Shown: in pieces, positions 1 to 64,000 of the stretch | Layout of the letters: each line of letters opens with the position of its first letter | Position numbering within the stretch: position 1 is the stretch's first letter | DNA from: an uncultured Clostridia bacterium | GTDB taxonomy: Bacteria; Bacillota; Clostridia; Christensenellales; UBA1242 | NCBI GenBank assembly: GCA_944381215.1 | Contig: CALWKF010000004.1 | Coordinates: 24,657 to 88,656 of the forward strand | Length of the DNA stretch: 64,000 nucleotides | Direction of reading: 5' to 3' | The notes under the pieces: generated by a model | The model's input: the letters and a program-made list of their open reading frames with translations, nothing else | What the model was told of the DNA's origin: nothing | Database searches by the model: none | Position numbers and translations under genes: made by a program

Positions 1-347
1 TTTAATACGGCGCGCTTTGAAAACTCGCCAGGGGTAGCCATGCGCGCGCCAGCCGAGATTAAGGCATTAATAACCGCGTTGCTTAGGTAAAAACCCCCGT
101 GAATTTGCAGTTCAACTACATCTTCGCCCGTAAAACTTTTGGGTGCTGGGAAGTACAGCGCAATTGCCTCATCTATAACCCCGCTAAATTCGAGTTTACC
201 AAAAATTGCGCGCCTGGGTTCCGCATGCTCGAGCGCGGGGAAAATCTGCCGAGCCACATCTAAGGCCTCCGCTCCGCTAACTCGAATTATCGCGACCCCG
301 CCCGTGCCAATTGGCGTTGCGATTGCGCAAATCGTTTCTTTTTCCAT
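1..347 (-). CDS. mnmE: tRNA modification GTPase MnmE/TrmE, N-terminal part (gene continues beyond the left edge)
   Basis: Minus-strand frame is open to position 1. The ATG at 345-347 is preceded by GGAGG. Translation MEKETICAIATPIGTGGVAIIRVSG...FTGEDVVELQIHGG...ATPGEFSKRA matches the MnmE N-terminal domain. It is absent from the ORF track because no stop lies in the window. Confidence 0.85.
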   Translation of the reverse strand, partial: MEKETICAIATPIGTGGVAIIRVSGAEALDVARQIFPALEHAEPRRAIFGKLEFSGVIDEAIALYFPAPKSFTGEDVVELQIHGGFYLSNAVINALISAGARMATPGEFSKRAVL

Positions 348-593
348 TTTGCCTCCTTATTAATTTTTCAATTTAATTATCTTTATATATTAATCAAATT
401 AAATAAAAATATCAAACTAATTAAATAAATTAATCAATTTTTCAGTCCGTTTTTTAATATTTATATATTCATTATAATATATAATATAAATAATTTAATA
501 AATGAAAATAAATACTAAAATTTATAATAAATAAAAAGCAATTTATTTTTAAAATAATTTATTCAAAAAATAATATATAAAATTTTTGTAAAT

Positions 594-627
594 AAAAAGT
601 GCGCGACGGACGTTTTAGTCGCACACA
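594..627 (-). terminator. Rho-independent terminator downstream of the 632-931 gene
   Basis: Hairpin GTGCGCGAC(599-607)/GTCGCACAC(618-626) is followed by a T-run on the minus strand. The stem resembles the GTGTGCGAC module of the mosaic repeats. Confidence 0.5.
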
Positions 628-631
628 TTTA

Positions 632-931
632 TTACATCTTGCCAAAACGATAATTTGGTAAACTGTTTTCTTGCAACTCTATTTGGTGGCGAATTTCCTC
701 ATCCGTAAGTTCGGGCTCCACCTCTAACTTTTCAGCGATAGAAGCGATTACGCGCGCCTCTTCGCGAAGCAGTATGTTGCTCCGTTCTATCAACGTCTCG
801 AGCGAGCTTTGGCCCTTAACCAGGGTGCTTTGAGTCGTCTTTATGTCTTCAATCTCTTGTTTAAGTGCGATAATTTCCTTTGCCAGTACCACCTGGTTTG
901 ATAAAATTTGCTTTAACATGTCTGGAATCAT
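632..931 (-). CDS. Hypothetical small coiled-coil protein
   Basis: ORF-track frame. I prefer the internal ATG (MIPDML...) because GGGAGGG lies just upstream. The sequence has heptad-like E/K/L/I richness and I recognise no family. Confidence 0.5.
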   Translation of the reverse strand: MIPDMLKQILSNQVVLAKEIIALKQEIEDIKTTQSTLVKGQSSLETLIERSNILLREEARVIASIAEKLEVEPELTDEEIRHQIELQENSLPNYRFGKM

Positions 932-1100
932 TTTTCCCTCCCTGCGCACATAGGGTAGATTTATATAATATTATATTATGTCTACAAAGTGCTAAACATT
1001 TATTTTATTTTACCAAATTTTTGCGATTTTGTCAATAGTAACTTTTATTTGTATTTTTCGCGAATTTTTTGGAATTTTTTAAATATTTTTCGTTATTTAT

Positions 1101-1130
1101 TTGCTATTTTTTTGTATTTTAAGATATAAT
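1101..1130 (+). promoter_or_regulatory. Putative sigma-A type promoter for the 1179 gene
   Basis: TTGCTA, an 18-nt spacer, then TATAAT, about 45 nt upstream of the ATG. Confidence 0.4.
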
Positions 1131-1178
1131 AATAATTAGATAAAAAGCGCAACTATTCTAAATTAAGAAAGGGGAATT

Positions 1179-3887
1179 ATGAGTAAGAAAAATATGACCG
1201 TAGATGAAAACGGTGTGCAGATTAAGACCGTAGTAAAAAAGCGCGGTGGAGTCGGTGCCTTTTTTTGTGGCTTCTTTTTCTGCCTGTTTTTTATAATCGT
1301 GTCCGTTGTAGGCTTGGGGCTATATTGCTACTACAATGTAACACTGTCTAGCGTGGAGCGACTCTTAGGGGTAACTATCCCGCTCGAGGGTACGTATAAA
1401 GATTTGGCTCTAAAAGAATTGATTGCCGAAGGCGTCGCTTATCGCGATATCTCCTTATCAGGACTCGAGGAAATTGGCGTGGAATTGCCCGAAAAAATTC
1501 CAGGGACGGAGATTCAACTCACCCCACTATATACCTCAACAATCGACTTTAACGGCGAAAATGTCGCAGTGAACCAAATTCGCATTATCGACATCGCAAA
1601 CGGCCTCGATGAGTTTGTTTCGGCGATTTTGCCCGTGATGTACGGCTACACGACCGTGCAACAAGTGCTCGACACCGCGCAAGTAACTTTACCTACTGAT
1701 TTAGGTTACCCAGCACTTACCGAGCCATATTACAACATTGGCACGGCGGAGCAACCGAGACTCGCGACCCTTGGCGAGCTCACGATTTCCCAAGCACTCG
1801 ACATCTTGCCCCAGCATTACAGCACGGAAAACCTCACTGTTCAAGAGGCTGTGAACGCACTAGGCCTTAGCATCCTCGACGTAGAGGAGGGTGAGGAGGA
1901 TGTCTACGCAGACTTGCGTAGTCTCGCAATCACCTCGATTACTACCGACCTACTGCTTGACAGCGTGGACGGCGCATTTTTAAACAATCTAATCGACCTT
2001 AGCGATTTCCCTTTTGCAACTTCGCCCGAGTTTAACTCGACAAAATTAAGTGGAATGCTCGACTACATTAGAGCTGTTCCCCTAGGCGAGATTATCACGA
2101 TTCCCGAAACCACTCCCGACAGCACCGCGACCGACCGCTTGCTTTCCGCCCTGCGCACCGTAACTTTTACCGATTTGAGTGAGGGCGACATCGTCGAAAA
2201 CATTACCGCAAAAATTGACAAGAACGACCCCGACCTAACCTTAGGCGAGTTCTTGGGAATGGCAGAGAGTAGCAACCTGGCTTTCCTAAACGACATCAGT
2301 TTTACTGAGTTACTCCGCGACCCGAGCACGACCTTGACTGACACTCTAAACACGGTCTACATCGGCGACTTTCTAACTCTCGAGAGCGTAGTACCCGAGG
2401 ACTTTGCCACCACGAACCCCGAGTTCAGCGCAATTCCGCTCGACACTTCACTTAGTAACTTAAAGGCCACAATCGCAGGCCTCACAATCAACCAAATTTT
2501 CATCCCTTCAGAACTATCTTCCCTCGACCTAAGTGTTGAAGAACAGAACATGACCATGCTCGAACTTTTAACCAATCGTGCGGGCGCGACCCTAGGCAGT
2601 ATTCTTAATATCGACGCATCGCGCAGTGGCTACCTATTAGTACTCGCAAATTCGACGAGCGAAAACTTTACCGCAACCCTTGATTCGGCCTCGATTTACG
2701 ATCTTCTGGGTGCCGAAAACGGCCTTTCGACTGTCGCACGGCTTGCGGGCCTGAGTATGCAGGAAATTTCCGAGAGTGAGGACCTAGTTGGCTTGCTTTC
2801 CGAGAACTTTGGGACTTTAGGTGACTTATTAGGCGTAAGTGCTAGCGACGGCGGAATTTTGAGTATCATCGCAAACGTAACTTTTGACGACCTTCTCGGC
2901 GCAAACGCAGGCGACGCAGTCATGAATGCTCTGCGTGGTAGCCAAATGACCTTGGGCGAGATGCTCGAAGGGACCTTCGAGAACCCGATTATCGAGTCAG
3001 TTATGTCTATTGAGGTTGGTGCGCTCTTTGGCGATTCCCCCGAAGATGCCTTTATCACCGCGCTGTCTGGCAACACCTTAGGCGAACTCTTTAACATCAC
3101 CGACAACACTGGTCTAATGTCCTTTATTAAGAATGTGAGCATGGCAGACTTGCTCGGGCAGACCCCAGGCGTAACCCCTGCCGACGCGATTATGAACGCA
3201 ATCTGCGGGACCAATAACGAGGTAACCCTGGCGCAGTTCTTAGGTAGCACCGAAAGCGACGGAATTATGTCCATCATCCAAAACGTGAAAATGGCCGACC
3301 TGCTTAGACCCTCTGGGGACGCGACCGCAGGCGATGCGATTATGAATGCCCTCGCTGGTAGCAACATGACCTTGGGGAGTTTGTTAAACATCGAGAACCC
3401 GACTGGTATCACCGCAATCATTTCAAATTTAAATGTTGGCGACCTCTTTAATGGTAGCGCGAGCGCGACCGAGGCTTTCCAAGGCGTAGTAAACGACATT
3501 AAACTTATAGACGTTTTCCCGAACATCGCAACAGGCGAGGACAGCATTCTAAAAACAATTTACCAAAGCAACCCCGATATTAAAGTTGTAGACCTAGCAA
3601 GCAAAATTGAAGGCCTAACTCTTAAAGATGTTATCGGCGAACAGACTGGAATTTTCTGCCTAATCGACGAGAATAGTTACCAAACTACGAAACTGGGCAA
3701 TCTGTCTACCTTGAAGGCAAAGACCGAAATCAGCATTCAAGACTTGTATAGTGCTGGCGTAGTTACTGAGGGGCAGTTGTCGGAGTTAGAGAGTTTAGGC
3801 GTTGACCCAAGTAGTACGACATTCGCGACAATTATCAATGCCTACATCGACGACCTTCGCACCGCACAAGAGGCAGGCGGTAGTTAA
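1179..3887 (+). CDS. Large acidic membrane-anchored repeat protein, function unknown
   Basis: RBS AAGAAAGGGG precedes the ATG. There is an N-terminal TM helix (GAFFCGFFFCLFFIIVSVVGLGLYCYY). The C-terminal half has ~45-aa degenerate repeats (G-I/L-L/M-S-I-I-x-N-V-x-F/M-x-DLLG ... GDA-V/I-MNAL-x-G-x-M-TLG). All antisense ORFs inside it are composition artefacts. Confidence 0.8.
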   Translation: MSKKNMTVDENGVQIKTVVKKRGGVGAFFCGFFFCLFFIIVSVVGLGLYCYYNVTLSSVERLLGVTIPLEGTYKDLALKELIAEGVAYRDISLSGLEEIGVELPEKIPGTEIQLTPLYTSTIDFNGENVAVNQIRIIDIANGLDEFVSAILPVMYGYTTVQQVLDTAQVTLPTDLGYPALTEPYYNIGTAEQPRLATLGELTISQALDILPQHYSTENLTVQEAVNALGLSILDVEEGEEDVYADLRSLAITSITTDLLLDSVDGAFLNNLIDLSDFPFATSPEFNSTKLSGMLDYIRAVPLGEIITIPETTPDSTATDRLLSALRTVTFTDLSEGDIVENITAKIDKNDPDLTLGEFLGMAESSNLAFLNDISFTELLRDPSTTLTDTLNTVYIGDFLTLESVVPEDFATTNPEFSAIPLDTSLSNLKATIAGLTINQIFIPSELSSLDLSVEEQNMTMLELLTNRAGATLGSILNIDASRSGYLLVLANSTSENFTATLDSASIYDLLGAENGLSTVARLAGLSMQEISESEDLVGLLSENFGTLGDLLGVSASDGGILSIIANVTFDDLLGANAGDAVMNALRGSQMTLGEMLEGTFENPIIESVMSIEVGALFGDSPEDAFITALSGNTLGELFNITDNTGLMSFIKNVSMADLLGQTPGVTPADAIMNAICGTNNEVTLAQFLGSTESDGIMSIIQNVKMADLLRPSGDATAGDAIMNALAGSNMTLGSLLNIENPTGITAIISNLNVGDLFNGSASATEAFQGVVNDIKLIDVFPNIATGEDSILKTIYQSNPDIKVVDLASKIEGLTLKDVIGEQTGIFCLIDENSYQTTKLGNLSTLKAKTEISIQDLYSAGVVTEGQLSELESLGVDPSSTTFATIINAYIDDLRTAQEAGGS

Positions 3888-4249
3888 ATAGCCATAAAAT
3901 ATTAAAAATAAAAAACATCACTAAAATAATAACAAAATTAACTTACTAAAACTAATAAAAACGCAAAATTACCGAAATTTTAAAACTTAAAATTAATGTC
4001 AAAGCCTACTAGTTTGCCCTAATTTTGCCCGAAAAAAGAAAAAATATTGTGCAATATGCCCAATCGCTAATATTTAAGCAAAATTTGTATTACGAATTTG
4101 GTTAAAATCACTTTTAGCCGTTTAAAAGACTTGACCGAATATAATTATTTAGAAAAATAGCCTTAATTATTATGCTTAAAAAGTTGTAATAGTTACTATG
4201 TTTAAAGACGGAAGTTTGACCGAATTTGTTTTTACACAAGGAGAGTGTT

Positions 4250-5947
4250 ATGGAAGAAGAAAGAAAGATTGGTAGACCCAAATCAAAGGTTGCACCCGAG
4301 CCAAAGCGAGCAAGAGGCCGGCCTAGAAAGGCTGAGCCCGCCGAGCCCGAGGTGAAGCGTCCGCGTGGACGGCCGAAAAAGGAGACGGCTGAGCCTGTGT
4401 CCACCGAAAAGCGGGCAAGGGGTAGGCCTAGAAAGTATCCCCCGAAAGACGAAACTGCCGAAAAACGCCCGCGTGGCAGACCCAGAAAGAATGAGGTGAG
4501 GGCAACGACGGAACCCGAGGTTAAACGCCCGAGAGGACGGCCTAAAAAGGAGTTAATTACTGCTGATAAGGCTGTTTTGGAGGGCAATCACCCTTACACC
4601 GACATTCCTCAAAACCCCGTCGCCCCGATATCTCAGTACATCGAGATTCCAACAGCACCCGAGACCGTTCGGGAGGATGTGGACACTGCGGACAAGGCGG
4701 TTCTCGCTAACGGCCACCCGTATGCTGAGGTCGCGCCCGTGCCTAATGTAGACTGGGAGAACGTGGACCTTGACGACGTTTTTGAGGAAATCACCCCGAT
4801 TGAGAAGCCTTACCTCGATACCGAGGACGAGGTGCTCGAAAAGGGCGAGGCCTACAAGCGGTTAAAGGAGCGCGCCACCAGCATTATTGCCAGCAAAGAG
4901 CACGTAAAGCCCGCAAAGCACATGGCGGACAACCTCTTAAAAGACGACCGCCCGCTACCCCCGATTATCGCCACTCCGCCCTTGGCGAAAATGAACATCA
5001 GCACGCCAAAAACTCCCGTAAAAAAGGCCTCGAAGCCCGTGCCAAAGGTCATTTTAAAGGCGAACCCCATGCCGAACATGGTAATCGTTATCACGGGTGC
5101 CACCAGCGGAATGGGTTTTGCTATGGCTAAAAAACTCGCGGGCCTCGGGCACATCGTGATTGCTGTCGGCAGAAAACCAGGTCTCAGTCGCGATGCGCGG
5201 GACGAGATTTTGGACACGTACCCCGACGCAAACATTCACTACTTAATCGCCGATTTGAGCCTCATGAGTCAGGTGCGAATTTTGGCCGAAGAGATTCAGG
5301 AAAAGGTGTTCGAACTCGGGCGCGAGTGCGTCGACTGCATCATCCACAACGCCGCCGAGGACCTGGACGCGAGCAAACTCACCTACGAGAATCTCGAGTA
5401 CATGTGGGCGACAAACTACCTCTCTGTCGTACTGCTCACGAAACTAATTCAGCCTCTGCTCGATGCCTCGCGCAATGCAAAGGTAATCACGTTTACCACG
5501 CGCCGTGCCTCGCAGAGTGCAAAAATAAATTGGAGGTACCTGCGCGACCGCTCGGGCAAGTTTGCCTCAAAAATTTACGAGCAAACGAAACTCGCCGACC
5601 TTATGTTTGCGCTTGAATATGACCATCAACACGCCGACCGTGACGACATTCACGCATATTGTGTTGACCCGGGCAACGTCAACACGACCTTGCGCACGCG
5701 AAATGCTAGCGGAATTCGGCACTTCCACTTCGACTTTTGGCGTAAAAAAGGCAAGTCAATCGAGGACGGAATTAAGACAGCAGTTTATCTAGTGCTGTCG
5801 AAAAATCTTCCAACACACACGGTTTTATACCATGATATGCGTGCGGTGGAGCCTAGCAAGTTCGCGCTTGACCAGGAAAACCGCAAGGCACTTATGAAAG
5901 TTACCGAAATGGAACTTCGCGAAAACAACGAAATTAAAATTAAGTAA
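4250..5947 (+). CDS. AT-hook repeat protein fused to a short-chain dehydrogenase/reductase (SDR) domain
   Basis: ATG at 4250 follows AAGGAGAG. The N-terminus carries six GRP-core AT-hook-like motifs (IGRPKSK, RGRPRKA, RGRPKKE, RGRPRKY, RGRPRKN, RGRPKKE). The C-terminus has the SDR signatures TGATSGMG and YEQTK. Confidence 0.8.
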   Translation: MEEERKIGRPKSKVAPEPKRARGRPRKAEPAEPEVKRPRGRPKKETAEPVSTEKRARGRPRKYPPKDETAEKRPRGRPRKNEVRATTEPEVKRPRGRPKKELITADKAVLEGNHPYTDIPQNPVAPISQYIEIPTAPETVREDVDTADKAVLANGHPYAEVAPVPNVDWENVDLDDVFEEITPIEKPYLDTEDEVLEKGEAYKRLKERATSIIASKEHVKPAKHMADNLLKDDRPLPPIIATPPLAKMNISTPKTPVKKASKPVPKVILKANPMPNMVIVITGATSGMGFAMAKKLAGLGHIVIAVGRKPGLSRDARDEILDTYPDANIHYLIADLSLMSQVRILAEEIQEKVFELGRECVDCIIHNAAEDLDASKLTYENLEYMWATNYLSVVLLTKLIQPLLDASRNAKVITFTTRRASQSAKINWRYLRDRSGKFASKIYEQTKLADLMFALEYDHQHADRDDIHAYCVDPGNVNTTLRTRNASGIRHFHFDFWRKKGKSIEDGIKTAVYLVLSKNLPTHTVLYHDMRAVEPSKFALDQENRKALMKVTEMELRENNEIKIK

Positions 5948-6108
5948 TTTTAAACACACTCCACCCCTTTACGTATTTACTTAACATTTTAGGGCACGTT
6001 TTGTAAATACTTTATTAAAAAAGCGCACTTTCTCTACAAAAAGCGCGCTTTTTTATTTATTTTTGCTTAATTTTTATTGTTTTTTGCATTTTTGCTTAAT
6101 TTTAAAAA

Positions 6109-6813
6109 TTATCTGCAAAATTCGCTAATTTTGTCCTCTTGGTGGGCGGTTTTTTCTCTTTCGATGCGCTTTTGGTCGCGTTCTGTAAGTCTTGCCACCT
6201 CGATTTTTAACTCGCACTCGTCCTCAATAATCATGGATGTGAGTGCGATCCATTCTCGGCGTTTTTGTGAGTGTGGCTTTTTCTCCACGGGCACCAAAAT
6301 AGGCACAGTTGCGACTACGGTGTCCTCTACGGGCGTTTTGTTTGGTGTACCAGGTGTTACAAAAATTTCATCACCCTCGACCCTAGGTGTCGCAGTTGCG
6401 GGGGCCTCTTCTGGCATAAAGATTTCAGCCACACCGTCTTCTATCTCGACCTCTTTTACAGTAAACTTAGTGTTGTCGTCGACAAAGATGTCGCGCGTCT
6501 TTGTAGTGCTCTCGGTGCTGATTACCTTAAACTCCTTACGCGGTGCGAGGCTCGGGTCAGCATAGAGGTTTTGCGCCAAGCTCGACATGCGTTCTAACGG
6601 GATGCCAGCAAAAGTAGCAAACTCAATTTCCTCGTTTGCAGAGTGCACAGCCTCTTTCATCTTGTCGTTCAACTCGTTTGTAACCAGGTTTGTCATGTTC
6701 TTTTCATAGGCGATAATGTTTCGCATCAACTCAATTGTGTGGTCGTGCGCGCCCTCGAAAAGCTCCTCAAACTTTTTTCTAATTGGTTCTGGTATTTGGT
6801 TTTCTTTTTCCAT
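6109..6813 (-). CDS. Hypothetical protein
   Basis: Long ORF with coding-like composition. The ATG (MEKENQ...) is preferred over the upstream GTG. No motif recognised. Confidence 0.6.
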   Translation of the reverse strand: MEKENQIPEPIRKKFEELFEGAHDHTIELMRNIIAYEKNMTNLVTNELNDKMKEAVHSANEEIEFATFAGIPLERMSSLAQNLYADPSLAPRKEFKVISTESTTKTRDIFVDDNTKFTVKEVEIEDGVAEIFMPEEAPATATPRVEGDEIFVTPGTPNKTPVEDTVVATVPILVPVEKKPHSQKRREWIALTSMIIEDECELKIEVARLTERDQKRIEREKTAHQEDKISEFCR

Positions 6814-6960
6814 AATATTCACTCACTTTTAATTTTTATAACCTTATTGTATCACAAATCGACATTTTGTCAAGCCAATTTTTATAATGTCGAATCCGTG
6901 TAAAACAAGCGTGCTAAGCACACATTATATTTTATATGAAAACTTATCAAAACTTTCTAT

Positions 6961-7006
6961 ATATTGAAAGTATTTTATATAATATATTGAAAGTATTTTA
7001 TATAAT
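6961..7006. repeat. Perfect 23-bp tandem duplication (ATATTGAAAGTATTTTATATAAT x2)
   Basis: Read directly from the sequence. It is flanked by TTATCAAAACTTT copies at about 6944 and 7023. Confidence 0.9.
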
Positions 7007-7094
7007 TTAATTAAAATAAAGAATTATCAAAACTTTTTACTAAAAAAATATAATTAAACAAGTGAACTGCCTCTTGTCCTCTTAAAACACTACT

Positions 7095-7640
7095 CAACAA
7101 ACCATAAAGTTGTAGTAGAACAAAGCGGATGAGATTCTTCGTCTCAGGCTTCGAGGGGCGGGCTCAGAATGCCTTCCCGCTTGCGGGAAGTCTGGCGCGT
7201 GAATGATTGGTATAATTAGAAAAGTATGTTCTCGCGCCAGCCCAGTGCCTTATATTATACAAAATATGAACAACTACGCACTCTGAGTCGACCCGCGGTG
7301 CGTAGGTGCACATCCAATCTATTTAGGTCATCCTGAGTGTCGACCCGCGTAAGCCTTCAGACGAAGGATTTATTCCACTTAAAAAATGCTAAAAAACCAT
7401 AAAGTTGTAGTAGGATAAAGCGGATGAGATTCTTCGTCAAGGGGCTACGCGGGGCGGGCTCAGAATGACAGTTATTTAATTGGTTATTGTGAAAGCAGAA
7501 TAGAACGACTTCAAAATGCCTCTATAACTCAGCGCATATAAAAAGCAACAATAGGAACATTTAGCATGACGCTGCCCGGAGGATCTCATTCCTGCCGCTT
7601 AAATTAAACCCACCCCGCGTAAGCCTTCGTAACTCAGCAT
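7095..7640. repeat. Mosaic intergenic repeat locus R1 (several modules, both orientations)
   Basis: A-module GGATGAGATTCTTCGTCTCAGGCTTCGAGGGGCGGGCTCAGAATG lies at 7127-7171 and again at about 7420-7466, with an inverted copy at 7328-7376. CUUG hairpin at 7173-7190. Long hairpin CTGGCGCG(7192-7199)/CGCGCCAG(7233-7240). GGTGCGTAGGTGCAC at 7297-7311. Confidence 0.9.
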
Positions 7641-7681
7641 AAAAAAATAAAAAAGCCGTAGATTATTTAAAATCTAGTGGC
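7641..7681 (-). terminator. Terminator downstream of tRNA-Arg
   Basis: On the minus strand, hairpin GCCACTAGATT...AATCTACGGC is followed by TTTTTTATTTTTTT. Confidence 0.6.
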
Positions 7682-7684
7682 TAG

Positions 7685-7759
7685 TGGTACGCCCAGAGAG
7701 AATCGAACTCTCATTAAAAGCTCCGGAAACTTTCGTGTTATCCGTTACACTATGGGCGC
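7685..7759 (-). tRNA. tRNA-Arg (anticodon CCG)
   Basis: Reverse complement is GCGCCCA TA GTGT AACGGATA ACAC G AAAGT TTCCGGA GCTTT TAAT GAGAG TTCGATT CTCTC TGGGCGT A CCA. This gives a full cloverleaf with a TTCGATT T-loop and encoded CCA. Anticodon loop is TT-CCG-GA. Confidence 0.93.
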
Positions 7760-7767
7760 GTGTTTTA

Positions 7768-7796
7768 ATTATATAATGAATTCGCAATTTTTTCAA
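7768..7796 (-). promoter_or_regulatory. Consensus promoter for tRNA-Arg
   Basis: On the minus strand, TTGAAA, a 17-nt spacer, then TATAAT, ending 7 nt before the first tRNA base. Confidence 0.7.
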
Positions 7797-7876
7797 GTAT
7801 TATGCCACTTTTTTCGGCTTTTAGTTTGAAAAATTCAGCTATTGTGATATAATTTAAAAAAATTCAAGGAGTTGTT

Positions 7877-8443
7877 ATGGACGGACTCGGCATTGCAATG
7901 GTGGTGATTTTTTGTGTGCTCACGGCGGGCTTGGGTACTTTGTTAGGCTTTTACATCCGCGCAATTTTCTTAAATGCCAGTAGACAGACGCCTGTGCAGT
8001 TTACGGTAAAAATGCCTTTGTGGTACATAATTTTCGCGTTTATTGGGTATGTCTTGGCCCTCTTTGTGGTAGTCGCGCTGACGACCTTTTGGACCGTCGA
8101 CGTTCATCCCGCCACATATGTGATTTTTGCGGTATTGTCCGCAGTTTTCGCGCTCATAATGGTGATTATGATGTTTATTCGCATCGAGGTGCGGGGCGAA
8201 AATATAACCGTGTTTAACCTCACAGGCAAGCATCCCTACCGTCTAGACAGCCTTACCGAAAAGCGCGAGATAAACGGTTCGTTTGGGTTGGCTTTTTATG
8301 TAAAAGACAAGCGCGTTTTCAAGGCCAATGCGTACTGCACGGGGTATGAGTATTTAGTAAAATACACCGAAAATGTTCCGCTCTATGAATTTAAACCGCG
8401 CAAGGAATTTCATACGATTAAGCGCGATAATGACGAAAAATAG
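7877..8443 (+). CDS. Hypothetical membrane protein (3 predicted TM helices plus a soluble C-terminus)
   Basis: RBS AAGGAG precedes the ATG. Hydrophobic segments are present and no family is recognised. Confidence 0.65.
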   Translation: MDGLGIAMVVIFCVLTAGLGTLLGFYIRAIFLNASRQTPVQFTVKMPLWYIIFAFIGYVLALFVVVALTTFWTVDVHPATYVIFAVLSAVFALIMVIMMFIRIEVRGENITVFNLTGKHPYRLDSLTEKREINGSFGLAFYVKDKRVFKANAYCTGYEYLVKYTENVPLYEFKPRKEFHTIKRDNDEK

Positions 8444-8526
8444 CGATTTTTTACGATTTTTTTATTAAATTTTAGCGTATTTTAATGCTTTTTGGTGTTA
8501 TAGTGCGCTTTTTTGTTTGTTTATAA

Positions 8527-8606
8527 TGACCAAATTTGGTCATTTTTTATTCTATCATAACCGAATTTGGTTAGTTGTTTTTATTATTTTTGACCGAATT
8601 TGGTTA
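8527..8606. promoter_or_regulatory. Three copies of a 16-bp palindromic operator-like site
   Basis: TGACCAAATTTGGTCA at 8527-8542 (perfect palindrome), TAACCGAATTTGGTTA at 8558-8573 and TGACCGAATTTGGTTA at 8591-8606. Centres are spaced 31 and 33 bp apart. Confidence 0.6.
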
Positions 8607-8644
8607 CTATTTACCACCAGTAACTATAATTTTAATATAGGGTA

Positions 8645-8673
8645 TTGAAAGTATCGCAAAAGTATGATATAAT
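8645..8673 (+). promoter_or_regulatory. Consensus extended -10 promoter for the 8704 gene
   Basis: TTGAAA (8645-8650), a 17-nt spacer, then TATAAT (8668-8673) preceded by TGa. Confidence 0.7.
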
Positions 8674-8703
8674 AAAATTATAAAAACAAAAAGGAAGAAA
8701 AAA

Positions 8704-10194
8704 ATGAAGAAAATTAAGAACAAGTATGTTCGCAATATAGTTATGCCCGAGTTTGAAGAAATTGTGTGTAACTATGTCGATGAGGGGTTGTTAAAGGGGC
8801 GTTTTGGGATGAAGCCTGTGCTTTATTACAATGGGCCTCGCATCTCAAGATTGGAATTTTTACCCGAATTTTATGCCGTATATAATAGACCTTCTAAAAA
8901 GACTTCTCATCAGTTTGAAGTACACGACAAAGTCAAGCAAGATTATTTTGCTTGTATGGTGTATGTGAATTCAGATGACCTAAATAAAGTTTTGGAGACA
9001 ATCGGCTATTCGACAGAGAGAGCGCGTAGATTGCGCAATACGGATAATATTTACAATATTTTTAAGCTTAATTATTATGGTGAGCAACGCAATGTCGACC
9101 TTGTGCCGTTTGCTTTGGTGCAAAAGGATACGGTGCTTGAAAATGTGCTCGAGACTGCGCTAGATAGAATTAGTTTAGAGAACGATATGCGGGTTACATG
9201 CATTCCTGTGATTCGGGAGACTAACGAGGGGAAAACCACATTTTTGGAGTTAAATGCGGATATTTCTAGACTTTATCATGATTTTGAAACTATTAATTTT
9301 GAAAAGATAAAGAGGCAACTTTATCTTAGCACATTGTTAGCCTTTCCCACATCGGCACATATTATATTACTGCAGGCGGATGGCACTGATTTGAGCAAGT
9401 CAAGGGACTTTCAACGGGCCATCGATTCATACTTAAGAAAGCCTTTTCCCAGTAAGTATGAAAAGTCAATGATGAGTTATGCAAACGTTGAGCCAATTTA
9501 TAAGGACTCTGCGTCTAGGCCTAAGCCTTTTCAAAAGTCTATAGCCAATGCATATGATTATTCTACGGCGGTAGCTAAGGTGACTATCGATGATAGGGAG
9601 TATCGCACGATGCTATACTATATGGACAAGCGTCGTAGCAAGGCTGGCGTGTCGATTGAGAGCAATATTCAAAAGAAATTTAATACAAAGGTAACCCGCG
9701 CGCCTGTTTGTGAAACGGGACAGGTGTATCAAGAGGTCGGTATAGCAGTTAAGTACCAAGATAGTATAGAATTTGCTAACAAACTGCCGTGGATGCATCT
9801 TTTTTGGCATAATCTTGGACTTGATAAGTATGCAGATTATTTATATTACCGCAATTATTACAATGAGTTATGCGACCCAAAGCAAACTCCATTTATGCTG
9901 GTGCGCAAAGATTATGACAGTGCCGAAATGGCGCAACTGTTGCAAAGTTTAAAGCAAAAATACAATTTTAATTATAAAGTCCACAGGGTAGACAGAGTTG
10001 TAAAGGGTGACTTAGGTAAATTTACCGAAATTAGTTTGCGCTGGTTTACCGACGATACAAATGCTCGGTCGTACTTTGCAAGTTTTGAAAACAGCCTGCC
10101 GATTTTGAAGAATATCGAGGAGGCTACAAAGGAAAAATGCGAGCAGAATGGAGTGGAGTATTACCCGATTTACGCAAATGGACAACTAAAATAA
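8704..10194 (+). CDS. Hypothetical protein with an internal duplication
   Basis: RBS AAAGGAAG precedes the ATG. The two halves share segments such as NYYGEQRNVDLVPFALVQKD and NYYNELCDPKQTPFMLVRKD. No family recognised. Confidence 0.7.
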   Translation: MKKIKNKYVRNIVMPEFEEIVCNYVDEGLLKGRFGMKPVLYYNGPRISRLEFLPEFYAVYNRPSKKTSHQFEVHDKVKQDYFACMVYVNSDDLNKVLETIGYSTERARRLRNTDNIYNIFKLNYYGEQRNVDLVPFALVQKDTVLENVLETALDRISLENDMRVTCIPVIRETNEGKTTFLELNADISRLYHDFETINFEKIKRQLYLSTLLAFPTSAHIILLQADGTDLSKSRDFQRAIDSYLRKPFPSKYEKSMMSYANVEPIYKDSASRPKPFQKSIANAYDYSTAVAKVTIDDREYRTMLYYMDKRRSKAGVSIESNIQKKFNTKVTRAPVCETGQVYQEVGIAVKYQDSIEFANKLPWMHLFWHNLGLDKYADYLYYRNYYNELCDPKQTPFMLVRKDYDSAEMAQLLQSLKQKYNFNYKVHRVDRVVKGDLGKFTEISLRWFTDDTNARSYFASFENSLPILKNIEEATKEKCEQNGVEYYPIYANGQLK

Positions 10195-10240
10195 TATGCA
10201 AATTATATTTTATAATAAAAACTAAAATACTATTCTAATT

Positions 10241-10278
10241 AAAAAACAACCCCATTTTATACAAATGGGGTTGTTTTT
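10241..10278. terminator. Bidirectional terminator between the 8704 gene and glpK
   Basis: A 12-bp stem AACAACCCCATT/AATGGGGTTGTT is flanked by an A-run and a T-run. Confidence 0.8.
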
Positions 10279-10415
10279 ATATATTGAAAGGAGAGAATGA
10301 ATTTATTGTTAACTCGGCTCTTTTTTTGCAATTTTTTATTAATTTTTGTTATTTTTCACATTTTTGTGCGTTTTTTTATTATTTTTTCGTGATTTTTTAT
10401 TATTTTTTGTGTTTT

Positions 10416-11885
10416 TTATAGTTTTTCGATGAGTTTGAGCCATTCTTGGTAGTTGTTTTCGCGCTTGATGTCGTGGGCGGTGGGGCGGTAAATTTTTGCG
10501 CTTTCGTAGAGGTTGTTTAGGTCGCGCATAGACTTAAACGCGCCGAAGCACAGCCCCGCCATATAGCACGCGCCGAGGCTAGTCGACTCGGTCACTTTGG
10601 ACACTGCCACAGGGAAGTGCATTATGTCGCTCTGGAATTGCATAAGTAGACTATTCTTGGTCATCCCGCCATCGACTCGCATTTGCTTTTCGCTCACGGG
10701 GAAACTTTCTTGCATACAGTCAAACACCGCACGAGTGTTGTAGGTAATGCCTCGCAACACCGCCCGCACAATGTGTGCCGAAGTTGACGCGAGCGTTATG
10801 CCCGCAAACTGTGCCCGAGCGTTACTCTTCCAAAAAGGCGCACCGAGGCCCGAAAGTGCTGGGATGAAGAACACTCCACCAGTGTCGGGGACACTGCCTG
10901 CTAACGTCTCGCTCTCGCCAGGGGAGTCGATGAGCTTAAACTGGTCTTGTAGCCAGTTGATACACGAGCCCGCCGAGTACATATTGCCCTCCAAGGCATA
11001 CGCAACACCCTCTTTTGTCCTCCAAGCCACGGTCGTGATTAGCTGGTCGTGTAGAATGGGGGTGCTACCTATGTTTGCCAGCATAAAGGCGCCCGTGCCA
11101 AAAGTGGTCTTGAAGTCGCCCTTGTTTATGCAGTTTTGCCCCAAAAGCGAGGCCTGCTGGTCGCCAATAAGCCCGCCGATTGATAACTTCTTGCCCGCAA
11201 TTACGCAATCGCCGATATACTCATCACAATTTACAATATTAGGGAGCGCATTCATAGGTACGCCGAAAAACTCGCACAGTTCGGGGTCCCAGTTTTGCGA
11301 TTTGAGGTTGTAGAGCAAGGTCCTGCTCGCGTTCGAATGGTCGGTGACAAATTTTGCGCCGTTTGTGAGGCAGAATATTAGGTAACTGTCGAGCGTGCCG
11401 AGGCAAAGCCTGCCATTTTCACTTGCTTTTTTCACGGCCTTTGAATTGTTCAACAGCCACGACATCTTGGTCGCGCTAAAATAAGGGTCGATGCGCAGGC
11501 CCGTGCGCTTGTGAATCATCGAGGCGGTGCGTTTATCTTTCTGCAACTCCTCGCAGTACTCAAAGGTGCGCCGACACTGCCACACGATCGCGCGCTCGTA
11601 GGGCTTGCCCGTTTCGCGGTCCCATGCAACGGTCGTCTCGCGCTGGTTCGTAATACCTACGCCGTAGATTTCCTCGGCATCTAGGTCCGCAATCGTACGC
11701 TTCAAGCACTCGACAATCGCCGCGACAATCTCGACTGCATCTTGCTCCACCCAGCCAGGGTGCGGGTAAAATTGGCTGATTTTCTTTTGAAAAATGTTGA
11801 ACTGCTCGTGCGCCACTACGTTATATGCAAGGGTGCGTACCGAAGTCGTGCCCATGTCTATGGCAATTATATATTTTTTGTCCAT
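10416..11885 (-). CDS. glpK: Glycerol kinase
   Basis: The 489-aa product aligns by eye along its length to FGGY-family glycerol kinases (IIAIDMGTTSVR..., GITNQRETTVAWD, WLLNN, GDQQASLLGQ, TFGTGAFM, GGMTKN). Confidence 0.95.
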   Translation of the reverse strand: MDKKYIIAIDMGTTSVRTLAYNVVAHEQFNIFQKKISQFYPHPGWVEQDAVEIVAAIVECLKRTIADLDAEEIYGVGITNQRETTVAWDRETGKPYERAIVWQCRRTFEYCEELQKDKRTASMIHKRTGLRIDPYFSATKMSWLLNNSKAVKKASENGRLCLGTLDSYLIFCLTNGAKFVTDHSNASRTLLYNLKSQNWDPELCEFFGVPMNALPNIVNCDEYIGDCVIAGKKLSIGGLIGDQQASLLGQNCINKGDFKTTFGTGAFMLANIGSTPILHDQLITTVAWRTKEGVAYALEGNMYSAGSCINWLQDQFKLIDSPGESETLAGSVPDTGGVFFIPALSGLGAPFWKSNARAQFAGITLASTSAHIVRAVLRGITYNTRAVFDCMQESFPVSEKQMRVDGGMTKNSLLMQFQSDIMHFPVAVSKVTESTSLGACYMAGLCFGAFKSMRDLNNLYESAKIYRPTAHDIKRENNYQEWLKLIEKL

Positions 11886-11972
11886 TCTAACCCCCGTTTT
11901 TTAATAAATTTGTAATAATTATAGCAAAATAAACGAATTTTTACAAACAATTATATAAAGTTTGATATTTAT

Positions 11973-12001
11973 TTGACTTTAAAATGAATAAATTTTAAAA
12001 T
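11973..12001 (+). promoter_or_regulatory. Putative promoter for the G3P dehydrogenase-like gene
   Basis: TTGACT, a 17-nt spacer, then TAAAAT, about 25 nt upstream of the RBS GAAGGGGG. Confidence 0.45.
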
Positions 12002-12025
12002 GATAATATACAGAAGGGGGAAAAT

Positions 12026-13432
12026 ATGGAGGAATTTCAAGTAGCAATTATCGGTGGCGGAATTGTGGGGGCTTGCGTCTTTTCAGAACTTACGAGAAAG
12101 GGCGTCGATTGCGTACTCTTGGAGGCGGGGAACGACGTCTCAAACGGCAGTACAAAGGCGAACAGCGGTATCGTGCACGCGGGTTATGACCCGATTCCAA
12201 ACACGTTAAAAGCACGCTTTAACATCCGCGGAAACCAACTTTATCCAGCGATGTGCGCGAGACTCAAAATCGACATTTTGCAGTGCGGGACCTTGGTGGT
12301 AACCGACCGCGAGAATTTAAGCGGGCTCGAGGAACTCTTCAACCGCGGGCTCGAGAATGGGGTCCAAGGCATGCGTATTATCGAGCGCGAGGAGTTGCAC
12401 GAAATGGAGCCGAACCTTGCCGAAACAATAGAGTACGGCCTTTTTGCGCCGACGGGGGCAGTGATTTCGCCGTACTTAACTTGCATCGCGCTTTGTGAAG
12501 AGGGCGTGGTGAACGGTGGCAAGGTTTACACCAATTTTCGCGTGGACAAAATCGCAAAGTCTGGCGATATTTACGAGATTTTTGCGCAAGATAAAAGTGT
12601 GCGGGCAAAATTTATTGTAAACTGCGCTGGGGTCGGCGCGAATGAAATTAACGCGCTAGTTGGCGCACCCGTTGCCGAAATGAAGTATGTAAAGGGCGAG
12701 TACTTGCTACTGGATAAGTCGCAAAACGGCTTTGTCCACCGCCCTATTTTCCCGCTACCTACAAAGGCTGGTAAAGGTATCCTAGCACTACCCACACTGC
12801 ACGGGAACATAATGCTGGGGCCCACCGCGATTCCATGCGAGGCGAACGACACGACCGTCGATGCAGAAGGTATTAGACAAATCAAGGAAAAGGTCGAACT
12901 CTCCGTAAAAAGGCCAAACTACAAGAAAGTTATCAAACTTTTCGCTGGTGTGCGCGTGATTTCGGGCGATGACTTTATCGTCGAACAGATGCCAGACACC
13001 CATTACTACTACACCTTGGGCATTTGCTCTCCAGGGCTAACTGCTGCGCCCGCGATTGCGGAATATTTGGTAAATTTAATGCTCGAGGATGGGCTCGAGT
13101 GCAAGCCTCACACCTTTGTGGCTAGAAAACCCTACGTATGCACCGAGACTATGAGCAAAAAAGCATTAAAAGAGTTGATAAAATCTAACCCCGCATACGG
13201 AAAAATCGTGTGCAGGTGCGAGCGCATCACTGAGGGCGAAATAATAGATGCCATCAACTCGCCACTGAATCCCACCGATGTCGACGCAATCAAGCGTCGC
13301 GTTCGGCCTACAATGGGGCGGTGTCAAGGTGGCTTCTGCTTGCCCAAAGTTATCAAAATTATTTCGGAGCAGTGTGGCATCCCAGTTGAAAAAGTTTGTC
13401 TAAACGACAAGGGTAGCGAAATACTAAAATAA
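12026..13432 (+). CDS. FAD-dependent glycerol-3-phosphate dehydrogenase/oxidase-like oxidoreductase with a C-terminal BFD-like [2Fe-2S] domain
   Basis: N-terminal dinucleotide fold VAIIGGGIVGACV. C-terminal Cys motif CRCERITEGEI...MGRCQGGFC. It is divergent from glpK. Confidence 0.8.
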   Translation: MEEFQVAIIGGGIVGACVFSELTRKGVDCVLLEAGNDVSNGSTKANSGIVHAGYDPIPNTLKARFNIRGNQLYPAMCARLKIDILQCGTLVVTDRENLSGLEELFNRGLENGVQGMRIIEREELHEMEPNLAETIEYGLFAPTGAVISPYLTCIALCEEGVVNGGKVYTNFRVDKIAKSGDIYEIFAQDKSVRAKFIVNCAGVGANEINALVGAPVAEMKYVKGEYLLLDKSQNGFVHRPIFPLPTKAGKGILALPTLHGNIMLGPTAIPCEANDTTVDAEGIRQIKEKVELSVKRPNYKKVIKLFAGVRVISGDDFIVEQMPDTHYYYTLGICSPGLTAAPAIAEYLVNLMLEDGLECKPHTFVARKPYVCTETMSKKALKELIKSNPAYGKIVCRCERITEGEIIDAINSPLNPTDVDAIKRRVRPTMGRCQGGFCLPKVIKIISEQCGIPVEKVCLNDKGSEILK

Positions 13433-13440
13433 CCACCACT

Positions 13441-13830
13441 TTATAAAATATTGCGGTTAAATTTTAAAATAAATCGAAAAATTATAAAAAATCGCAAAAA
13501 ATCATAAAAAATAGCAAAAAAACGGTAAAAAACTCAAAAAATACGAAAAATAATAAAAAAATCATCGAAAAGTAAAAGCCTAAAAAATGCCCAAAAATTA
13601 TAAAATAATAGAATTTTTTATAAAAAATGCTCGATTTTTAGAGGAAAAATTTTAAGAATAGCAAAATAAAATTAAAAAAACAAAAATTTATCGAATAACA
13701 ACTAAAAATTATCGAAAAAACATTAAAAACGGCGAAAAATTGCGAAAAAACAGCAAAAATATTAAAAAAAGTGGTAAAAATAGAAAAAATGAGAGCGAAA
13801 ATCGCTCTCTCCAAACAGGACAAAATGTCC
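13441..13830. repeat. Phased A-tract array (about 10-bp period)
   Basis: From about 13471 to 13600, and again about 13711 to 13800, each consecutive 10-nt block ends in A4-A7 (aaatcgaaaa attataaaaa atcgcaaaaa atcataaaaa atagcaaaaa ...). Confidence 0.9.
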
Positions 13831-13931
13831 AGAACACCTAATTTCTTAGGATAAATATATTATACCACAATTTCACAAATTGGCAATAGTTTAGATTTAA
13901 ATTACAATAAATTAACAAAATAGGAGAAAAT

Positions 13932-15179
13932 ATGTACAAGACCGATGTAGTTATCATTGGTGGCGGACCTTGTGGGCTCGCTGCGGCGACAGGGGTGAGC
14001 AAATCTGGGGCGAAGGCCTTAATTCTCGAGCGCGACGAGAGACTAGGGGGTATTCTCACTCAGTGCATTCACAATGGCTTTGGCTTGCACCTATTTAACG
14101 AGGAGTTGACGGGCCCCGAGTACGCGGAACGTTGGAAAGCGCGCGTGGCTGGGGACAAAAATATTTCGGTACTACTTAACACCTTTTGCTATTCGATTGA
14201 GAGGCGAGGTGCGGACTTTTTGGTAACCGCTAGCAATGCCGAGGGTCTTGTCGAGGTCGAGGCAAAAGCGGTCGTAATGGCGTTAGGGTGTCGCGAAAAA
14301 CCTGCGGGCGCAATCTCGCTTGGTGGCACCCGTCCCGCTGGTATTTTTTCAGCGGGTTGCGCGCAAAAACTAATTAATGTCGAGGGCAGACGCGTTGGCA
14401 ACAATGTGGTGATTTTGGGCTCGGGCGATATCGGGCTGATTATGGCGCGTAGGCTCGTGTGCGAGGGCGCAAAGGTCTTGGGCGTGTACGAAATTATGTC
14501 CAATAGTGGCGGGCTAGCTAGGAACATCACGCAGTGTTTAAAGGACTTTAACATCCCTCTATATTTGAGCACCACCGTTACTCGCGTGGCGGGGAAAAAG
14601 AGGCTAGAAGGGGTGTATGTCGCGCCCGTAAACGAAAAATTACAGCCGATTCTCGAACTAGAAAAGTTTATTCCGTGCGATACTCTGCTACTGTCTGTTG
14701 GACTACTTCCCGAGGTCGAGATTGCGGGCGGGTTGGGGCTCGAATTTAACCCAGTAACTAACTCCTACACGGTCGACGAATACTACTCGACCTCTATACC
14801 AGGCCTATTTTGTGCGGGGAATGTCTTGCACGTAAATGACCTTGTGGACAACGTGTCTGCTGAAGGCGAACTTGCTGGCGAGTTTGCGGGGAAATTTGCA
14901 AAGTCGGGTCTCGATATGAGCAACAAAATCGAGATTACTCACGACGAGCACATCAAGTACACCGCGCCAAAATACGTGTACAATAATCACACGGGTACTT
15001 TAAAGGTGTCTTTCCGCGTCGATAAAAACTACCGCCGTGTAATCATCCGCGCGATGTCGGGCGGAGCCGAGATTTCAAAGCGTCCAGCCCCCGCAATCAC
15101 CGCTGGCGAGATGCAGACCCTAATCATAGACAAGTCTAAAATTATAAACGGCCTCCACCTCGAAATCGATGTTTTATAG
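13932..15179 (+). CDS. Pyridine nucleotide-disulfide (FAD/NAD(P)-binding) oxidoreductase, partner of the G3P dehydrogenase-like protein
   Basis: RBS TAGGAG precedes the ATG. Two Rossmann motifs are present (VVIIGGGPCGLAAA and VVILGSGDIGL). Confidence 0.75.
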   Translation: MYKTDVVIIGGGPCGLAAATGVSKSGAKALILERDERLGGILTQCIHNGFGLHLFNEELTGPEYAERWKARVAGDKNISVLLNTFCYSIERRGADFLVTASNAEGLVEVEAKAVVMALGCREKPAGAISLGGTRPAGIFSAGCAQKLINVEGRRVGNNVVILGSGDIGLIMARRLVCEGAKVLGVYEIMSNSGGLARNITQCLKDFNIPLYLSTTVTRVAGKKRLEGVYVAPVNEKLQPILELEKFIPCDTLLLSVGLLPEVEIAGGLGLEFNPVTNSYTVDEYYSTSIPGLFCAGNVLHVNDLVDNVSAEGELAGEFAGKFAKSGLDMSNKIEITHDEHIKYTAPKYVYNNHTGTLKVSFRVDKNYRRVIIRAMSGGAEISKRPAPAITAGEMQTLIIDKSKIINGLHLEIDVL

Positions 15180-15237
15180 CGAAAAATCGTGAAAAAATGC
15201 GAAATTTTGCGTATTTTTTCGATATATTTAAATTACT

Positions 15238-15570
15238 TGCGGCTGGCGCGAGGACATACTTTTCTAATTGAAGTAATCACTTGCGCGCCAGACTTCCCGC
15301 AAGCGGAAAGGCATCCTGAGTGTCGACCCGCGTTAGCCCTTAGACAAAGGATCTCATCCCTGCCGCTTTTTTCTATTATTATTTACGGTTTGTTGGACAA
15401 AATTTTTTAGAGGATGGAATGAGATTCTTCGTCTCAGGCTCTGTAAGCAGGGCTCAGAATGACCAAGTGATTAGTATGGTTTGCTTACCGTGTGTGCGAC
15501 TTTGCACCGAGGGGCGGGCTCAGAATGACTAATATAAACCACTTTGGGCTAGCGTGCGTAGATTCTGTCT
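15238..15570. repeat. Mosaic intergenic repeat locus R2
   Basis: Composite copy (reverse orientation) at 15241-15366. A-module at 15414-15463. GTGTGCGACTTTGCACCGAGGGGCGGGCTCAGAATGAC at 15492-15529. Confidence 0.9.
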
Positions 15571-15645
15571 ATACAATTTTATTAAATTTGGCGGGCGCGT
15601 TAGGTCTTTTATATGTAGTATATGTAGATTACTATATTTTTATAA

Positions 15646-16449
15646 TTGTTAGCCCTATTTAAAAGGCGCAAAAAAACAAAAGGATACGAGGTGGACCGAG
15701 TGGACAAAGCAAAACCGAGTGTGTGGAAATGGTACGAAATTGTCTTTTTGTGCCTCAGTTTTGTGGTGCTAATTGTGTGCTTTTTCGTGGCGGAAAATAA
15801 GAATTATTTGGCACTAATCAGCTCGCTAACTACCGTTTTTTATGTCGCGACTGCGTCAAAAGGGCTATTTTGGTCGCCCTTTGCAAATGTTGTGTGTTTG
15901 GTGTTTTATGTCTGGGTGTCCGCAACCCAAGGTTTTTGGGGCGAGGTCATCCGCGACGGAGGTCTACTGTTACCCCTCGCGATTGTGGCGTGCTTTCGCT
16001 GGGTCAAAAATCGGGACAAGCACAACGACCAAATCGTGCGCGTACACGAGATAAAGTGGCAGGAATACCTAATTTCTTTTATCGTGTGCGCAGTGGGGGC
16101 TGTTGGTGTGTACTTTTTACTTGACTACCTCGGTACCAACCAAGTCATACTCAACACAATCACCTTTTCGCTCGCCGTGTTGGCAACCTATCTACTATAC
16201 CGACGTAGCCAGTGGTATGCGATTTTGTTTCTAGTGAATAATGTAGTTACAATTGTTTTGTGGGCGTTGACAATCGAGTCTGCGGGGCTTGAATACTTGT
16301 CTGTTATGGTGTCCTATGTAATCTTGTTTATTTTGAACCTTTACGGCCTCTTTGTTTGGTACCACAATGCCCGCACTCAGCACACCCAAGACACCGCCGA
16401 CCGCAAAGCCCGCTATGCTCGCGCCCTCAACTCTAAAAAAGACCAGTAG
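15646..16449 (+). CDS. pnuC: Probable PnuC-type nicotinamide riboside transporter (start uncertain)
   Basis: Polytopic membrane protein of PnuC size. It has W/N-rich helices (WYAILFLVNNVVTIVLW, LYGLFVWYHN) typical of PnuC. The ORF-track start is TTG, and an alternative GTG lies about 45 nt downstream. Confidence 0.5.
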   Translation: MLALFKRRKKTKGYEVDRVDKAKPSVWKWYEIVFLCLSFVVLIVCFFVAENKNYLALISSLTTVFYVATASKGLFWSPFANVVCLVFYVWVSATQGFWGEVIRDGGLLLPLAIVACFRWVKNRDKHNDQIVRVHEIKWQEYLISFIVCAVGAVGVYFLLDYLGTNQVILNTITFSLAVLATYLLYRRSQWYAILFLVNNVVTIVLWALTIESAGLEYLSVMVSYVILFILNLYGLFVWYHNARTQHTQDTADRKARYARALNSKKDQ

Positions 16450-16657
16450 CGCACTATCAAATTACAAACTTAATACTATGAAGTAATCACAATATGCAAA
16501 AAGTTGATTTTAATTATTTTAATAGAGGAAAAAATGAAGAAAATATTAACTATTAATAAATACGAGTGGATTTTTTCAAATTTATCAATTTTAGTGGCAG
16601 TTTAGGCCACTTTTTTGTTTTTAAGTGGGAAATAATTAAAAATTTCGGCGCAGAAGT

Positions 16658-16686
16658 TTGAAAAAAGCGAATATCTATGCTATAAT
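16658..16686 (+). promoter_or_regulatory. Consensus extended -10 promoter for the SPFH operon
   Basis: TTGAAA (16658-16663), a 17-nt spacer, then TGc-TATAAT (16681-16686). Confidence 0.7.
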
Positions 16687-16716
16687 AATATTAAAATACA
16701 GTCAAAGGAGAATACT

Positions 16717-17745
16717 ATGGGTATTTTAAAGAATATCGAATGGACCGATACCAACAGCAATTTGATTGTCTGGAAGTATCCCGTCACAAAAGACCACGTC
16801 AACAAAGGCTCCGCTCTAACCGTTCGCGAGAGCCAAGTTGCAATTTTTATCGACAAGGGTCGACTTGCCGACGTTTTCTTGCCTGGGTTTTATAAACTGG
16901 ACACCAACAACATGCCAGTGCTCACAAAACTAATGTCGTGGAAGTACGGCTTTGAAACTCCGTTTAAGTCCGACATCTATTTTGTAAATACAAAGCAGTT
17001 TACCAATCAAAAGTGGGGCACTGTAAACCCGATTTTGGTGCGTGACAAGGACTATGGCGCCGTGCGTATTCGCGGGTTCGGTAACTACTCATTTAGGGTA
17101 AAGGACGCGTACGTGTTTATGGAAAATCTATCTGGCACGCACACGAGTTTTGAGACAACCCAAATCACCGACTACTTGCGTAGCATGGTAGTGTCTGGCA
17201 TTTCGGACGCCATTGGCGAGAGCAAAGTCCCAGTATTAGACATGGCCGCAAACCTTCAAGAGTTATCTCGCATTGTGCAGGAAAAAGAGACTACGGAATT
17301 CGAGAAAATCGGCTTGGAGCTCACTAACTTCGTGTTCGAGAGTTTCTCGCTACCTGAGGAACTGGAAAAGGCACTCGACAAGAACACTAGCCTCGGTATG
17401 ATGCGCGGGAACATGGACGTTTACACGCAAATGGAGACCTTGGCTGCTATGAAAGAGGCTGCGAAAAACCCAGGCGCTGCTGGTGGCACAATGGGTGCTG
17501 GCATGGGGCTCGGCATGGGTATGGGACTCGGTAATATGTTTGCAAACAATATGAATCAAATGCAGGCAAACAGCCAGCCAGTTGCTAACGGAAAGTTTTG
17601 CCCAAGCTGTGGCGCGCAACTTTCAGGCAACCCTAAATTCTGTCCCGAGTGCGGGCAAAATCTCAAGCCCACTTGTCCAAACTGTGGTGCCGAGGTCAAG
17701 GCCAATGCGAAGTTCTGTCCTGAATGCGGAACAAAACTGAAATAA
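16717..17745 (+). CDS. SPFH/Band-7 family protein with C-terminal double zinc ribbons (YdjI-like)
   Basis: The N-terminal region (IEWTDTNSNLIVWKYP...ESQVAIFIDKG...VRIRGFGNYSF) resembles B. subtilis YdjI-type SPFH proteins. The C-terminus has CPSCG..CPECG and CPNCG..CPECG. Confidence 0.75.
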   Translation: MGILKNIEWTDTNSNLIVWKYPVTKDHVNKGSALTVRESQVAIFIDKGRLADVFLPGFYKLDTNNMPVLTKLMSWKYGFETPFKSDIYFVNTKQFTNQKWGTVNPILVRDKDYGAVRIRGFGNYSFRVKDAYVFMENLSGTHTSFETTQITDYLRSMVVSGISDAIGESKVPVLDMAANLQELSRIVQEKETTEFEKIGLELTNFVFESFSLPEELEKALDKNTSLGMMRGNMDVYTQMETLAAMKEAAKNPGAAGGTMGAGMGLGMGMGLGNMFANNMNQMQANSQPVANGKFCPSCGAQLSGNPKFCPECGQNLKPTCPNCGAEVKANAKFCPECGTKLK

Positions 17746-19118
17746 GCGAGGTTGATTTGAGCGAAAACGAAAACATAAACGCGAACGATATTTCTACCGA
17801 TGCGCAAAATACCACGACCGCCAGCAACTCCGCAAATTTAGAGGGGACAACTGCCAATAATTCCGCTAATGACACAGCCTCTATTAATTCGCAGAGTACG
17901 GCAGTAGCCTCGGCGGGCAACTTGGATACTTTTGAGGAAAATAAGCAAAGCGCGGGCGAGAATAATATCGGCACCGGTTCAACAGCAAACGAAAGTGCCG
18001 AGGCCGTTACGAGTGGTACTCAAAAAAAGCACAAGTCGGTCGAGGAAAAATTGTACAGCGATGACAATATCGGCATTACGACCTACAAGTGCCCAAATTG
18101 TGGTGGCGACGCGGTTTTTGACCCCAAAGCGCAGAAAATGCACTGCTTGTATTGTGGCAGTTTTTTCGAAATCAAGAACGAGGAAAAGGTCGTCGAAAAG
18201 GACCTTTCGGAGTTACTTTCCACCGCAAAAGTATGGGACGAGGCGGAAGTGTACCAATGTTCGACTTGTGGCGCGAAGGAGATTTTAGACAAGCAAGAGG
18301 TCGCTTCCGTTTGCCCCTTTTGTGGCACGCGAAATATCGTAAAAATCGAGGAACTCCCAGGGCTCAAGCCCCAAGGAGTCGTGCCGTTCAAAGTCGACAA
18401 GGAAAAGGCGAGCAAGATTTCTACTAACTGGGCCCGCAGAAAGTACTACGCCCCGCGCGCGTTTAAAAAGAGTGCGCTCCCTGAAAATCTGCACGGCGTG
18501 TATAACCCCGTTTTTACTTTTGACCTCGAGACTCGCTCGACTTACAACGGAAAACTGGGCAAAAATTACACCACCACGCACATAATCAACGGACGTCCAG
18601 TTACACAGGTGCACACGCGCTACTTCAATGTGTCCGGCACGCAAGATGTCAACTTTGACGATTATATCGTGCAGGCGACCTCTAATATGAGCACCGCCGA
18701 CATAAAGGCAATTTCGCCTTTCCCCACAAACGGCGCGCCCGCGTATCGGCCCGAATATTTGCGCGGGTATAGTGCTAGTACCTATAATAAGGACGGTGCA
18801 AAGTGTTACGACGAGTGCAAAGACCTAATCAAGACCGATATTGAGCGTCAAATTCTGCGCAGGTACGACTATGATGTCAAGTCATATTTGGATGTAAAGA
18901 CCGCTATTTTAAAGCAAAAGTATAAGTACATCCTTGTCCCCGTGTATGTCGGGCACTACCGCTACAAGGGTAAACTCTATAACTTCTACATCAACGGCGA
19001 CACTGGTAAAATTGCCGGTAAAACCCCGATTTCCCCGTGGAAAGTGTTACTAACGGTTCTTGTCTGTTTGGCGATAGTGGCGGGCATAGTCGCGCTGTCC
19101 ATATTATTTGGTGATTAA
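17724..19118 (+). CDS. Zinc-ribbon protein with a C-terminal TM anchor (YdjG-like); start uncertain
   Basis: Two CxxC..CxxC ribbons (CPNCGG...CLYCGS and CSTCGA...CPFCGT) and a terminal TM helix. The ORF-track ATG overlaps the upstream gene; a TTG at about 17757 is an alternative start. Confidence 0.6.
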   Translation: MRNKTEISEVDLSENENINANDISTDAQNTTTASNSANLEGTTANNSANDTASINSQSTAVASAGNLDTFEENKQSAGENNIGTGSTANESAEAVTSGTQKKHKSVEEKLYSDDNIGITTYKCPNCGGDAVFDPKAQKMHCLYCGSFFEIKNEEKVVEKDLSELLSTAKVWDEAEVYQCSTCGAKEILDKQEVASVCPFCGTRNIVKIEELPGLKPQGVVPFKVDKEKASKISTNWARRKYYAPRAFKKSALPENLHGVYNPVFTFDLETRSTYNGKLGKNYTTTHIINGRPVTQVHTRYFNVSGTQDVNFDDYIVQATSNMSTADIKAISPFPTNGAPAYRPEYLRGYSASTYNKDGAKCYDECKDLIKTDIERQILRRYDYDVKSYLDVKTAILKQKYKYILVPVYVGHYRYKGKLYNFYINGDTGKIAGKTPISPWKVLLTVLVCLAIVAGIVALSILFGD

Positions 19119-19190
19119 AAGGCAAATTTCGCCGACATGCCCTCAAAATTTAGCAGGTAAGTTGCAAAAATCAACAGGATAGGTGCAAAA

Positions 19191-19859
19191 ATGCAGATTG
19201 AAAATGAGGTTTTTATACTTAATTTTAATGAGGGTGATGAGGCCTTTGCCGAGGAAATTTTAAATAGTCTAGAGCCAGAACAAAAGCGTATAATGGACTT
19301 TTTTGGAATTGAAAAACTATCTAAAAAAGTGGAAATAATATTTTATAACAATTTGCAAGATTTTATCGACTTGCGCACCGAAAATGGTAAGTACCCAGAG
19401 CGTTATAATGGCTGGAACGTGGCAACGGTGAAGAACGGGAACATTCATATTTTGAATTTCGACCTCTATCACAATGCACCCCAGCACGAGGACACCACGC
19501 TTGAGGACTACAAAAAAGTGCTGGTTCACGAGTTTGTCCACGCTTGCCACGAGGAAATTTTGCTAAATAAAAATATTATGCCCGCGCTTTTAATGGAAGG
19601 AATCGCTACACAACTAAGTAGGCAAACCAAGTACGACCTAAACCGCGAAATCGAGTGCGACCCCCAAGATTTAGCGAAAAATTTTTATAATATTAAATTA
19701 AGTTATGTCTATGCTTACGAAATTATGGGCTACCTAATGGCGACAAAGAGCCACGAGGACTTGCTGAAAATCTTGCGCGAGCCTCATAAAATCGACGTGG
19801 CTGAATTGGTGGAAAAAACGAACGATTTTATAGAAAATAAACAAAGTTTACAAAAATAA
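19191..19859 (+). CDS. Hypothetical protein with an HExxH metallopeptidase motif
   Basis: LVHEFVHACHEE contains HEFVH, and a downstream E (LMEGIAT) is a possible third ligand. Confidence 0.5.
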   Translation: MQIENEVFILNFNEGDEAFAEEILNSLEPEQKRIMDFFGIEKLSKKVEIIFYNNLQDFIDLRTENGKYPERYNGWNVATVKNGNIHILNFDLYHNAPQHEDTTLEDYKKVLVHEFVHACHEEILLNKNIMPALLMEGIATQLSRQTKYDLNREIECDPQDLAKNFYNIKLSYVYAYEIMGYLMATKSHEDLLKILREPHKIDVAELVEKTNDFIENKQSLQK

Positions 19860-19940
19860 AACTACTAAAACTAAATATTTTGACCGAAAGATAAAAAGTT
19901 AATTTTTAGAGTGCGTGGGATAATACCTACTGCGAGGCCA

Positions 19941-20122
19941 CATTTAAGACAAGACTTGAAATTGAAATTTTAATAAAAGCGTATGGCTTAGCAAACGATT
20001 AGTAAATTTATCGGGAGTGCGCCTACGCACCTCATTTAAGACAAGACTTGAAATTGAAATTTTAATAGAAGTGCATGGCTTAACAAACGATTAGTAAATT
20101 TATCGGGAGTGCGCCTACGCAC
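19941..20122. repeat. Tandem direct repeat, two 92-bp units
   Basis: Units 19941-20032 and 20033-20122 differ at 4 positions by hand count. Each ends in the hairpin GTGCG-CCTA-CGCAC. The second ends 3 nt before the RBS of the 20137 gene. Confidence 0.9.
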
Positions 20123-20136
20123 AAGGAGGAGAAATT

Positions 20137-20556
20137 ATGGTTTGGAGTGAAATTGCATTGATTTGCGTGGGTGCCGTGCTGGTAATCGTGGCGCTTGCGT
20201 GGATAATTACCGCCGTTCGCAGGCGCAACAAGGAAAAAGAGTACCAAGTCGATGGCGTAAAAATCATCGATGGAGTGCGCTACACCCGTTCAAACGATGT
20301 TGTGGATGAGCGCGGGAACGTAAAAATTAGCCTTAACAAAGGCGACCACATTTTGGAGCGCGGAAGGGAGTACTTGGTTTCAAAGTCTGGCGACTTGTTA
20401 CCTGGAAAGTACACTATTCTTTCCGCTGACGAAAACACTAAGAATATAAACATCCGTATCGGCGGGCTGGTGCGCGAGTACGAGCATTTTTCTTCGGTCG
20501 TTTTGAGCGAAGGCGACCACATCTCGCCCGTGTCCAACAGCATTGTCCTACGTTAA
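20137..20556 (+). CDS. Hypothetical membrane-anchored protein
   Basis: RBS AAGGAGGAG precedes the ATG. There is an N-terminal TM helix and a soluble domain of unknown family. Confidence 0.65.
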   Translation: MVWSEIALICVGAVLVIVALAWIITAVRRRNKEKEYQVDGVKIIDGVRYTRSNDVVDERGNVKISLNKGDHILERGREYLVSKSGDLLPGKYTILSADENTKNINIRIGGLVREYEHFSSVVLSEGDHISPVSNSIVLR

Positions 20557-20626
20557 ACATAAAAGTTTGCATATTTACTTGAAAAAGTTTTGATTTTATA
20601 TTATAATACTAAAAAGGAGTAAATCT

Positions 20627-21067
20627 ATGGGTAGAAATTTAGTTTACAAACTTTTGGGCGCACTCGTTGTGCTGGTGGCCGCTGTTTTGTGGCTGTTGTC
20701 GGTGCTGGTGCCCGAAACTTTTAGTTGGTTCAGCCTCGCTTGGGCTGGCGTAATGATTTGCGGAGGACTGGGCTTGATAATCTTGCTACAAGGGTGCTTC
20801 CAGCAAAATGTTACCACTATTAAAAAGTTGAAAATTTGGTTTGGTGTTGCGCTAATCGTGTGCGCTTTCGGGTGTTTGATTTCGGCTATCACCATTCCAG
20901 AAAGCATTATTTGGCCAATTATCGCGATTATCGTGGCACTTGGCCTCGTGATTACCATTTTTGCCGTTCGCGGTGAACGTTGGGACGAGGGCGACAACCA
21001 CAAGGCAGGCTACAAAAATTACCACGAGCGCAAGGCCGAGGAAGAAAAGCAAAACGAAAACAAATAA
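20627..21067 (+). CDS. Hypothetical membrane protein (4 TM)
   Basis: RBS AAAGGAG precedes the ATG. Four hydrophobic helices are followed by a charged C-terminal tail. Confidence 0.65.
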   Translation: MGRNLVYKLLGALVVLVAAVLWLLSVLVPETFSWFSLAWAGVMICGGLGLIILLQGCFQQNVTTIKKLKIWFGVALIVCAFGCLISAITIPESIIWPIIAIIVALGLVITIFAVRGERWDEGDNHKAGYKNYHERKAEEEKQNENK

Positions 21068-21120
21068 TTTAAAGGCACTTTGGTGTCTTTTTTGTTTGTT
21101 TAAAACAATTGTAAAACTTT

Positions 21121-21310
21121 GGGCTGGCGAGGTGTGTGAGTGCACACACGATAATTAATGTATAGCCGTAATTTTTAAAGGCCATAGGGCTGGCGCGAGA
21201 GCATTTGTTTCTAATTGTGGTAATCATTCGTGCGCCAGACTTCCCGCAAGCGGGAAGGCATCCTGAGCCCGCCCCGCGAAGCCTTTAGACGAAGGATCTC
21301 ATTCCTGCCT
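21121..21310. repeat. Mosaic intergenic repeat locus R3
   Basis: GTGTGTGAGTGCACACACGATAATTAA at 21132-21158 (compare 58801-58830). Composite copy (reverse orientation) at 21188-21310. Confidence 0.9.
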
Positions 21311-21322
21311 CTCAAAACAAAA

Positions 21323-21349
21323 AACACTAGTCTTGATTAGACTAGTGTT
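21323..21349. terminator. Conserved hairpin AACACTAGTCT-TGATT-AGACTAGTGTT (terminator-like)
   Basis: An 11-bp stem between convergent genes. Near-identical hairpins occur at 30547-30574 and 43509-43537. Confidence 0.6.
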
Positions 21350-21494
21350 TATAATATACTAGAAAAAAGTTTTTTATTAGTGGCTTTTTGGGGTGCTGTG
21401 CAACAATCAGTATGTCTGCCTTTAATAAAAATTAGAATTTTTAATTAATTTTTATGATTTTTTCATATTTATTTGCAATTTTTCTATATTTATT

Positions 21495-22559
21495 TTAGTC
21501 TTTTTGCTTTTCGTTGTATTTGCAAATGCCGAAGTTATCGGTGGTTACGTAGCCACTGGGTGCAGCGATTACGTCGGGAATGCGGTTTACAATAGTAGCG
21601 CAAGTCAATTCAACAGTGTTCGGGCGACTTACAACTACCGTGGTATTAGGCTCGCCGAAAATAGTCCACTCGTTCTTGTCGAAGTCCTCGGGCCCGTAAA
21701 CTTTTCCGATACACTCGGCCTCAATTTCGATGCCTTCGGCGGTTTGGGTGGTAACGACTGCGCTCATACCTGTTGCGTTTCCGCTAGGAATGGTCATGTT
21801 GAGGGTGCTACTGTTTAGGTCGCCCTCGTGGGTCATCGGCACGCACTTTTGAGTCTGTGAAACGACAGTCAAGCCCAATTTGCTAGCCAACCAGCCGTTC
21901 ACATTCCACATGTAACTGGGCGCATACTTTCCACTTTCGATAATCTTTTGACGCTCTTCGGCAGAAATTTTGTCGGCAGAAGCGACTTGCTCGTCAAATT
22001 CTTTAAGATTTAGCCCAGCACCGTGCGCCCTTGCCAGCGCGATGCCGTAGTCCTCAACGTTGTAACTACTGCTACCTTTAATTTTTGTGATTTTGTGGGT
22101 AACGCCCGCGATAGTTGTAATCAAGTTGCCCCAGAAAACGTCCTGGTAACCAGCGCCAGTGATTGTACAGCCGTTCTTTTTAGCGGCCTCGTCGATTTGT
22201 TTAAATAGATTTGGGTTACTGTTTTGAGGGAAGAAGGCCTCTTCACAGGTGGTGATTGCGTTCACACCCGCATTAGCGCACGCCAGCAGAGGCTCTGCAC
22301 AGTCCGCGAGCAAACTCATTGTGGTAACGATTGCTACATCAGGAGCGATTGCTTTGAGTCTTGCCACCATGTCCTGATTTGCCGACTCAATTGCGACACC
22401 GAGTTTGCCGACCCCAGCGAACTCGCCAGCATCGGTACCAAACTTGCTCTCGTCAATGTCGAAAGCCCCGACACATTCCATACCACGCTCAATGCAGTAC
22501 CTGATTGTGTATTTTGCCATTTTTCCGCAACCATATTGCACGAATTTAATTTTTGCCAT
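21495..22559 (-). CDS. NAD(P)-dependent amine dehydrogenase / DapB-N-like oxidoreductase (2,4-diaminopentanoate dehydrogenase-like)
   Basis: The N-terminus MAKIKFVQYGCGKMAKYTIRYCIERGMECVGAFDID has a Rossmann pattern like that family. Length is 354 aa and a good RBS is present. Confidence 0.5.
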   Translation of the reverse strand: MAKIKFVQYGCGKMAKYTIRYCIERGMECVGAFDIDESKFGTDAGEFAGVGKLGVAIESANQDMVARLKAIAPDVAIVTTMSLLADCAEPLLACANAGVNAITTCEEAFFPQNSNPNLFKQIDEAAKKNGCTITGAGYQDVFWGNLITTIAGVTHKITKIKGSSSYNVEDYGIALARAHGAGLNLKEFDEQVASADKISAEERQKIIESGKYAPSYMWNVNGWLASKLGLTVVSQTQKCVPMTHEGDLNSSTLNMTIPSGNATGMSAVVTTQTAEGIEIEAECIGKVYGPEDFDKNEWTIFGEPNTTVVVSRPNTVELTCATIVNRIPDVIAAPSGYVTTDNFGICKYNEKQKD

Positions 22560-22778
22560 AAATTATCTCCTTGTTTTTTGATTTGCACGAATGCCAAAAC
22601 GCATATGCTAATAAATATTATATACCAAATTAGAATTTTTAACAAACGATTTGCACAAATGCGCGAAATAATGTATAATATTAATGCGTGCAAAATCGCC
22701 AAAACTCACTAAAACAGTCTTAAAATTTCGATTTTTTGCAACAAAATTTGTGGTAAAATAGTGGGAAAGGAGTGGACT

Positions 22779-23153
22779 ATGAACTTTCTCGACTATCTTT
22801 CCGCCAGCCTCGGCTTTGTGCCCGTAAAGGAAAAAGCGCGCAAGGTAACCAGGCCCCAAAAGCGGACACCTGCGACCTTGGAGAGTGCGAACAGCCGTAA
22901 AATTTCCATTTTTGCGCCCGTCAATTTCGATGATATCGTGCGGTTTGTGCGGGATTTAAGCGGAAACGTTCCGCTGATTGTGAATTTTTGCGACCTCGAG
23001 CCCAACATCGCCGAGCGTAGCCTTGACTTCGTTTGCGGTGCTGTCTGTGCCTTGGGCGGAAAATTGCAGAGAATCGGCGAGGGAATCTACTTTTTTGCAC
23101 CAAAAAACATAAAAATTGAAACAAATTCACAAAGGAAGGACAAATGCAGATAA
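22779..23153 (+). CDS. sepF: Cell division protein SepF
   Basis: ATG follows AAAGGAG. The conserved SepF core is present (ISIFAPVNFDDIVRFVRDLSGNVPLIVNFCDLEPNIAERSLDFVCGAVCALGG...IYFFAPKN). Confidence 0.8.
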   Translation: MNFLDYLSASLGFVPVKEKARKVTRPQKRTPATLESANSRKISIFAPVNFDDIVRFVRDLSGNVPLIVNFCDLEPNIAERSLDFVCGAVCALGGKLQRIGEGIYFFAPKNIKIETNSQRKDKCR

Positions 23154-23989
23154 AATGGTGGTATTTTTTGTCTATAGGCGTGCTGATTGTGGACCTAGTC
23201 AGCAAGGCACTCCTCGACGGCGAAACAATCGAAGTAATAAACGGTTTTTTCGGCTTCGTGTCCGTGCATAATACGGGCGCGAGTTTCGGCGTTTTCGCGG
23301 GCGCGCAAACCTTTTTTATAATTATTAGCATACTTTTCGCACTTGGAATGATGGCGTTCGATATTTTTTATAAAAAGGGCTTCGGCGCAAACGGCTGGTA
23401 CCGCGTGGGCTTTACGCTAATTCTTGGCGGGCTACTAGGTAACCTCATTGACCGAATTGCATTTGGCTATGTGCGCGACTTTGTACATCTTGAGTTCATA
23501 GACTTTCCCGTGTTTAATGTCGCCGACATCGCACTCACAATCGGCTGTATATGTATTATTGTCTTCTTAATCTTCTTTTTTAAAACCGACATCGATAAAA
23601 AAGTCGTGATAAAAAGTAGCACGGCAACCCCCGAAATTACTAATATATCTCAAATAAACGATCCCACGTCCTCAAATTCCCAAAACCACGAAAAGGATAC
23701 GAGTATCAAGGAATTAGAAGACATAAATTCACAAGATATAAAAAATACTAATTCACAAAATGCAAAAGCCACTGACAACATAAACGCAGAAAACAAAGCA
23801 AGCATTGAAAAGTTAAATGCGGGAAACAAGGCAGACACCGAAAATGACCCTACTTTACCAAACAGCAAAAAGTCTAAAAATAAAGCAAATGACCAAAATC
23901 AAAATACCAAAAATGAAATAAAGACAAAAAACGACGAAAATTCACAAAAAACCACAAAAAATCGTAAAAAAACGAAAATTAAAGGATAA
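23144..23989 (+). CDS. lspA: Lipoprotein signal peptidase II with a ~130-aa low-complexity N/K/S-rich C-terminal extension
   Basis: LspA core motifs are present (NTGASFG, FGYVRDF, FNVADI). The tail from about residue 150 is encoded by A-rich sequence. The gene abuts rluD. Confidence 0.85.
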   Translation: MQIKWWYFLSIGVLIVDLVSKALLDGETIEVINGFFGFVSVHNTGASFGVFAGAQTFFIIISILFALGMMAFDIFYKKGFGANGWYRVGFTLILGGLLGNLIDRIAFGYVRDFVHLEFIDFPVFNVADIALTIGCICIIVFLIFFFKTDIDKKVVIKSSTATPEITNISQINDPTSSNSQNHEKDTSIKELEDINSQDIKNTNSQNAKATDNINAENKASIEKLNAGNKADTENDPTLPNSKKSKNKANDQNQNTKNEIKTKNDENSQKTTKNRKKTKIKG

Positions 23990-23992
23990 AAA

Positions 23993-24916
23993 ATGCAAAA
24001 AATAGAAATCACTCCCGAAAATGTGGGGGTCAGGCTCGATATGTTCTTGACCGAAATCGAGCCCGAACTCTCGCGTAGCAACATTAAAAACTTGATTACA
24101 AAGGGCATAGTTTTGGTGGGTAACGAGCAGAAAAAAGCGGGATACTCGCTAAAATTGGGGGATATAGTGACATATTCTATCCCCGAACCTGTAAAAGTCA
24201 ACGTATGTCCGCAATGCATCCCTATTGACATCGTTTACGAAGATAAGGACCTAGCCGTTATCAACAAGCCCCAGGGTCTCGCCGTGCACCCAAGTGCTGG
24301 GCACGAGGACCACACTTTGGTAAACGCACTACTTTTTCACTTCAAGGACCTCTCGGGAATAAATGGCGAGTTGCGCCCAGGAATTGTGCACCGCCTTGAC
24401 AAGGACACCTCGGGGTTGATGCTGGTCGCAAAAAACGACTTTGCGCATCGAGGCTTAGCTGAACAAATTGCAAACAAGACTTGTGTCCGCAGATACTATG
24501 CACTCCTCGAGGGAAGGCTAAAAGAGGGCGGACATATTGAAACCTATATCGCCCGCGACCCGCATCACCGCAAAAAAATGGCCGTGTCTCACGACCCAAA
24601 CGACCGCCTCGCAATCACTGATTATAAAATTATTCGCCTTTTTGAAAAGTACACTTTTGCGGAATTTCAATTAAAAACGGGGCGCACTCACCAAATTCGT
24701 GTGCACGCGCAGTATTTAGGCCACCCAGTTGTTGGCGACGTCGCGTACGGGTATAAAAAGCAAGAGTTCAAACTCAACGGCCAACTGCTTCACTCGCACT
24801 ATATCGAATTTACGCATCCAAGGACTCAAGAGCGACTAAATTTTGAGGCCCCACTGCCTGAATATTTTCAGCACGTTCTCGACATCCTAGAAGCGCGCGA
24901 AAAGGGCAAAATTTAA
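23993..24916 (+). CDS. rluD: RluA/RluD-family 23S rRNA pseudouridine synthase
   Basis: S4-like N-terminus, catalytic HRLDKDTSGL, and the GRTHQIRVH motif. Confidence 0.9.
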   Translation: MQKIEITPENVGVRLDMFLTEIEPELSRSNIKNLITKGIVLVGNEQKKAGYSLKLGDIVTYSIPEPVKVNVCPQCIPIDIVYEDKDLAVINKPQGLAVHPSAGHEDHTLVNALLFHFKDLSGINGELRPGIVHRLDKDTSGLMLVAKNDFAHRGLAEQIANKTCVRRYYALLEGRLKEGGHIETYIARDPHHRKKMAVSHDPNDRLAITDYKIIRLFEKYTFAEFQLKTGRTHQIRVHAQYLGHPVVGDVAYGYKKQEFKLNGQLLHSHYIEFTHPRTQERLNFEAPLPEYFQHVLDILEAREKGKI

Positions 24917-25138
24917 TAAAAATTGCAATTTTTTTGCATTTTTTAACGATTTTCAGTATTTTTTGCGATTTTTTGATTGCATAGTACTTGCATAATACCT
25001 TAAATTTGATTGCATAGTACTAATTTACAAAAGAAAAGAATTTGTAGAAAAGTTAAAATATTGCACACATACTTGACTTTTTTTACAAATTAATCGTATA
25101 ATAAATATTATAAATAAGCTTTATCATAAAAGGAGTGT

Positions 25139-25450
25139 ATGGTGGCAAATCTTGAATTTAAGCGCGCGCTAAACTTTATGGGTTTTGTGGCGACTATTTG
25201 TATCGCGGTCGCTCTCATAATTTCGCTAATCGCTTCGGCAATCAGCGGTGACGGCGGTAGTATACCAAACTTTCAAATCTCTGACCTTGCGACTGCTTTT
25301 GCATTTATCGCTAACATTTTAGCATATTTTATTACCATAGTTTCGGGTTTTTACTATGCAAAATCGAAGCGCAATGCGTGGTTCATGGTCATTCAAATTA
25401 TTGGCACATTGGTAATCATCGCCGCAGTTATTGTTGGCGCGATTTTGTAG
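25139..25450 (+). CDS. Small hypothetical membrane protein (3 TM)
   Basis: RBS AAAGGAG precedes the ATG and the product is hydrophobic. Confidence 0.55.
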   Translation: MVANLEFKRALNFMGFVATICIAVALIISLIASAISGDGGSIPNFQISDLATAFAFIANILAYFITIVSGFYYAKSKRNAWFMVIQIIGTLVIIAAVIVGAIL

Positions 25451-25457
25451 GAGTACA

Positions 25458-25838
25458 ATGAGGATATCAGTTTACACTATTGTGATTTTGGCGAGCGTCG
25501 TTCTCGCTATTGTCTTTGCATGCCTGATAGCGGTCTGGGCTGGTTTTGGCATATTTTTTGGCGTCGCATTGCTGGTGGCTTCGGCAACTTTTACACTATT
25601 ACGGTACCAGCATCACCGCGCGTTAAAAGAGGAATTTTTAAATCAACGCTATTGCGACGCGTATCTTTACGCCGATGAAAATAATACAAATCTCGATGTC
25701 GAGCATTTTCGCTACCCGAGGTCCACCGAGCGCGCTATCAAATCGCGCATAAATAACAGTTTAGTGCTCGTGCTCGCTGGGGTGGGGATGATGATATTAA
25801 GTGTGGTCATCATCGTGCTATGTGCTACGAGTCTATAA
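25458..25838 (+). CDS. Small hypothetical membrane protein
   Basis: ATG follows AGGAG. Two N-terminal TM helices and one C-terminal TM helix. Confidence 0.55.
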   Translation: MRISVYTIVILASVVLAIVFACLIAVWAGFGIFFGVALLVASATFTLLRYQHHRALKEEFLNQRYCDAYLYADENNTNLDVEHFRYPRSTERAIKSRINNSLVLVLAGVGMMILSVVIIVLCATSL

Positions 25839-26005
25839 AGGGCTAATTTGGCCTTTTTTTCATAAAAACGAAAAATTTGCATAAAAAACAGCGATTTTTA
25901 TAAAATTTTCGCATTTTTTATGTCCCAGAGTATTGCATATTGCAAATATTTATGGTAGACTTTTTAAAATTTAAAGGACATAAAAAAGAAAAAAGGGAGT
26001 AAAAG

Positions 26006-26707
26006 ATGTTCTGGTTAGACATAATTTTAATCGTGCTAGTCCTCGCGATTGCTGTCGTAGGAATGTTTCGTGGCTTTTTGCGTAGCCTACTGCGATTTTG
26101 TGGCACCCTAGTAACGCTCGCGTTGTCAATTTGGCTCGCTAAACCTTTTAGCAATCTGCTTGAAAGCTGGTTTGGTATGAGCACGGCACTAGGGAACGCA
26201 CTTGTCGACCCGATTACGCCATACTGCGTAGATGGTGGCACGGGTGCTATTCCAAATTTTTTCCTAAACAAATTTGCTGAAATTTTTATGGGCGCAAATT
26301 ATTGGCAAAACACCGCATATCCAGGAGGTTCTGCCGACCCCGCTTTTATCGCAGATTTTGCTCACGAATTGGGCGTTGTGCTAGCTGTTGTCATTTCAGT
26401 GGTTATTCTATTTATATTATTTAGAATAATAGTCGCGATTTTAGATAAAATTTTCGATAAAATCACTCAAAACAATGTAGTTGGCGGAATCGACAGGCTG
26501 TTTGGCTTTGTGTTGGGCCTGGCAAAAGGCGCACTACTCGTGTCGGTCGTGTTCGTGATTGCATATCTTCTTAGCCCCGTCATTCCGTCGTTCGGCGATT
26601 GGCTCAATAGTTTGCTTGCTGATAACCCAGTATCAAATACGGTGTTTGGTTGGCTGTCGACATTTACCGATAATGTTCTAATTCCGTGGTTCAATAACCT
26701 AACTTAA
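26006..26707 (+). CDS. cvpA: CvpA-family membrane protein
   Basis: The N-terminus MFWLDIILIVLVLAIAVVGMFRGFLRSLL is typical of CvpA, and the product is polytopic. Confidence 0.7.
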   Translation: MFWLDIILIVLVLAIAVVGMFRGFLRSLLRFCGTLVTLALSIWLAKPFSNLLESWFGMSTALGNALVDPITPYCVDGGTGAIPNFFLNKFAEIFMGANYWQNTAYPGGSADPAFIADFAHELGVVLAVVISVVILFILFRIIVAILDKIFDKITQNNVVGGIDRLFGFVLGLAKGALLVSVVFVIAYLLSPVIPSFGDWLNSLLADNPVSNTVFGWLSTFTDNVLIPWFNNLT

Positions 26708-26711
26708 TTAA

Positions 26712-26738
26712 AAGCCTCTAACAAACAAGAGGCTTTTT
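26712..26738 (+). terminator. Rho-independent terminator after cvpA
   Basis: Stem AAGCCTCT/AGAGGCTT plus a T-run. Confidence 0.75.
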
Positions 26739-26926
26739 CTACTAAAATAAAAAATAAATATTGAATAAATAATTTAATCAAATTAATTTATAATAAAAGT
26801 ATAATAAATAATTAAAAATTGCAAAAAATATATTAAAAATAATAAAAAAATCGCAAAAAACACAAAAAATAAATAAAAAATAATAAAAATTGTGTAAAGT
26901 CTAGGCATTTGGTAATAATTATAAGT

Positions 26927-27463
26927 ATGGAATTATTTAGAGGTTATGCCTATTCGCCACGCGCGTTTGAAGGCTTGAAAAATGTTTTAATAGAGAATTT
27001 GAGAGGAAAGCCACCAGTCTTCCTTTGTGTTGGTAGTGATAAATTGGTTAGCGACTGCCTTGCACCAATTGTTGCCGAAAATCTCCGCCAAAATGATTGC
27101 CCTTTTTACATTTATGGCGGGCTAAATGCCCCAATTACTGCCACAAATTGCGAGTTTGCCCACGATTTTATTCGCGCGGTGCACCCGACATCAAGGCTAA
27201 TATTAATCGACAGCATGGCAACCCGTTCGCAAGCAAGACTTGGGGACATCGTGGTTAGTCGCGAGTACTATGGCGCAGTAAACAATCTAGCCTTGCATCC
27301 AGATTTATGCATATATGGCGTTACATCATTACTTCATGGCAAAATGTTAGATTGTGCTAGACTTCGCAATGTGCTATTCACCGCAAACATCATTGCTAAT
27401 GCAATCTTCTCCTCCCTTAATTCTTTAGAACTAAATTCCCAAAATGTTGTCGCCCTTTCATAA
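26927..27463 (+). CDS. yyaC: Sporulation protein YyaC (GPR/HybD-like protease fold)
   Basis: VFLCVGSDKLVSDCLAPIVAENL matches the YyaC signature (iGtDrs.GD.lGPlvG). The RBS is weak. Confidence 0.65.
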   Translation: MELFRGYAYSPRAFEGLKNVLIENLRGKPPVFLCVGSDKLVSDCLAPIVAENLRQNDCPFYIYGGLNAPITATNCEFAHDFIRAVHPTSRLILIDSMATRSQARLGDIVVSREYYGAVNNLALHPDLCIYGVTSLLHGKMLDCARLRNVLFTANIIANAIFSSLNSLELNSQNVVALS

Positions 27464-27616
27464 AATTCTATCGCTTTTTTAATTTTAAAATTCAAAACTT
27501 CGACTTAGTTACCAATCTAAATATTAATTAAAAATAAAGGAAAAATGTATAAAAATAGCAAAAAATCGTGAAAAAATCAAAAAAAATCGCGATTTTTTAA
27601 TACTATGCACATATTT

Positions 27617-27895
27617 TTAGTAGTTTTCACTAGCCACGAAGCGTTTGTCATCGGGGTAGGTGTAGCCGTGTTTGCGCGCCTCCAGTTCTTGATATTCTAG
27701 TGAAGACACGATTTCGAGGGTTTCCTCTGCCGAGGCAATTTGTCCCGCCAATTCAGTGCTGTAATTTGTTAAATTATTGAGTTGCTGACGCTTTTCCTGA
27801 ATGGTGATAAATTGCGAAATCACAATTACCAGCATTACAACTATTAATAATCCAATTCCCAGTAAAATTAGACTCGATAGCGAAATTCTTTTCAT
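27617..27895 (-). CDS. divIC: Septum formation initiator FtsB/DivIC family protein
   Basis: Single TM helix, a coiled coil, and the C-terminal YQELEARKHGYTYPDDKRF motif. It follows yabP-yabQ as in Bacillus. Confidence 0.8.
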   Translation of the reverse strand: MKRISLSSLILLGIGLLIVVMLVIVISQFITIQEKRQQLNNLTNYSTELAGQIASAEETLEIVSSLEYQELEARKHGYTYPDDKRFVASENY

Positions 27896-27911
27896 AATTA
27901 TGCCCGCCTTT

Positions 27912-28355
27912 TTATTTTGCTTTAATTATAGCATAATTACGATACTTTTTTATCAACTTCGCAAAAATAGTGCGCTCTAGACAAAAGCCTACAACAAATG
28001 CTAAAATAAGATACGCTCGCACCTCGCCATAGTTTAGCCAAAGCATATTTAGGTAAATAATTGCCCCACAGATTAGTACTATTAGGGCAGTTTTTAAGAC
28101 CGAAAAAACGGGCGAGTTTAGGTTGAAACTTCTAGGCTTTTTTGTTTTCTTTTCAAGCCTAACTGGCGTCAAAAATTCAATTTTTGCTGATTTTTTTGAT
28201 ATTTTTTCGCATTTTTTATCAATTTTCTTTAATTTTTTACTATTTTTTAGCCATTTTGGGAAAACCGAAAAAAGCCTAAATAGAAGCGCGCATAATATTC
28301 CAATGTCTAAAAATATCAAAAACAGCCACCCCTGGCCCAAGGTCGTAAACAACAT
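27912..28355 (-). CDS. yabQ: Spore cortex protein YabQ with a Lys-rich insertion
   Basis: Position is immediately after yabP (TAATG overlap). TM helices are present. The central K-rich segment KNSKKLKKIDKKCEKISKKSAKI is encoded by A-tract-type sequence. Confidence 0.6.
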   Translation of the reverse strand: MLFTTLGQGWLFLIFLDIGILCALLFRLFSVFPKWLKNSKKLKKIDKKCEKISKKSAKIEFLTPVRLEKKTKKPRSFNLNSPVFSVLKTALIVLICGAIIYLNMLWLNYGEVRAYLILAFVVGFCLERTIFAKLIKKYRNYAIIKAK

Positions 28356-28615
28356 TATTTGAATATCCTACTAATTAGACTTTTCTTTTCGTGGGCGTAC
28401 TTAATCTCGTTGATTTCGCCCACGATTTCGGCAATGCCTTCGACAACATCTAATCGCTTCACACTCAAATCTTTTCCAGTCACTACGAGCACGCGTCCCA
28501 TCACGACACAACTAAACTGATTTGGCGTCGCATTATCGGCCTTTTCGACCCCTGTAATACACAAACTTTTTCTATCTTCACACACCAAACGGTGATTCTT
28601 AAACTTACTCTCCAT
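28355..28615 (-). CDS. yabP: Sporulation protein YabP
   Basis: ATG follows AAGGAG. The YabP/YqfC-fold pattern is present (LCITGVEKADNATPNQFSCVVMGRVLVVTGKDLSVKRLDVVEGIAEIVGEI). Confidence 0.8.
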   Translation of the reverse strand: MESKFKNHRLVCEDRKSLCITGVEKADNATPNQFSCVVMGRVLVVTGKDLSVKRLDVVEGIAEIVGEINEIKYAHEKKSLISRIFK

Positions 28616-28720
28616 ACTCACTCCTTTTCGTTAATATATGATCGTCTTCCCCCAAAAATGTCTTTATAGAAAAAAGAACTGATATAATAAATATAACTAA
28701 AGAAAATTTAATATATAAAA

Positions 28721-28760
28721 CAAAAACACCACTTATTTTTATTTAAGTGGTGCTTTTTTT
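28721..28760 (-). terminator. Terminator downstream of the 28759 gene
   Basis: A 9-bp stem CACCACTTA/TAAGTGGTG is flanked by runs on both strands. Confidence 0.7.
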
Positions 28761-30165
28761 ATTTGCTAGTTTGCTTCTTTTTGGTTGTTTTGACGACGGC
28801 TTTTGATTTTTTGGCTTCTTCTACTTTTGCCTTTTTTATTTGTGCTTTTGCAGTTTTTACCGAAGCCGTTTTTGTGGCTGTGGGCTTTTCGCTTTCCGCT
28901 GGTTCTTTTGATGAAGCTTGAGTTTCTTTCAAATCGGGTTGAGAGTTTTGTGTTGGCTTTTTTGAAGAAGGCTGTTCTGGTTGTGGAGTGCTCACATCTA
29001 GGCCGTTTTTCTTGGCTTTGGGCTTAGACAGGTCCAAGTTGTTTGCTTTTGCGCTTGTCTTTTTCGTGGCAGCGGAGGTGTTTTTAGTTGTGCTAGAAGC
29101 GGCGGAATTTTCTCCAGCATTCTTGGAAATGCTAGTGGAAGATTTTCCGCTTGTGTTTTTGAAAGTGCTAGTGTTGGCGTCTATATTTGCGCTTTTGGAT
29201 GCACTAGGGGTGGCGTCTGTGCTTTTGGAAGTGCTAGTTGTAGTGTTGGTTTGGGTAGGGGAATCGGTGCTTGTGCTTTTGGAGGTATTAGTGACATTTG
29301 TTTTAATGGAGTTCGTGCTTGCCTTTGTCTGTTTTTGCGGAACATATTGGTCCTTTTTTGCTTCTTCAATGGCGGCCTTAATTTTCGCCTTTTCCTCCGC
29401 AAGCATTGCCTGGTGCGCTTTGGCCTCATGCGCCTTTTCCGCCTGCGCCCTCTCGCGCTCGCGACTCTCCAAATACTCTTGGGCGCGCTCGCGTTCCTCT
29501 TGTTTTTGCTTTAATTTGCGCACTTTTTTGAGTAGCTTCTGCTCGGCGCGTTTACGCTGTTCTGGGGTAACAGTCTTGCCGATAACCTCATCCAGCCTCT
29601 TTAATTCTTGGTTTAACTCCTGCCTCGACTCCTCTTCCTGAGCCTCGGTGGCGATTTCTGTAGCCTTGATTTCGGCCTTCGTAGGCTCGATTTTTTGCTT
29701 GCGCGCAGTGGCAACGGCCTTGTCAAAGCTCGACTTTGGCGCATCCTTGTAAATCTCGACCGCGCGGTTCATCTCGGCATTGACGAGGTCGCGGAACTGG
29801 TCGCGGTTCGCAGGGGAAACATAGGTCGAGCAAATCACATCGTTTTCCATGTAGCGAATCAAAATGCGCTGGTGAGAAAGGCAGAAGGCGGGCGAGATGC
29901 TGTCTGCGTCGGTCATCGAAATGATAGCGCGGTAAGGAATCGCCTTGCCAAAAACTCCCGAATAAATGCGCAATTCGGTGCGGGTCAGCTCGTAATAAGT
30001 GCCGAAATAAATGGGTGCAATCACGATTATTAGAATCGCGGACAGCACGACTGCGGGCCACCAAACGCCTGTAACTACCCACACAACGTACATCGCGAGG
30101 GTCAAGATACTGTATATTACTAGACTTATAAACAGCCCATCTCCGATTTTGGACTTGATTTTCAT
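28759..30165 (-). CDS. Membrane protein with a bacterial PH (bPH) domain and a ~330-aa low-complexity K/E/T/S-rich tail
   Basis: ATG (MKIKSK) follows GGGAGG. Two TM helices precede YYELTRTELRIYSGVFGKAIPYRAIISM...SHQRILIRY, which is bPH-like. The remainder is charged and low-complexity. Confidence 0.65.
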   Translation of the reverse strand: MKIKSKIGDGLFISLVIYSILTLAMYVVWVVTGVWWPAVVLSAILIIVIAPIYFGTYYELTRTELRIYSGVFGKAIPYRAIISMTDADSISPAFCLSHQRILIRYMENDVICSTYVSPANRDQFRDLVNAEMNRAVEIYKDAPKSSFDKAVATARKQKIEPTKAEIKATEIATEAQEEESRQELNQELKRLDEVIGKTVTPEQRKRAEQKLLKKVRKLKQKQEERERAQEYLESRERERAQAEKAHEAKAHQAMLAEEKAKIKAAIEEAKKDQYVPQKQTKASTNSIKTNVTNTSKSTSTDSPTQTNTTTSTSKSTDATPSASKSANIDANTSTFKNTSGKSSTSISKNAGENSAASSTTKNTSAATKKTSAKANNLDLSKPKAKKNGLDVSTPQPEQPSSKKPTQNSQPDLKETQASSKEPAESEKPTATKTASVKTAKAQIKKAKVEEAKKSKAVVKTTKKKQTSK

Positions 30166-30334
30166 TTCATACCTCCCAAACAAGCAAAACCCAAAACTTG
30201 TTTTAAAAAGTATACAAAATAGTCGCAAATTTGTAAAGTAATTTAATTTGTAAACAGAAAATTAATTAAAAAATCGCAAAAAATTAACTTAAAATTCAAA
30301 AGTTAGTAAAACTAGCCTCAATTTAATATAAAAA

Positions 30335-30574
30335 GGAATGGGATCCTTCGTCTCAGGCTTCGCGGGTCGGCACTCAGGATGACCAAGTAATTTTAATTAG
30401 TATTTTAACGAAACACAACTACACATACTATTTTGTTGTTAGTACGGCTACGCTTTAATTATAGTGTATGCGACTTCGCACCGCGGGTCGAGGCTCATTT
30501 TAAGACGAAGAATCTATTCCTCTAAAAACAAACATATTAAAGAAAAAACACTAGCTTAGATTAGGCTAGTGTTT
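30335..30574. repeat. Mosaic intergenic repeat locus R4 (includes the conserved AACACTAG hairpin at 30547-30574)
   Basis: A-module at 30335-30384. Chimeric copy GTGTATGCGACTTCGCACCGCGGGTCGAGGCTCATTTTAAGACGAAGAATCTATTCC at 30464-30522. Confidence 0.9.
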
Positions 30575-30636
30575 GTATAATTCGGGGATAATTATAAGTA
30601 TTTTGATTAATTAAATTTAGTAGCAAAATTAGGTTA

Positions 30637-32331
30637 TTAACCTATTTCATCATCTACGTTGTTAGTGGTGGAGTTGGTTTGGGAGTCGGTGGGAGTGGGG
30701 GCGAAAACGGCGGTTAAGATTTTGCCCTCAACAAGGTTGTAAGGGATGTCTGCACTGCTTCCGTACTGAGATAGGTCGGTGTCGTCGTTGGTTTCCCAGC
30801 GGACAAAGTAATAGCCCGATGTGGCCACTGCGCTCACGTGAATGGTGGTTAAATTTTCCGTGGTCGTGTACCCAGTTATTCGCGCTTCGCCCACCGCCTC
30901 GAGGTTACTCCCATTCCCACCACTCACTTGCAACGCAACGCCCTCCAAATTCACCCCACCACTGCTAGGGGTGTAACTTTGGGCGATGCCCACAAATATC
31001 AAATTAATGGTAACATCGGCTTGAATATTGAAAATTTCGAGGTGTAGTTGCGAGCCTGTGGTGTTTGTTAGGTATGTAATTCCTAGGCAACTGCTGTCCA
31101 CCCCTAGCGCGCCGTTGATACTCTCGAGCCTTTGCTCTGCGCCACCATTTAACTGAATCGCATAAATATATCGATTTGAATTAAATGTTAAGGTATATCG
31201 GGTGGAAAGGTTGAGCCTTTCGGTACTAGTGCTAGCAATTTCGGAGCCACTTGTATTCGATGTTATTGTAATTTGTGGCAACCTAAAATACGCAGTATAA
31301 GTCTCGCTCCCAGTTACCGCAAAGGTATACGGGTTCTCATAAAATCTATTTCCGCTACTATCTTGCCAATAATCAAAAATGTACCCGTTTATCGCCGTGG
31401 CTGAAATCGTGGTGTTACCCGAATAACTTGTGTCATATTCACCACCGCCGCTAACCGAACCCTGACTGGCATCACTGGTCTCTACACTTATTGATGTAGT
31501 AGCATTTTCAGCCAATGCCGACAACGATATATGACACGCAGGGCGCACGCCGTAGCTACTTACACTTGCTTCCTGTGAAGTAACAGAATTTGTGTTATCA
31601 AAACAAATTGCCCAAAGAGCAGTAATACCAGAAATTGTTTGTGTTGACCCAGAGCGTGTCCAACAGTTGTTAGTCAATGTTGTGCTAAACCCCCTATCAT
31701 TATTATCAAGCCCCCAAAAACTAAACAATTCATAAAAACTAGGAACCCAATAAATGTCCTCAACATCATCTGAAAAAGGTAACAGCCCCTTCTCACTGCT
31801 CACACCACTATAGGTATATTGCTCTTGCTGAGCTTCTTGGTATTGTGAGCTTACTTCATAAGGGGTAACAATGATAGAATCCAAAACGGGATACTCTTGT
31901 AAATGAGCTTGAAATAAATCAATTGTTTCTTCTCGAATATATGAAGTTTGATAATCATTCATAATTCTTGACCAATGAAACATACTAGTTGTAAACGGCT
32001 CGGTCATCCAAGCGGTAATCGTGTCGCTGTCATTTGGGTCGCGATAAACCACTTGCCAATCATACCCAGCCATTGTAAACACAATTGGTGTGCCTTGGTC
32101 AAGTACACTAACTTGCCCTACGCGAGTGCCCAGTCTTTGAACAAGCGAATTATATGTATTTTTATCAACAAAAGTCCCACCTTCGTCAAAAATGTTCCCA
32201 ATACTTGTATAATTTGAATTAAGTATTGCACTCACTGGTTTGCGTGAAAAACTAATAAAAGAAAACAGACCGAAAAGAAGCAAAACAGTAACAAAAACCG
32301 CTACCGCAAAATTGATTTTTTTATTTATCAT
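30637..32331 (-). CDS. Secreted/cell-surface protein with InlB-B-repeat-like modules
   Basis: Signal-anchor (INFAVAVFVTVLLLFGLFSFISF). A domain ends in the SSYGVRPACHISL motif. Two ...GYxFxxW... modules are present (INGYIFDYWQDSSGN and TSGYYFVRWETNDD). Confidence 0.6.
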   Translation of the reverse strand: MINKKINFAVAVFVTVLLLFGLFSFISFSRKPVSAILNSNYTSIGNIFDEGGTFVDKNTYNSLVQRLGTRVGQVSVLDQGTPIVFTMAGYDWQVVYRDPNDSDTITAWMTEPFTTSMFHWSRIMNDYQTSYIREETIDLFQAHLQEYPVLDSIIVTPYEVSSQYQEAQQEQYTYSGVSSEKGLLPFSDDVEDIYWVPSFYELFSFWGLDNNDRGFSTTLTNNCWTRSGSTQTISGITALWAICFDNTNSVTSQEASVSSYGVRPACHISLSALAENATTSISVETSDASQGSVSGGGEYDTSYSGNTTISATAINGYIFDYWQDSSGNRFYENPYTFAVTGSETYTAYFRLPQITITSNTSGSEIASTSTERLNLSTRYTLTFNSNRYIYAIQLNGGAEQRLESINGALGVDSSCLGITYLTNTTGSQLHLEIFNIQADVTINLIFVGIAQSYTPSSGGVNLEGVALQVSGGNGSNLEAVGEARITGYTTTENLTTIHVSAVATSGYYFVRWETNDDTDLSQYGSSADIPYNLVEGKILTAVFAPTPTDSQTNSTTNNVDDEIG

Positions 32332-32478
32332 ACCTACGCTCCCCATACCCCTACTTATTTTTTAGTAAAATATTTCTAAACACACTATAATTATATAAAA
32401 ATTTACTAAAAGTGTCAAACAATAGTAATAATTTTCTAAAATTTTCTTAACCTTATATAATAAAAAAGCGAGGTGCGT

Positions 32479-32790
32479 ATGAGATTAAGAGAATTACGGG
32501 GAAACAAAACTCAAGAGGAAGTCGCGCGCGACTTGGGGATGACGCAAAAGACATACTCCAACTACGAAACGGGAGCCACCGAGCCGACTTTATCAGTTAT
32601 TATCAAAATGGCGGAGTATTTTGGGGTTTCGCCGAACTTTTTGTGCGAGTACCGCCCACAGTACAGCCCTAAAAACGATATCGACCGCACATTAAATTTG
32701 TTGTGTGGGCTATTCTACAACATGACCCCGCAAAACCGCCAAAAACTACTTGGCTATGCGAAGGGCCTCATAGATTGCCAAGAGGACTAA
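32479..32790 (+). CDS. XRE-family helix-turn-helix transcriptional regulator
   Basis: LRELRGNKTQEEVARDLGMTQKTYSNYETGATEPTLSVIIKMAEYFGVS is a canonical HTH_3 motif. The gene is divergent from the surface-protein gene. Confidence 0.85.
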   Translation: MRLRELRGNKTQEEVARDLGMTQKTYSNYETGATEPTLSVIIKMAEYFGVSPNFLCEYRPQYSPKNDIDRTLNLLCGLFYNMTPQNRQKLLGYAKGLIDCQED

Positions 32791-33064
32791 AAAATAAATA
32801 TTATTTTGGGCTTTAATTAATATTTTATTGGTAAATTATTTTTCTATTCATATATAATATAACTGAAATGAACACGCCTTTTAATTTACAATTTAAAAAT
32901 TAATAGATGTTAAAAACGCGCATAACACTTTTAAAAAATATGTCAAATTTTGCGAAATGGTCATATTTAGTCGACAAATTAATAAAATAATTGTATAATT
33001 CTAATATGTAGGGAACTGCATAAATTAGAGAATTAGCCAATGCTAATTTAAAAAGGAGAGTTTT

Positions 33065-33304
33065 ATGGCAAAAAACGGCTTTGTTTCAGCAATAGATGGG
33101 TTGCCATGGGTAGTTAAAATTATCCTGTGTATCCCCATTCTAAACTGGGTGTATGGTATCTACCGTATTGTAAAAGGTATCAGTACAAACGACACACTTA
33201 TGTGGATTGTGGGTATTTTGTGGATTATTCCTGGTTCGGTAATTTGCTGGTTAATCGACCTTATCTGCACAATCGTGTACAAAAAGCCTACGGTACTTGC
33301 CTAA
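33065..33304 (+). CDS. Small hypothetical membrane protein (2 TM)
   Basis: RBS AAAGGAGAG precedes the ATG. The product is a 79-aa hydrophobic protein. Confidence 0.55.
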   Translation: MAKNGFVSAIDGLPWVVKIILCIPILNWVYGIYRIVKGISTNDTLMWIVGILWIIPGSVICWLIDLICTIVYKKPTVLA

Positions 33305-33566
33305 CGCAAGAAATAAAAAGCCCCTTTGCCATTTGGTATTAGAGGCTTTTTTTTGTTTTTTTAATGCGGTTTTTAAAAGGATGAGATGTATTTTTTTATA
33401 TTTTTCGCGAATTTTTCGAGATTTTTGGGAAATTTGTTTAAATTTATTAAAATCGTTTGTAAATTTGGAGGCAATTAGATATAATATGATTAATGACACA
33501 GTGTGCCGAGTTTTTGCTGATAATTTGAAAAATTTCGCGCATACTAGGTAAAAATAGGGGGAGTTT

Positions 33567-34838
33567 ATGAACACAGTTGCCAAAAATCTTTCGTACCTTG
33601 CTTGCCTGTGCCTGATTTGTTGTGGCGCAATGCTACTCGCGGGTTGTGGCGGGACCATGGATGTGACCAGCATCAATATAACCAAAGACCCTGACAAAGT
33701 CAACTACGTCGTGGGTGAGGACCTGTCGCTTGCGGGCGGTGAGTTTACCGTTACCCGCGACAACGGGCAGACCGAGGTGTTCGACCTGCAATATGCCGAC
33801 CCGAGTATCACTCACTTTGCAAACGCGGGCGAGTACACGATTGTAATGACCTATGAGGGCAAGACCAGCACCTTTAACGTAACGGTTGAAAAGGCTGAGT
33901 ATGCGCCCAATTATGAGAAGAACATTGAGGCCACTTACACTGGTTCGCCACTGCCTATAACTTTGATTGACACGAGCGCACTACCAACAGGCGTTAGCGT
34001 GCTGACCACCGAATACAAGGCCGTTTCCGCGCCCGACACTGCGTACTCTCCAATCGCGCCAGTTGAGGCGGGCGAGTACCTCGTGCGTATGAGCCTAAAC
34101 GGTGGCAAGAACTACAAAATCACGACCCCGATTATTGCGAACTACACCGTGCACAAGGCCGACCTTAGAAATTTTGCCACAAACGGCGTTTTGAGTTTCC
34201 ACGGCATTGCAAACATCACTTACGGCGAGACCTTCGATTTGAGTCAAACTTGGGAGCAGGATGACCAAGGGCAAGTGTTGGGTGCCGTGCCGTTGCCTAG
34301 CACAATTGCATCGAGCCTCATATACTACTACCAAGGCGCAAATGATGCAGAGCCGATTGCTTTTACCCCAGGCACTGACGGCGAGATTTACAGAAAGCTC
34401 AATGCTGGCACGTACACAATCACTGTGTCCGCTCCTGAGACCGAAAACCTAAACGCGTTTAGCGTAACCAAGACCATGACCATTAACTCTAAGGCCCTCG
34501 AAATTGGCGTTGACTACGACATTATCTTGACCACTGCGAGTGGCACGACTTACCTGGGTGCTGGCGAGTCCGCTGTGGCTGAGGTGCCCGTAATGGCGAG
34601 TGCTAGTGATGTTTCAATCGCGCTGGTGTTCAAGGGCGATGCGACTAACTACTGCGATGCTGGCGAGACCGAGTACAAGCTGTTCTTTGGTAACAGTATT
34701 GGTATGGAGTACGAGGGTACATCAAGCGTAACTGATGCTGGGTATTACCGCGTGCAAATTTCGAGCTTGGCTTGCTCAAACGACAACTATTATGTTGACT
34801 CCAGCATTTACGTGGCTTTCCACTACACAATTGTTTAA
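33567..34838 (+). CDS. Lipoprotein with beta-rich/Ig-like repeats
   Basis: RBS GGGGGAG precedes the ATG. Lipobox LLAGC. Repeated ...YTGSP / YTITV / YTVHK beta-strand patterns. Confidence 0.65.
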   Translation: MNTVAKNLSYLACLCLICCGAMLLAGCGGTMDVTSINITKDPDKVNYVVGEDLSLAGGEFTVTRDNGQTEVFDLQYADPSITHFANAGEYTIVMTYEGKTSTFNVTVEKAEYAPNYEKNIEATYTGSPLPITLIDTSALPTGVSVLTTEYKAVSAPDTAYSPIAPVEAGEYLVRMSLNGGKNYKITTPIIANYTVHKADLRNFATNGVLSFHGIANITYGETFDLSQTWEQDDQGQVLGAVPLPSTIASSLIYYYQGANDAEPIAFTPGTDGEIYRKLNAGTYTITVSAPETENLNAFSVTKTMTINSKALEIGVDYDIILTTASGTTYLGAGESAVAEVPVMASASDVSIALVFKGDATNYCDAGETEYKLFFGNSIGMEYEGTSSVTDAGYYRVQISSLACSNDNYYVDSSIYVAFHYTIV

Positions 34839-34905
34839 TTGCTTTGTGTGAAAAGTGAAAAGGGCAAAATGTATAAAACAAACGGCTTGAATTATCTAGA
34901 ACACG

Positions 34906-34989
34906 CGGGCGGAAGTCCCTCGCCATATTGGCGAGCCTTCGCAATGCGAAGGTGCAAATTAAAAATTTGCGGACTTCCGCCCGTTTTTT
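34906..34989 (+). other. Perfectly nested four-way-junction structure followed by T6 (complex terminator or structured RNA)
   Basis: A 13-bp outer stem (34906-34918/34971-34983) encloses three hairpins: 34919-34935 (6 bp), 34936-52 (7 bp) and 34954-70 (7 bp). TTTTTT follows at 34984-89. Confidence 0.7.
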
Positions 34990-35210
34990 AAACCAACCAC
35001 TCTAAACAAAGTTGCCGAAATTTTAAATTATATAATATATATCGAATAAAAATTATATAATAATTATCAAAATTAAATAAAAAAATAATTAATAAATAAA
35101 AAAATAATTTAATATTTAAAAAAGCAAAATTTATTAAATTAAAAATATAATTAAAATATAAAAAAATTGTAAAAAAATAAGTGAAAAATTAGTAAATATT
35201 AGGAGTAATT

Positions 35211-35654
35211 ATGAATATTTGGGATAAGCGATTTATGGAACTTGCGGAATTGGTAGGGACGTGGACAAACTGCGCCCGCGCTGAGAGACGCATTGGTGCC
35301 GTGGTGACTCGCGGCGACCAAGTCCTAGGAATTGGGTATAACAAAGTGCCCTCTATGCTAAGAAGTTGCGAGGACAAGGGTGTTTGCTATCGAAAAGAAA
35401 ATAATATCGAGAGTGGCACGCACCAGGAACTATGCTACTCAATCTGCGCCGAGCAAAACGCAATCACTGACGCCCTGCAACACTACCGCGACCTAAATGG
35501 TGCCACAATCTACATTTCGCACACCCCTTGCGCAATCTGTGCCCGCTGGATAATTGAGGTGGGCATTACCCGCATAGTCTACCACACCCCATACACCGAT
35601 AAATTCGCCCTCGAACTCCTAAAAGAGGCAGGCATCACCCTAGAGCAAATTTAA
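35211..35654 (+). CDS. dCMP/cytidylate deaminase family protein (ComEB-like)
   Basis: WDKRFMELAELVGTWTNC...IGAVV..., then CAEQNAI and PCAICARWI zinc motifs. The first ligand is Cys rather than the usual His. Confidence 0.8.
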   Translation: MNIWDKRFMELAELVGTWTNCARAERRIGAVVTRGDQVLGIGYNKVPSMLRSCEDKGVCYRKENNIESGTHQELCYSICAEQNAITDALQHYRDLNGATIYISHTPCAICARWIIEVGITRIVYHTPYTDKFALELLKEAGITLEQI

Positions 35655-35665
35655 ATCATAAATTA

Positions 35666-35709
35666 AAGGCATATCGCGCCCCGAAAAGAAGCTAGCGTTA
35701 TGCCTTTTT
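35666..35709 (+). terminator. Terminator after the deaminase gene
   Basis: Stem AAGGCATA...TATGCCTT plus a T-run. Confidence 0.6.
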
Positions 35710-35712
35710 ATT

Positions 35713-35740
35713 ATAAAAAAACCACGGGGCTAACCGTGGT
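35713..35740 (-). terminator. Terminator after the 35744 gene
   Basis: Stem ACCACGG/CCGTGGT with a T-run on the minus strand. Confidence 0.65.
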
Positions 35741-35743
35741 TAC

Positions 35744-37165
35744 TTAGTTTTGGGAAAGTTGCTCGTGCTGGGCATTAAGCTCGCGCTCGGTCTCGAGATT
35801 TAAGTATGGGTAGAGTGCTGAGATGTGATTGGTATTTAGGTACGGCCGTTGTACCTCTGGGTCGTGAAGACTGTTTAAAAAGTACTCCTCGAGACTTGGG
35901 GACAGCGTGATTAAGTCTTTGTTCAGGTCTTGTGCAAATAGATTAATTTTCCAAAAATACTCGGTACGCCCGCCAGGCCTGTTTCCCGTGTAGAGTGCGT
36001 TTTTCGTGGTTATCGTGAATGGGAGCACATCGTTCTTCTTTTCCTCTGAGTTGAGGGGGATTTGTGTTGTTAGGTAGGTCTTGTACTGCGTCGCTATATC
36101 CCTGATATTTTGGTCGAACTTGCCGTTTTTTAAATGCTCGATAAGTTCGTTCTGCCCGCGCAGGAATACCGCCGTTTCCTCTGGAGTGAATGAGTATCTT
36201 GTCTTTTTCTGCAAAGTGGTCTCGATTTCTTGAAGGGTGCTGTTAATCAGTCTCTGTTTTATAATATACTCGAGGTACTCATCCATATCCAGATTCTTGC
36301 CCTCGACCCACACGCGCGTACCATCCGCCCACAGCGAGCGAATCGCGCGCTCGCGCTCGGCGTCCACCATTTTAAATATTATCGTGCGCTCATGGTTAAA
36401 GGAAGATGTCTGGTACTCAGGGTCTTCGCCAAAACCGATGTACGGGGCATCTTTTATCGTGGCAAGCAACGGGTTGCGCCGTTCCGCGCCCTCAAAAATT
36501 TGAGGTTTTTTAGCATAAATGTCCTTTAAAAGCTCGACATACTTCGAGGCATTTTCGTAGGTCGTGTAGATTAAAAAGGAGTCGTTTCGGCTGTCATCGG
36601 CGGAAAACTTGAAGTGCATCGGCAGATTTGTCTGCCAGCAGTACCGCGCCACCTCATCAGCCAGGGGAATTATATTTTCAGTCTTTGCGTTAATATAGAG
36701 GCGCACGGTGTTTTGGGAGTCATTGTTAAAAAAGTTGTATATATGCAAAAAGCCGTTCATATAAAACGACTGGTTCTTTACGACACGCAGTTGTTTTGAA
36801 GGAAATATTTGCGAAAAATCTTGGGTAAAAAACTTATAATACCCGCCATTTCTCTCGATATTTTCAGGCTTAAACTCGGGGCTGTTACGCACGCGCATTG
36901 TCTCATTATATGCGGGGCTTGTGGTGTCTGTCGGCGTATGTTTGCACACGAAATCATACCAGTAGCCGTAGATATTTTTTAAAAAATTCAAGATGTCCTC
37001 ATCCTCGATTTCGGTGTTTGATCTGTGCGCATTCACGCTCACCAATTGCCCGTACGGCACTAAAATTCGGTCCCGCGATATTTTTTCGATATAGTCGATT
37101 AAATTGTTGTAATTTTGGGTATCAAAGACTACATTTTTTAAAAACGCTCTTTTATTACTATCCAT
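35744..37165 (-). CDS. Hypothetical protein (473 aa), last gene of the ychF-linked cluster
   Basis: ATG follows AGGGGGG. The central pattern RLYINAK...FKFSADDSRNDSFLIYT reminds me of HopA1-type family proteins, a weak assignment made from memory. Confidence 0.6.
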   Translation of the reverse strand: MDSNKRAFLKNVVFDTQNYNNLIDYIEKISRDRILVPYGQLVSVNAHRSNTEIEDEDILNFLKNIYGYWYDFVCKHTPTDTTSPAYNETMRVRNSPEFKPENIERNGGYYKFFTQDFSQIFPSKQLRVVKNQSFYMNGFLHIYNFFNNDSQNTVRLYINAKTENIIPLADEVARYCWQTNLPMHFKFSADDSRNDSFLIYTTYENASKYVELLKDIYAKKPQIFEGAERRNPLLATIKDAPYIGFGEDPEYQTSSFNHERTIIFKMVDAERERAIRSLWADGTRVWVEGKNLDMDEYLEYIIKQRLINSTLQEIETTLQKKTRYSFTPEETAVFLRGQNELIEHLKNGKFDQNIRDIATQYKTYLTTQIPLNSEEKKNDVLPFTITTKNALYTGNRPGGRTEYFWKINLFAQDLNKDLITLSPSLEEYFLNSLHDPEVQRPYLNTNHISALYPYLNLETERELNAQHEQLSQN

Positions 37166-37238
37166 TTTTCCCCCCTTTATTACCAAATTTGTCTATATAA
37201 AATAAAAAATTTTGCTTTTGCAAAAAATTTTTTATGTA

Positions 37239-37712
37239 TTATGATTTCATAATTTCGCGGTCGAGAGTAGGGGCGCGGTGGCTTGCTTTCTCAATGGTCT
37301 CATCCAGCGCGCGCTCTAGTTTAGTCGATCTGGTGTAAAGGCTGTTGTATAGTGCCTTTGTGGCTAAGTTAAAGGTGTTGCCACGGTACCCGTTTTCGAT
37401 TAATGTAAGCTCCAAGTTGTCGCGCTCAGTCGCCACCTTTATCGGCACAGCACGCAAGACATTGTTAGAAAACCGCCCGAGTTTAGTCGCCGCCACTTGT
37501 TCAAGCTCCGCCTCCTCGGGCGCGTTTAGTACATTTTGATAAAACTCTGCCAGGCTACTCGCGATATCTCCCACTGTTTCGTTCGCAAACAGCGACACCT
37601 GGGCCTGTTCGTCGGCCCGCAAATTCTCCGCCGCATCCACGTTAAATTGTTGGAGCATCTCGCGGAAATTGTTCCAAAATTGCTTGTTTTGTTTTTCTAA
37701 AAATTCTTGCAT
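37239..37712 (-). CDS. Hypothetical protein (157 aa)
   Basis: RBS GGGAGG precedes the ATG. It starts 18 nt downstream of ychF. The product looks helical and acidic, with no family recognised. Confidence 0.6.
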   Translation of the reverse strand: MQEFLEKQNKQFWNNFREMLQQFNVDAAENLRADEQAQVSLFANETVGDIASSLAEFYQNVLNAPEEAELEQVAATKLGRFSNNVLRAVPIKVATERDNLELTLIENGYRGNTFNLATKALYNSLYTRSTKLERALDETIEKASHRAPTLDREIMKS

Positions 37713-37729
37713 AGCACACCTCCCAAAGT

Positions 37730-38824
37730 CTACACATTAAAGCGGAATAGCATCACATCGCCATCCTCGACCACATAATCTTTGCCTTCCATACGCACCT
37801 TGCCCGCCTCTTTCGCCTCGTTAAAGCCCCCGCACGCGACCAAAGTATCATACGGCACGACCTCGGCCTTGATAAACCCGCGCTCAAAGTCCGTGTGGAT
37901 GACCCCAGCGGCAGCAGGTGCTTTTGTGCCCTTTTTAATAGTCCACGCGCGCACCTCTTTTTCGCCAGCGGTTAGGTAACTAATTAGGCCGAGTAGAGAG
38001 TAACTAGCCTTGATAAGCCTGTTTAGTCCCGACTCCTTGATGCCGAACTCGCGCTTGTACTCCTCGAGTTCATCGGGGGTGAGGGTGGCAAGGTCAGCTT
38101 CTAAGTTTGCACAAATTTCGAGGTATTCAGCCTTCTCCTTGTTCGCAATCTCGCGCACGGCCACAATGTTTGGCTCCAACGCGGGGTCCGCCATTTGCTC
38201 CTGACTAATGTTTGCGACATACAAGGTAGGCTTTGCGGTAATCAAAAAGGCACCCTTTAGAATTTTTTGCTCATCCTCGGTTAAACTCAAACTGCGTGCA
38301 GGCTCGCCTTTCTTTAAGTGTTCAAGTGCGAGAGTGTACACACTAAACTGCTCCTTTGCCACCTTGTCCCCAGAGCGCGCCAGTTTTTCGACCCTGCCGA
38401 TTTGCTTTTCTAGCGACTCAATATCGGCTAGTATCAATTCAAGATTAATAGTCTCGATATCGCGGGCGGGGTTAATGCCACCCTCGACGTGAATGATGTT
38501 CGAGTCCTCAAAGCACCTTACCACGTGAATAATCGCATCGACCTCGCGGATGTGGGAGAGGAATTTGTTGCCCAAGCCCTCGCCCTTGGATGCGCCCCGA
38601 ACTAACCCCGCAATGTCCACAAACTCAATGGTCGCGGGCGTGATTTTCTGCGTGTTGTACATGCGCCCCAGCACCTCGAGGCGTTCATCGGGCACGGACA
38701 CCATGCCCACATTCGGCTCAATCGTGCAGAAGGGGTAGTTTGCGCTCTGCGCGCCAGCCTGTGTTAGGGCATTAAATAATGTGCTTTTGCCGACATTTGG
38801 CAGTCCTACAATACCTAGTTTCAT
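37730..38824 (-). CDS. ychF: Ribosome-binding ATPase YchF
   Basis: [18 protein letters not shown], the TIEPNVG motif, and the C-terminal GFIKAEV...[19 protein letters not shown]. Confidence 0.95.
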
Positions 38825-38966
38825 AATTTTCTCCTTATAATAAATATTATATAGGAATTTAGCGTATTTGTCTAGTATTTTCGCGCGCGATTTTATTTTA
38901 CCCCTTGAAAAACGCGAATAAAAGTGCTATTATATATAAGAATAACAAGGGATGCGGGAGGAAAAT

Positions 38967-40442
38967 ATGAACCAGCCGAAGCAGTTTTCGAGCCCAAAAG
39001 AACGCGAGGAGTATATAGCCTCACTTTCCGCATATGCACTGCTACTTTCGAGTTTAAATAATGATGCGGACTATCTTGCTACGCGGAATGAGCGTGAGAT
39101 TGCTATACTTTCAATCATTGCCACCGCGCCTGAGTTGTGCGATGAAAAGAATATTCGCGAACTCGTTGAGGCAAAGATTGTGCCTGAAAAGTACATCTTA
39201 AACCGTGAGAAGCGTACGACAGGGCGGAGCGGGGTAACAAATCTATACGAGCGTAAAATTAGAGGAGTGGTCGAGAGTTCGGTAGCCGACAATTTTAGCA
39301 TGCCGAAATATAACATAGATACGATTATACACGAGTTGATACATGTTTTAGGCTCGGCTAGTATTACGACGAACTGCGACACTCTTCAACAGCATGAGGA
39401 ATTCAATGAGAAGTTTAAAAACACCCGCATGATGATTATTGAGGGAACTGTCGAAGGCATGACTAGGAATGTGATGTCGACCCCGCGCTTTTTTGAAATT
39501 TGCGAGGAGCGGAACTATACCCCGAAACCGATTTCAAACAACTACGACCTCGAGGTGGGGCTAATCGGGCTTATGAACCTTGCCTATAATGATGATTTTG
39601 AGAAGTGGCACGCATTGGGACCTAAGTATGAATCGGTCTTTTTTACCGAAGAGCGGACCCTGCCTAGATCGTTGCGTGTGATATTTGAAATGTTTGGGAC
39701 GTTTTATACTAATGAGCGCGACAGCGCAATAGATGACCGTGTAGCAAATTATAATAATAATACTACTACAACGACTCCGCTTGAGTACCATAAAAAACTG
39801 CCTGCGTGGATAACCGCGATTGTTAGAAAATTAGTGCCCGAATTAATTGAGGCAAATTTAAATCAAGAGGCAGTTGTGCGTCTACACGATTACTTAAACA
39901 AAATCGAGCGCGTGTTTACCGACCTTGAGTTTGACAAAGTGGGGTTGCTTCCCCTTTGTAACTCCTTGCGCGCGCATTACCCACTCGACTTTTCACGCGT
40001 AAATAAAATTCTCGAAAATGTCCCCGAGGCAAAGCCGATAACGCTGTTTAGCAGTGGCAAAGTAAAGGTGACTAGCGAATACCCACGACTAAAACTCGAG
40101 GCGGAGGCCCTGCGCTCCGAAATTTTCGACCCCGTGGTGCGCGCAAAATACATTGAGACCCTACAGAGGTGTCGAGAGGAGGAGAGTATGATAAAATATG
40201 CCGAGTACTTAAAGGCAAAGCACGGGGACAAACTAAAAGTGCGCACCCCTCGGGAGTTTTTACAAAAGGTGAGCACGATTGCCCTCGCGTGCCAGGACTG
40301 GGACACTTTGTTCTACCTAGACACCCTCACGGATGAAACTAGCAAAATCAGTCGAAAGAGTAAATTGGAAAGCCTGAAAAACGAGCGCGAGGCAGAAAAG
40401 AGCATCGAAAGTTATTTTGAGAATTTGCACCAAACCCGCTAA
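38967..40442 (+). CDS. Hypothetical protein with an HExxH motif
   Basis: ATG follows GGGAGG. IIHELIHVLG contains HELIH. No other family features recognised. Confidence 0.55.
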   Translation: MNQPKQFSSPKEREEYIASLSAYALLLSSLNNDADYLATRNEREIAILSIIATAPELCDEKNIRELVEAKIVPEKYILNREKRTTGRSGVTNLYERKIRGVVESSVADNFSMPKYNIDTIIHELIHVLGSASITTNCDTLQQHEEFNEKFKNTRMMIIEGTVEGMTRNVMSTPRFFEICEERNYTPKPISNNYDLEVGLIGLMNLAYNDDFEKWHALGPKYESVFFTEERTLPRSLRVIFEMFGTFYTNERDSAIDDRVANYNNNTTTTTPLEYHKKLPAWITAIVRKLVPELIEANLNQEAVVRLHDYLNKIERVFTDLEFDKVGLLPLCNSLRAHYPLDFSRVNKILENVPEAKPITLFSSGKVKVTSEYPRLKLEAEALRSEIFDPVVRAKYIETLQRCREEESMIKYAEYLKAKHGDKLKVRTPREFLQKVSTIALACQDWDTLFYLDTLTDETSKISRKSKLESLKNEREAEKSIESYFENLHQTR

Positions 40443-40446
40443 ATTT

Positions 40447-40488
40447 ACGCACTATGTGGCAGATTTTTGCCAGTATAGTGCGTTTTTT
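40447..40488 (+). terminator. Rho-independent terminator
   Basis: Stem CGCACTAT...ATAGTGCG with an inner TGGCA/TGCCA, then TTTTTT. Confidence 0.75.
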
Positions 40489-40773
40489 GTTAACAATCTC
40501 CAAAAGAAGAATAAAAGCATATTGGTGGCCATTTGAAATCTATTTACTTTTTAAACTTATTTAAAGTAGTAATATTTTTGCCATTTAATAGAATAAAATC
40601 AGTATAGTTTAAATTGCCATAAAAACATTAATTTTATAAATAAAAAAATAGAATTTTAATCAATAATGCTTAATAAACAAAGTGGGCGCATTTATCTAAA
40701 TTGTGAAATCGTTTGATTTCGCTTTATTTTTTATCTGTTTTTAGATATAATAAATTAAAAAGGAGGGTATGGC

Positions 40774-43428
40774 TTGGGGAAAAAGTTACATAGTCTAGAC
40801 ACAAATGCGGTGCTACTTGAAATGAAAACCAGCAAAAACGGCCTCACAACGTCCGAGGCGAGTGCAAGGCTAGAAAACTACGGCGCAAACACCTTAGTAA
40901 CAAAAAAGCGTCGCTCGAAACTCGCCATGTTTTTCGCGCAATTTAAGGACTTTATGCTCCTAATTTTGATTGCCGCGGCAGTGGTTACGGGGATTGTAGC
41001 GATAGTGTCCAAAACGTACGAGGACCTAATCGACGTCGGCATAATTTTAGCCATTGTGATACTGAACGCTATTATCGGCTTTATTCAAGAAAACAAGGCC
41101 GAGAACGCGCTAGCGAGCCTCAAAAAAATGAGCGAGCCCACGGCCAAGGTTTACCGCGACAACCGCCTTATTGTGATTCCCACCACCGAAATCGTGCCTG
41201 GCGACATCGTCTATTTCGAGGCGGGGGACGTCGTGTGCGCTGACTGCTATATAATCGAGGCGACTGCCTTGAAGTCTGACGAAAGCTCGCTAACTGGTGA
41301 GTCCGTGGTGGTCGAGAAGGAAGCGGGTATTGCTCTATCCGAGGACATCTCGCTCGGCGATCGAAAGAATATGCTGTACTCGGGGTGCGTGATTACCTAT
41401 GGCAAGGGATTAGGCTGTGTTGTGGCAACGGGCATGCAGACCGAAATCGGCAAGATTGCGGGCATGATTGAGGCGCAAGAGGACGAAAAGACCCCCATTC
41501 AACAAAAACTCGACCGTTTGGGCAAGTGGATAACGATTGCCATACTCGCGATTGCGGTCGTGATATTTATAATAAATGTGGTGATTAAGGACTCCCATGA
41601 CGTGCTGGATGCCTTGCTCGTGGCAATCGCAATTGCAGTGGCGGCTATTCCTGAGAGCCTGCCCGCCGTAATCACGGTCATTATGGCCACGGGCGTCAGC
41701 CGAATGAGCAAACAGCGCGCAATCATCCGCAAAATGCACGCGGTTGAGACCTTGGGCTCGTGCCAAATCATCTGTACGGACAAGACGGGCACGCTGACTC
41801 AAAATAAAATGACCTTGACTGGCATATACACGAATAATAAGTTGTATTTTCATAAAGAAATGGCGGAAGTAAACGCGCCAAAGCTGTTTGAATGCATGCT
41901 ACTATGTAACGACTGCATCGTAAATGGTAAGGAGATTTTGGGCGACCCTACTGAGGTGGTGCAGGTCGAGGGTGCTAGGAAACTTGGCTACAACTATTTA
42001 GACACAAACGCCAAATACCCGCGCGTAGCGGAATTGCCCTTTGACTCGGTGCGCAAGATGATGACTTGTTTTCACAAGACCCCCAGCGGTATCGTAGGGT
42101 TTACCAAGGGCGCACCCGATATCACTCTCAACCTCTGCACGCGCATCAATATCAACGGCAGAAGCAGGCCTATAACTCCTGCCGACCGCGAGGAAATTGC
42201 GGGCATTATCGAGGAGTTAGGTAATCGCGGGCTCCGTACCCTTGCATTCGGTTACCGCGAGTACGATAAAAAGGCGAACTTTACTAACGACGACGAGTGC
42301 GATTTTACCTTCCTAGGAATTACCGCCGTGCGCGACCCGCCACGCGAGACGAGTGCTGAGGCAGTGGCTACGTGTAAGACGGCTGGAATCAAGCCCGTAA
42401 TGATTACTGGCGACTATCCTACGACTGCCCGCGAGATTGCACGCGAAATTGGAATTTATAGTGAAGGCGACCTCATTTACACGGGGGCGGAACTTGACAA
42501 ACTCAGCGAGGCGGAATACCTGAGTCTTATCGATAAAATTACCGTCTACGCGCGCGTTAGCCCCGAACACAAGGTGCGAATCGTCGAGGGCTGGAAGAAA
42601 AAAGGATGCGTGGTCGCTATGACGGGCGACGGCGTAAACGATGCCCCGAGTATCAAGGCCGCGAACATCGGTATCGGTATGGGTAAGTCGGGCACCGAGG
42701 TTACAAAGGAAGTTGCCGACATGGTGCTGACTGATGACAACTTCGCAACAATAGTGGGTGCCGTCAGCGAAGGGCGAAAGATTTACACGAACATTAAAAA
42801 GGTCATCCAATTCCTATTCGGCACCAACTTTGTCGAGGTCCTCTCGCTACTCTTAGTTACTCTCATCAGCCCGACGCTCGGCTTTTTATCGGCAATGCAA
42901 ATTCTCTTTATAAACCTCATTACCGACGCACTGCCAGCACTTTCGCTATCCGTCGAGCGCGCGGAAAAAGACATAATGTCGAAACCTCCTAGGCCTAGTA
43001 AAGAGGGCCTGTTTGCTGGGATTTGGGGCGTAATGACTACCCAAGTCGTGTGGCAAACGGGGCTAGTTGTGGGCACGTTCTATATAACTCACGCACTCAC
43101 GGGGGACAACGTGCTCGCAACCACCATGGCCTTTGCCGTGCTCTCACTCTCGCAAATTTTCCACCTAATCAATGTCCGTACGACCCACAGCATTTTTTCT
43201 GTCAACCCCTTCCACAACAAGCTGTTTTGGACGACGCTCGTGCTGTGCCTAATTATCAACATCGCCGTTGTCGCGATTCCCGCAGTTGCTGGCGTGTTCG
43301 GCCTTGTGCCACTTAGCATTATTCAATGGCTAATCGTGTTCGGCCTCTCGATTTCAATCATCCCAATAATCGAAATCTACAAACTGATTGCGCTTCTAAT
43401 CAAACAGCGCAAGGCACGTAAAATCTAA
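40774..43428 (+). CDS. P-type (type II, Ca2+-transporting-like) cation ATPase
   Basis: TTG start lies 6 nt after AGGAGGG; the nearby ATG at 40769 is out of frame. Motifs present are TGES, ICTDKTGTLT, TGD, GDGVNDAPS and an N-terminal Cation_ATPase_N-like segment. Confidence 0.93.
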   Translation: MGKKLHSLDTNAVLLEMKTSKNGLTTSEASARLENYGANTLVTKKRRSKLAMFFAQFKDFMLLILIAAAVVTGIVAIVSKTYEDLIDVGIILAIVILNAIIGFIQENKAENALASLKKMSEPTAKVYRDNRLIVIPTTEIVPGDIVYFEAGDVVCADCYIIEATALKSDESSLTGESVVVEKEAGIALSEDISLGDRKNMLYSGCVITYGKGLGCVVATGMQTEIGKIAGMIEAQEDEKTPIQQKLDRLGKWITIAILAIAVVIFIINVVIKDSHDVLDALLVAIAIAVAAIPESLPAVITVIMATGVSRMSKQRAIIRKMHAVETLGSCQIICTDKTGTLTQNKMTLTGIYTNNKLYFHKEMAEVNAPKLFECMLLCNDCIVNGKEILGDPTEVVQVEGARKLGYNYLDTNAKYPRVAELPFDSVRKMMTCFHKTPSGIVGFTKGAPDITLNLCTRININGRSRPITPADREEIAGIIEELGNRGLRTLAFGYREYDKKANFTNDDECDFTFLGITAVRDPPRETSAEAVATCKTAGIKPVMITGDYPTTAREIAREIGIYSEGDLIYTGAELDKLSEAEYLSLIDKITVYARVSPEHKVRIVEGWKKKGCVVAMTGDGVNDAPSIKAANIGIGMGKSGTEVTKEVADMVLTDDNFATIVGAVSEGRKIYTNIKKVIQFLFGTNFVEVLSLLLVTLISPTLGFLSAMQILFINLITDALPALSLSVERAEKDIMSKPPRPSKEGLFAGIWGVMTTQVVWQTGLVVGTFYITHALTGDNVLATTMAFAVLSLSQIFHLINVRTTHSIFSVNPFHNKLFWTTLVLCLIINIAVVAIPAVAGVFGLVPLSIIQWLIVFGLSISIIPIIEIYKLIALLIKQRKARKI

Positions 43429-43508
43429 CTTAAAATATTTTTGGCCCCAAGTTGAACTGAACTCCAAATAGCAGACACAAATAAAAAACTTTTTTGTGTA
43501 TTCTATAC

Positions 43509-43602
43509 AAACACTAGTCTATATTAGGCTAGTGTTTTTGTTTAAGAGGCAGGAATGAGATTCTTCGTCTCAGGCTTACGCGGGTCGAGGCTCAGAATGA
43601 CC
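43509..43602. repeat. Mosaic repeat locus R5: conserved hairpin plus A-module
   Basis: AACACTAG...CTAGTGTT hairpin at 43509-43537, then GAGGCAGGAATGAGATTCTTCGTCTCAGGCTTACGCGGGTCGAGGCTCAGAATGACC at 43547-43602. Confidence 0.9.
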
Positions 43603-43754
43603 AATTATTTTATTGCTATAGAGAAAGTGGAATGGGTCAGGTTTTAAGTGATTGTTTGTGTTTGTTTATTTTGGTCAAAAAACGCTGTTGAATAGGAGAT
43701 TTTCTTTGATTTTTGGTTAGTTTTGTGTTATGATTAAATAATCAAGGAGGGGCG

Positions 43755-44462
43755 ATGTCAGGCTTTTTTTCGTTTTTCTCGTGGCAACAGGTTGTGCTGT
43801 GTGGCACGGTGCTTTTGTTTTATGTCGCATTGATTGTCGTGCTTCACCGCTGTTCGTTGCGTACACGCCGATTCGCCGTCTACACGGGGGCATTCGTGCT
43901 CTTGCTCCTCGAAATCATGCGATACACCGTGCTGTCCGTCAACCGTGGCGGGTTTAGTATGGAGATTTTATCCTTCCAGTTCTGCAACATTTTGGCCTTT
44001 TATATTCCTGTGTCCATTTTGTTTTTCCGCAACCGTTACCTGTACGGCTCGAGTGCGCTTTTTGGCTTTGTGGCGGGGCTCGCAATCGTCTTGCTACCAT
44101 TTTCGGTCATCGACAATTCGCGCCCAATCGAGTTTTTGACGGTCCAGAGCATTATCTCGCACGGACTCATGGCCTTTTTAGGCTACATGCTGATTGCTAG
44201 CAAAATGTATGTGCCAAAACTTCGCGACTTTGCGCCACTGATGTCCATTTTTCTAATGTTCTGCGCCTACATGAAACTGATGTGCTACATCCGCGGGGCA
44301 AACTACTTTGGGCTTACTGAGTTCTTGCTGTTTGGCTGGGGCGAGGTGCTGTCCTTTCCCGTCTACTTCTTCCTAATCTATGTGCCAGGCGCGATGCTGT
44401 TAATCGCAGGGTTACTATATATAACTTCTAGGCTTTGTGCCCGAATAAAACGCACGGAATGA
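43755..44462 (+). CDS. Polytopic integral membrane protein (possibly YwaF/TIGR02206-like)
   Basis: RBS AAGGAGGGG precedes the ATG. About 7 TM helices. The family assignment is only a guess. Confidence 0.55.
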   Translation: MSGFFSFFSWQQVVLCGTVLLFYVALIVVLHRCSLRTRRFAVYTGAFVLLLLEIMRYTVLSVNRGGFSMEILSFQFCNILAFYIPVSILFFRNRYLYGSSALFGFVAGLAIVLLPFSVIDNSRPIEFLTVQSIISHGLMAFLGYMLIASKMYVPKLRDFAPLMSIFLMFCAYMKLMCYIRGANYFGLTEFLLFGWGEVLSFPVYFFLIYVPGAMLLIAGLLYITSRLCARIKRTE

Positions 44463-44548
44463 AAAATTCAAAAAAATCAAAAAAAATTATTAAAAATTCA
44501 CATTTTTTACACATTCGCGCACTAAAATTACGCGTTGGAGATGAGAAA

Positions 44549-45946
44549 ATGCAAGTTAAATCAAAACAAAATTTAGTTAAAATTTGTGCTTTAATTTTTA
44601 TGCTAGTTTTGTTGCCCGTAGTTATTTTATTTGCGGGTTGTGGCGAGGTGGGGAAGTCGATTACATCGATTGAAAAGACCGACTCGACGGGCCTGGTCGA
44701 TACTTATACTATTACTTATAGCGACGGCTCGACCTACGACTTTACAATCACGAACGGCGCAAACGGCCTAAATGGAGCCGACGGCGAGGACGCAGTAACC
44801 GACTACTACGACGTTTACCAGTCGGCAGTCGAACAGGGATACTCGGGTAGTTACATAGACTTTTTGAGTACTGTACTGTCTGCCGAGCCCGACAACTCTT
44901 ATGCTGTAAACGTGGCCCTGCTTTCTAGCGTCAGCGTCTACTGCGACTTTACCCAGGACGTCTACGACTTCAACTGGATGGGCCAGTACTACAAGGCTGG
45001 CGAGCGGGCTTACCAGAGCATCGGCTCTGGAATTATTTACAAGTTCGACAAAGATTCGGGGACTGCGTACATAATCACCAATTACCACGTGGTATATAGT
45101 GCAAATAGTAATGCTGAAAAGATTAGCAATAGTATCAACATCTACCTTTACGGTTCGAGCGACACCGCGATTCCCGCAACCTACGTGGGCGGGGCAATGA
45201 ACTACGACATCGCGGTCCTAAAGGTCGAGAACAGCGACTTTTTAAAGACCTCTAACGCCCGCGCAGTAGATTTGGCTACCGAAGAGGTAGCGGTGGGTGA
45301 CAGCGCGATTGCCGTTGGGAACCCCGAGGCACTGGGTATCAGCGCGACTCAAGGCATTATCAGTGTCGACAGCGAGTACATGACCATGACGGGCCCCGAC
45401 AATGTTACTCAAATTACCTTCCGCAGTATGCGAATCGACACCTCGATTAACAGCGGGAACTCGGGCGGTGGCCTCTTTAACAACAAGGGCGAACTGATTG
45501 GAATCGTCAACTCCAAGGCCAACAGCAGTACGATTGAAAACATCGCATATGCAATTCCTCTGGACATCGCAATTGGCGTGGCTGAAAACGCAATTTACTA
45601 TAACGACGGCGGTATTCAGGTTTACACGCTCGGTGCAACCTTGACGGGCGAGAATTCGTACGCATACTACGACGAGGAAAACAGTGTTACCCGTATCCGC
45701 GAGGACGTCGTCGTTACCGCAGTGAGTGGCTCTGTCGCTAGCGAAATCGCTTTGCAGAGTGGCGACGTAATCACCTCGATTGCGATAAACGGCGTAACCA
45801 CCACAATCACTCGTGCGTACATGGTCGACGACCTCATGCTCACCATTCGCCCCGATGATGAGGTTACCATAAACTTCACCCGCTCGGGCCAAAGCATGAC
45901 CGCCACAATCACCGCATCTAGCGACGACTTTACCGAATACTCGTAA
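44549..45946 (+). CDS. HtrA/DegP-like S1C serine protease lipoprotein with a PDZ-like C-terminus
   Basis: ATG follows GGAGATGAG. Lipobox LFAGC. Catalytic triad contexts are TNYHVV, NYDIAVLKV and GNSGGGLFN. The upstream part of the ORF-track frame is A-tract spacer. Confidence 0.85.
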   Translation: MQVKSKQNLVKICALIFMLVLLPVVILFAGCGEVGKSITSIEKTDSTGLVDTYTITYSDGSTYDFTITNGANGLNGADGEDAVTDYYDVYQSAVEQGYSGSYIDFLSTVLSAEPDNSYAVNVALLSSVSVYCDFTQDVYDFNWMGQYYKAGERAYQSIGSGIIYKFDKDSGTAYIITNYHVVYSANSNAEKISNSINIYLYGSSDTAIPATYVGGAMNYDIAVLKVENSDFLKTSNARAVDLATEEVAVGDSAIAVGNPEALGISATQGIISVDSEYMTMTGPDNVTQITFRSMRIDTSINSGNSGGGLFNNKGELIGIVNSKANSSTIENIAYAIPLDIAIGVAENAIYYNDGGIQVYTLGATLTGENSYAYYDEENSVTRIREDVVVTAVSGSVASEIALQSGDVITSIAINGVTTTITRAYMVDDLMLTIRPDDEVTINFTRSGQSMTATITASSDDFTEYS

Positions 45947-46217
45947 TTTTATAATAATTTAAAAATAAATAATTTACATAGAAATTTGCTGTATTTCAAA
46001 AATATAAAATATACAATTTATTTGCAGAAATTGGTAAAATAAATTATAATTTTCGAATAACTTATTATAAGCAGAAATATTTAATAAATTTTAATTAAAT
46101 AGAAAGTAATGTTTAATAAATTTTAATTAAATATAAAAAAATACTTAATAATTAATTAAAAAACAAGCAAAATGCTTGTTTTTTGTCATTTTATTTAGTT
46201 TTTGCATATATAAGTGT

Positions 46218-46769
46218 ATGTTTAATTTAGAAACTTTGCGCCTTTTGAGTAAACTAAAAAAGGCACCCGATTTTACCGCAAAATTTGCAGGTGAGGCGAA
46301 GGGCTCTGCATATTTTTGGCTGACTGACGAAGGAGTAATTTACCTAATCGACCTCCGCGGACTGCCAATTAATAAATATTTTGACGTAGCCGTGCATTCC
46401 CGCTATGCGCCTGCTTCTTTTAGTGGCAGTGCATCGAGAGTGGGAGAGGGAAGCGATGTCATTTCATCTCCTAAAACCAACCCCGCTTCTAGTACCAGCC
46501 CTCACACCGCACCTTCATCCTCAACTACTAGTTTTAACAACGTCTCTTCATCCTCAATTGCCAGTTCGCACGACGCCCCAACTTTTCGAACACAAAATTC
46601 CAACACTCCGCACTCTCGGACCTTCACTCTGCCCGCGCTGTATTCGAACAAGGGCCACGGACTCGGGGCAGGTCTTGTGAACTTTTTGACTGCTGATAAT
46701 TTATTAGGTGCTTCAATTCATTTAAAGGCCGATTCCGCGCACCTTACCGCCCCAATTTCTAAACACTAA
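46218..46769 (+). CDS. Hypothetical protein with an S/T/P-rich linker (weak Cu/Zn-SOD-like outline without metal ligands)
   Basis: This is the only long ORF in a region with coding-like composition, and there is no clear RBS. Flanking segments (GSAYFWLTDEGVIYLIDLRGLP ... LPALYSNKGHG ... LLGASIHLKAD) loosely recall SodC. Confidence 0.4.
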   Translation: MFNLETLRLLSKLKKAPDFTAKFAGEAKGSAYFWLTDEGVIYLIDLRGLPINKYFDVAVHSRYAPASFSGSASRVGEGSDVISSPKTNPASSTSPHTAPSSSTTSFNNVSSSSIASSHDAPTFRTQNSNTPHSRTFTLPALYSNKGHGLGAGLVNFLTADNLLGASIHLKADSAHLTAPISKH

Positions 46770-46961
46770 CATATCATAATATGTTAAACTATATACTACT
46801 TTTTAATGCAATCAAGTTGCATTACTTTTATAATTAGTTACATTATGTACAACTTTTTATAATTACACGGTACATTATTTTTTAATTAAATAATGTAATT
46901 GCATTTTATTTAATTTACAATATACTATATTTAATAATCAAACATTATCTTTTTACTTAAA

Positions 46962-46990
46962 CAAAAAACGCGACAATTTGTCGCGTTTTC
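46962..46990 (-). terminator. Terminator after the 46990 gene
   Basis: Stem AACGCGACA/TGTCGCGTT with a T-run on the minus strand. Confidence 0.75.
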
Positions 46991-47313
46991 TAATTGCCAG
47001 CACCAGTAAGCGTGTTTGCAATGTCGTTTAGCGTGTCTGGGAAGAATTGGAAGATAACTGCCACAGCAATAATCAAGTAGATTAAAATTTGTAGCAGAAT
47101 GTTGCGCTTGATTGCGAACTCAACCATTACTAGCGAGCATACAATCAGCGGACCAAATCTAAGAATGTAGCCAAAGATTGCCAGCACTGTCTCGTTGTCA
47201 ATAAAGGTCCAAATAGAGTTAATTGCAGAGATTGCCAGTACTACCAAAATCACAAAAGCACAAACTTTGTTGATTACGTCAAATACTTTACTTAATGCCT
47301 CACCTACAGCCAT
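46990..47313 (-). CDS. Small hypothetical membrane protein (3 TM)
   Basis: RBS AGGGGGTG precedes the ATG and the product is hydrophobic. Confidence 0.6.
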   Translation of the reverse strand: MAVGEALSKVFDVINKVCAFVILVVLAISAINSIWTFIDNETVLAIFGYILRFGPLIVCSLVMVEFAIKRNILLQILIYLIIAVAVIFQFFPDTLNDIANTLTGAGN

Positions 47314-47583
47314 AGTGCACCCCCTAAATAGTTATATCTATATTATTATATAAATTTAATAAAATTGCAACACTTTTATCACATTTTTCTAAAATTAATA
47401 AAACTAATATAATTTATAATTATGCATTAGAATTTTAAAAAGTTTTTAAATTTTGAGAAATTTTAATAAAAAATTACGTTTTTTAATGATTTTAGCGAGT
47501 TTTTGGTGCATATTTATAAGTTTTTTAAATTTTTATCACAAAAAGACGACAAAATTCATATTAAATTTAAAACGGAGGTAACT

Positions 47584-47868
47584 ATGCCATATTCACGGAA
47601 CGAACTAATCACAGCCATTAGACAGGACATAATCGGCGAACTGGACGCCATAAACCAATATAACTCGCACATCGAGCGCACGGATAACGAATTCGCCAGG
47701 CGCGTGTGGGCAGACATCCGCGACGAAGAGCGCGTGCACGTGGGGGAACTTCTAAAACTTTTGAGCGTCTTCAGCCCCGACGAACTCGAATTACTCAAAT
47801 CTGGCCAGGCCGAAGTTGAGGAAATCATGCGCGAAATGGGCATCACTTCTCCACAACGCAAACAATAA
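47584..47868 (+). CDS. Small ferritin-like protein of the encapsulated-ferritin (EncFtn/Flp) type
   Basis: ATG follows ACGGAGG. GELDAINQYNSHI...DIRDEERVHVGELLKLL matches the EncFtn ExxH di-iron pattern. Length is 94 aa. Confidence 0.6.
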   Translation: MPYSRNELITAIRQDIIGELDAINQYNSHIERTDNEFARRVWADIRDEERVHVGELLKLLSVFSPDELELLKSGQAEVEEIMREMGITSPQRKQ

Positions 47869-47971
47869 AGTATTTTAATTTTAATTTAAAAGCACTCTAT
47901 TAAAGCGCATATAACTTGCAATAATTTAATTCTTTTAAATTAAAACTCGAAATTTTTAAACCCAAGCAAAC

Positions 47972-48010
47972 AAAAAACAAAACTTTTGATTTTTCAAGGT
48001 TTTGTTTTTT
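47972..48010. terminator. Bidirectional terminator
   Basis: Stem AAAAAACAAAAC/GTTTTGTTTTTT between convergent genes. Confidence 0.6.
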
Positions 48011-48251
48011 AATCAATTTCAAGGTCGTCTCTTTCAAATATTGGGTCGTCGAAGAATTCGGCAGTAGTCATGCCAAGCCCTCGAATAATTAATAACACGG
48101 TTTTTAAGTTTATTCCACTAGTACGTTCACCCATTAAACATTTCATTGTATTGTGTGGTATAGCGGTGATTTTCTCTAATCGATATTGCGACATCTTCTT
48201 TTCACGCAAAATATCACTAATTCTTTTTGCTACGGCAGTGCTAACTTTCAT
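48009..48251 (-). CDS. Small XRE-type HTH protein, paralogue 1
   Basis: 80 aa, with the HTH segment MSQYRLEKITAIPHNTMKCLMGE. It is tandem to a close paralogue. Confidence 0.75.
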   Translation of the reverse strand: MKVSTAVAKRISDILREKKMSQYRLEKITAIPHNTMKCLMGERTSGINLKTVLLIIRGLGMTTAEFFDDPIFERDDLEID

Positions 48252-48293
48252 AATTAACCTCGGGTGTTAAATTGGGGGTGTAAGCAGAGGTAT

Positions 48294-48536
48294 TTAATCA
48301 ATTTCTAAATCTTCTCTTTCAAATATTGGGTCGTCGAAAAATTCGGCAGTCGTCATGCCAAGCCCTCGAATAATCTGCATAATCGTCCTAAAATTTACGC
48401 TCGTATACCGTTCACTCATTAGTGCCTGCATAGTGTTGTGAGAAATGGCCGTGATTTTCTCGAGCCTGTATTGAGTCATATTTTTCTCGCGCAACAAATT
48501 GCTCACTCTTTTTGCAATGGCAGTGCTTAATTTCAT
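48294..48536 (-). CDS. Small XRE-type HTH protein, paralogue 2
   Basis: 80 aa, about three quarters identical to the 48009 product by hand count. The C-terminal 26 aa are nearly identical. Confidence 0.75.
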   Translation of the reverse strand: MKLSTAIAKRVSNLLREKNMTQYRLEKITAISHNTMQALMSERYTSVNFRTIMQIIRGLGMTTAEFFDDPIFEREDLEID

Positions 48537-48992
48537 AACTTACCTCGCACTTGGCTTTTTTCTTATTTTATAATAGTTTTATTTTAAAATACGTACATTA
48601 AAATAAACACACCCTCATTTTTGCTTGCCAAAACCCACATAATATGCTATAAATTAATTAAATCATATTTTATTAGATAAATATTACTACATAGAGAGAC
48701 CTGAATACATGTGCATAAAATACTCGGTGCTATCTAATAAACCGCAAAATGAGGTGCCTAATGACAAAATATGCGGTAAAGTGCCTAAATTTAAGCATTA
48801 TGTAGTGAAAATTTGCGGGATACTTTAATTTTTAGAGATATTTAATATAAAAGCCGTGTTTAAACAAAATAAAATTAAATTAGATAAAAATAAAATAAAA
48901 TTAGATAATTTTTAAAAAGATAGCCAAATAATTTGTAATTTTTCGTTATTTTTTGCTATACTAATTATAAATAGGTTTGAAAAGAGGTATGT

Positions 48993-50438
48993 ATGTCGAA
49001 AAATATCGAAAAGCAAGGTAAGCGACCAGGATATATCGTAGGAGGAATTTTCGCGATAATTCTCGGCGCGTTACTGGTGATTTTATATCTGCCGAGTTTA
49101 ATTAGCGCGATTGCAGGCATTGATCCCCTTTGGGACTTGTATTCCACGTTTGAAGGACTGCTCGGCACCAACTTTATGGGAATGTTTGCCGTTTGGGGCG
49201 GGGTAGGTATACTGCTACTTTTGGGTGGTGTGTACTTTATCTGCCTTTTTGCGCGCCCTTCGACTGCCAGCACTATGTTTAGGCTCTCCGCGCTTTTTGG
49301 AGTGCTGTCTATTCTGGTACCAAATCTGCTGACGGCAATTTCTCTAACCATCGAGGACGCTGCGGGCACAGCCATTGACCTAATGCAATACTCTACATAC
49401 GCAGTGCTCGCCCTATTCGTGTTGAGTTTTATCTTCTACGTAATCGGCTTTGTGGCTCGTTTCAAGCAAAAGTACCACAAGAACCGCGCCAGCACCGTTT
49501 TGGTGTTCGCTGCGACGTTCTGGATGCTCTTGTCCGCGTTCCCAGCCCTCAACGCCCTCAACACACTTTTGGACGCAAGCGTCTACTTCTTTGTGGACGC
49601 AGGCATGTTAGTGTCGGCTAATTATTTAGGATTTTTGTCGGTATTTTTAATCGTTTCGGCGATTTGGATGTTTATCACCGTTCCACACCGCGTCGTTGTC
49701 GACTACAACCCCGACACCAAGGGCAAGCACGCCGACGGTCGCCCGAAAGTGCTGGGCGAGAATATGGGCGAAAAAACTGCGCCGTTTAACGCACCAGTTG
49801 CTCCCGTACAGGCTCAGCCCCAGGCACAACAACCACAGGCGCGTTTTGACCACAACTATACCGCTCAACCCCAGGCGCAAGCAGGGCAGACATCCTTTGC
49901 TACGAACCCAATATTAAACCAGCCTCAACGCCCCGTTGTGCAACCAAATATGCCTCAATCTAATTTCCAAACACAACCCAACATGGCAGGCCCGCGCCCA
50001 GTCGTTCAACCTCAACAGCCCACGCAAGCCCCTGGACAGTTCCAACAGCCTAGACCTACAATGCAACCGCAACCGCAACCACAACAACCGAGGCCCGCGA
50101 CCCCGCTTACTCAGCCAAATACAAACCCGTACGCAAGCTTTAACAATTTTACGCAAAACAGCCCATACAATAAGCCTCAACAACCAAGACCAAATATGCC
50201 TCAATCTAATTTTCAACCACAGCCCAACACGGCAGGCCCGCGTCCAGTCGTTCAGCCTGGGCAACCTCCTTACGGCGCGCAACAGCCTCAACCTAGACCA
50301 ATGCAACCACAACCGCAAGCCCCGAGGCCTCCTTACAACCAGCCTCAACAGCCTCCGCGTCCGCCAGTTACTCCGTTTACGGGAAACAACACCCCAAAGC
50401 CAAACAACGGCCAAAACGGCACTAATGGCACTAGCTAG
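48993..50438 (+). CDS. Polytopic membrane protein with a ~230-aa P/Q-rich repetitive C-terminal tail
   Basis: RBS AAGAGG precedes the ATG. About 7 TM helices. The tail has repeated NMPQSNFQ-x-QPN-x-AGPRPVVQP units, with DNA direct repeats at about 49936-50010 and 50190-50260. Confidence 0.75.
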   Translation: MSKNIEKQGKRPGYIVGGIFAIILGALLVILYLPSLISAIAGIDPLWDLYSTFEGLLGTNFMGMFAVWGGVGILLLLGGVYFICLFARPSTASTMFRLSALFGVLSILVPNLLTAISLTIEDAAGTAIDLMQYSTYAVLALFVLSFIFYVIGFVARFKQKYHKNRASTVLVFAATFWMLLSAFPALNALNTLLDASVYFFVDAGMLVSANYLGFLSVFLIVSAIWMFITVPHRVVVDYNPDTKGKHADGRPKVLGENMGEKTAPFNAPVAPVQAQPQAQQPQARFDHNYTAQPQAQAGQTSFATNPILNQPQRPVVQPNMPQSNFQTQPNMAGPRPVVQPQQPTQAPGQFQQPRPTMQPQPQPQQPRPATPLTQPNTNPYASFNNFTQNSPYNKPQQPRPNMPQSNFQPQPNTAGPRPVVQPGQPPYGAQQPQPRPMQPQPQAPRPPYNQPQQPPRPPVTPFTGNNTPKPNNGQNGTNGTS

Positions 50439-50447
50439 GAGGTGCTT

Positions 50448-50807
50448 ATGAAAGAGTTACAAACCATTTGCATAAGGTGCCCAATCGGGTGCCACTTGAC
50501 CGTCAAAGAGGTGAACGGCGAGGTCGTTGTGAGTGGTAATAGTTGCCCGCGCGGTGCGGAGTATGGCAAGCAAGAGTTTACTTGCCCCATGCGCACGGTA
50601 ACCACGATTTTTAACCGAAAAAATGGCGGGACTTTGGCGGTGCGCACGAGTACCGATGTCGAAAAATCAAAGTACTTCGAGGTGCTGTCCGCTATCAAAT
50701 CTGCGCCCGAACCTACGAACCCGCATTTTGGCGATACGCTAATTAAAAATGTGTGTAGTACTGGTGCCGACATCATCATCACCGAAGTAAACGGCCCCGA
50801 ATTATAA
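50448..50807 (+). CDS. DUF1667 domain protein (usual third member of the G3P-oxidoreductase trio)
   Basis: ATG lies 7 nt after AGGAGG. ICIRCPIGCHLTV...GNSCPRGAEYG...PMRTVTT...VRTS matches the DUF1667 pattern. Confidence 0.75.
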   Translation: MKELQTICIRCPIGCHLTVKEVNGEVVVSGNSCPRGAEYGKQEFTCPMRTVTTIFNRKNGGTLAVRTSTDVEKSKYFEVLSAIKSAPEPTNPHFGDTLIKNVCSTGADIIITEVNGPEL

Positions 50808-50809
50808 AA

Positions 50810-50840
50810 GAACTCTAGCCCCCTAGGGTTCTTTTTTTTT
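50810..50840 (+). terminator. Rho-independent terminator
   Basis: A 9-bp stem GAACTCTAG/CTAGGGTTC with a CCCC loop, then T9. Confidence 0.8.
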
Positions 50841-51063
50841 GTTTATCTAGTGTTTTATTCTTATTAAAATATAGACTCAAATTAAAGAATACCATGTTGC
50901 AAAAAGTCGGGAAAAAGCTTCCTTCTTTGCGATTTTTAAAAATCTCAATTTACTTATTGACATTGCGGGCAATTTATGCTAAAATAAGGTTAATTAAAGC
51001 GAATTTATTTGCTATTTTTTACGAATTTTTCGCTATTTTTTAATATTTTTTCGAGGTGCCATT

Positions 51064-51711
51064 ATGGAAAGAGAAAAAAATAACACCGCAAATCTTGAAC
51101 TCGAGATTTTAGGTAACTATTTTATCACTGGGCATTCCTTTATTGAGGAGCAAACTCCTTGTCGTGCGTGGGTATTCGCCACATCAAAGAAAAAGCAAAC
51201 TTTTTATAATGCCGAGCCATATAAATCGCCTTGCAAGCTGTCTATGATGTCCGTAAGTTCGAACCCGCTCATGCTAGAAAAGACCGTGGACAACATCGTG
51301 AAAAAGAACCTGCAAGACAGCCTTTTTGACGAAAACGGCCAGTTTGAGTACTACCGCGTGGCCAAGGTTTGGCGCGATTCTTTGGGGGACGAGAGCGTAC
51401 TTTCCGACCTCGAGACCGCGACTGTCGAGGACTTTGCGACAAATGGAGACCCGAAGCGTTTGCGCGAAATCAATGCACGCTTGTTAAAGGCCTTGTCTAT
51501 AAACCCCGAGTACGTTGCCACCCTTCGCCAAAATATCGAGTCATTTATGCACGCCTCTAAAAAACTCGCAGTACACGCAGACGTCGACTATTTAAACAGC
51601 ATCGTGCACTCGAGCGAGGCGATTAACCAGGGCTACCAGGCCCACGAGTTTCGCTCAAAAGAGCCTCAGCACACCGCTTCTAACACTCTGGACCTTTCTC
51701 GCGAACGTTAA
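51064..51711 (+). CDS. Hypothetical protein
   Basis: RBS GAGGTG precedes the ATG. The 215-aa product has no recognised motif. Confidence 0.6.
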   Translation: MEREKNNTANLELEILGNYFITGHSFIEEQTPCRAWVFATSKKKQTFYNAEPYKSPCKLSMMSVSSNPLMLEKTVDNIVKKNLQDSLFDENGQFEYYRVAKVWRDSLGDESVLSDLETATVEDFATNGDPKRLREINARLLKALSINPEYVATLRQNIESFMHASKKLAVHADVDYLNSIVHSSEAINQGYQAHEFRSKEPQHTASNTLDLSRER

Positions 51712-51830
51712 TAAAAAATATGTAGATTAAAACCCCAATTAAAATACACTAGATTAGTATTAAAAAATCTAATTTAATAAATGAATAAAAAAACATATTA
51801 AATATTTATTAAATAAAAAGACAAGAAACT

Positions 51831-51856
51831 AAAAATAGCCTAAACAGGCTATTTTT
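51831..51856. terminator. Bidirectional terminator
   Basis: Stem AAAATAGCCT/AGGCTATTTT with an AAAC loop, between convergent genes. Confidence 0.7.
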
Positions 51857-52057
51857 AGTTTATTTTTAAATAATGAATAAAATAATTAAAAATCATTAAA
51901 ATGATAAAAAATAATTTAATTTTAATAATAAAAATAATTAATAACAAATATGAATTAATAAATTAACGAAATTATAGAAAATTATATAAAAATAATGAAA
52001 AAATATAAAAATTTAAATAAAATTAATTAAATTATGCGAAATTTTAATAAAATTAAA

Positions 52058-52579
52058 TTATTTTTCTTCTTCGATGTAGTAGTCCCAGGGATTTAGGATG
52101 CGGATGTTGAGGCCTTGGTCCTTGGCGTAGAGAAGGGTGTTGCGGGTGCCACTGGGGGAGCCATTGTAGCACGCAATGACAGTGCTCGAATTGTCCACCA
52201 TAAATTTATTGCGCAAGTCGTAAACTTTCGGGTTATACTCTTTCGCTACCACGATGCATTCGTCGCACTGCTCTAAAATTTTGTGATAACGTTCTTGTTG
52301 ACGGGGGAGCCACCTTGATTCCTGATTAGGACAAGGCACGACCGCCACGACCTTGATGTCATGGTCTTTGCGTAAATCTAGGAGCATCTCGACACCTATC
52401 ATATCAAAGCCCTCCGCCATGCCGATGTAGTAGATGTTGTTGCCCTCGCGTATCGTGTCCTCTAAAACTTGGCGCAACTCGACCTTAAACCGCCTACAAC
52501 TCTCGCGACTTTCGTCATATCCCCAAGGCAGAGCCTTTGGCCGATGCCCCGTTAAACAAACCGCCTTTTCTCTTTCCAT
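52058..52579 (-). CDS. SLOG-fold DUF1273 protein (YpsA-like)
   Basis: VCLTGHRPKALPWGY...GMAEGFDMIG...VVPCPNQESRW...RNKFMVDNSSTVIACY matches the DUF1273 pattern. Confidence 0.7.
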   Translation of the reverse strand: MEREKAVCLTGHRPKALPWGYDESRESCRRFKVELRQVLEDTIREGNNIYYIGMAEGFDMIGVEMLLDLRKDHDIKVVAVVPCPNQESRWLPRQQERYHKILEQCDECIVVAKEYNPKVYDLRNKFMVDNSSTVIACYNGSPSGTRNTLLYAKDQGLNIRILNPWDYYIEEEK

Positions 52580-52749
52580 AAAACCTCGCTTTTTAGCTCT
52601 TTTTTCAAATTAATTAAATTATATCGAAAATAGAATTAAAAGCAACAAAATTTAGCAAAAAAATTGCGCTAATTTAATAAAATTAAGGCAAAATTTGTCG
52701 AAAAATAAATAAAAAACACGGCCTAAGCAAGGGTTAGGTCGTGATAACT

Positions 52750-52989
52750 TTATTTTTGTTGAGGACTTTTGTCTTTGTTCATTAGGTAGATTGCGCCCTG
52801 CATGCAAGCGGCAATAATCAACCAAATTGCAGACAGCAAAACGAGTATATATACGATAATACTGCCAACATTCATTCCACCGAAAATCCATTCGACTAGA
52901 TTAAAGTTGAAAATGCCCACAAGCCCCCAATTTATGCCACCGATTAGCAAGATTACGAACGCAATCCAGTTGGGAATAACATAGTTCAT
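52750..52989 (-). CDS. DUF378 small membrane protein
   Basis: ATG follows GGAGGTG. IAFVILLIGGINWGLVGIFNFNLVEWIFGG is the DUF378 signature. Confidence 0.75.
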   Translation of the reverse strand: MNYVIPNWIAFVILLIGGINWGLVGIFNFNLVEWIFGGMNVGSIIVYILVLLSAIWLIIAACMQGAIYLMNKDKSPQQK

Positions 52990-53135
52990 ACTTTTCACCT
53001 CCGCTAGTATCATGTGTATTTTTTGATTTTTTATTAAATAATTTTGAATTTTCTTCGATTTTACATCATGCGCAACCTTGACGCTCGCAAAAAACGAATA
53101 AACTTAATTTTTTCGCGCCTTAAAAGTTAAATTGT

Positions 53136-53164
53136 ATTGACAAGAACGCGCAGAAGCACTATAC
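53136..53164 (+). promoter_or_regulatory. Putative promoter for metG
   Basis: TTGACA, a 17-nt spacer, then TATACT. The resulting leader is only about 60 nt. Confidence 0.55.
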
Positions 53165-53225
53165 TATAAAAATAGAATTACTAGCGACCGCTATGGAATT
53201 ACTTTTTACTTTTTGGAGTTTAGAA

Positions 53226-55172
53226 ATGAACAGAAAATTGCCTAGAAGAGTCTTGGTGACGGCGGGCATGCCGAACGGAAACAAGCCCCTACACATAGGC
53301 CACATCAGCCAATTTATTTGGGCAGATTTTTACGCTCGCTTTATGCGCGACCGAATTGGAAAGGAAAACGTGCTGTTTTTCTCGGGAACGGACGGCTTCG
53401 GCTCCTCGACTGACGAAAAATACCGCAAATTAAAGGAGGCAGGCGAGATTACCTCGACCTTGCCTGAGTATGTGGCGCACTTTCACGACATCCAAGACGC
53501 GACCCTTAATAATTACGAAATCGGCCTGACTAGGTTTTACGCCTCGTGCCTCGAGCCTGCGCTAAAACATCATACCGAGATTTCTGCCTTCTTTTTTGAG
53601 AAAATGCTCGAAAATGGCAAGATGCAGAAGCGCGTAACCGAGCAGTTTTTTGATAGCAAACTCGGCCTTGTGCTAAACGGTAGGCAGGTGGAGGGGAAGT
53701 GCCCGATTGAAGGGTGCCAGTCCGAAGTTGGTTATGCCGACGAGTGTTCTCTTGGCCACCAATACAATCCGCGCGACCTTATTGACCCTAAAAGTACGCT
53801 CTCTAACACCGTGCCGACCTTCAAGGAAATTACCAACTACTACTTCTCCCTCGATGAGTACCGCGAGAACCTCTTAAATATAATTTCGAGGCTGAAAGAG
53901 CAGGAAAACACACACAAATTCATGGCAAAAGAAATGCGCGACTACCTCTCTAGGCCTGCAATTTACCTCAAACTCGAGCAAAAGCCCTTACTCGAAAAGA
54001 TAACTCTAAACAACGTGTTTGAGAGGCGCGAGGACGAGAAAAAGGCGAGGTTAGAGCTGATTTTTAACAACATTAAAGACCGCGATACCGCTTGCGACAC
54101 TTTGCGCGAAAATGATATTACCTACACCACGAACAAGGCACTCGCGCCCCTGCGAATCACAGGCAACACGCCTTGGGGAGTGCCCGTGCCTCAAATCGAG
54201 CCCGAAACAAAGGACCTTACCTTCTACGTGTGGCCCGAATCGTTGTGGGCACCGATTTCCTTTACAAAAACTTATCTCAGCGAAGCGGGCAGTAGCGAGG
54301 TTTGGCAGGACTGGTGGTGCCACACTGACAACGAAATTACGCAGTTTATCGGCGAGGACAATATTTACTTCTATTCGCTTGCCGAGCCCGCGATGTTTAT
54401 GGCGGTGAACGGACCCAAAAATAACGACACCCCAGGCGATAACGAGTTACAAATTCCAAACATTATCGCTAACAAGCACGTGCTCTTTAACAATATAAAG
54501 GCAAGTAGCAGTGGCTCCTTAAAGGCCCCGACTGCGCAAGATTTGCTCGAATACTACACGGCAGAGCAGTTGCGCTGTCATTTCTTGGGGATGAATGTCA
54601 ACACCGTCGCGTACAACTTTAAGTCAAAGGTCGTTACTCCTGAGGACTTTGAGGGAACGGGCGACCCCGTAGTTGCGCAAGGAAATATGCTAACCAACAT
54701 TTTTAACCGCATCATCCGTTCCGTTTTTTACAGCATCCAGTCGCAACTAGACGGCAAAATTCCTAATGTCAAACCCTCTGCTGAGACTCTTGCCGAGGCT
54801 GAAAAGGTAGTTGCCTCATATGAGGACAAGGCTTTAAACTTCAAATTCAATGAAATCATGATTTTACTCGACGAGTATTTTAGAAAAGCTAATCAAAATT
54901 GGTCCGTGCGCTCCAAGTCGCAGGATGAGGGGGTAAAGGCGCAACTGATTGCCGACACTATTCATGTCATCCGCACAGGGCTGACGCTCGTGCACCCAAT
55001 CGCGCCCAAGAGTGCCGAGCTCGTCAAAGAATACCTGCATGCTGATGATAAAATTTGGGACTGGGCACACATCCACGAAATACTACGAGAGATGTATCCC
55101 GAGGTAACCGAGTTTAAACATATCGAACCTAAATTTGACTTCTTTAAAAAGCACCCCAGCCAAATAAATTAA
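53226..55172 (+). CDS. metG: Methionyl-tRNA synthetase (divergent)
   Basis: HIGH motif PLHIGH. MetRS-type zinc knuckle GKCPIEGCQSEVGYADECSLGH. The KMSKS position reads KASSS. I take the start at MNRK because I could not reproduce the 11 upstream residues of the ORF track by hand. Confidence 0.8.
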   Translation: MNRKLPRRVLVTAGMPNGNKPLHIGHISQFIWADFYARFMRDRIGKENVLFFSGTDGFGSSTDEKYRKLKEAGEITSTLPEYVAHFHDIQDATLNNYEIGLTRFYASCLEPALKHHTEISAFFFEKMLENGKMQKRVTEQFFDSKLGLVLNGRQVEGKCPIEGCQSEVGYADECSLGHQYNPRDLIDPKSTLSNTVPTFKEITNYYFSLDEYRENLLNIISRLKEQENTHKFMAKEMRDYLSRPAIYLKLEQKPLLEKITLNNVFERREDEKKARLELIFNNIKDRDTACDTLRENDITYTTNKALAPLRITGNTPWGVPVPQIEPETKDLTFYVWPESLWAPISFTKTYLSEAGSSEVWQDWWCHTDNEITQFIGEDNIYFYSLAEPAMFMAVNGPKNNDTPGDNELQIPNIIANKHVLFNNIKASSSGSLKAPTAQDLLEYYTAEQLRCHFLGMNVNTVAYNFKSKVVTPEDFEGTGDPVVAQGNMLTNIFNRIIRSVFYSIQSQLDGKIPNVKPSAETLAEAEKVVASYEDKALNFKFNEIMILLDEYFRKANQNWSVRSKSQDEGVKAQLIADTIHVIRTGLTLVHPIAPKSAELVKEYLHADDKIWDWAHIHEILREMYPEVTEFKHIEPKFDFFKKHPSQIN

Positions 55173-55184
55173 TTTAATTTTTTA

Positions 55185-55226
55185 ATACATACCTACAAAT
55201 TTTTGCAGGTATGTATTTATTTTTTA
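55185..55226 (+). terminator. Terminator after metG
   Basis: Stem ATACATACCTAC/GCAGGTATGTAT (one mismatch) plus a T-run. Confidence 0.7.
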
Positions 55227-55544
55227 TTCACTAAACCTTATATTTTAAATACACATATTTTTTTTAAAAATTATTGCATAGTACTTAAAAATTAACGTTT
55301 TTTCGCAATTTTTACGCGTTTTTAGGTACTATGCAATACATTTTCGCGATTTTTTAGTGCTATGCATAGCTTTTATTTTTATGATATTCATGTGTTTGTA
55401 AGTGATTATTATGATTTTTTTGTTTTATAATATTTATGCGGATGTAAATATATTTATGTTTGTGCACTATAGGTAATCACTCTCGGGTTTGTGTATAGTA
55501 ATTTATTGCTGACTTAATTTATTTAAATTTTTAGGCTTTTATTT

Positions 55545-55808
55545 TTAAGTATTTTCTGCCTTGCGTATAATACTAAAAATTTTTCCTTTTATTGTTAGAG
55601 TGTCCTGGGAGAGCGTAACAATTTGCAAGTTTTTGCCCGTGATTTCATAAAGGTCTTTTGCGAGCATTACTACGATTTTTACCATGCTGGTCGTGCGGAT
55701 GTTTACGTGCCCCTGAATATAGACGCATCGCCCCGAAATATTTTGTATCGAATACCCGCCTGGGCCGATATCGAGCCCGAGGTTTCTAGCAATCTCTTCA
55801 AAAAACAT
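55545..55808 (-). CDS. yqfC: Sporulation protein YqfC (YabP-fold)
   Basis: ATG follows GGAGG. LDIGPGGYSIQNISGRCVYIQGHVNIRT...LYEITGKNLQIVTLSQDTLTIKGKI matches the YqfC pattern. It is encoded divergently from yqfD. Confidence 0.7.
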   Translation of the reverse strand: MFFEEIARNLGLDIGPGGYSIQNISGRCVYIQGHVNIRTTSMVKIVVMLAKDLYEITGKNLQIVTLSQDTLTIKGKIFSIIRKAENT

Positions 55809-55882
55809 TTTGCCTCCATTTCTATATTCTATTTTTTGCGTCGCCATAATATGATATAAAGATAAAAAAGGGGCAAAAAAGT

Positions 55883-56989
55883 ATGCAATTTGCAAAATTA
55901 TGCTTTTATGAAATTAGGGTAATCGGCGTCAATTTTCCCACACTTTTAAACAAACTCAACTCGCAAGGCGTAAAAATTACCAAAATGCGCCACCCAGATG
56001 ACACCACAATTTGTCTTGTAATTAATGGGAAATATGCTGATACAACATTTGCTATTTTGCAAAAATTTTGTTATAATTATACTGTTACACACAAAATAGG
56101 GCTAAACTCACACTTTTTGGGGCTTTTTTTAGGAGTTTTAGGAGTAATTATTGCCTATTTAGTGCTGTCGTGCTTTTGCTTTGGTGTCGCGGTTATGAGC
56201 GATGACGAGGTACTGGCGGGTAAGATTGAGAGCGTGCTGTATGATGAGGGCGTCGTAGGTGCCACTTGGGGTAAAATCGATTTCGACCGCCTCGAGAACG
56301 TTTTGCGCGAAAAAGTAGACGGGGTAGGGCTAATTAACCTTTCTAAAAAGGGCGCGTACATTGTCGTAAACTTTACCGCCACAACCCCGCCTCTCGAAAT
56401 TCCGTCTACGAACACCAGCGGAGTTTTTGCGAATGCGAATGGCGTGGTCTCGCGAATTTTTGTGCACAGCGGGACGGCTCTTGTCGTCGCTGGGGACACG
56501 GTGAGCCTAGGGGATATGCTGATTGCACCGTACGTGGTGGATGAGGAAGGGAACACTCATCCAGCCGAGGCGCGAGGTGAGGTCTATCTCGAAGTCTGGG
56601 ATTCGGCGACCGTGGAATTCCGCGAAAACGACACTGTACTCAGTCGTACGGGCAACGTAACAACCTTCCAAAAGGTTTGCTTTGGCACCACCGTACTTTC
56701 GGACAATTCGGGCGAAATTTCGTACGAAAACTATGAAATTGTGCGAAAAATCGTGAATTTATCGAATATTTTGCCACTTTTTATCGAATATTCGTACATT
56801 TACGAAACCAAGCCCGTAAGTATAACCCGTGACTTTGAAGCGGAAAAAGAGGCTCTAATTTACGAGGCCCGCGAGCGAGTACTGAGTAATATTAGAGAGG
56901 ACGAGGTACTAGCGGAGCGACACACGATAAACCAAATTCAAGACACCTATTTTGTAACCTATTACGTGATGCGCGAGGTGCGCGTTTAG
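55883..56989 (+). CDS. yqfD: Sporulation protein YqfD
   Basis: 368 aa. N-terminal YEIRVIGVNFPTLLNKLNSQGVKI, a central TM helix and a YqfD-like C-terminus. ybeY follows. Confidence 0.75.
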   Translation: MQFAKLCFYEIRVIGVNFPTLLNKLNSQGVKITKMRHPDDTTICLVINGKYADTTFAILQKFCYNYTVTHKIGLNSHFLGLFLGVLGVIIAYLVLSCFCFGVAVMSDDEVLAGKIESVLYDEGVVGATWGKIDFDRLENVLREKVDGVGLINLSKKGAYIVVNFTATTPPLEIPSTNTSGVFANANGVVSRIFVHSGTALVVAGDTVSLGDMLIAPYVVDEEGNTHPAEARGEVYLEVWDSATVEFRENDTVLSRTGNVTTFQKVCFGTTVLSDNSGEISYENYEIVRKIVNLSNILPLFIEYSYIYETKPVSITRDFEAEKEALIYEARERVLSNIREDEVLAERHTINQIQDTYFVTYYVMREVRV

Positions 56990-56998
56990 GAGAGTTTT

Positions 56999-57493
56999 AT
57001 GGAAATTATTTTAACAAACGAAACAAAGTACAATCTGCCATGCGCGAAGATTTTGAAAAAGATTGCAAAGCGAGTTTTAAAACACGAAAAACAACCCACT
57101 AGGCACTTGTCCGTTGGTGTTTTTTACGTAGATAGCGCAAAAATTCAAGAAATTAATCGCGAGTACCGCCACAAAGACAAGCCCACCGATGTTATAACCT
57201 TCCGCATGGTAGACAACCCTCATAAACTGCAAATTACGCGCAAAAATTTCCCGCTTGAGTACGACGAAGCGCAAAAAAGCATATATTTAGGCGAGATTTT
57301 TATATGCGTCGAGGTGGCGGAGGAGCAGTCACACGAGTGGGGACACACACTCAATCGTGAGGTCGCGGAACTTTTTGTCCACGGAATGTTGCATATTTTG
57401 GGCCACGACCACGAGGAAGAGGCCGAACGCAAGGTTATGCGCGACAGCGAGGAATACCAAAATAATTTCTTAAATAAAGTGATAAAAGATTAA
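56999..57493 (+). CDS. ybeY: rRNA maturation endoribonuclease YbeY
   Basis: The HGMLHILGHDH zinc motif is present. Confidence 0.92.
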   Translation: MEIILTNETKYNLPCAKILKKIAKRVLKHEKQPTRHLSVGVFYVDSAKIQEINREYRHKDKPTDVITFRMVDNPHKLQITRKNFPLEYDEAQKSIYLGEIFICVEVAEEQSHEWGHTLNREVAELFVHGMLHILGHDHEEEAERKVMRDSEEYQNNFLNKVIKD

Positions 57494-57592
57494 TAACCCA
57501 AAAAACCTAAAAATTTATAAAAAATTGCATAAAAATTAAGCATTTTTAATAATTTTTGCCCGATAATAGGTTATTTTAAAAAGTAGGTCATT

Positions 57593-57976
57593 ATGGAGCA
57601 AATCGTTTTAGATAAGTTGTTAGAAAAGGCAAAGTCCGCTGCTGAGCGTGCTTATTGCCCGAATAGTGAAAACCCCGTCGGAGCGTGCGTGCTGACCCAA
57701 AACGGCATGATTTTTACGGGGTGCAATATCGAAACCACCGCGCCAGCAGGGAGCCTCGGGGCAATGGAAGTTGCCGTCGTCAAGGCTGTGAGCGAGGGCT
57801 ATTCCTCAATTATTGCGGTTGTGAATTACTGCGAGAACGGCATCGTCTATCCCACTGGGGATGAGCGCGAGTTTTTGCGCGAGTTTACCGAGCGCGCCCA
57901 AATCATCTGCGCCACCGTGGACAAGACAGAGCAATTCACCATTCAGGAACTCCTCCCATTCTCCTTCCGCGAATAA
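57593..57976 (+). CDS. Cytidine deaminase homologue lacking the zinc ligands (probable pseudo-enzyme)
   Basis: It aligns by eye to homotetrameric Cdd (PVGACVLTQNGMIFTGCNIE..., KAVSEG, ELLPFSF). CAE is replaced by GAM and PCGxC by PTGDE. Confidence 0.75.
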   Translation: MEQIVLDKLLEKAKSAAERAYCPNSENPVGACVLTQNGMIFTGCNIETTAPAGSLGAMEVAVVKAVSEGYSSIIAVVNYCENGIVYPTGDEREFLREFTERAQIICATVDKTEQFTIQELLPFSFRE

Positions 57977-58166
57977 AAGCAGAAAGTATAGAATTTCTTC
58001 TCGTTCCTTTTTGGCAATTTTGTGGATTGAAAAGGAACGTTTTAAAATCAAAAATTTAGAAATAATATATTAGAATTATTTGCATGAATTTTGATAAATG
58101 GGTTAATTTGCTTGTCTAATGCCTGTATAAATGTTATAATAAAGTATATTTTTTAAGGGGGATATT

Positions 58167-58448
58167 ATGGCAGAAGAGCAGAAAAACGAACAGCCTGTTG
58201 AGAACAAGGCTGAGGCACCTAAGAAAGAGCAGAAGCCATACAACTACAAGGCAAAGTTCATAATTCTAGGCGTGTTGATTGCCGTCTTGGTGGTTGCTGT
58301 GGTGCTGTGTATCATATTCTTGGGTGGTAACGGTGATAACGAAACTACTACCAGTTTGTTGCCACTTGTAGACAATGTGGAGCAGGCAGTTAGTAACACC
58401 GCCAGCAGTGCCGATGTTGTCGCAGATGTCGTAAAAACAATTTTATAA
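58167..58448 (+). CDS. Small membrane-anchored hypothetical protein
   Basis: RBS AAGGGGG precedes the ATG. Charged N-terminus and a single TM helix. Confidence 0.55.
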   Translation: MAEEQKNEQPVENKAEAPKKEQKPYNYKAKFIILGVLIAVLVVAVVLCIIFLGGNGDNETTTSLLPLVDNVEQAVSNTASSADVVADVVKTIL

Positions 58449-58456
58449 CATAATTT

Positions 58457-58481
58457 AGGCGAGGATAACCCCCGCCTTTTT
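58457..58481 (+). terminator. Rho-independent terminator
   Basis: Stem AGGCG(A)GG/CCCGCCT plus TTTTT. Confidence 0.6.
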
Positions 58482-58537
58482 ATTTGATAATTTTCCATAT
58501 CAAGAAATAAAAATGCTTGTTAAATCTCTAAACAATT

Positions 58538-58831
58538 GGTCATCCTGAGCCTCGACCCTCGGTGCGTAGGCGCACACCCAATAAGAAGGATATAATCATA
58601 CGAACAACAAAATAGCACATGGTTCGTACACGCAATATATTTAAATTACTTGGGTCTGGCGCGATAGCATTCTTTTCTCATTGTAATAATCATTCACGCG
58701 CCAGACTTCCCGCAAGCGGGAAGGTATTCTGAGCCCGCCCCGCGAAGCCCTCAGACGAAGGATCTCATCTCATCCGCTTTTAAAGGCTTCTTAGCTGTCG
58801 CGGTGAGAAGTCGCACACACGATAATTAAGC
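58538..58831. repeat. Mosaic intergenic repeat locus R6
   Basis: GGTCATCCTGAGCCTCGACCC and GGTGCGTAGGCGCAC lie within 58538-58575. Composite copy (reverse orientation) at 58655-58777. GTGAGAAGTCGCACACACGATAATTAA at 58803-58830. Confidence 0.9.
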
Positions 58832-58998
58832 AAACTATACCGAAATATAGTCGTCTATTCGAGTTTTTAAATTATTTTTGTTTTAAAAGCGGAAATTGCG
58901 GGCCAATTTAGAATAATTGGTTGATTTTTTGCCGATTATGTGATATCTTATATATTATTTATCACCGCAATTGCGGAATTTTATAGAGGAGTACGAAA

Positions 58999-59403
58999 AT
59001 GGAAGTTGAAAGAACATACATTATGTTAAAGCCCGATGCAGTCCGCCGTGGTCTAATCGGTGAAATCATCGGCAGAATCGAGAAAAAAGGCTTTAAAATT
59101 GTGGACATGAAAATGTTTACTCTAACAAAGGAGAAACTCGCCGAGCACTACGCGCACATAGTAGATAGACCTTTTTACCCAGAGGTAGAGGCGTATATGA
59201 TGAGCGGTCCAGTTGTTGGGATGATTGTCGAGGGCGAGCACGCAATAAAGGGCATGCGTAACTTCATGGGGCCTACAAAGTACCTCGATGCACCCGCAGG
59301 TACAATTCGTGGGGACTATTCGTGCAATGACCGCGAAAACTTGATTCACGGTAGCGATTCTCCCGAAACAGCAGCCGCTGAAATTAAACGCTTTTTCTAC
59401 TAA
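58999..59403 (+). CDS. ndk: Nucleoside diphosphate kinase
   Basis: ERTYIMLKPDAV...NLIHGSDS is the canonical Ndk pattern. Confidence 0.95.
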   Translation: MEVERTYIMLKPDAVRRGLIGEIIGRIEKKGFKIVDMKMFTLTKEKLAEHYAHIVDRPFYPEVEAYMMSGPVVGMIVEGEHAIKGMRNFMGPTKYLDAPAGTIRGDYSCNDRENLIHGSDSPETAAAEIKRFFY

Positions 59404-59513
59404 ATTTTATATATAACATATCAACATATAATAAACTATAAAAACCTAAAAAATTTTTATTAATAAGATTCGGTAAATTTTGTATATTTAATTGATATAG
59501 AAGTGAGAAAAAT

Positions 59514-59947
59514 ATGCCTTGTAAATGTGAAAAATGCGAAAAAAGTTGTTGTAGTAGAGTATTTGCTGGACTCTCATCGAGTGCAAAAAATGCTGATGAC
59601 CGCTTTACACAAATTCTTCTCTCACCCGAGGAGGCAGAGCGCATAAAAAATGCGGGGGGGGGCAATTTTTAGCATTTAACGAAGAAATTGGGGCTTATTA
59701 TATGAAAATTGGTGAGGATAACACTTGTCCAGCCTTTGCGAATGGTAGATGCTCAATTTATTCAAGTCGCCCCGATGTGTGCAGGCTCTATCCGTTTTAT
59801 TTCGATAATTTTGGAGGCTTGTTTATACATAAAGATTGCCCAGGCGATTTTACTCGCGAACTAGAGGAAAATAAACTAGAAATTTTAAAATTAATAAGAA
59901 ATAGGATTGATTTTTTTGAGAATTTAGAAAAGAATAAAAATAATTAA
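59514..59947 (+). pseudogene. YkgJ-family (CxxCxxCC) Fe/Zn cluster protein interrupted by a frameshift at a G9 run
   Basis: ATG at 59514 gives MPCKCEKCEKSCC... and stops at 59670-72. ORF 59702-59947 (CPAFANGRCSIYSSRPDVCRLYPF) is in the +2 frame relative to 59514. One extra G in the run at 59654-59662 fuses the two. Confidence 0.7.
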
Positions 59948-60060
59948 AAATCAAGAAATTGATGAATTTAAACCTTATATTTGCTTTTATTTATATAATA
60001 AAAATTATTTAAAAACTTTAAAAAATGCAAAAAAACACGAAAAAATCGCAAAAAAATAAC

Positions 60061-60088
60061 AAAAAACACGATTTTTTTCGTGTTTTTT
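60061..60088. terminator. Bidirectional terminator
   Basis: Stem AACACGA/TCGTGTT with a T7 loop, flanked by an A-run and a T-run. Confidence 0.7.
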
Positions 60089-60196
60089 GTTAATGTTAAA
60101 GCAAATTTCCAGATTGCTTATATTTTTTGTTCTTTTATTTTGTATTTTTTGCTTTTTTAAATTATTAAAGATTTTATGGTTTAGTTTTAGTTGTGT

Positions 60197-63100
60197 TTAT
60201 TGTTGCTTTGTAGTTTTAGTTGTTGATTTTGCTGTTTTTGGCTCGGCAACATTAGATTTTGTGGTAGTAGTGATTGAGGTTTTTACGCGCTTTATTGAGC
60301 CAGTTTGTGCTTTTGGTTTTATGGTAATTGTGCGGTTACGTGGCTTTTTGGGAGTGGGCTCTTGATTGTTTTCTTCAATAAATTTTTGTCTATTTTTCTC
60401 GGCTGTTTTTACAATTAAGTTAATGACTTTTTGCTTGTGAAGCCACCAGTCACGACTCCACACACGGATGATGTCCCAGCCACGCGCGTGCAAGAATGTA
60501 GGTCTATAAACATCGCGCTCAAGTAGCGAGTCAGAAGAGCAGTATGCCGTATAGTCGCACTCAACTCCAACTAGGTACCTGTCCAGTGTTTTATCATAAA
60601 CGGCGAGCGAAATTTTATAGTCGGCATTACCAAGGTTCGTCTCGACTTTTAGACCCAGCTTTTCGAGTTCTGCCTTGATTTTATTTTCAAGGTCGTTTAG
60701 CACCAGTGCGGGCTTGGGCGTTTCGGGAATAGTCAGCACGTTTTCGAGCACAATTTTCGCCTCAGTCTTGTTGCCGTTCGACACTGCACGGACATAGCGG
60801 AGGTACTGCTTAAATAGTTTCGGCCCCGCATTTTTAGTGCCCTCGACGTTCAACTCCTCGGGCTCAATGCTGGTTACCACAAAAATCTTTTCCTTCGCAC
60901 GCGTGATTGCGACGTTCAGGCGGTTTTCGCCACCCTCGGTAGACAAGGGCCCGAAGTGCGCCACGACTTTGCCGTACTCGTTTTGCGCGTAACCGATACT
61001 AAATATAATGATATCGCGCTCATCACCCTGCACGTTTTCGAGATTTTTCACAAAAATGCTGATATCCTCGCCATTTTCCTTGCGATTTTGCTCTTTTAGG
61101 AACTGGTCGCGGAACTTGGGGTTGCGGTTGCATTCTTCGTCGATTGCGTCCTCAATCGCGCTCTCTTGCTCGGCGTTAAAGGTGATAATACCTATTGATT
61201 CGTTATTTTTGCGGGTATTAAATAGTTTTTTCACTAACTCCGCCACCGCCTTTGCCTCGGCAATGTTCTTGCGGTCTATCCAACGTCCGTCGACCTTGAT
61301 TCGCGTAATCGGCTTTTTACCAAGGTTGTGCGTGGTATTAGGTGAAATCTCGAGACGCCCCTCGTAAAAGGCGTTGTTCGAGAAGTTGATGAGCTCCTCG
61401 TTTTTACTGCGGTAGTGGTAGGTAAGATGCGCGCTCTTGTACCTCGTCATCGCGAGGTCAAGCAGGCTCTCCACCTCGAGTGCCGCCTGTGTGTTAAGGT
61501 CGAGCTCGTCGACATCGTCGTTACCCAAATACCGCTTCATAAAGGTCGCGGTCGGGCGCAACTGCTTGGAGTCTCCCGCAACTACGATGTTTTTGCCTCG
61601 GTAGATTACGGGCAAGGTGTTCTCGATAAATACCTGGGAAGCCTCGTCGAACAGCACGATGTCGAATAGATTGCGTACAAGTGGCAAAATCGTGCACGCG
61701 CCCTCGGGGCTAAGTAGCCAGCACGGGAAAAGGGTGAAGAGGTATTCGCCGTACATCTCCATGAATTTACGAATCGGCCACTGGTTTTGCTGTTTGGACA
61801 TTTGATAAAGGTAGTTCTTGTTGTCAGGGTCGCGGTTAAATTTTTCGATGTACTCTTGCCTAAATTGCTCATCGCAATACGCCTTAGAGACAGAATTTAA
61901 CTCATTTTTCAGCGAAATAATGCGATTTTTTGCGTTTTCGTAGTCAATTATCAAGGACAACTCAGATTTGTACTTGTCCTCGAGCAAGGTTACCTCGTAG
62001 TAGATTCGAATAGGTAACAGACGTTCCAAGGTCTCCATGTAGTGCGCCTTGGTGGTCGTGTTTTTATAGGCAAAATTGAGTATTGTGCGCTCAATGCTGT
62101 TAAGTTGAGTTAGCATCGCGTTGACGTCGCGCGACTCCACATATTCATTTAGCGCGTTCAGCAAAAGTTTGAGGTACAGCATATTGCCGTTTAAGACATT
62201 GTCCACCATCATCGCGTACCCTGTGTCCGTCAGTACATCGCGTAAAAAGGCAAAGTCCTCGACATACTCGTCAATTGCCGTAATGGTGTCGATAAAATTC
62301 TGCTCGGTCTCTTTTTCCTTTTTGTTCATCGCCATTTTTGCAAACGGATAAATGGGGAAAAGAACGTAACTCGTCTTTAAGGTGTTGTAGGTATTGCGGT
62401 TCGCGTCGCGCGCCACAAATTTAACCAAGGGTTGCAGTTTGTCGATATCGAGTTTTTTATCTAAGTAGTACGCAATCAACTGGCGACTGTTCGGGTACTT
62501 CGTCATGTCAAAAGGTGCCAGCCTGCCACTTAGGAGTTTACCGAGTTTCGAGGTCGCCTCGGTCAGCGTGTGGAACTCAATGTCGGGCTTTAAGTTGTCT
62601 ATAAAGGGGTTAGATTTCTTCGCCTCGAGGAATTTGTAATAAAGTTCCGCCTTGTTCTTTTCCTTGATTAAACGCAGGTTATCATGCAAATCTTGGTAGG
62701 ATAGTGCCAAAATTTGAGGGGAATGTAGCATATTTTGGTAAATTGTGTAGTCGTAACTCGTCTTGCCTAAAACGTAACTATTGGCATACATTTCCTGCAA
62801 ACTCAGGCCAAAAGGCTGGGGAGTGAACAATACATTGCTAATTGTCTCTAGCTCCGCAGTCTCGACGGCAATTTTGTTCTCAATGTCTTCGTACTGGCCA
62901 AGATTTGTATTAACTGGGGTCTCCATAACCTGCGCGTGGGTCGTACGTACACGGTCGTAAAATACGGCCTTATTCTTCTCGGGGTCGAGGATATACATAG
63001 CCTTGGAGTTCAGCACGCCCAAGCGGTTAAACACCACATCGAGTGCCGCTTTCTTCTGCGATACGACCAGCACGCGCTTGTGCTTTGCAATGGCGTCGGT

Positions 63101-64000
63101 AATGGTGTTTACAATGGTCTGCGATTTACCAGTGCCAGGGGGACCGTAGATGACGATGTTACCGTTTTTATTGAGGTTTAGTATCGCATTTTGTTGCGCG
63201 TAGTCGAGACTTGAAACGGTAAACAGACGCTCATCAGGGTGCTTGATTTTCTTGGGACGCTTGGCATACAAGAGCTCGTCAATCGCCTCGTTCGTGAGTC
63301 TGCGTCGCTCGAGCAGGGTGTAGTCATTATATATAGAGTTTGCCAAAGGGAAACGCCCGAGCAGGCAGTATTGCTTGACTTCTAGCGGGTCATTAACCTG
63401 GGGCTCCTTCGACTTTTCGAAGTCAAAAATGCCCTTTCTTGCGGTGTAACCAATGTGAAAGCCAAACTTGCGTAAATAATTTACAACATCTTGAATGCTC
63501 TTAAATTGGCTCGAGATTTTGCCCTTAAACTCCATGTCCATGTCCTCAAGATTTAAGCGGTGGTGCTGTGCATAGGCAACGATGAATACCTTGTTTAACT
63601 GCACGGGCTCGTCGCGCTTTAACTCAATTTCCACGGTTTGCTCGTCGGGCATCTCGATAGTAACAGGGAAGAGGAGTAGAGGTGCCTTGATTAGGACATC
63701 CTTGCCAATCGCACCCTGCACAAAAGGATAGCCGATATACAATTCATACCGCCCAGTTTCCTTCGCAAACTCCTCGATATCGCGCTTGAGGTTTTTGAGG
63801 ACTGTTACCTGCGAAGACAGCGCGCGCTTCGTTTCATCGCGACGGCGACGCTCCACACGTAGGCTCTCCGCGCTCTTTTCCTTGCCTTCGAGATTTTCGA
63901 GTGCCTCATAAGACTTCTCCATTTTACGCTCAACTCCCAAGGTCTTATACAGACGCTCGCGGGCGGACTTGCCGATTACGGTAAACGAGTACGTTTTCTC
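60197..64000 (-). CDS. Large SF1 (Upf1/DNA2-like) helicase with a C-terminal DUF559/Vsr-like endonuclease-fold domain; the N-terminus probably lies beyond the right edge
   Basis: Walker A GPPGTGKS, DEASQ, later helicase motifs (GDxxQL-like GDSKQLRP, VNVAITRAK), and the C-terminal VGVECDY...RGWDIIRVWSRDWW. The frame stays open from 63940 to position 64000. Confidence 0.85.
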   Translation of the reverse strand, partial: EKTYSFTVIGKSARERLYKTLGVERKMEKSYEALENLEGKEKSAESLRVERRRRDETKRALSSQVTVLKNLKRDIEEFAKETGRYELYIGYPFVQGAIGKDVLIKAPLLLFPVTIEMPDEQTVEIELKRDEPVQLNKVFIVAYAQHHRLNLEDMDMEFKGKISSQFKSIQDVVNYLRKFGFHIGYTARKGIFDFEKSKEPQVNDPLEVKQYCLLGRFPLANSIYNDYTLLERRRLTNEAIDELLYAKRPKKIKHPDERLFTVSSLDYAQQNAILNLNKNGNIVIYGPPGTGKSQTIVNTITDAIAKHKRVLVVSQKKAALDVVFNRLGVLNSKAMYILDPEKNKAVFYDRVRTTHAQVMETPVNTNLGQYEDIENKIAVETAELETISNVLFTPQPFGLSLQEMYANSYVLGKTSYDYTIYQNMLHSPQILALSYQDLHDNLRLIKEKNKAELYYKFLEAKKSNPFIDNLKPDIEFHTLTEATSKLGKLLSGRLAPFDMTKYPNSRQLIAYYLDKKLDIDKLQPLVKFVARDANRNTYNTLKTSYVLFPIYPFAKMAMNKKEKETEQNFIDTITAIDEYVEDFAFLRDVLTDTGYAMMVDNVLNGNMLYLKLLLNALNEYVESRDVNAMLTQLNSIERTILNFAYKNTTTKAHYMETLERLLPIRIYYEVTLLEDKYKSELSLIIDYENAKNRIISLKNELNSVSKAYCDEQFRQEYIEKFNRDPDNKNYLYQMSKQQNQWPIRKFMEMYGEYLFTLFPCWLLSPEGACTILPLVRNLFDIVLFDEASQVFIENTLPVIYRGKNIVVAGDSKQLRPTATFMKRYLGNDDVDELDLNTQAALEVESLLDLAMTRYKSAHLTYHYRSKNEELINFSNNAFYEGRLEISPNTTHNLGKKPITRIKVDGRWIDRKNIAEAKAVAELVKKLFNTRKNNESIGIITFNAEQESAIEDAIDEECNRNPKFRDQFLKEQNRKENGEDISIFVKNLENVQGDERDIIIFSIGYAQNEYGKVVAHFGPLSTEGGENRLNVAITRAKEKIFVVTSIEPEELNVEGTKNAGPKLFKQYLRYVRAVSNGNKTEAKIVLENVLTIPETPKPALVLNDLENKIKAELEKLGLKVETNLGNADYKISLAVYDKTLDRYLVGVECDYTAYCSSDSLLERDVYRPTFLHARGWDIIRVWSRDWWLHKQKVINLIVKTAEKNRQKFIEENNQEPTPKKPRNRTITIKPKAQTGSIKRVKTSITTTTKSNVAEPKTAKSTTKTTKQQ

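Follow-up and report, generated by a model that had tools for sequence, protein, structure and literature searches.

An array of AT-hooks conserved on an SDR oxidoreductase of uncultured gut Clostridia

A gene of an uncultured Clostridia bacterium encodes a protein made of four parts: six AT-hooks, an acidic disordered stretch, a conserved linker and a classical SDR domain. The gene lies in the window (the whole 64,000-nt stretch of DNA that was analysed) and its product is called AT-hook-SDR here. A first-pass annotation, made from the letters alone, had pointed to this fusion at 4250-5947 (+); the observation was confirmed, and the interpretation given to it is supported by our results. AT-hooks bind the minor groove of A/T tracts, and canonical arrays of the HMGA type are motifs of eukaryotic chromatin. 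In bacteria, the main array of this type to have been studied by experiment is, to our knowledge, that of CarD from Myxococcus. AT-hook-SDR would represent a second, independent bacterial use, in which a conserved and selected array of three to six hooks is placed on an oxidoreductase. The mechanism that we favour, with moderate confidence, is an HMGA-like tether by which an NADP(H)-binding SDR would be kept on AT-rich DNA. Should the hooks prove to bind DNA, such arrays could serve enzymes as a portable 'nucleoid address tag' and would bear on chromosome organisation and protein localisation in these little-known gut bacteria. Full-text literature searches found neither a description of an AT-hook–SDR fusion nor one of AT-hook proteins in Clostridia, and the fusion is apparently undescribed.

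The coordinates of the gene, its parts and its neighbour are collected in Table 1. The homologues likewise open with MEEE, at a Met equivalent to that of the ATG at 4250. An identical protein is present in the database searched, and the family comprises 43 members. Both domain calls stand: AT-hook and SDR pass their Pfam thresholds, the hooks follow the consensus, and AF2 and Foldseek agree on the SDR. Analysis of hydropathy and charge detected no TM segment in the protein. On the opposite strand, an ORF (4114-4587, −) overlaps the region that encodes the repeats and mirrors it; this ORF was considered as a gene and taken instead as a by-product of the repeats.

Table 1. Features of the AT-hook-SDR locus, in window coordinates
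Feature	Position	Strand	Residues	Basis or remark
Conserved partner gene	1179..3887	+	902 aa	homologue directly upstream, same strand, in 13/13 loci
AT-rich intergenic region, partner to SDR gene	3888..4249	+		
Shine-Dalgarno-like GGAGAG	4240..4245	+		4 nt ahead of ATG 4250; read from sequence
AT-hook-SDR CDS	4250..5947	+	565 aa + stop	ORF list, translation
AT-hook array	4259..4549	+	4-100	motifs, Pfam AT_hook, DNA repeat family, conservation, selection
Six hook 9-mers	4259-4285, 4304-4330, 4355-4381, 4409-4435, 4463-4489, 4523-4549	+		
TADKAVL..HPY repeats	4559-4597, 4685-4723	+	104-116, 146-158	
Acidic disordered segment	4565..4846	+	106-199	charge count, low pLDDT
Conserved basic linker	4847..5074	+	200-275	family alignment; long forms only
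Linker motif PAKH	4910-4921	+		
Linker motif K[LM]NIS.P.TP	4988-5017	+		
Classical SDR domain	5075..5929	+	276-560	Pfam, NCBIfam, AF2, Foldseek, motif table
TGATSGMG	5093-5116	+	282-289	
Arg after strand beta2 (VGRKP)	5165-5179	+		
HNAA (NNAG position)	5345-5356	+		
TNY	5411-5419	+		catalytic Asn (Asn389)
FTT	5492-5500	+		Thr417 at catalytic Ser position
YEQTK	5576-5590	+	443-447	
PGNVNT	5669-5686	+		

Six GRP-core motifs, five of them canonical, had been read in residues 1-105, and both counts are correct: the glycines are located at aa 8, 23, 40, 58, 76 and 96, five hooks follow KR[AP]RGRP[RK]K and hook 1 differs (RKIGRPKS). The spacing, given as about 15 aa, was slightly underestimated, since the actual intervals are 15, 17, 18, 18 and 20 aa (mean ∼17.6). 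As also proposed, the hooks are encoded by imperfect DNA repeats, with five 28-nt copies (4303-4549) that are 65-86% identical and 51-60 nt apart. The six GRP motifs of residues 1-105 compare with four at most in any of 200,000 residue shuffles, and no [RK]GRP[RK] motif was found in the other window ORFs of at least 80 aa. Pfam AT_hook (PF02178) scored 21.0 bits versus a cut-off of 17.4, two stretches passing individually, and the same domain is precomputed for many homologues. The net charge of aa 1-105 is +20. AF2 modelled disorder across residues 1-195, and the hook region (aa 1-100) has a pLDDT of ∼45-55 and no secondary structure. Motif identity, with selection on the core as indirect support, is what suggests that the hooks bind DNA.

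The 37 full-length homologues, 35-64% identical, come from uncultured Clostridia MAGs, and in a set of 1.84 billion representatives the family, a tiny one, accounts for about nine clusters at 50% identity. A genome-contig search with a single protein recovered one genome only, the closest, which belongs to an uncultured Christensenella sp., so the taxonomic picture rests on MAG labels. In the HMM scan both domains are above the Pfam cut-offs, and the fusion is kept in 37/37 full-length homologues. The first-pass annotation had allowed that homologues might reveal the N-terminus as a non-conserved low-complexity extension; all 37 instead keep three to six hooks at conserved positions, even at 35% overall identity. 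The hook consensus of these members is K-R-P-R-G-R-P-R-K, with G-R-P invariant in 154/154 hooks and an inter-hook spacing of 16-19 aa in 107 of 117 intervals. When the window was compared with its closest orthologue (L001), hook codons carried 5 amino-acid and 25 synonymous changes, whereas linker codons carried 23 and 14, respectively (Fisher p = 1.5e-5). This excess of synonymous changes in the hooks, next to freely changing linkers, shows purifying selection on the hooks. Among all relatives the hook number varies from 0 to 6: short SDR forms have a plain basic tail, rich in K/S/T, with 0-2 hooks, and the nearest plain SDRs, 30-36% identical, are without any N-terminal extension.

The segment that follows the hooks has a net charge of −19 from aa 106 to ∼199/200. 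Its length and sequence are variable, and it is acidic in every homologue inspected. The two TADKAVL..HPY repeats noted in the first reading are present, the first beginning just upstream of the acidic segment; they are clade-specific, being common only to the closest orthologue (P0002). The conserved linker starts with a predicted helix (aa 200-214, AF2 pLDDT ∼82).

The motifs from which the SDR domain had been recognised, TGATSGMG and YEQTK, were found as described. Pfam adh_short (PF00106) matched aa 278-484 with 68.4 bits versus a cut-off of 26.6 (E 7.5e-19), the pLDDT of the AF2 SDR core is mostly >90, and Foldseek aligned the model to many SDR structures with a probability of 1.00 and target-normalised TM-scores of ∼0.74-0.78. 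The nearest structures include LPOR, YciK and other NADP(H)-dependent SDRs; the best PDB sequence relative is 3RD5 (E 2e-8; also aligned), and no substrate clue was found among PDB sequence relatives. NCBIfam PRK05854 and PRK06197 scored 87.6 and 85.5 bits, far under their curated cut-offs of 282 and 268, so these families were rejected as a home for the protein and are its nearest named neighbours only. AT-hook-SDR has in common with the retinol-dehydrogenase/LPOR-like SDRs (PRK05854, PRK06197; 3RD5, 7JK9, 6L1H) the Rossmann fold, TGxxxGxG, the Arg after beta2, Asn...Tyr-x3-Lys and a long insertion from strand beta5 to the catalytic Tyr. It differs from them in that both Ser of ...SS / YxxSK are Thr (FTT, YEQTK). 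A preference for NADP(H) and an oligomeric state are presumed for the domain.

Across the 43 members, the cofactor pattern TGxxxGxG and the catalytic Asn and Tyr are invariant, the Arg after beta2 is conserved or invariant, and the catalytic Lys is found in all but two. The window protein has Asn389, Tyr443 and Lys447, with Thr417 at the Ser position; family members have T, S, N or D there, and most relatives Asn or Asp. NNAG appears as HNAA or HNAG, and in the deepest clade (P0033-37) both NNAG and PGxxxT are gone and four hooks are still kept. The Thr of the window's clade appears chemically compatible with catalysis, as it would be in cyanobacterial LPOR, which we take to have Thr at the same position. 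The variable Ser position and the loss of PGxxxT and NNAG in the deepest clade suggest that catalysis may not be the conserved function.

Of the clues to function, the strongest is the conserved partner gene directly upstream, which the first reading had missed. Judged by hydropathy, charge and the AF2 model, the partner begins with a short basic tail, crosses the membrane once (TM helix at aa ∼25-53) and continues as an all-alpha repeat domain that is very acidic (38 K+R versus 124 D+E); its bulk is predicted to lie outside the cell. The partner is of no known family and has no Pfam, NCBIfam or PADLOC match. An assignment of function from the all-alpha repeat fold was attempted and abandoned, as Foldseek found no PDB match to the AF2 model below E = 1. 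The partner is also kept beside the short SDR forms with 0-2 hooks, which indicates that the SDR–partner cassette probably predates the hook array and that its core function needs no such array. The gap between both genes is only 17-50 bp in other genomes. In the window this region contains a weak sigma-70-like TTGACC-16-AAAAAT (4131-4158), and a consensus scan gave no more matches than in shuffles. Downstream, no similarity was detected between loci, and a conserved downstream gene was discarded. The pairing of AT-hook-SDR with an orphan membrane protein provides a concrete two-gene system that is testable.

Two kinds of known protein resemble the N-terminal half in design. Like AT-hook-SDR, CarD of Myxococcus xanthus combines a folded domain with an unfolded module of an acidic segment and several RGRP AT-hooks (PMC4374960); its HMGA-like domain binds AT-rich DNA in the minor groove and is probably what localises CarD to the nucleoid (PMC4374960). 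CarD has four hooks, C-terminal and after the acidic segment, whereas AT-hook-SDR has six, N-terminal and before it. The folded part is an RNAP-interacting, Tudor-like CarD_CdnL_TRCF domain in the former and an SDR in the latter; they have no sequence relationship beyond the hooks and belong to Myxococcales and Clostridia, respectively. HMGA1 and HMGA2 share with AT-hook-SDR several KR-x-RGRP-RK hooks that are followed by an acidic segment, as well as disorder (for HMGA2, PMC4482583). They are stand-alone architectural factors of ∼100 aa with three hooks and no enzyme, whereas in AT-hook-SDR the module sits on a bacterial oxidoreductase of 290 aa. Our sequence searches returned no CarD-named or HMGA-named relative, and only hook-array proteins were matched, via the hooks alone. 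The protein is therefore HMGA-like in design and not a member of that family.

In the tether mechanism that we favour, AT-hook-SDR would be a cytoplasmic protein of two modules: a disordered, HMGA-like N-terminal module of ∼200 residues, with six AT-hooks of the canonical type and then the acidic segment, and a folded C-terminal module of ∼290 residues, a probably NADP(H)-binding, retinol-dehydrogenase-like classical SDR. The R-G-R core of each hook would enter the narrow minor groove of an A/T tract, and six hooks 15-20 aa apart would bind neighbouring A/T tracts in a multivalent manner. The SDR, probably dimeric or tetrameric as most SDRs are, would thereby be kept on chromosomal DNA that is AT-rich and mostly intergenic. 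In the window's clade the enzyme, with its Asn-Thr-Tyr-Lys tetrad, is probably catalytically competent and may work with the membrane-anchored protein encoded upstream. The layout of +20 in the hooks and −19 in the acidic segment matches that of HMGA and CarD, which supports nucleoid tethering. The same holds for the abundant phased A-tracts of the window, which would offer narrow minor grooves. These tracts had been claimed in the first-pass annotation and are real: the spacing of A/T tracts peaks at 10, 20-21, 30 and 41 bp (z ∼20 versus locally shuffled sequence), and the stretch 13441-13830 contains about 30 A5-7 tracts 10-11 bp apart. As a binding substrate for the hooks they are plausible only. 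Hook number did not follow A-tract phasing at 13 loci (Spearman 0.28, p = 0.36), a co-variation that looked suggestive with 8 loci having gone with 13 and been rejected as evidence, and one locus (L003) has four hooks and no A-tract phasing. Both findings count against a tether, as do a partner whose predicted extracellular bulk has no obvious link to DNA, the 0-2-hook forms that keep this partner, and the variable Ser position together with the motifs lost from the deepest clade.

A rather unlikely alternative is that AT-hook-SDR is a redox-sensing architectural protein, in which the SDR would be mainly an NADP(H)-binding oligomerisation or sensor module and not a metabolic enzyme. On this view the protein would bridge or coat AT-rich DNA as a nucleoid-associated protein or regulator specific to the lineage, with a function like that of H-NS/Lsr2 and a logic like that of NmrA/CtBP. 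Consistent with this, the hooks are conserved at least as well as the catalytic motifs, the glycine-rich cofactor motif is invariant, the Ser position varies (T/S/N/D) and P0033-37 retain four hooks without PGxxxT and NNAG. H-NS, Lsr2 and MvaT recognise AT-rich DNA with an AT-hook-like (Q/R-G-R) minor-groove binder, which a flexible linker connects to an oligomerising domain, and a folded, potentially oligomerising domain joined by a flexible linker to a minor-groove binder would parallel these xenogeneic silencers. The analogy is functional only, since the silencers have one AT-hook-like loop within a folded domain and AT-hook-SDR has a free hook array; no H-NS/Lsr2-type oligomerisation or DNA-binding domain was matched in Pfam or NCBIfam, and we know of no cofactor-binding domain described for silencers of this type. 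NmrA and CtBP are Rossmann-fold dinucleotide-binding proteins tied to gene regulation that are not known to have DNA-binding motifs of their own and act via partner transcription factors. The comparison matters here, since part of the family shows decay of catalytic motifs; AT-hook-SDR differs in retaining Tyr and Lys and in its built-in, putative DNA anchor. Against a sensor role, the Tyr and Asn of the tetrad are invariant, Lys is missing from two members only and Thr would be compatible with catalysis; moreover, oligomerisation and abundance are putative, and the conserved partner belongs to the membrane and is not DNA-related.

It is also rather unlikely that DNA is irrelevant and that the basic N-terminus binds another polyanion (RNA, polyphosphate or an anionic membrane surface). 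The SDR might then reduce a substrate close to the membrane, such as a lipid-linked or hydrophobic carbonyl, in the service of the upstream membrane protein. That the partner is upstream in 13/13 loci, including those of the 0-2-hook forms with a K/S/T-rich basic tail, agrees with this, as do the RDH/LPOR-like nearest SDR relatives, which act on hydrophobic substrates, and the envelope-polysaccharide genes that neighbour the cassette in two loci (L006 and L009). Extended AT-hooks can, in addition, bind RNA. Selection has, however, preserved the exact R-G-R-P core and its K/R flanks, beyond mere positive charge, which is a signature of minor-groove binding, and the SDR protein has no amphipathic or TM segment.

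We consider it quite improbable that AT-hook-SDR is a lineage-specific, NADP(H)-responsive nucleoid-associated protein. Curved, AT-rich DNA between genes would then be bridged or coated by SDR oligomers with 12-24 hooks, and the conserved cytoplasmic tail of the partner would let them couple regions of the chromosome to the cell envelope. If true, redox state would be linked to chromosome architecture or silencing in a group of uncultured gut Clostridia.

A functionless low-complexity expansion by repeat slippage on an ordinary SDR would fit the tandem DNA repeats, the 0-6 hooks and the disorder, but is very improbable and largely refuted already by the purifying selection on hook codons next to free linkers and by the retention of hook positions and G-R-P across the family. 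For a secreted effector (nucleomodulin) acting on host chromatin, or a recent gene from a eukaryote or mobile element, the source in animal-gut metagenomes and the KR-x-RGRP-RK pattern shared with HMGA hooks could be cited. AT-hook effectors are described in the parasite Theileria (PMC10241358), but such an origin is extremely improbable for a protein whose highly charged N-terminus offers no hydrophobic segment able to serve as signal peptide, and whose gene is in a stable chromosomal context among housekeeping genes with a conserved partner. The hook array is best matched by other proteins from metagenomes or MAGs, whose domains are of bacterial type (NifU_N, IS4 transposase), and the single eukaryotic one, at E 9e-4, is far behind. 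Searches of plasmids and phages gave generic SDR-domain matches and none of full length, and PADLOC defence models matched neither the SDR protein, the partner nor the downstream ORF; a mobile-element or defence origin was therefore rejected.

A position near the replication origin was considered as well, the cumulative GC skew having its minimum near 6-8 kb. There is no DnaA-box cluster (19 one-mismatch sites versus 14 expected, 0 perfect) and the contexts of the cassette in other genomes are unrelated, so this proposal was dropped. The cassette adjoins mnmE in the window and in one other locus (L014), and parAB/rpmH in L003.

Hook arrays in the same databases are also carried by a NifU-like protein, an IS4 transposase and membrane proteins.

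The fusion of AT-hooks to a short-chain-dehydrogenase-type (SDR) domain is a real and well-supported oddity, and the mechanism proposed for it is testable. The ATG at 4250 was preferred as the start because GGAGAG lies 4 nt upstream and every homologue starts at the equivalent Met. Within aa 1–105 of the product there are six G-R-P cores (G at aa 8, 23, 40, 58, 76 and 96); five of the hooks read KR[AP]RGRP[RK]K and the first is a weaker RKIGRPKS. This agrees with the six cores, five of them canonical R-G-R-P, of the first-pass annotation. Shuffles of the segment gave at most four GRP in 200,000 trials, Pfam AT_hook scored 21.0 bits (gathering threshold 17.4), and all the sequence-level features of AT-hooks tested for were present. 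The [RK]GRP[RK] motif is absent from every other ORF of ≥80 aa in the 64-kb window. The first description of the array was borne out on all points except spacing, which (15, 17, 18, 18 and 20 aa) is nearer 17–18 aa than the value of about 15 aa given then. The hooks are indeed encoded by imperfect DNA repeats. An antisense ORF overlaps and mirrors this region (GLPRGRF... repeats); it was taken for a by-product of the hook repeats rather than a gene.

Coordinates of the features discussed (positions in the window unless a related locus is named)
Feature	Position	Strand	Description
Partner ORF	1179-3887	+	902 aa
Antisense ORF	4114-4587	-	157 aa
AT-hook–SDR CDS	4250-5947	+	565 aa; ORF listed as 4226-5947, start set at ATG 4250
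Hook-encoding repeats	4303-4549		five 28-nt copies, 65-86% identical
Region without long ORF	6823-7876		~1 kb
Tandem repeat	6959-7006		perfect, 23 bp
tRNA-Arg(CCG)	7685-7759	-	
Phased A-tract array	13441-13830		~30 A5-7 tracts
Intergenic A5-7/T5-7 arrays phased at 10-11 bp	10321-10436, 21437-21497, 23924-23980, 26790-26890, 28177-28257, 33390-33445, 35046-35202, 51000-51053, 51866-52031, 60020-60071		
Intergenic tandem repeat	19941-20122		92-bp unit twice, 95% identity
Tandem duplication	48008-48547		~285 bp, 1.9 copies, 76% identity
1246-aa protein	60197-63940	-	DUF4011, AAA_11/AAA_12 helicase domains, C-terminal MTES_1575 restriction-endonuclease-like domain
Origin-proximal-type neighbours, window upstream flank	L004 2797-4098		seen in L004
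Origin-proximal-type neighbours	L014 6408-7718		
Origin-proximal-type neighbours	L003 947-5016		
Example of clade P0033-P0037	L003 8001-9524		

The segments differ in net charge (aa 1–105, +20; aa 106–200, −19; aa 200–275, +10; SDR, about neutral). The two ADKAVL/HPY repeats noted earlier lie at aa 104–116 and 146–158, and this TADKAVL..HPY element occurs otherwise only in the closest orthologue. An AlphaFold2 model built on a 43-sequence family alignment showed disorder over aa 1–195 (pLDDT ~45–55), a helix of moderate confidence at aa 200–214, then disorder to about aa 270, and a Rossmann-fold SDR at aa 275–560 (core pLDDT mostly >90). No transmembrane segment was found anywhere in the protein. 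Pfam adh_short matched aa 278–484 (E 7.5e-19), and the classical SDR with TGATSGMG and YEQTK (Tyr443-x3-Lys447) of the first-pass annotation was recovered. The other features of the superfamily tested for are present, and the catalytic Ser position holds Thr417 by alignment to PDB 3RD5, a residue that would be chemically compatible with the role; the catalytic Asn lies within TNY, PGNVNT is present and the NNAG position reads HNAA. Foldseek against the PDB returned only SDRs: light-dependent protochlorophyllide reductases came first, then YciK and further NADP(H)-dependent members. The nearest NCBIfam models, the RDH-like subfamilies PRK05854 and PRK06197, scored far under both cut-offs. An Arg after strand β2 in SDRs suggests NADP(H) preference, and since one is found here (VGRKP), this cofactor may be preferred.

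We propose, giving the idea an even chance, that the N terminus is an HMGA-like multivalent minor-groove anchor. The hooks would hold the minor groove at several points, and the anchored, NADP(H)-binding SDR would stay on AT-rich chromosomal DNA. The data show the hook motifs, the selection on them, the disorder, the fold and cofactor motifs of the SDR and the synteny; DNA binding, oligomerization, tethering and the choice of cofactor are inferred. The catalytic motifs also bear on a redox-sensing architectural protein, in which the SDR would have become mainly a cofactor-sensing or oligomerizing module. Family members have T, S, N or D where the canonical Ser would stand, and the deepest full-length clade (database proteins P0033–P0037) has lost PGxxxT and NNAG, with the catalytic Lys replaced by Arg in two members, yet keeps four well-formed hooks. 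Hooks kept despite this motif loss hint that the conserved function is not catalysis in every branch of the family; we consider the redox-sensing role itself unlikely.

The first-pass annotation had not seen the gene directly upstream. A 664–945-aa protein is encoded there on the same strand in all 13 independent loci (the window and the related-genome loci L001–L003 and L006–L014), often after a gap of just 17–50 bp, and all are homologous to the 902-aa partner of the window. The downstream gene showed no conservation between loci. The partner has a short basic N-terminal tail (conserved K16, K20, K21, G23 and G24), one transmembrane helix (aa ~25–53) and, as its bulk, a very acidic all-α repeat domain (38 K+R versus 124 D+E); the positive-inside rule predicts an N-in, C-out topology. 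No match was found among Pfam, NCBIfam and PADLOC models or PDB folds. The partner and SDR families are equally small and equally restricted in lineage. Because short SDR forms with 0–2 hooks keep the partner (L008, L009, L012 and L013), the cassette is probably older than the array, which appears to have grown from a simple basic tail to 3–4 hooks in one sub-lineage and to six in the clade of the window.

Among 5.8 billion proteins, a word-indexed search picked out 37 full-length homologues (35–64% identity) and a short-form group of 320–390 aa. Every full-length homologue has 3–6 hooks at near-fixed positions (G at about aa 10, 28, 47 and 65), spaced by 16–19 aa in 107 of 117 intervals. G-R-P is invariant in the 154 family hooks (consensus K-R-P-R-G-R-P-R-K), and the E/P/V/T-rich linkers are variable in sequence. 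Between the window and its closest orthologue (L001, uncultured Christensenella sp.), 54 hook codons show 5 amino-acid changes, all conservative, and 25 synonymous changes, versus 23 and 14 in 48 linker codons. This synonymous excess (Fisher p = 1.5e-5) clearly places the hooks themselves under purifying selection, judging from codon comparison. Selection that preserves the RGRP core exactly speaks against a basic tail that binds another polyanion (RNA, polyphosphate or a membrane surface) while the enzyme serves its membrane partner. That reading, which is favoured by how old the cassette is and by the short forms without hooks, we hold to be improbable. The non-conserved low-complexity extension that the first-pass annotation had named as refuting its reading is contradicted by the conservation of the hooks, and functionless low complexity is poorly supported and very improbable.

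In an exhaustive HMMER scan with the linker and SDR region as query, 1.84 billion representatives clustered at 50% identity contained only about nine family clusters (E < 1e-55). Beyond them lay ordinary SDRs of 280–300 aa (30–36% identity), without any N-terminal extension and with the usual ...SS and YxxSK motifs. The family comes from gut metagenomes of animals and humans and from MAGs that bear the label 'Clostridia bacterium' or 'Christensenella sp.'. The window and the MAG carrying P0033 share 58% identity in MetRS and 40% in the AT-hook–SDR protein; the fusion has therefore endured while this one clade of uncultured Clostridia diverged deeply. Plasmid and phage collections contained no full-length match, PADLOC defence-system models gave no hit, and the remaining window is ordinary chromosome (glycerol kinase, a glycerol-3-phosphate-dehydrogenase-like (DAO) enzyme, LspA, pseudouridine synthase, YchF, MetRS and a P-type ATPase). 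The least credible explanation, a product secreted to target the host or a gene gained by horizontal transfer, has poor support.

The phased A-tracts reported around the gene are correct for the window: A4+/T4+ spacing peaks at 10, 20–21, 30 and 41 bp (z ~11–22 versus locally shuffled controls), and TRF found many intergenic arrays of period 10–11 or 21. The periodicity is significant across the whole window (z ~20). Such arrays predict intrinsically curved DNA. With their narrow minor groove, A-tracts make good chemical sense as targets of AT-hooks, and a linker of 8–10 aa from one hook core to the next could bridge a single turn of the helix. The periodicity is seen in L001, L002, L007 and L013 and absent in L003, L008 and L010; hook number and phasing index were not correlated across the 13 loci (Spearman 0.28, p = 0.36). 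The comparative data bring no support for a specific link between hooks and A-tracts.

SDRs are ubiquitous and bacterial AT-hooks are already known, CarD being the studied case; H-NS and Lsr2 use AT-hook-like loops. The protein is no homologue of HMGA, CarD or H-NS, and falls below threshold for named SDR subfamilies. Its hooks precede an acidic segment, a layout that it shares with HMGA proteins; in Myxococcus CarD the HMGA-like domain has these components in the opposite order, and probably localizes CarD to the nucleoid (PMC4374960). The proposed anchoring of the SDR would echo this localization. What is new is the canonical, selected array of 3–6 hooks with an acidic segment on an oxidoreductase, the constant pairing, in a two-gene cassette, with the gene of an orphan membrane protein, and the confinement to one uncultured Clostridia clade. 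Full-text literature searches turned up no description of the architecture.

In three genomes the cassette divergently adjoins typically origin-proximal genes (mnmE, or parA-parB-yidC-rnpA-rpmH); in others the context differs (proS/valS, polA, ABC transporters). The cumulative GC-skew minimum of the window lies near the region without long ORFs, where no DnaA-box cluster was found. The 1246-aa protein may act as a helicase-nuclease in defence or repair.

Long arrays of hooks of the same KR-x-RGRP-RK type sit on unrelated domains in other metagenome- or MAG-derived proteins, two from MAGs labelled Clostridia, which suggests, at the level of sequence, that the array serves bacteria as a portable module. 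These database proteins combine NifU_N with 9–18 hooks (P0045, P0051, P0052, P0054, P0056, P0058 and P0060), a transmembrane segment and coiled coil with C-terminal hooks (P0057 and P0064), a membrane protein with five hooks (P0066) and an IS4 transposase with four (P0069).

Follow-up and report, generated by a model that had tools for sequence, protein, structure and literature searches.

Introduction

REP and BIME repeats are best understood in proteobacteria, and the BIMEs of E. coli pair Y with Z REPs and are bound by IHF, DNA gyrase or DNA polymerase I. The BOX elements of Streptococcus pneumoniae are modular intergenic repeats of Bacillota with a variable number of modules and stable secondary structures, in which the modules follow a fixed order (A, repeated B, C) and a single orientation per element. 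To our knowledge, BOX elements have no known transposase and no known sequence similarity to the family described here. BIMEs are extragenic clusters in which small palindromic units alternate in orientation, with other conserved short motifs between them (PMC2817692). The CGTC/TGTC-tagged superfamily of REPs, which includes dRS3 of Neisseria and RPE-4/RPE-6 of Rickettsia (Di Nocera et al. 2013, PMC3733652), has been reported from five phyla, Bacillota not being among them. Its palindromes bear an unpaired tag at one end (CGTC, with TGTC or CCTC accepted), an 8-9-bp stem with A-T at stem positions 1-2, a 4-5-nt loop and an unpaired 3-nt tail of consensus CCA, and are without an associated transposase; the dimers are mostly tags-outside, tags-inside dimers being rare, as are clusters (PMC3733652).

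The repeat family presented here resembles the E. coli BIMEs in having alternating units together with conserved non-REP motifs, in an extragenic location and in clusters which vary between close relatives, and in that its inverted pairs join two unit types (17/17). It differs from them in its host, a clostridial Bacillota lineage instead of a proteobacterium, and in its tag, (N)GTC, with no RAYT found in the available DNA, whereas the REPs of E. coli are tagged GTAG and flank a dedicated RAYT gene. Moreover, the E. coli REPs are compact 35-nt palindromes, while in the units of this family a conserved foot encloses a long insert, most of which is unpaired. With the REPINs of Pseudomonas, the family shares the combination of two inverted REP-like units and a spacer into a long hairpin (7325-7472), as well as vertical inheritance, occurrence in related species and copies more similar than neutral DNA. 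REPINs, however, have near-identical GTAG arms and, per family, a cognate single-copy RAYT with the REPs on its flanks, whereas the arms in this family are always of two types, mismatched at a covarying base, and no RAYT was seen in its available DNA. Compared by description, BOX elements differ from this family, in which orientations are mixed and the foot is of the tagged REP type. We regard it as a new and recombinationally very active repeat family of REP/BIME type in a clostridial lineage, and neither as a MITE nor as a known RNA family.

Modules and their positions in the window

The window, that is the whole stretch of 64 kb (64,000 nucleotides) analysed, carried one small set of GC-rich modules at seven intergenic loci. 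The preliminary description of this DNA had listed six loci and six modules, each of which was found in the window sequence where it had been placed; the seventh locus, at 19941-20122, had been overlooked, as had a terminator-like hairpin, AACACTAG-N11-CTAGTGTT, present at three sites (the T modules). The features were as follows.

7096-7257, forward strand: composite LSA unit, matched by the profile of the composite unit, with P motif (7100-7126), T-type A-module (7123-7174), hairpin S (7173-7190) and hairpin L, CTGGCGCG-N33-CGCGCCAG (7192-7240)
7282-7316, forward strand: F core remnant (CTGAGTCGACCCGCG), then hairpin B (GGTGCGTAGGTGCAC)
7325-7472, no strand assigned: tags-outside doublet folding as a single long hairpin, with C-type A-module (7325-7379, reverse strand), second P motif (7388-7418) and T-type A-module (7419-7470, forward strand)
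7519-7640, no strand assigned: pieces of an A-module in its long form at locus 1, namely its 3' part ending in GGAGGATCTCATTCC (7519-7600) and an F-core remnant with the beginning of the long insert (7612-7640); the junction common to all strain alleles of locus 1
15225-15389, reverse strand: composite LSA unit, with L (15243-15291), S (15293-15310) and C-type A-module (15309-15363)
15413-15531, forward strand: T-type A-module with GTAAGCAG middle (15413-15465), and reversed B hairpin with F core (15488-15531)
19941-20122, reverse strand: seventh locus, two tandem 92-nt units, each ending in hairpin B (GTGCGCCTACGCAC), the second abutting the ribosome-binding site of gene 20137-20556
21121-21160, forward strand: degenerate B hairpin and D motif (GCACACACGATAATTAA)
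21171-21330, reverse strand: composite LSA unit, with L (about 21192-21240, one G.T pair), S (21240-21257) and C-type A-module (21256-21308)
21322-21350, reverse strand: T module, terminator-like hairpin (21323-21349) and T-run, directly after gene 21495-22559 (reverse strand)
30332-30385, forward strand: C-type A-module
30455-30522, reverse strand: rearranged unit, with the 5' half of an A-module (30498-30522) and inverted F core, B hairpin and D motif (30455-30497)
30547-30573, reverse strand: T module hairpin after gene 30637-32346 (reverse strand), uncalled by the terminator scan
43509-43537, forward strand: T module, terminator-like hairpin (43510-43536) and T-run, after P-type ATPase gene 40774-43428 (forward strand)
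43549-43603, forward strand: T-type A-module
58539-58580, forward strand: F core (GTCATCCTGAGCCTCGACCCTCG) that continues into hairpin B (GGTGCGTAGGCGCAC)
58638-58799, reverse strand: composite LSA unit, with L (58656-58704), S (58706-58723) and A-module with mismatched C.A foot (58722-58774)
58797-58831, forward strand: variant B hairpin (GGTGAGAAGTCGCAC) and D motif

The motifs that recur beside the A-module units are S, L, P, B/D, X and T. The A-module, the short hairpin (S) and the long hairpin (L) had been taken as separate modules, but mostly form one composite of about 130 nt, which is the commonest unit. Two further modules listed apart, 'GGTGCGTAGGYGCAC' and 'GTGTGCGACTTYGCACCG', turned out to be one hairpin in opposite orientations with differing loops, of which GCACACACGATAATTAA is the 3' extension. 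GTAGG is present in these repeats solely within the loop of hairpin B.

Such matches would hardly arise by chance. The expectation in the window was 0.00 for the A core, for the long hairpin (three exact matches) and for two other A patterns (6 and 4 matches), 0.04 for the short hairpin (4 sites) and 0.35 for GCACACACGATAATTAA (4 matches). A blast coverage map of the window restricted the repeated segments to these loci, and every window copy lay outside ORFs of at least 100 aa. Since the window recurs in other public assemblies with an identity of 99.95-100%, the repeats are no assembly artefact.

A covarying hairpin foot closes the A-module

The ends of the A-module form a hairpin foot, (N)GTC-ATYCT-GA-G...C-GA-AGRAT-CTN, in which a GTC tag precedes a stem of 5 bp with A-T/T-A as its first pairs; the stem leads into a 2x2 internal loop, which is G.A/A.G on that strand, and then into a G:C pair. 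Past the internal loop there are 1-2 pairs, and the foot encloses an insert of either 20-24 nt (short form) or about 75 nt (long form). The Y/R pair (foot pair 19-54) covaried in 67 of 70 copies. Among the distinct copies this pair was C:G in 45, U:A in 21 and of another kind in 3, and pair 24-49 was G:C in 61 and A:U in 5 copies; these counts overstate the independent events because copies related by descent are included. The two outermost pairs hardly varied, 17-56 being A:U in 69/69 copies and 18-55 being U:A in 68/69. Overall, 98.3% of the foot cells were paired, against 17-50% with the partners slid, and RNAalifold recovered the same foot stem independently. Hairpins S and L were 99.1% paired, with compensatory changes at three pairs. 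It is by changes of this kind that the hairpins stay intact.

Unlike canonical REPs, A-modules taken in isolation did not exceed shuffled sequence in stability (z about 0 to +1.6), so that the case for this hairpin is made by covariation and not by energy. The doublet at 7325-7472, which has a homologue in a relative (L033, 3976-4131), gave a minimum free energy of -68.1 kcal/mol (z -8.5) when folded with RNA parameters; under DNA parameters the value was -28.1 kcal/mol (z -5.1).

Inverted pairs always join two unit types

The units are of two types, ATTCT/AGAAT (T-type) and ATCCT/AGGAT (C-type). In the window and in CASEHF01, a related MAG labelled 'Christensenella sp.', all 17 inverted pairs joined a T-type with a C-type unit, the C-type copy in one of them being a C.A hybrid, while tandem pairs were of the same type in five cases and mixed in two. 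Clusters were the rule for these units, comprising 12 tags-inside (TT) pairs, 5 tags-outside (HH) pairs and 6 or 7 tandem pairs in the same two genomes; in chains such as L004, type and orientation both alternated. The inverted pairs of A-modules bracket 27-230 nt, their arms being conserved and their spacers not, and single and tandem units are common. Thus, both the claim of a modular intergenic family, with units in both orientations and conserved accessory motifs, and the claim of a REP/BIME-like architecture, with inverted pairs always of two unit types and extragenic modules, were borne out.

Copies in relatives and relation to tagged REPs

The modules are not confined to the window, many further copies being present in relatives. 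The profile of the composite unit gave 80 matches, of which 20 were near-complete (four from the window, the other 16 from the CASEHF01 loci that were fetched), and the A-module profile gave 103. CASEHF01 and the window are syntenic, with a nucleotide identity of 72-82%, and the repeat copies of the two genomes are 80-93% identical to each other. A 22-mer of the composite unit had no match in the JGI metagenomes, and the 5.4 kb past the right end of the window held neither repeats nor a transposase. For the proteins encoded at 1179-3887 and 15646-16449, no database record was retrieved.

The tagged foot, with the same tag, the A-T-first stem and matching Y/R positions, was also found in 32 hairpins, several of them inside one 6-8 kb locus, in the loci of other MAGs. 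These MAGs are labelled Planctomycetota, Anaerolineales, Kryptoniota and others. There, the foot closes a clean GC-rich hairpin; the first Y/R position matched in 31 of the 32 hairpins and the second in all 32, and many had a CCA tail. The GTC of the tag is conserved and its first base variable: GGTC (4), TGTC (1), AGGC (3) and AGGT (1) in the window, TGTC (25), GGTC (12), AGGC (8) and AGTC (2) in CASEHF01, and CGTC (13) and TGTC (1) in CAVEBU01. The 3-nt tail at the untagged end was CTC in 7/9 copies of the window, CTA (40) or CCA (7) in CASEHF01 and CTG (14) in CAVEBU01.

Judged by its sequence, the A-module foot fits within the published CGTC/TGTC-tagged REP superfamily (PMC3733652). The likeness extends to a GTC-containing tag, with a first base that varies, to the stem beginning A-T/T-A, to a conserved 3-nt tail, which is CCA in part of the copies, and to the lack of an associated transposase in the DNA inspected, as well as to the same foot and CCA tail in MAGs labelled as several other phyla. 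The family is unlike the superfamily in its 5-bp stem and 20-75-nt apex, against a stem of 8-9 bp and a loop of 4-5 nt; in its excess of tags-inside over tags-outside pairs (12 vs 5) and its prevalent clusters, where the superfamily has mostly tags-outside dimers and rare clusters; and in the first base of its tag, mostly G or T (mostly GGTC in the window). The preliminary description had not recognised a described element. This holds for the exact family, which is absent from Rfam and from the searchable literature, where core sequence strings retrieved primer and vector matches only and a keyword search for repeats of Christensenellaceae nothing relevant, but it does not hold for the foot, which fits the superfamily already described (PMC3733652).

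Strains differ at the same sites

We compared strain contigs in which the flanking proteins were identical throughout. Locus 1 had four alleles with flanks 96-97% identical; the cluster noted earlier as densest next to tRNA-Arg is so in this strain only, since the sister strains have one unit there. Locus 3 had five alleles, among them an empty site, a hybrid allele with a C.A foot and a short-to-long swap of the interior in which Y and R changed together; in two strains everything between the Y and R positions was exchanged, the flanks being identical. Locus 6 had at least five length classes, which again included an empty site and an allele formed by deletion between two direct F cores; an X module, found also at locus 1 of other strains, was a further addition. 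Empty sites, whose presence in related strains had been suggested as a check, thus occur at loci 3 and 6; empty and filled alleles differed by replacement of sequence and not by clean insertion. Within one species, therefore, clusters are gained, lost, duplicated and deleted between direct repeats, and entire interiors of hairpins are exchanged. All the strain differences seen could be explained by recombination, gene conversion and replication slippage alone.

Search for a mobilising enzyme or parent element

The DNA inspected amounted to 64 kb for this genome and, for its closest relative, to about 164 kb chosen for repeats. In agreement with the earlier remark that the window has no transposase or RAYT gene, Pfam detected no transposase among the 48 window ORFs scanned, and tblastn none either. 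A tblastn search of the window and loci L001-L056 for Y1 transposases, with approximate sequences of IS608 TnpA and E. coli RAYT as queries, detected none, with nothing below E = 0.2. In relatives, the 82 genes that lie no more than 1.5 kb from a repeat were housekeeping genes, with no recurrent transposase family among the Pfam matches listed (25 of 85 families). No target-site duplication was present at unit ends or at the filled/empty junctions of the strains, and no parent IS with matching ends was found in the window or the fetched loci, the inverted arms being always of two types. Two ORFs between inverted units in L027 were considered as an autonomous element and rejected; they had no Pfam domain and looked like membrane or coiled-coil proteins. 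Since no enzyme was identified, a transposition step is something we purely infer.

Discussion

Taken together, the repeats are probably REP/BIME-type intergenic repeats, i.e. short, non-coding, hairpin-forming DNA units without self-mobility. Three other explanations were weighed against this one.

It is unlikely that the repeats are a structured RNA family acting in the transcript (as 3'-UTR stabilisers, terminators or small RNAs) and conserved for that function without being mobile, although several observations agree with it. Three hairpins are kept paired by compensatory changes, and the copies are all intergenic and often lie right after a gene end. The T modules resemble intrinsic terminators for three different genes, and the terminator scan recognised two of them, each on the same strand as the gene upstream of it. 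Hairpin B abuts the ribosome-binding site at 20123. Where both flanking genes are co-directional, the three composite units of the window have the same transcribed sense (3:0), but the ratio was 3:3 in the relative and 6:3 overall, which is not significant. The Rfam scan that had been suggested revealed no catalogued RNA family in the repeats: at gathering score, the whole window matched tRNA-Arg only, and for 7050-7690 at E up to 10 the best matches were far below threshold. Isolated A-modules fold no better than shuffled sequence, and as the stems can form on both strands, the pairing fits DNA hairpins equally well. Among strains whose neighbouring proteins are identical, some have none of the elements and others have very different sets of them, which is hard to reconcile with a needed function in cis.

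It is quite improbable that the repeats are classical MITEs, i.e. deletion derivatives of a cut-and-paste IS moved by a DDE transposase, with the A-modules as terminal inverted repeats. MITEs such as Correia elements are likewise small, non-coding and intergenic, with inverted-repeat ends, presence or absence between strains and possible terminators, and the family has A-modules in inverted pairs that bracket 27-230 nt, a doublet (7325-7472) that folds as a long hairpin and sites that one strain has filled and another empty. However, the matching terminal inverted repeats, the target-site duplications and the parent IS by which MITEs are marked were not found for this family in the DNA inspected. 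Its arms, being always of different types, mismatch at the very position that covaries; single and tandem units are common; its empty alleles differ by sequence replacement; and no transposase was detected in the window or near the repeats in relatives. The preliminary description had likened the A-modules at 7127-7171 and 7328-7376 to the termini of one MITE-like element of about 250 bp. The first of these, however, belongs to an A-S-L composite, the second pairs with 7419-7470 as a tight doublet, and the strain comparison revealed a patchwork block with no target-site duplication.

That a decayed integrative element (prophage or genomic island) had been aimed at the 3' side of tRNA-Arg, the other loci being its debris, is scarcely credible: the largest cluster does lie 45 nt past the 3' end of tRNA-Arg(CCG), but the tRNA's own terminator separates the two, sister strains have only one unit there, the other loci and those of the relative lie among housekeeping genes, no integrase or phage gene was present among the window ORFs scanned and no repeat found in the window involves the tRNA, and IMG/VR gave a single isolated match to the core pattern.

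In the REP/BIME-type repeats that we favour, an insert of 20-24 nt or about 75 nt has, in the clostridial lineage, taken the place of the apex of the tagged foot, and the unit is usually fused to hairpins S and L and the small motifs P, B/D, X and T. For their spread we suggest the following course. The units would move in the form of single-stranded hairpins, on which an enzyme encoded at another place would act in trans; by analogy with the RAYT/IS200-type HUH nucleases, this enzyme would cut at the tagged foot. Much of the reshuffling would be due to gene conversion and ordinary homologous recombination among the copies. For the host, the units may be mostly neutral, except where units supply intrinsic terminators to neighbouring genes.

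A bolder and rather doubtful proposal is that the tagged foot (GTC-ATYCT-GA-G ... C-GA-AGRAT) is the recognition and cleavage site of a single-strand DNA recombination system of many phyla, which excises and re-inserts the contents of the foot. If true, it would account for the variable interior (GC hairpin, 20-nt or 75-nt insert), for the exchange of the interior at locus 3 between identical flanks and for a foot pair that stays complementary across phyla. We know of no enzyme that mobilises the CGTC-tagged branch, which was defined in 2013, having been reported since; if the foot is indeed recognised in this way, the allele series would be the first handle on the mobilisation of CGTC-type REPs.

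The repeats break short-read assemblies of this lineage and generate spurious small ORFs; they are also the source of the terminator-like hairpin that lies immediately past at least two genes, and probably past a third. What is new is a mosaic of BIME type in a gut lineage of clostridial Bacillota, a phylum unlisted in the 2013 survey (PMC3733652), together with a covarying foot that links the family to hairpins of several other phyla. Public metagenomes supply an allele series, with empty sites, interior swaps, recombinant feet and deletions, from strains about 97% identical. Because this series comes from the same loci, the dynamics of the family, and possibly its mechanism, are testable from population data.

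Repeat modules and composite units

All six intergenic loci of the preliminary description, together with the modules assigned to them, were confirmed at their positions in the window. Pattern searches of the window were compared with shuffled controls. The core of the ~50-nt A-module was expected by chance 0.00 times, and two additional A patterns gave 6 and 4 matches against 0.00 expected for each. The short hairpin (S) occurred at 4 sites against 0.04 expected, and the long hairpin (L), CTGGCGCG-N33-CGCGCCAG, gave 3 exact matches against 0.00. When the window was mapped for BLAST coverage against itself and related loci, repeated segments were restricted to the six loci and ~20009-20030. 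The modules A, S and L, initially regarded as free, were present but mostly not independent, being parts of one composite of ~130 nt (LSA). Sixteen more near-complete LSA units were found in loci fetched from CASEHF01, a related metagenome-assembled genome (MAG), so that the modules are not confined to the window. The existence of the family and of LSA is established.

LSA composite units in the window (~130 nt)
7096-7257, plus strand
15225-15389, minus strand
21171-21330, minus strand
58638-58799, minus strand

The remaining modules had to be redrawn. The GTAGG hairpin and GTGTGCGACTTYGCACCG, listed earlier as separate modules, are a single hairpin, B, in two orientations with differing loops, while GCACACACGATAATTAA is motif D, an extension of hairpin B and not a module of its own. 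The left part common to A- and B-modules is the F core, GTCATYCTGAG-(1-2 nt)-YCGMCCCKCG. In a long form of A, 63 nt stand in place of 11 nt between CCCGCG and CGAAG; 7519-7640 consists of fragments of this form, intact copies of which are present in sister strains and in CASEHF01. Three elements had been overlooked: this long form, the P motif (AACCATAAAGTTGTAGTAG...), which precedes two A-modules of locus 1 (7095-7640) on their 5' side, and module T, a terminator-like hairpin, AACACTAG-N11-CTAGTGTT, followed by a T-run.

Module T copies in the window (27-nt hairpins)
21323-21349, minus strand (hairpin and T-run 21322-21350)
30547-30573, minus strand
43510-43536, plus strand (hairpin and T-run 43509-43537)

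The module T copies are nearly identical and lie 3' of three unrelated genes, where intrinsic terminators are expected. Each adjoins the 5' end of an A-module (3/3 window copies) and reads as hairpin and T-run on the strand of the gene directly upstream; terminator prediction called two of the three. No copy was found in any fetched locus of CASEHF01. It looks as though the terminator-like hairpin is carried along with the family, and we infer that T modules may serve as terminators.

A seventh locus, absent from the earlier list, was also found.

Seventh repeat locus
19941-20122, a 92-nt unit in two tandem copies (95% identical)

Each unit ends with hairpin B, and the second hairpin stops 1-2 nt short of the ribosome-binding site (AAGGAGG) that precedes gene 20137-20556. 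Because it abuts this site, hairpin B could influence translation of the gene. The spacer here varies from 93 to 648 nt across sister strains.

The A-module as a hairpin foot

We aligned 70 A-module copies, taken from the window and from two MAGs, CASEHF01 and CAVEBU01. In the GTCAT orientation, the module ends read (N)GTC-ATYCT-GA-G ... C-GA-AGRAT-CTN. The Y/R foot position was C:G in 45/70 copies, T:A in 22/70 and mismatched in 3/70, with both states present in each of the three genomes and in other phyla. Among distinct rows, 98.3% of the cells of the six-pair stem were paired, as compared to 17-50% with slid partners. A second pair, beyond a 2x2 internal loop, also showed double changes (G:C in 61, A:U in 5), and hairpins S and L were 99.1% paired with 3 compensated pairs; such covariation counts overstate the independent events, as copies share descent. 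RNAalifold recovered the same A-module stem unprompted. The three hairpins are kept paired by selection or templating. Single A-modules were no more stable than shuffled sequence, and strong folding was confined to doublets such as 7325-7472 (z of -8.5 with RNA and -5.1 with DNA parameters).

Covariation, and a location 3' of genes, would also be expected if the repeats were a structured RNA family. However, composite units occur in both orientations (6:3) and the elements are dispensable between strains. The sole Rfam family in the window was tRNA-Arg(CCG), 7685-7759 on the minus strand, and a permissive Rfam scan of locus 1 gave no match near threshold.

Pairing of two unit types

The foot divides the units into a T-type (ATTCT/AGAAT) and a C-type (ATCCT/AGGAT). 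A census was made, in the window and CASEHF01, of A-modules separated by <260 nt. A T-type was combined with a C-type unit in every one of the 17 inverted pairs, one of them including a hybrid C.A copy; 12 were arranged tags-inside and 5 tags-outside. Tandem pairs were of the same type in 5 cases versus 2 mixed. If units of the two types, present at 35:18, paired at random, ~45% of pairs would be mixed, so that 17/17 is far from chance even with the shared ancestry of some composites. The two unit types are strictly paired in inverted pairs, whose arms are conserved and whose ~80-nt spacers are not.

In E. coli BIMEs, Y-type REPs are paired with Z-type REPs, and the alternating orientation and accessory motifs of those elements are likewise seen in the window family. 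REP units alternating in orientation, with conserved accessory motifs, are the defining feature of BIMEs (PMC2817692). The BIME/REP-like architecture proposed earlier is supported by the two-type inverted pairs along with the accessory motifs.

Turnover between strains and search for a mobilising partner

Alleles were collected from contigs encoding exactly the same flanking proteins as the window locus.

Alleles of three repeat loci, with fetched contigs
Locus 1, window form: 490 nt between 7088 and 7577
Locus 1, single L-S-A unit, ~118 nt: L057-L059, L061-L063
Locus 1, two further forms with an extra F core and a 32-nt spacer (X module): L065, L066
Locus 3 (21121-21349 region), window form
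Locus 3, all between A-module Y and R replaced: L068, L069
Locus 3, recombinant with C.A foot: L085
Locus 3, re-ordered form: L089
Locus 3, empty site, 116 nt, bidirectional terminator only: L086
Locus 6 (58538-58831 region), empty site: L077
Locus 6, deletion between two direct F cores: L075
Locus 6, A-module deleted, 60 nt: L076
Locus 6, A unit and X module added: L081

The flanks of locus 1 were 96-97% identical across strains. In the L068/L069 swap, Y and R changed jointly (C/G to T/A) and the short interior gave way to a long one. Intergenic gaps at locus 6 were 279, 463, 491, 551-553 and 611 nt, and the X module, not in the window, occurred at two different loci in other strains. The spacer 50809-50945 (136 nt) corresponds in the relative to a repeat patchwork of ~1.2 kb. 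Between the window and CASEHF01, repeats were 80-93% similar versus 72-82% for orthologous genes. Gain, loss and exchange of repeats within the species are very fast. Recombination between copies is directly indicated by the L075 deletion, which runs from one direct F core to the other, and by the recombinant feet.

Inverted A-modules could be taken for the arms of classical MITEs. Against this, no target-site duplication was present at any allele junction examined (loci 1, 3 and 6), the arm types are mismatched and no parent IS was found in the window or the fetched loci. Between empty and filled alleles, sequence was replaced and not cleanly inserted. Debris of a tRNA-targeting island is the weakest explanation, as the repeats are scattered genome-wide and sister strains have just one unit at the tRNA-Arg site.

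Pfam scans of 48 window ORFs found no transposase, and neither Pfam nor tblastn detected a transposase or RAYT gene in the window, in agreement with the preliminary description; the only hint was a sub-threshold HTH_21 match at 47503-47868. Two Y1 transposases had no tblastn match in the window or in fetched loci L001-L056. In CASEHF01 and CAVEBU01, the 82 genes lying ≤1.5 kb from a repeat were housekeeping genes, with no recurrent transposase among the families listed. Repeat copies are intergenic, among housekeeping genes. IMG/VR gave a single match to the core pattern, and JGI metagenomes gave 0 matches to a 22-mer of the composite unit.

Genomic context

At ~43% G+C and with AT-rich spacers, the window is ordinary chromosomal DNA of a bacterium. 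It carries housekeeping and sporulation genes, YabQ, YqfD and YbeY among them; YabP and SepF were among the gene calls of contigs matching it. The closest relative in the genome collection is CASEHF01, entered as 'uncultured Christensenella sp.'; it shares synteny with the window, with nucleotide identities of 72-82%. Christensenella is placed in Bacillota, Clostridia, and the sporulation genes agree with this placement. Public ENA and Logan assemblies match parts of the window at 99.95-100% identity; therefore, the repeat arrangement is not an assembly artefact. Several public short-read contigs of the species begin or end within repeat clusters (L056, L062, L063, L065, L070, L095), and the repeats thus fragment assemblies of this lineage. 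Spurious small ORFs are called on the repeats, such as a 75-aa ORF at L081 1337-1564.

Most intergenic regions carry phased A5-7/T5-7 tracts of 10-11 bp period, often 5-10 consecutive, beside gene starts and ends (e.g. 10300-10440, 13446-13800, 23896-24001, 26783-26890, 28167-28260, 51000-51062 and 60010-60090). Such tracts are a signature of intrinsically bent DNA and bear no relation to the GC-rich repeats. In the short-chain dehydrogenase domain protein of 4226-5947 (plus strand), the N terminus is much extended and includes a match to the AT-hook (E 2.7e-4, a value above the Pfam cut-off), which is curious given the phased A-tracts of this genome. A 285-nt tandem repeat (76% matches) at 48008-48547 was rejected as a non-coding element, being two neighbouring paralogous 80-aa genes on the minus strand, whose products by eye resemble small HTH regulators. 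The large gene at 60197-63940 (minus strand), running past the window end and 1322 aa in public gene calls, has DUF4011, AAA_11, AAA_12 and MTES_1575 restriction-endonuclease-like domains, which suggest a helicase-nuclease.

Relation to CGTC/TGTC-tagged REPs

An F-pattern genome scan gave 23 loci in CASEHF01, 9 in CAVEBU01 and 22 in unrelated MAGs carrying labels such as Planctomycetota, Anaerolineales, Kryptoniota and Edwardsbacteria. At many of the last, the F core was followed by CGAAGRATC with R complementary to Y. A looser regular expression found 32 such hairpins in unrelated MAGs, several inside one 6-8 kb locus, with Y/R complementarity of 31/32 at the first position and 32/32 at the second. 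Their interiors varied in sequence and formed clean GC hairpins; all but two had TGTC or CGTC as the tag, and many had a CCA tail. Copies can be dense in MAGs of other phyla (5 in 5.7 kb of L013, 5 in L046, 3 each in L015 and L001), in the form TGTCATYCYGAG-(GC hairpin)-CGARGRATC, several with a CCA tail and with two covarying foot positions.

These foot hairpins of other MAGs correspond to the CGTC-tagged REP superfamily, for which Di Nocera et al. 2013 listed five phyla (PMC3733652); the canonical tagged hairpin class seems far wider than that. Intragenic CGTC-1 copies encode the peptides VIPAKAGI and IPAFAGMT (PMC3733652). By our own back-translation, these are consistent with a GTCATTCCC...GGGAATC hairpin. 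The hairpin S stem, TTCCCGC/GCGGGAA (e.g. 7173-7190), near-matches the back-translated CGTC-1 stem ATTCCCGC...GCGGGAAT of VIPAKAGI-type peptides. On this back-translation, hairpin S might be a second, degenerate tagged REP within LSA.

The window family shares with the superfamily an A-T-first stem and the absence of an associated transposase from the DNA searched, only partly matches its tag and tail features, and differs in stem length, loop length and tags-outside dimer preference. Because the superfamily features are found only in part, the family is a derived variant related to the CGTC/TGTC REP class and not a canonical member. The earlier view that this is not a described element holds for the family itself, which is new, but not for its hairpin foot, which fits a published superfamily.

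CAVEBU01 (loci L002, L010, L012, L023, L027, L034, L037, L044, L054) bears a form of the element that is its own, CGTCATYCTGAG..CGACCCGCG.AAGCCTATATTCGAAGRATCTGTGAG and an added small hairpin; Y matched R in 14/14 aligned copies. This MAG was deposited as Alistipes finegoldii; its fetched contigs have 40.7% G+C, much lower than the species value, and lack synteny to the window. The taxonomic label looks doubtful.

Proposed mechanism and significance

A lineage-specific REP/BIME-type family, with a derived CGTC/TGTC-type REP hairpin as its core, is the best supported reading. Units would spread as single-stranded hairpins, and, on analogy with RAYT and IS200-type enzymes, we infer that a trans-acting nuclease may act at the tagged foot. 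Homologous recombination and gene conversion between copies would produce much of the mosaic. It is improbable that the foot serves across phyla as a recombination site at which interiors are exchanged, an idea resting on one clean swap at locus 3.

REP/BIME mosaic repeats are already known as a kind, as is the superfamily accommodating the hairpin foot. What is new is the repeat family itself and its host phylum, the enlarged hairpin interior, the L-S-A composite, strict two-type pairing within a CGTC-type family and a documented series of strain alleles.

Follow-up and report, generated by a model that had tools for sequence, protein, structure and literature searches.

The 499-bp spacer between two co-directional oxidoreductase genes in the 64,000-bp stretch of clostridial DNA analysed here (the window) contains about 29 A-tracts in helical phase. 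The 390 bases from 13441 to 13830 are real non-coding DNA which, by the curvature model used, is strongly bent. The genome, labelled G000, has 1.22 Mb in 22 contigs, and the window is part of its contig C4. Arrays of this class number several hundred across the genus, and the present one is the most extreme of them; it is therefore not a locus-specific device. The phenomenon itself is known, and this locus is a striking case of it rather than a new kind of element.

The phasing of the A-tracts at about 10 bp, which had been noticed by the sequence-only reading, was checked by Fourier-type analysis and was confirmed. The whole spacer contains 33 runs of A4–A7 and only four T-runs, and the same number of A-runs (33) was counted in 13441–13830. 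Inside the two phased blocks the A-runs are spaced 9–11.5 bp from centre to centre. The power spectrum of AA dinucleotides in 13441–13830 had its maximum at 9.9 bp, with maxima at 9.7 bp in 13471–13600 and 10.1 bp in 13711–13800. The z values were about 9.4–10.6 for the whole stretch and both blocks, and the observed power was reached by none of 1000 dinucleotide-preserving shuffles. When the tracts and the spacers were kept and their order was permuted, the signal was reached in 62 of 1000 trials, which indicates that it comes mostly from the uniform length of the units. Tandem Repeats Finder reported periods of 10, 21 and 30 bp with 69–74% matches. The number of tracts had been given as about a dozen, which is too low, as the phased tracts form chains of 13, 6 and 10. 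The left block begins 13 bp past the stop codon of the upstream gene and carries the 13-tract chain, which is the longest of the genome, followed by the 6-tract chain. The middle of the spacer (13601–13710) is weakly periodic, with a z of 1.8 and a power that 62 of 1000 shuffles reach. The array had also been thought to occupy the entire spacer of about 500 bp; it extends from 13445 to 13801, that is, over about 360 of the 499 bp, and the final 130 bp (the 3′ quarter) consist of hairpins and promoters.

The spacer was correctly described as having no credible ORF. The minus, T-rich strand has only low-complexity ORFs rich in Phe, Ile and Leu, which are by-products of the T-runs, and a coding spacer was rejected. 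The search with Rfam covariance models gave one tRNA as the only match at gathering score in the window and nothing in or near the spacer, and at E < 10 nothing meaningful was found in 12500–15000. A mobile or repeated element was also rejected, as BLAST of the array against the genome returned only short low-complexity matches to other arrays. An ENA metagenome scaffold and a Logan contig, from two more assemblies, have the identical spacer, but both possibly derive from the sample that gave the window. All copies in public assemblies were identical to the spacer of the window, and the scan of metagenomes turned up no relatives that were closer. The features of the locus are collected in the table.

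Table. Features of the phased A-tract locus and its surroundings (positions are those of the window)
Feature	Position	Strand	Remarks
Second long array, 11 tracts	10321..10426	-	T on plus strand = A in glpK sense; from phased-chain scan
Glycerol kinase (glpK)	10416-11885		Divergent from the 12026-13432 gene
FAD-dependent oxidoreductase with C-terminal BFD-like [2Fe-2S] domain	12026..13432	+	Pfam DAO and Fer2_BFD
Left phased A-tract block	13445..13605	+	About 16 runs of A4–A7, period about 9.7–10 bp
AT-rich middle, mixed A- and T-runs	13606..13703	.	Weak phasing; includes a T6-A-T-A6-type palindrome
Right phased A-tract block	13704..13801	+	10–11 runs, period 10.1 bp; most curved part by model
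Candidate small RNA, about 70 nt, three hairpins	13783..13852	-	Antisense to the operon; ends inferred from promoter and terminator
Terminator-like hairpin, 8 pairs, 5 of them G-C	13791..13809	-	Followed by T-runs, the complement of the right block
Sigma-70-type promoter TTGCCA-16-TATAAT with TG (extended -10)	13859..13886	-	11/12 consensus matches
Predicted promoter TTGGCA-17-TACAAT of the downstream gene	13880..13908	+	10/12 matches
Pyridine nucleotide-disulfide-type FAD/NAD(P) oxidoreductase	13932..15179	+	Pfam Pyr_redox_2 and related families

The curvature of the array was predicted with a dinucleotide wedge model, and the figures given here are output of this model. In the controls, a synthetic A6N4 repeat was curved and a period-15 repeat was straight. 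The ratio of end-to-end distance to contour length of the modelled 390-bp fragment was 0.22 against 0.81 for shuffled sequences, with a summed bending of about 640 degrees and a writhe of -0.63. The 135-bp window at 13688–13822, which covers the right block, gave a ratio of 0.48 and falls in the top 0.05% of genome windows; 26 non-overlapping 135-bp windows of the genome were predicted to be at least as curved. Thus, the earlier proposal of strongly curved DNA is supported by the phasing beyond chance and by the outcome of the wedge model.

The occurrence of similar arrays was then surveyed over the genome, with statistics that rest on crude gene calls (longest ORF, greedy). Phased chains of four or more tracts number 311 in the genome, and those of this locus rank first and fourth in length. 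When the tracts were kept and shuffled within each gap, a mean of 72 intergenic chains of at least four tracts was obtained against 195 observed, and a mean of 4.2 chains of at least six tracts against 46. The distances between tracts of A5 or longer peaked at 10–11, 20–21, 31, 41, 51–52 and 61–62 bp and were depleted to 0.3x at 14–16 bp. The best intergenic period was 10.5 bp, held over six turns; the period of the locus (9.7–10.1 bp) lies below it. About 30–40% of the gaps of at least 150 bp bear an array. The bases between the tracts of the arrays show no motif apart from a preference for T (73%) directly after the tract. Of 378 pairs of neighbouring units, 3 were identical, where chance alone would give 1.5, which does not indicate recent unit duplication. 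With this figure and the 69–74% matches of Tandem Repeats Finder, recent slippage of the kind that builds a VNTR was rejected. The distances of the arrays to start and stop codons were broad genome-wide with no preferred value, and the density of arrays was 0.76/kb in convergent and 0.38/kb in divergent gaps. In co-directional gaps, 46 arrays were A-sense and 20 T-sense (p = 0.002), a bias that could fit the avoidance of U-runs in transcripts or, alternatively, a replication strand bias. The arrays are spread unevenly over the contigs (chi-square p = 0.0015); C4 has 27 arrays of at least five tracts against 13.6 expected from its intergenic DNA, and C1, C2, C7 and C9 are array-depleted.

A second long array lies close to the locus, 3′ of glpK. 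A bidirectional terminator at 10241–10278, consisting of an A-run, a 10-bp G+C stem and a T-run, is common to glpK and a convergent gene of 496 aa. The 106-bp array is located between the glpK stop codon and this terminator, i.e., within the 3′ untranslated region of glpK. The array 3′ of glpK is absent in three related genomes (G001, G003 and G008), and G016 has T-sense runs there; these absences, together with the 0-bp junction of the oxidoreductase pair in the array-rich G008 and G009, indicate that array positions turn over quickly.

The phasing was compared among relatives as the number of A5-tract patterns at period 10 against those at period 15, with the genus represented by 17 genomes. 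Four-tract patterns numbered 49 at period 10 and none at period 15 in this genome, and about 313 and 3, respectively, in the whole genus, with 0 to 59 per genome. Three-tract patterns numbered 1244 against 65 in the genus, 136 against 56 in the other genera of the family and 64 against 31 in the other families of the order. The phasing is about 19-fold in the genus against about 2-fold in the other genera and families of the order. Thus, a weak two-fold phasing that is common in bacteria has been amplified about ten-fold in the genus.

The two genes flanking the array, which belong to the glycerol pathway, had been expected to form a normally compact pair, and the comparison of 19 related loci and distant taxa agrees with it. 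The best NCBIfam matches of the upstream gene are type 2 glycerol-3-phosphate oxidase and GlpA, both below the cut-off, and the predicted product is glycerol-3-phosphate oxidase/dehydrogenase-like. The downstream gene has a ribosome-binding site AGGAG at 13923–13927. The pair is co-directional in the 19 related loci and is usually 0–66 bp apart in most of the genus, family and order and in distant taxa, where the genes are adjacent as well with mostly about 13–66 bp between them. The spacer is 0–12 bp in basal lineages of the genus and in other genera and families, and 27–47 bp in some members of a derived clade, where 3–5 A-tracts are already present. It measures 174, 298 and 499 bp in the nested clade (G001,(G005,G000)), with branch support of 99/99 and 100/99, and 157 bp in G016, which is an independent enlargement. 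G005 has two A-tract arrays at the same place, and G001 has G+C-rich hairpins instead. The array-rich genomes G008 and G009 still have 0 bp at this junction. These results show a recent stepwise growth of the spacer from an operon junction of 0–12 bp to 499 bp.

The surroundings of the pair gave some further observations. A DUF1667-type third gene after the pair was considered and rejected, as only a 73-aa ORF without a family match is present, which is uncalled in the source record. This ORF overlaps a G+C-rich structured non-coding stretch at 15225–15385 (plus strand) and is probably not a gene. The stretch is located between the oxidoreductase gene and the gene of a PnuC-type nicotinamide mononucleotide transporter. 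It folds into two long helices and a terminator-like stem followed by a T-run, with a minimum free energy of -47 kcal/mol against -36 kcal/mol for shuffles (z -2.7). It has no Rfam match and is a candidate for an unclassified leader or riboswitch of pnuC. The divergent spacer between glpA and glpK measures 141 bp here and 877 bp in G003 (L078, G003:C1:80100-85100, about 1549–2426), where it seems to hold an additional small gene on the minus strand, and a tRNA-like sequence is present 3′ of glpK in G003.

The 3′ quarter of the spacer carries two predicted promoters of opposite direction, and the -35 hexamer of the plus-strand promoter overlaps that of the minus-strand one. The TACAAT hexamer and the Shine-Dalgarno region of the downstream gene are kept in the closest species, G005. 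On the minus strand, the terminator-like hairpin has the sequence and fold of an intrinsic (Rho-independent) terminator, with the promoter 50 nt upstream on the same strand. The candidate RNA of 13783–13852 has a predicted fold of -22.3 kcal/mol (z -3.6). The promoter and the first two hairpins recur with 78% identity at G000:C10:26004-26081, in a paralogue that has its own promoter and a different terminator hairpin. In this two-copy unit (13783–13892, minus strand, and the C10 copy), the hairpin CCTAAGAAATTAGG is identical in both copies, the second hairpin and the minus-strand promoter are conserved, and the terminator hairpins are non-homologous. The C10 copy lies within an AT-rich island of ORFs without a Pfam family. 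Neither the unit nor its core motif was found in the 16 other genomes of the genus. These features suggest a putative small antisense RNA of about 70 nt that exists in two copies. On the plus strand, no terminator was predicted between the two genes. Together with the A-sense of the array, this leaves read-through from the upstream gene still possible.

The explanation we favour, and to which we give somewhat better than an even chance, is that the array is generic architectural curved DNA, the largest of a genus-wide population of arrays in the AT-rich intergenic DNA of gut Clostridia with genomes of about 1 Mb, in which the shape is kept. Because neighbouring units are as different from each other as random ones and the off-helical periods are depleted, we infer that the A-tract and its phase are maintained and not the sequence. 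In the model, the bent DNA would form a left-handed coil whose bending sums to about 1.8 turns. Such a coil may favour the wrapping or docking of nucleoid proteins, for example the two HU paralogues, and/or of RNA polymerase. The array would also keep adjacent transcription units apart, both physically and in topology. Here it may have uncoupled two formerly coupled genes, the downstream one now having its own predicted promoter, and the A-runs on the sense strand would let transcription pass. Since the arrays are not conserved in position and the junction remains at 0 bp in G008 and G009, any selection is not locus-specific; we favour weak, non-local selection on shape, and the arrays could be tolerated rather than needed.

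The genome was also searched for nucleoid proteins. A tandem pair of HU-family genes lies at G000:C6:52036-52305 and 52431-52700 (minus strand); the canonical member scores 106 bits and the divergent one 52 bits. Searches of the genome for histone-fold and H-NS proteins gave none. Of the 16 other genomes of the genus, 15 have the tandem pair, which also occurs in some further genera of the family; the second copy is fast-evolving within the genus (46–75 bits). No correlation was seen between the number of arrays and how far the second HU has diverged (rho -0.31, p 0.25). A stronger form of the architectural explanation, in which the arrays would be selected wrapping sites for a lineage-specific nucleoid protein, with the second HU as a candidate, and would act as nucleosome-like left-handed coils that insulate topologically or transcriptionally, is considered quite improbable.

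The main rival of the architectural explanation is neutral filler, in which an AT-biased mutation and the occasional duplication of 10–11-bp units in a reduced genome under weak selection would produce arrays without a function and the spacer would have lengthened for lack of any check. The array positions are unconserved between species and keep no particular distance from start or stop codons, arrays occur in all types of intergenic regions including convergent ones, and the size of this array is species-specific, all of which fit this rival. A perfect 10-bp triple repeat at G007:C2:413738 shows that unit slippage is possible. However, drift or duplication of units of arbitrary length would not give the observed depletion of off-helical spacings at 14–16 bp, nor three-tract patterns of 4 at period 15 against 151 at period 10, and the persistence of A-tracts and phase among units no more alike than random ones suggests maintenance of the shape. 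We regard neutral filler as unlikely on balance, albeit a serious contender. A locus-specific upstream activator, in which the curved DNA, like the phased A-tracts or UP-type elements of Gram-positive promoters, would wrap RNA polymerase and boost the new promoter of the downstream oxidoreductase gene, appears improbable. Upstream curved DNA is a classical activator, a promoter is predicted downstream of the array, and in G005 the array, as read from the sequence, abuts a -35 hexamer with 4/6 matches located 17 bp before the conserved TACAAT. In the window, however, a hairpin and promoter module of about 90 bp lies between the end of the array (13801) and the -35 hexamer (from 13880), so the position of a UP element or curved activator, with the array directly upstream of -35, was rejected here and is seen in G005 only. 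The absence of a preferred distance to start or stop codons and the density in convergent gaps, which is at least as high as in divergent ones, together with this offset argue against a promoter- or terminator-specific role.

Two further readings concern the transcript and the binding of specific proteins. The A-rich inter-cistronic RNA of 360 nt might itself be functional, for example by offering a ribonuclease or an RNA-binding protein an unstructured place to land, so that the two cistrons would differ in stability. The A-sense bias in co-directional gaps, the uninterrupted plus strand between the genes and the location of the glpK array ahead of its terminator are in line with such a role. 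A period of 10.5 bp is, however, meaningless for single-stranded RNA, about 30% of the arrays are T-sense, many lie beyond terminators or between convergent genes, and a sequence motif is lacking; the sense bias is equally explained by U-run avoidance or replication strand bias, and we hold an RNA-level element to be very improbable. An array of iterons or operators, or a replication origin, in which each 10-bp unit would be a specific binding site, can hardly be credited. Iterons, too, are typically spaced regularly on one face of the helix, but the units here have no conserved core and occur as hundreds of dispersed arrays with differing spacers, and neither a DnaA-box cluster, a nearby replication gene nor a skew switch was found here.

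Among known systems, phased A-tracts and UP elements occur upstream of bacterial promoters, for example in Bacillus phage and at rRNA promoters. The array resembles UP elements in being AT-rich, in having its A-tracts on one strand and in lying upstream of a predicted sigma-70-type promoter, next to the -35 hexamer in G005. It differs from them in extending to -450, and arrays of the same class occur at gene ends and between convergent genes. The likeness to minisatellites or VNTRs, which arise by slipped-strand mispairing, lies in the head-to-tail short units of fixed length, the intergenic location and the length that differs between related species, but the units here have only the A-run in common. 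That A-tracts recur with the helical period in bacterial genomes has been known for decades. Its concentration in intergenic DNA and its difference between genomes are documented, and its role has been called unclear, with nucleoid compaction and transcription being proposed (PMC516772, PMC3940949, PMC3431218). The locus shares with the phased A-tract DNA described before (Hosid, Trifonov and Bolshoy 2004, PMC516772; Mrazek and co-workers, PMC3431218, PMC3372288, PMC3940949) the 10–11-bp spacing of AA/TT, the enrichment in non-coding DNA and the variation from genome to genome. In contrast to the documented cases, the signal at this locus is unusually long, with its tracts running over 360 bp, the excess in the genus stands well above that of its relatives, and the growth can be traced inside an operon junction. 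The period of 9.9 bp also differs from that of E. coli, for which about 11 bp has been reported there.

The genus offers an unusually clean natural series, in which the number of arrays varies among sister genomes from almost none to hundreds and a single operon junction can be followed along a supported tree with spacers of 0, 12, 47, 174, 298 and 499 bp. For annotation, the long gene-free AT-rich gaps of these genomes are structured DNA and not missed genes. If the arrays were indeed selected wrapping sites for a nucleoid protein, the insertion and growth of such coils would be a general route of operon splitting in these reduced genomes.

Follow-up and report, generated by a model that had tools for sequence, protein, structure and literature searches.

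The element of approximately 120 nt that recurs in the analyzed stretch of DNA is best explained as the composite unit of a mosaic, DNA-level system of hairpin repeats of the NTS/SRM-REP-NIME kind, a reading to which we assign a probability of about 0.6. The stretch (hereinafter the window) comprises 64 kb, positions 24657-88656 of contig C4 of a 1.22-Mb MAG of a Christensenellales-like member of the gut Clostridia (22 contigs, 94% complete). This genome is denoted G000 below; G005 is the sister species, and G001, G002, G007 and G010 are congeners. The repeat class itself is known from the literature (2000, 2013, 2025). The new aspects are the fixed three-hairpin unit, the architecture that is kept with changing stems across five species, the independent amplification of the unit in the sister species, and an inverted pair of units around a nuclease gene in G007.

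Four copies of the composite are present in the window and, as claimed in the first-pass annotation, they are homologous end to end, with an alignment that spans their whole length. These copies, denoted here 7127, 15241, 21188 and 58655, occupy positions 7117-7247 (plus strand) and 15236-15369, 21183-21314 and 58649-58780 (all minus strand; nhmmer envelopes). The 21188 copy, on which this analysis is focused, is 89% identical to the 58655 copy, 87% to the 7127 copy and 84% to the 15241 copy, with E values of 1e-31 to 1e-38. The order of the modules is also the one originally described: module A is followed by a small hairpin with a 7-bp stem and a CTTG loop (hp1) and then by a hairpin with a 7-8-bp stem and a loop of about 33 nt (hp2). 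In the 21188 copy, read on the minus strand, module A (21259-21310, approximately 50 nt) has the outer stem ATCCT/AGGAT, in which 21297-21293 pair with 21264-21260. Next to it, hp1 (21240-21257, minus strand) reads CTTCCCG-CTTG-CGGGAAG with a 7-bp stem, and hp2 (21190-21238, minus strand) has the form CTGGCGC(A)...(C)GCGCCAG around a conserved 33-nt loop; hp2 is preceded by AAGT, such that AGTC overlaps the first C of the stem, and is followed by CC.

A profile built from the four copies produces 97 nhmmer matches in G000, of which 28 contain hp1 and hp2 and about 69 are solo copies of A. Based on gene calls derived from ORFs, all 97 are intergenic, apart from overlaps with short ORFs of doubtful validity. 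Five solo A modules fall within the window (nhmmer): 7327-7376 (minus) and 7419-7468 (plus), both near the 7127 copy; 15408-15463 (plus), inverted beside the 15241 composite; 30331-30382 (plus), adjoining a surface-protein paralogue of the InlB B-repeat family; and 43543-43601 (plus). A tRNA gene (Rfam RF00005, 61 bits; 7688-7759, minus) is found at a distance of about 440 nt from the 7127 copy and its pair of solo A modules.

Within the composites, the constant companion of hp1 and hp2 is the 3' arm of A, which ends in ...CTCAGGATG-CC. The 5' half of A is missing in about 10 of the 28 composites, its place being taken by two other repeat modules (4 copies each) or by degenerate sequence (2 copies). 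The original description of the unit thus has to be corrected: the obligatory part consists of the 3' arm of A, hp1 and hp2. The exchange of the 5' half of A for other modules indicates that the system is a mosaic in which the element of about 120 nt is the commonest composite. Among the further modules, T, which contains a hairpin of the GTGCG-AAG-CGCAC type, is found just 3' of the 21188 copy and, in four of the remaining copies, stands in for the 5' half of A (near the 21188 copy, T occupies 21131-21170, minus strand, with the hairpin GTGTGCA..CACAC), and U is a repeat of about 55 nt that ends in GCGCTGAGTTACGAAGG. Some inserted blocks in G005 are bounded by inverted copies of T, in the manner of terminal inverted repeats. 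Altogether, intergenic DNA that is repeated at least 3 times in G000 amounts to approximately 24.6 kb, that is, 13% of the intergenic DNA and 2% of the genome, and the largest arrays contain up to 7 modules in 1.3 kb. Five contigs of G000 (C5, C9, C15, C19 and C20) end inside arrays, and sequences located at C2:85585 and C1:124410 in G000, both within arrays, are contiguous in G005; the arrays accordingly mark assembly breaks and at least some breakpoints of gene order.

Small GIY-YIG nucleases cut single-stranded DNA at hairpin repeats; cutting by these Ssn proteins depends on three bases before the palindrome (GTC in NTS) and binding depends mostly on the C just after it, and what has been shown is the cutting of single-stranded DNA, not the movement of repeats (Chenal et al., 2025; PMC11893778). 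On the complement of the strand that carries the G(CUUG)C loop, 79 solo copies of A conform to DGTC-ATCCT...AGGAT-C (reading GTCAT-CTGAG), with GTC directly 5' and C directly 3' of the palindrome; the base that precedes GTC is G in 53 copies, T in 16, A in 10 and C in none. In composites, module A (on the plus strand in the 21188 copy) likewise consists of a tag, the palindrome and C. The tag, however, is GGC and not GTC in 27 G000 copies (...ATGCC on the G(CUUG)C strand), and this holds in all five species. The degenerate pattern published for SRM matches the genome at 3 sites, none of them in the repeats, compared to 3-6 matches in shuffled sequences, and the CGTC tag of the REP superfamily (PMC3733652) is absent from the repeats, the units of which are 45-50 nt long and not 20-40 bp.

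The same type of hairpin accompanies small GIY-YIG reading frames in several other genera of the same family. Among the four such loci examined, which encode proteins of 94-118 aa, three contain a gene flanked on both sides by hairpins of the GTCAT-CTGAG...GA(G/A)AATCTC type, one of them almost identical to A; the hairpins flanking the fourth are more diverged. Besides these genera, a small GIY-YIG gene flanked by repeats is found in the congeners G002, G007 and G010. In G002, the flanking hairpins share the GTCAT...ATC frame and differ in their interiors, and the encoded protein has Y6, Y17 and E64 exactly at the positions mutated in Neisseria SsnA (comparison with PMC11893778). The Ssn-like family, with 6199 proteins at E ≤1e-10, is highly conserved across phyla. 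The matches listed (P0001-P0120) show 65-76% identity across distant phyla, with labels that include Bacteroidota, Caldisericum, Ignavibacteriales and WOR-3, and are encoded mostly on contigs of 1-3 kb, suggesting that the flanking repeats routinely break assemblies. The contigs with the small GIY-YIG gene are 1.7 kb long in G002 and 2.6 kb in G010. Contigs of 1-3 kb are usually dropped when MAGs are binned. We detected no Ssn-like gene in G000, G005 and G001 (MAGs that are 75-94% complete), where the GIY-YIG domain is present only in UvrC; because genes of this kind are mostly found on very short contigs, this absence is weak evidence. Judging from the sequences, module A is kin to the Ssn-associated hairpins of these relatives. 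As a DNA hairpin type that accompanies Ssn in related bacteria, it makes a repeat acting at the DNA level a more likely identity of the element than a small RNA gene family.

The hp1 and hp2 hairpins, in turn, are a lineage-specific addition. In 27 of the 28 G000 copies, hp2 is preceded by AAGT, with AGTC overlapping the first base of the stem, and it is followed by C. This tag-like frame is located on the strand opposite to the tag strand of A, such that the unit resembles two tagged hairpins joined tail to tail, the tags being separated by hp1. Together with the GGC tag of the composites and the inverted pair in G007, the frame suggests that hp1 and hp2 belong to the same DNA-level system as A.

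In G007, two inverted hp1+hp2-like copies, approximately 1.05 kb apart on a 426-kb contig, bracket an Ssn-like gene and its hairpins. The gene (95 aa) is located within C2:10100-11900 of this genome amid hairpins of the GTCATTGCGAG type, and the block is situated upstream of a surface-protein paralogue. This is a single locus, and its downstream copy, recognized by pattern, scores weakly with the covariance model. By a rough estimate, the chance that a copy falls within 300 nt of the gene, given 3-6 copies in 1.1 Mb, is a few in a thousand. The flanks of the block cannot be aligned with G000 for an empty-site comparison. It is conceivable, albeit rather unlikely, that hp1 and hp2 are the end structure of a mobile unit encoding an Ssn-type nuclease, in which case the gene-less copies (about 28 in G000 and about 67 in G005) would be its MITE-like offspring. 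If so, Ssn systems would be selfish mobile elements that operate on single-stranded DNA at replication forks, in parallel to IS200/IS605 and the PATE/REP sequences derived from it.

The element shares features with three described systems of hairpin repeats and is identical to none of them. As in the NTS/SRM system, A is a short intergenic hairpin present in many copies, its palindrome immediately preceded by GTC and followed by C, the same type of hairpin flanks small GIY-YIG genes in relatives, and the repeats cluster near surface-protein genes (for Neisseria, see PMC11893778). Unlike NTS/SRM, the element misses the SRM pattern, its hairpin encloses about 33 nt instead of a few bases, the composite tag is GGC, hp1 and hp2 are without a described counterpart, and no Ssn-like gene was found in G000. 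The NIME arrays of dRS3 and RS (PMC1797815) are similar in that mosaic arrays of hairpins alternate with other modules, differ between relatives and are enriched beside surface-protein genes. In addition, hp1 (TTCCCGC..GCGGGAA) resembles the dRS3/NTS core, although it does not fit ATTCCCN8GGGAAT because both the spacing and the end bases differ. NIME also differs in its dRS3-RS-dRS3 arrangement, compared to the fixed three-hairpin unit here, and the host in the present case is a Gram-positive-type gut Clostridia. Finally, REP/BIME and the CGTC-tagged dimers (PMC3733652) likewise contain tagged palindromes in opposite orientation with the tags inward, and they are intergenic, sometimes species-specific and assembled into larger mosaics, whereas the units described here are longer than 20-40 bp, have the tag DGTC and never CGTC, and come without a RAYT gene.

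Both hp1 and hp2 are real hairpins. In a within-clade set of 66 copies from G000 and G005, three pairs show double changes, and most stem columns are invariant, in part because the pattern used to collect the copies fixed those bases. A cross-species set of 33 copies from five species is more variable: 97.8% of the cells pair in an alignment that was fitted to a covariance model, which favors structure, and changes on both sides are observed in 9 of the 16 pairs. The covariation score of this set is 0.308, compared to 0.112 for shuffled alignments (none of 500 reach the observed value) and at most 0.09 with slid partners. The replacement of the hp1 stem is apparent in the raw sequences, which have CTTCCCGC/GCGGGAAG in G000, CTATTTGC/GCAAATAG in G001 and GTACC/GGTAC in G007; the flanks ...ATGCC and GTCTGGC...GCCAGCC stay constant, and between them G001 and G007 have an entirely different stem. 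The outer stem of A changes in the same manner (ATCCT/AGGAT 88, ATTCT/AGAAT 34, ATTTT/AAAAT 3), with 15 single-sided intermediates that are divided 8 to 7 between the strands. The first-pass annotation had proposed a covariance model built from all copies and a search for compensatory changes, and had named stems broken as often as preserved as the outcome that would speak against it. What we find is that compensatory changes keep both hairpins, and that the covariance model recovers diverged copies in three more congeners.

These changes do not decide between RNA and DNA since DNA hairpin repeats also show them. The tetraloop, which had been taken as a sign of the sense strand, is a poor guide: in the 66 copies, the closing pair of the loop is CG in 46, UA in 18 and UG in 1, and because the outer C/G covaries to T/A, the palindrome continues to a two-base center. 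As DNA, either strand folds about equally well. The RNA folding energy of the whole element is not clearly better than that of shuffled sequences (z from -0.45 to -3.2). Wobble pairs were considered as an indication of the strand and rejected, being contradictory among hp1, hp2 and A; on the G(CUUG)C strand, the hp1 intermediates are only T.G and never A.C, and hp2 shows A.C. The sequences of the hp2 loop are conserved between species, and they are conserved more than a purely structural DNA hairpin needs, which stands against the DNA-hairpin reading.

The phyletic distribution of the unit is narrow. With the covariance model of hp1+hp2, we identified 28-30 copies in G000, 67 in G005, 9 in G001 (75% complete), 8 in G002 and 3 in G007, where a pattern search raises the count to about 6. 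The model finds no hp1+hp2 in the other 12 genomes of the genus and yields one marginal match, probably due to chance (E of about 9e-4), in 140 other genomes of the family. Similarly, no hp1+hp2 was detected at 80 metagenome loci orthologous to the 21188 site or in phage records and viral contigs, and a pattern scan of named genomes finds the hp1/hp2 junction in one other record only ("uncultured Christensenella sp.").

G000 and G005 are syntenic, with genes that are about 78% identical, and the majority of the occupied sites differ between them; most of the sites occupied in G005 are empty in G000, and in the window, G005 has empty sites at the positions of the 21188 and 15241 copies, the latter being absent from its orthologous intergenic region. 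The spacers are too diverged for base-exact ends to be read from filled and empty sites, and a search for metagenome contigs of the same species, intended to locate exact empty sites, yielded no relative of the flanking gene with more than 73% identity. The nearest neighbor comes from the same species for 63 of the 66 copies, and the mean identity of copies is 88% within G000, 84% within G005 and 83% between the two. The clustering of copies by species points to separate amplification, or homogenization, after the species split. The recent spread considered in the first-pass annotation fits these differences between sites.

The orientation of the repeats is biased. Gene-strand bias is strong in G000, and the elements run counter to the strand on which most genes of the region lie in 30 intergenic regions and follow it in 7 (p = 2e-4); the corresponding counts for hp1+hp2 copies are 18 and 6. 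In tandem intergenic regions, 31 solo A modules oppose the direction of the flanking genes and 5 share it, and the numbers for hp1+hp2 copies are 13 and 2. The G(CUUG)C strand is thus usually antisense to its neighbors. Replication and transcription are not separable as causes of the bias because local and regional direction disagree for only 5 copies (2 versus 3). Were transcription the cause, the element could be a passive RNA structure on the gene-sense strand that, in the manner of REP, stabilizes or insulates messages from within 3' untranslated or intercistronic regions. The bias does track local gene direction in the tandem regions, the gene-sense strand folds equally well, and REPs are mostly located downstream of genes, with many plausibly transcribed (Di Nocera et al., PMC3733652). 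However, the arrays that were checked lie beyond strong terminator-like hairpins, those near surface-protein genes are found upstream and downstream in nearly equal numbers (8 and 7), and a passive role in RNA leaves both the multiplication of copies and the link to Ssn-like genes unexplained, so that we regard this role as distinctly unlikely.

The suggestion of the first-pass annotation that the copies form a family of small RNA genes is not favored by the transcriptional context or by the turnover of sites. In this case, independent genes would be transcribed on the G(CUUG)C strand and act through the conserved hp2 loop. Such a function agrees with the maintenance of hp1 and hp2 by compensatory changes, with the occurrence of T.G but never A.C among hp1 intermediates on that strand, with the hp2 loop motifs shared between species, and with the 83% identity of the element between species where the adjoining intergenic DNA is unalignable. 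The compensatory changes, however, are equally expected of DNA hairpins such as REP, NTS and attC. The 21188 copy lies within a convergent spacer, between a terminator-like hairpin (21322-21350, minus) of the upstream minus-strand gene (21495-22559), the hairpin ending 12 nt before the element, and another one (21071-21090, plus) of the convergent plus-strand gene (20627-21067). No promoter-like site adjoins this copy, the only one scanned for the promoter that had been expected directly upstream, and neither hp1 nor hp2 is followed by a T run that could serve as a terminator. An Rfam search at the gathering threshold and up to E = 1 gave no family match for the element; the only hits were a tRNA and one chance-level match. 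Tandem and inverted stacks with other modules, a copy number that varies from 0 to 67 inside one genus, insertion sites that are not conserved and the antisense bias likewise speak against small RNA genes, which we consider very unlikely.

The hp2 loops themselves often contain a -10-like hexamer. The extended -10-like motif TGGTATAAT is present in 5 G000 copies, including the 7127 copy (7208-7216), and the loops without it mostly have TACAAT or TATACT. A candidate promoter at this place would direct transcription toward the 3' end of the element and hence, in most cases, opposite to the adjacent genes. A short reading frame starting from the hp2 loop was rejected by eye, as one loop type lacks the start and no ribosome-binding site is present.

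The arrays are overrepresented next to genes for predicted surface proteins. G000 encodes a family of 26 paralogues of 170-1516 aa, the scanned member of which (30637-32346, minus) contains InlB B-repeat domains. Elements are present in 13 of the 42 spacers beside this family and in 29 of the 578 spacers elsewhere (odds ratio 8.5, p = 6e-7). This enrichment, together with the gene-order breaks between G000 and G005 that fall at arrays in some cases, would agree with the hypothesis set out for Neisseria NIME (PMC1797815), namely that the host maintains arrays as substrates for recombination that accelerates surface-protein variation, the 120-nt unit being one building block. Most copies, however, including all four in the window, lie beside unrelated housekeeping genes, and longer, more permissive spacers may cause the enrichment. 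Maintenance by the host for this purpose seems improbable as an explanation of the element; it concerns a consequence of the repeats and not their spread, and it is compatible with the reading as a DNA-level mosaic.

Several other candidates were rejected. The four copies adjoin genes for a cytidine deaminase and a nucleoside diphosphate kinase (NDK), between which the 58655 copy is located, and for unannotated small proteins; the small neighboring genes are unrelated housekeeping genes (L19, NDK, cytidine deaminase, Prp and HTH proteins) and do not qualify as a source of a cognate protein. The only match to a Y1 transposase of the RAYT/IS200 kind is a decayed IS200-type gene with two TAA stops (G000:C8:29007-29338, minus), which is located on a contig without family copies and the presence of which in the genus does not follow the repeats. 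No TnpB domain is encoded in G000, so that a TnpB/omega-RNA system was dismissed as well. The pneumococcal BOX element, a modular A-B-C intergenic repeat of about 100-200 nt in a Firmicute, resembles the present element in its modular build; to our knowledge, BOX has no sequence relationship to it and no link to a nuclease gene.

Under the DNA-level reading, two tagged hairpins, one on each strand, would form a dimeric unit in which a small hairpin separates them. A would represent an Ssn-type hairpin (GTC, the palindrome ATCCT...AGGAT, C) on the complement of the G(CUUG)C strand, and hp2, with AGTC before it and C after it, would be the second hairpin, on the G(CUUG)C strand itself. The role predicted for hp1 is that of a structure-only spacer in which the sequence of the stem is free to change. 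The hairpins would function in the form of single-stranded DNA: as a rule, the strand with the A-type tag is gene-sense and, in view of the gene-strand bias, is expected to serve as the template of the lagging strand. The hairpins might be recognized by an Ssn-type nuclease that is small and structure-specific, or by another partner, and this process, along with recombination between copies, could have multiplied and reshuffled the unit. The expansions would have been separate, leading to about 28 copies in this species and about 67 in its sister.

For annotation, these observations imply that hairpins with covariation are not necessarily RNA genes when they occur in multi-copy intergenic DNA. 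The description of the Ssn nucleases and their hairpin repeats dates only from 2025 and concerns mainly Gram-negative bacteria. Here, a tiny genome of a gut Clostridia has about 2% of its DNA in mosaic arrays built on the Ssn type of hairpin, and in its congener G007, the unit flanks the nuclease gene on both sides, as the ends of an insertion sequence would. The system allows one to ask whether Ssn elements move and whether the arrays drive the variation of surface-protein genes.
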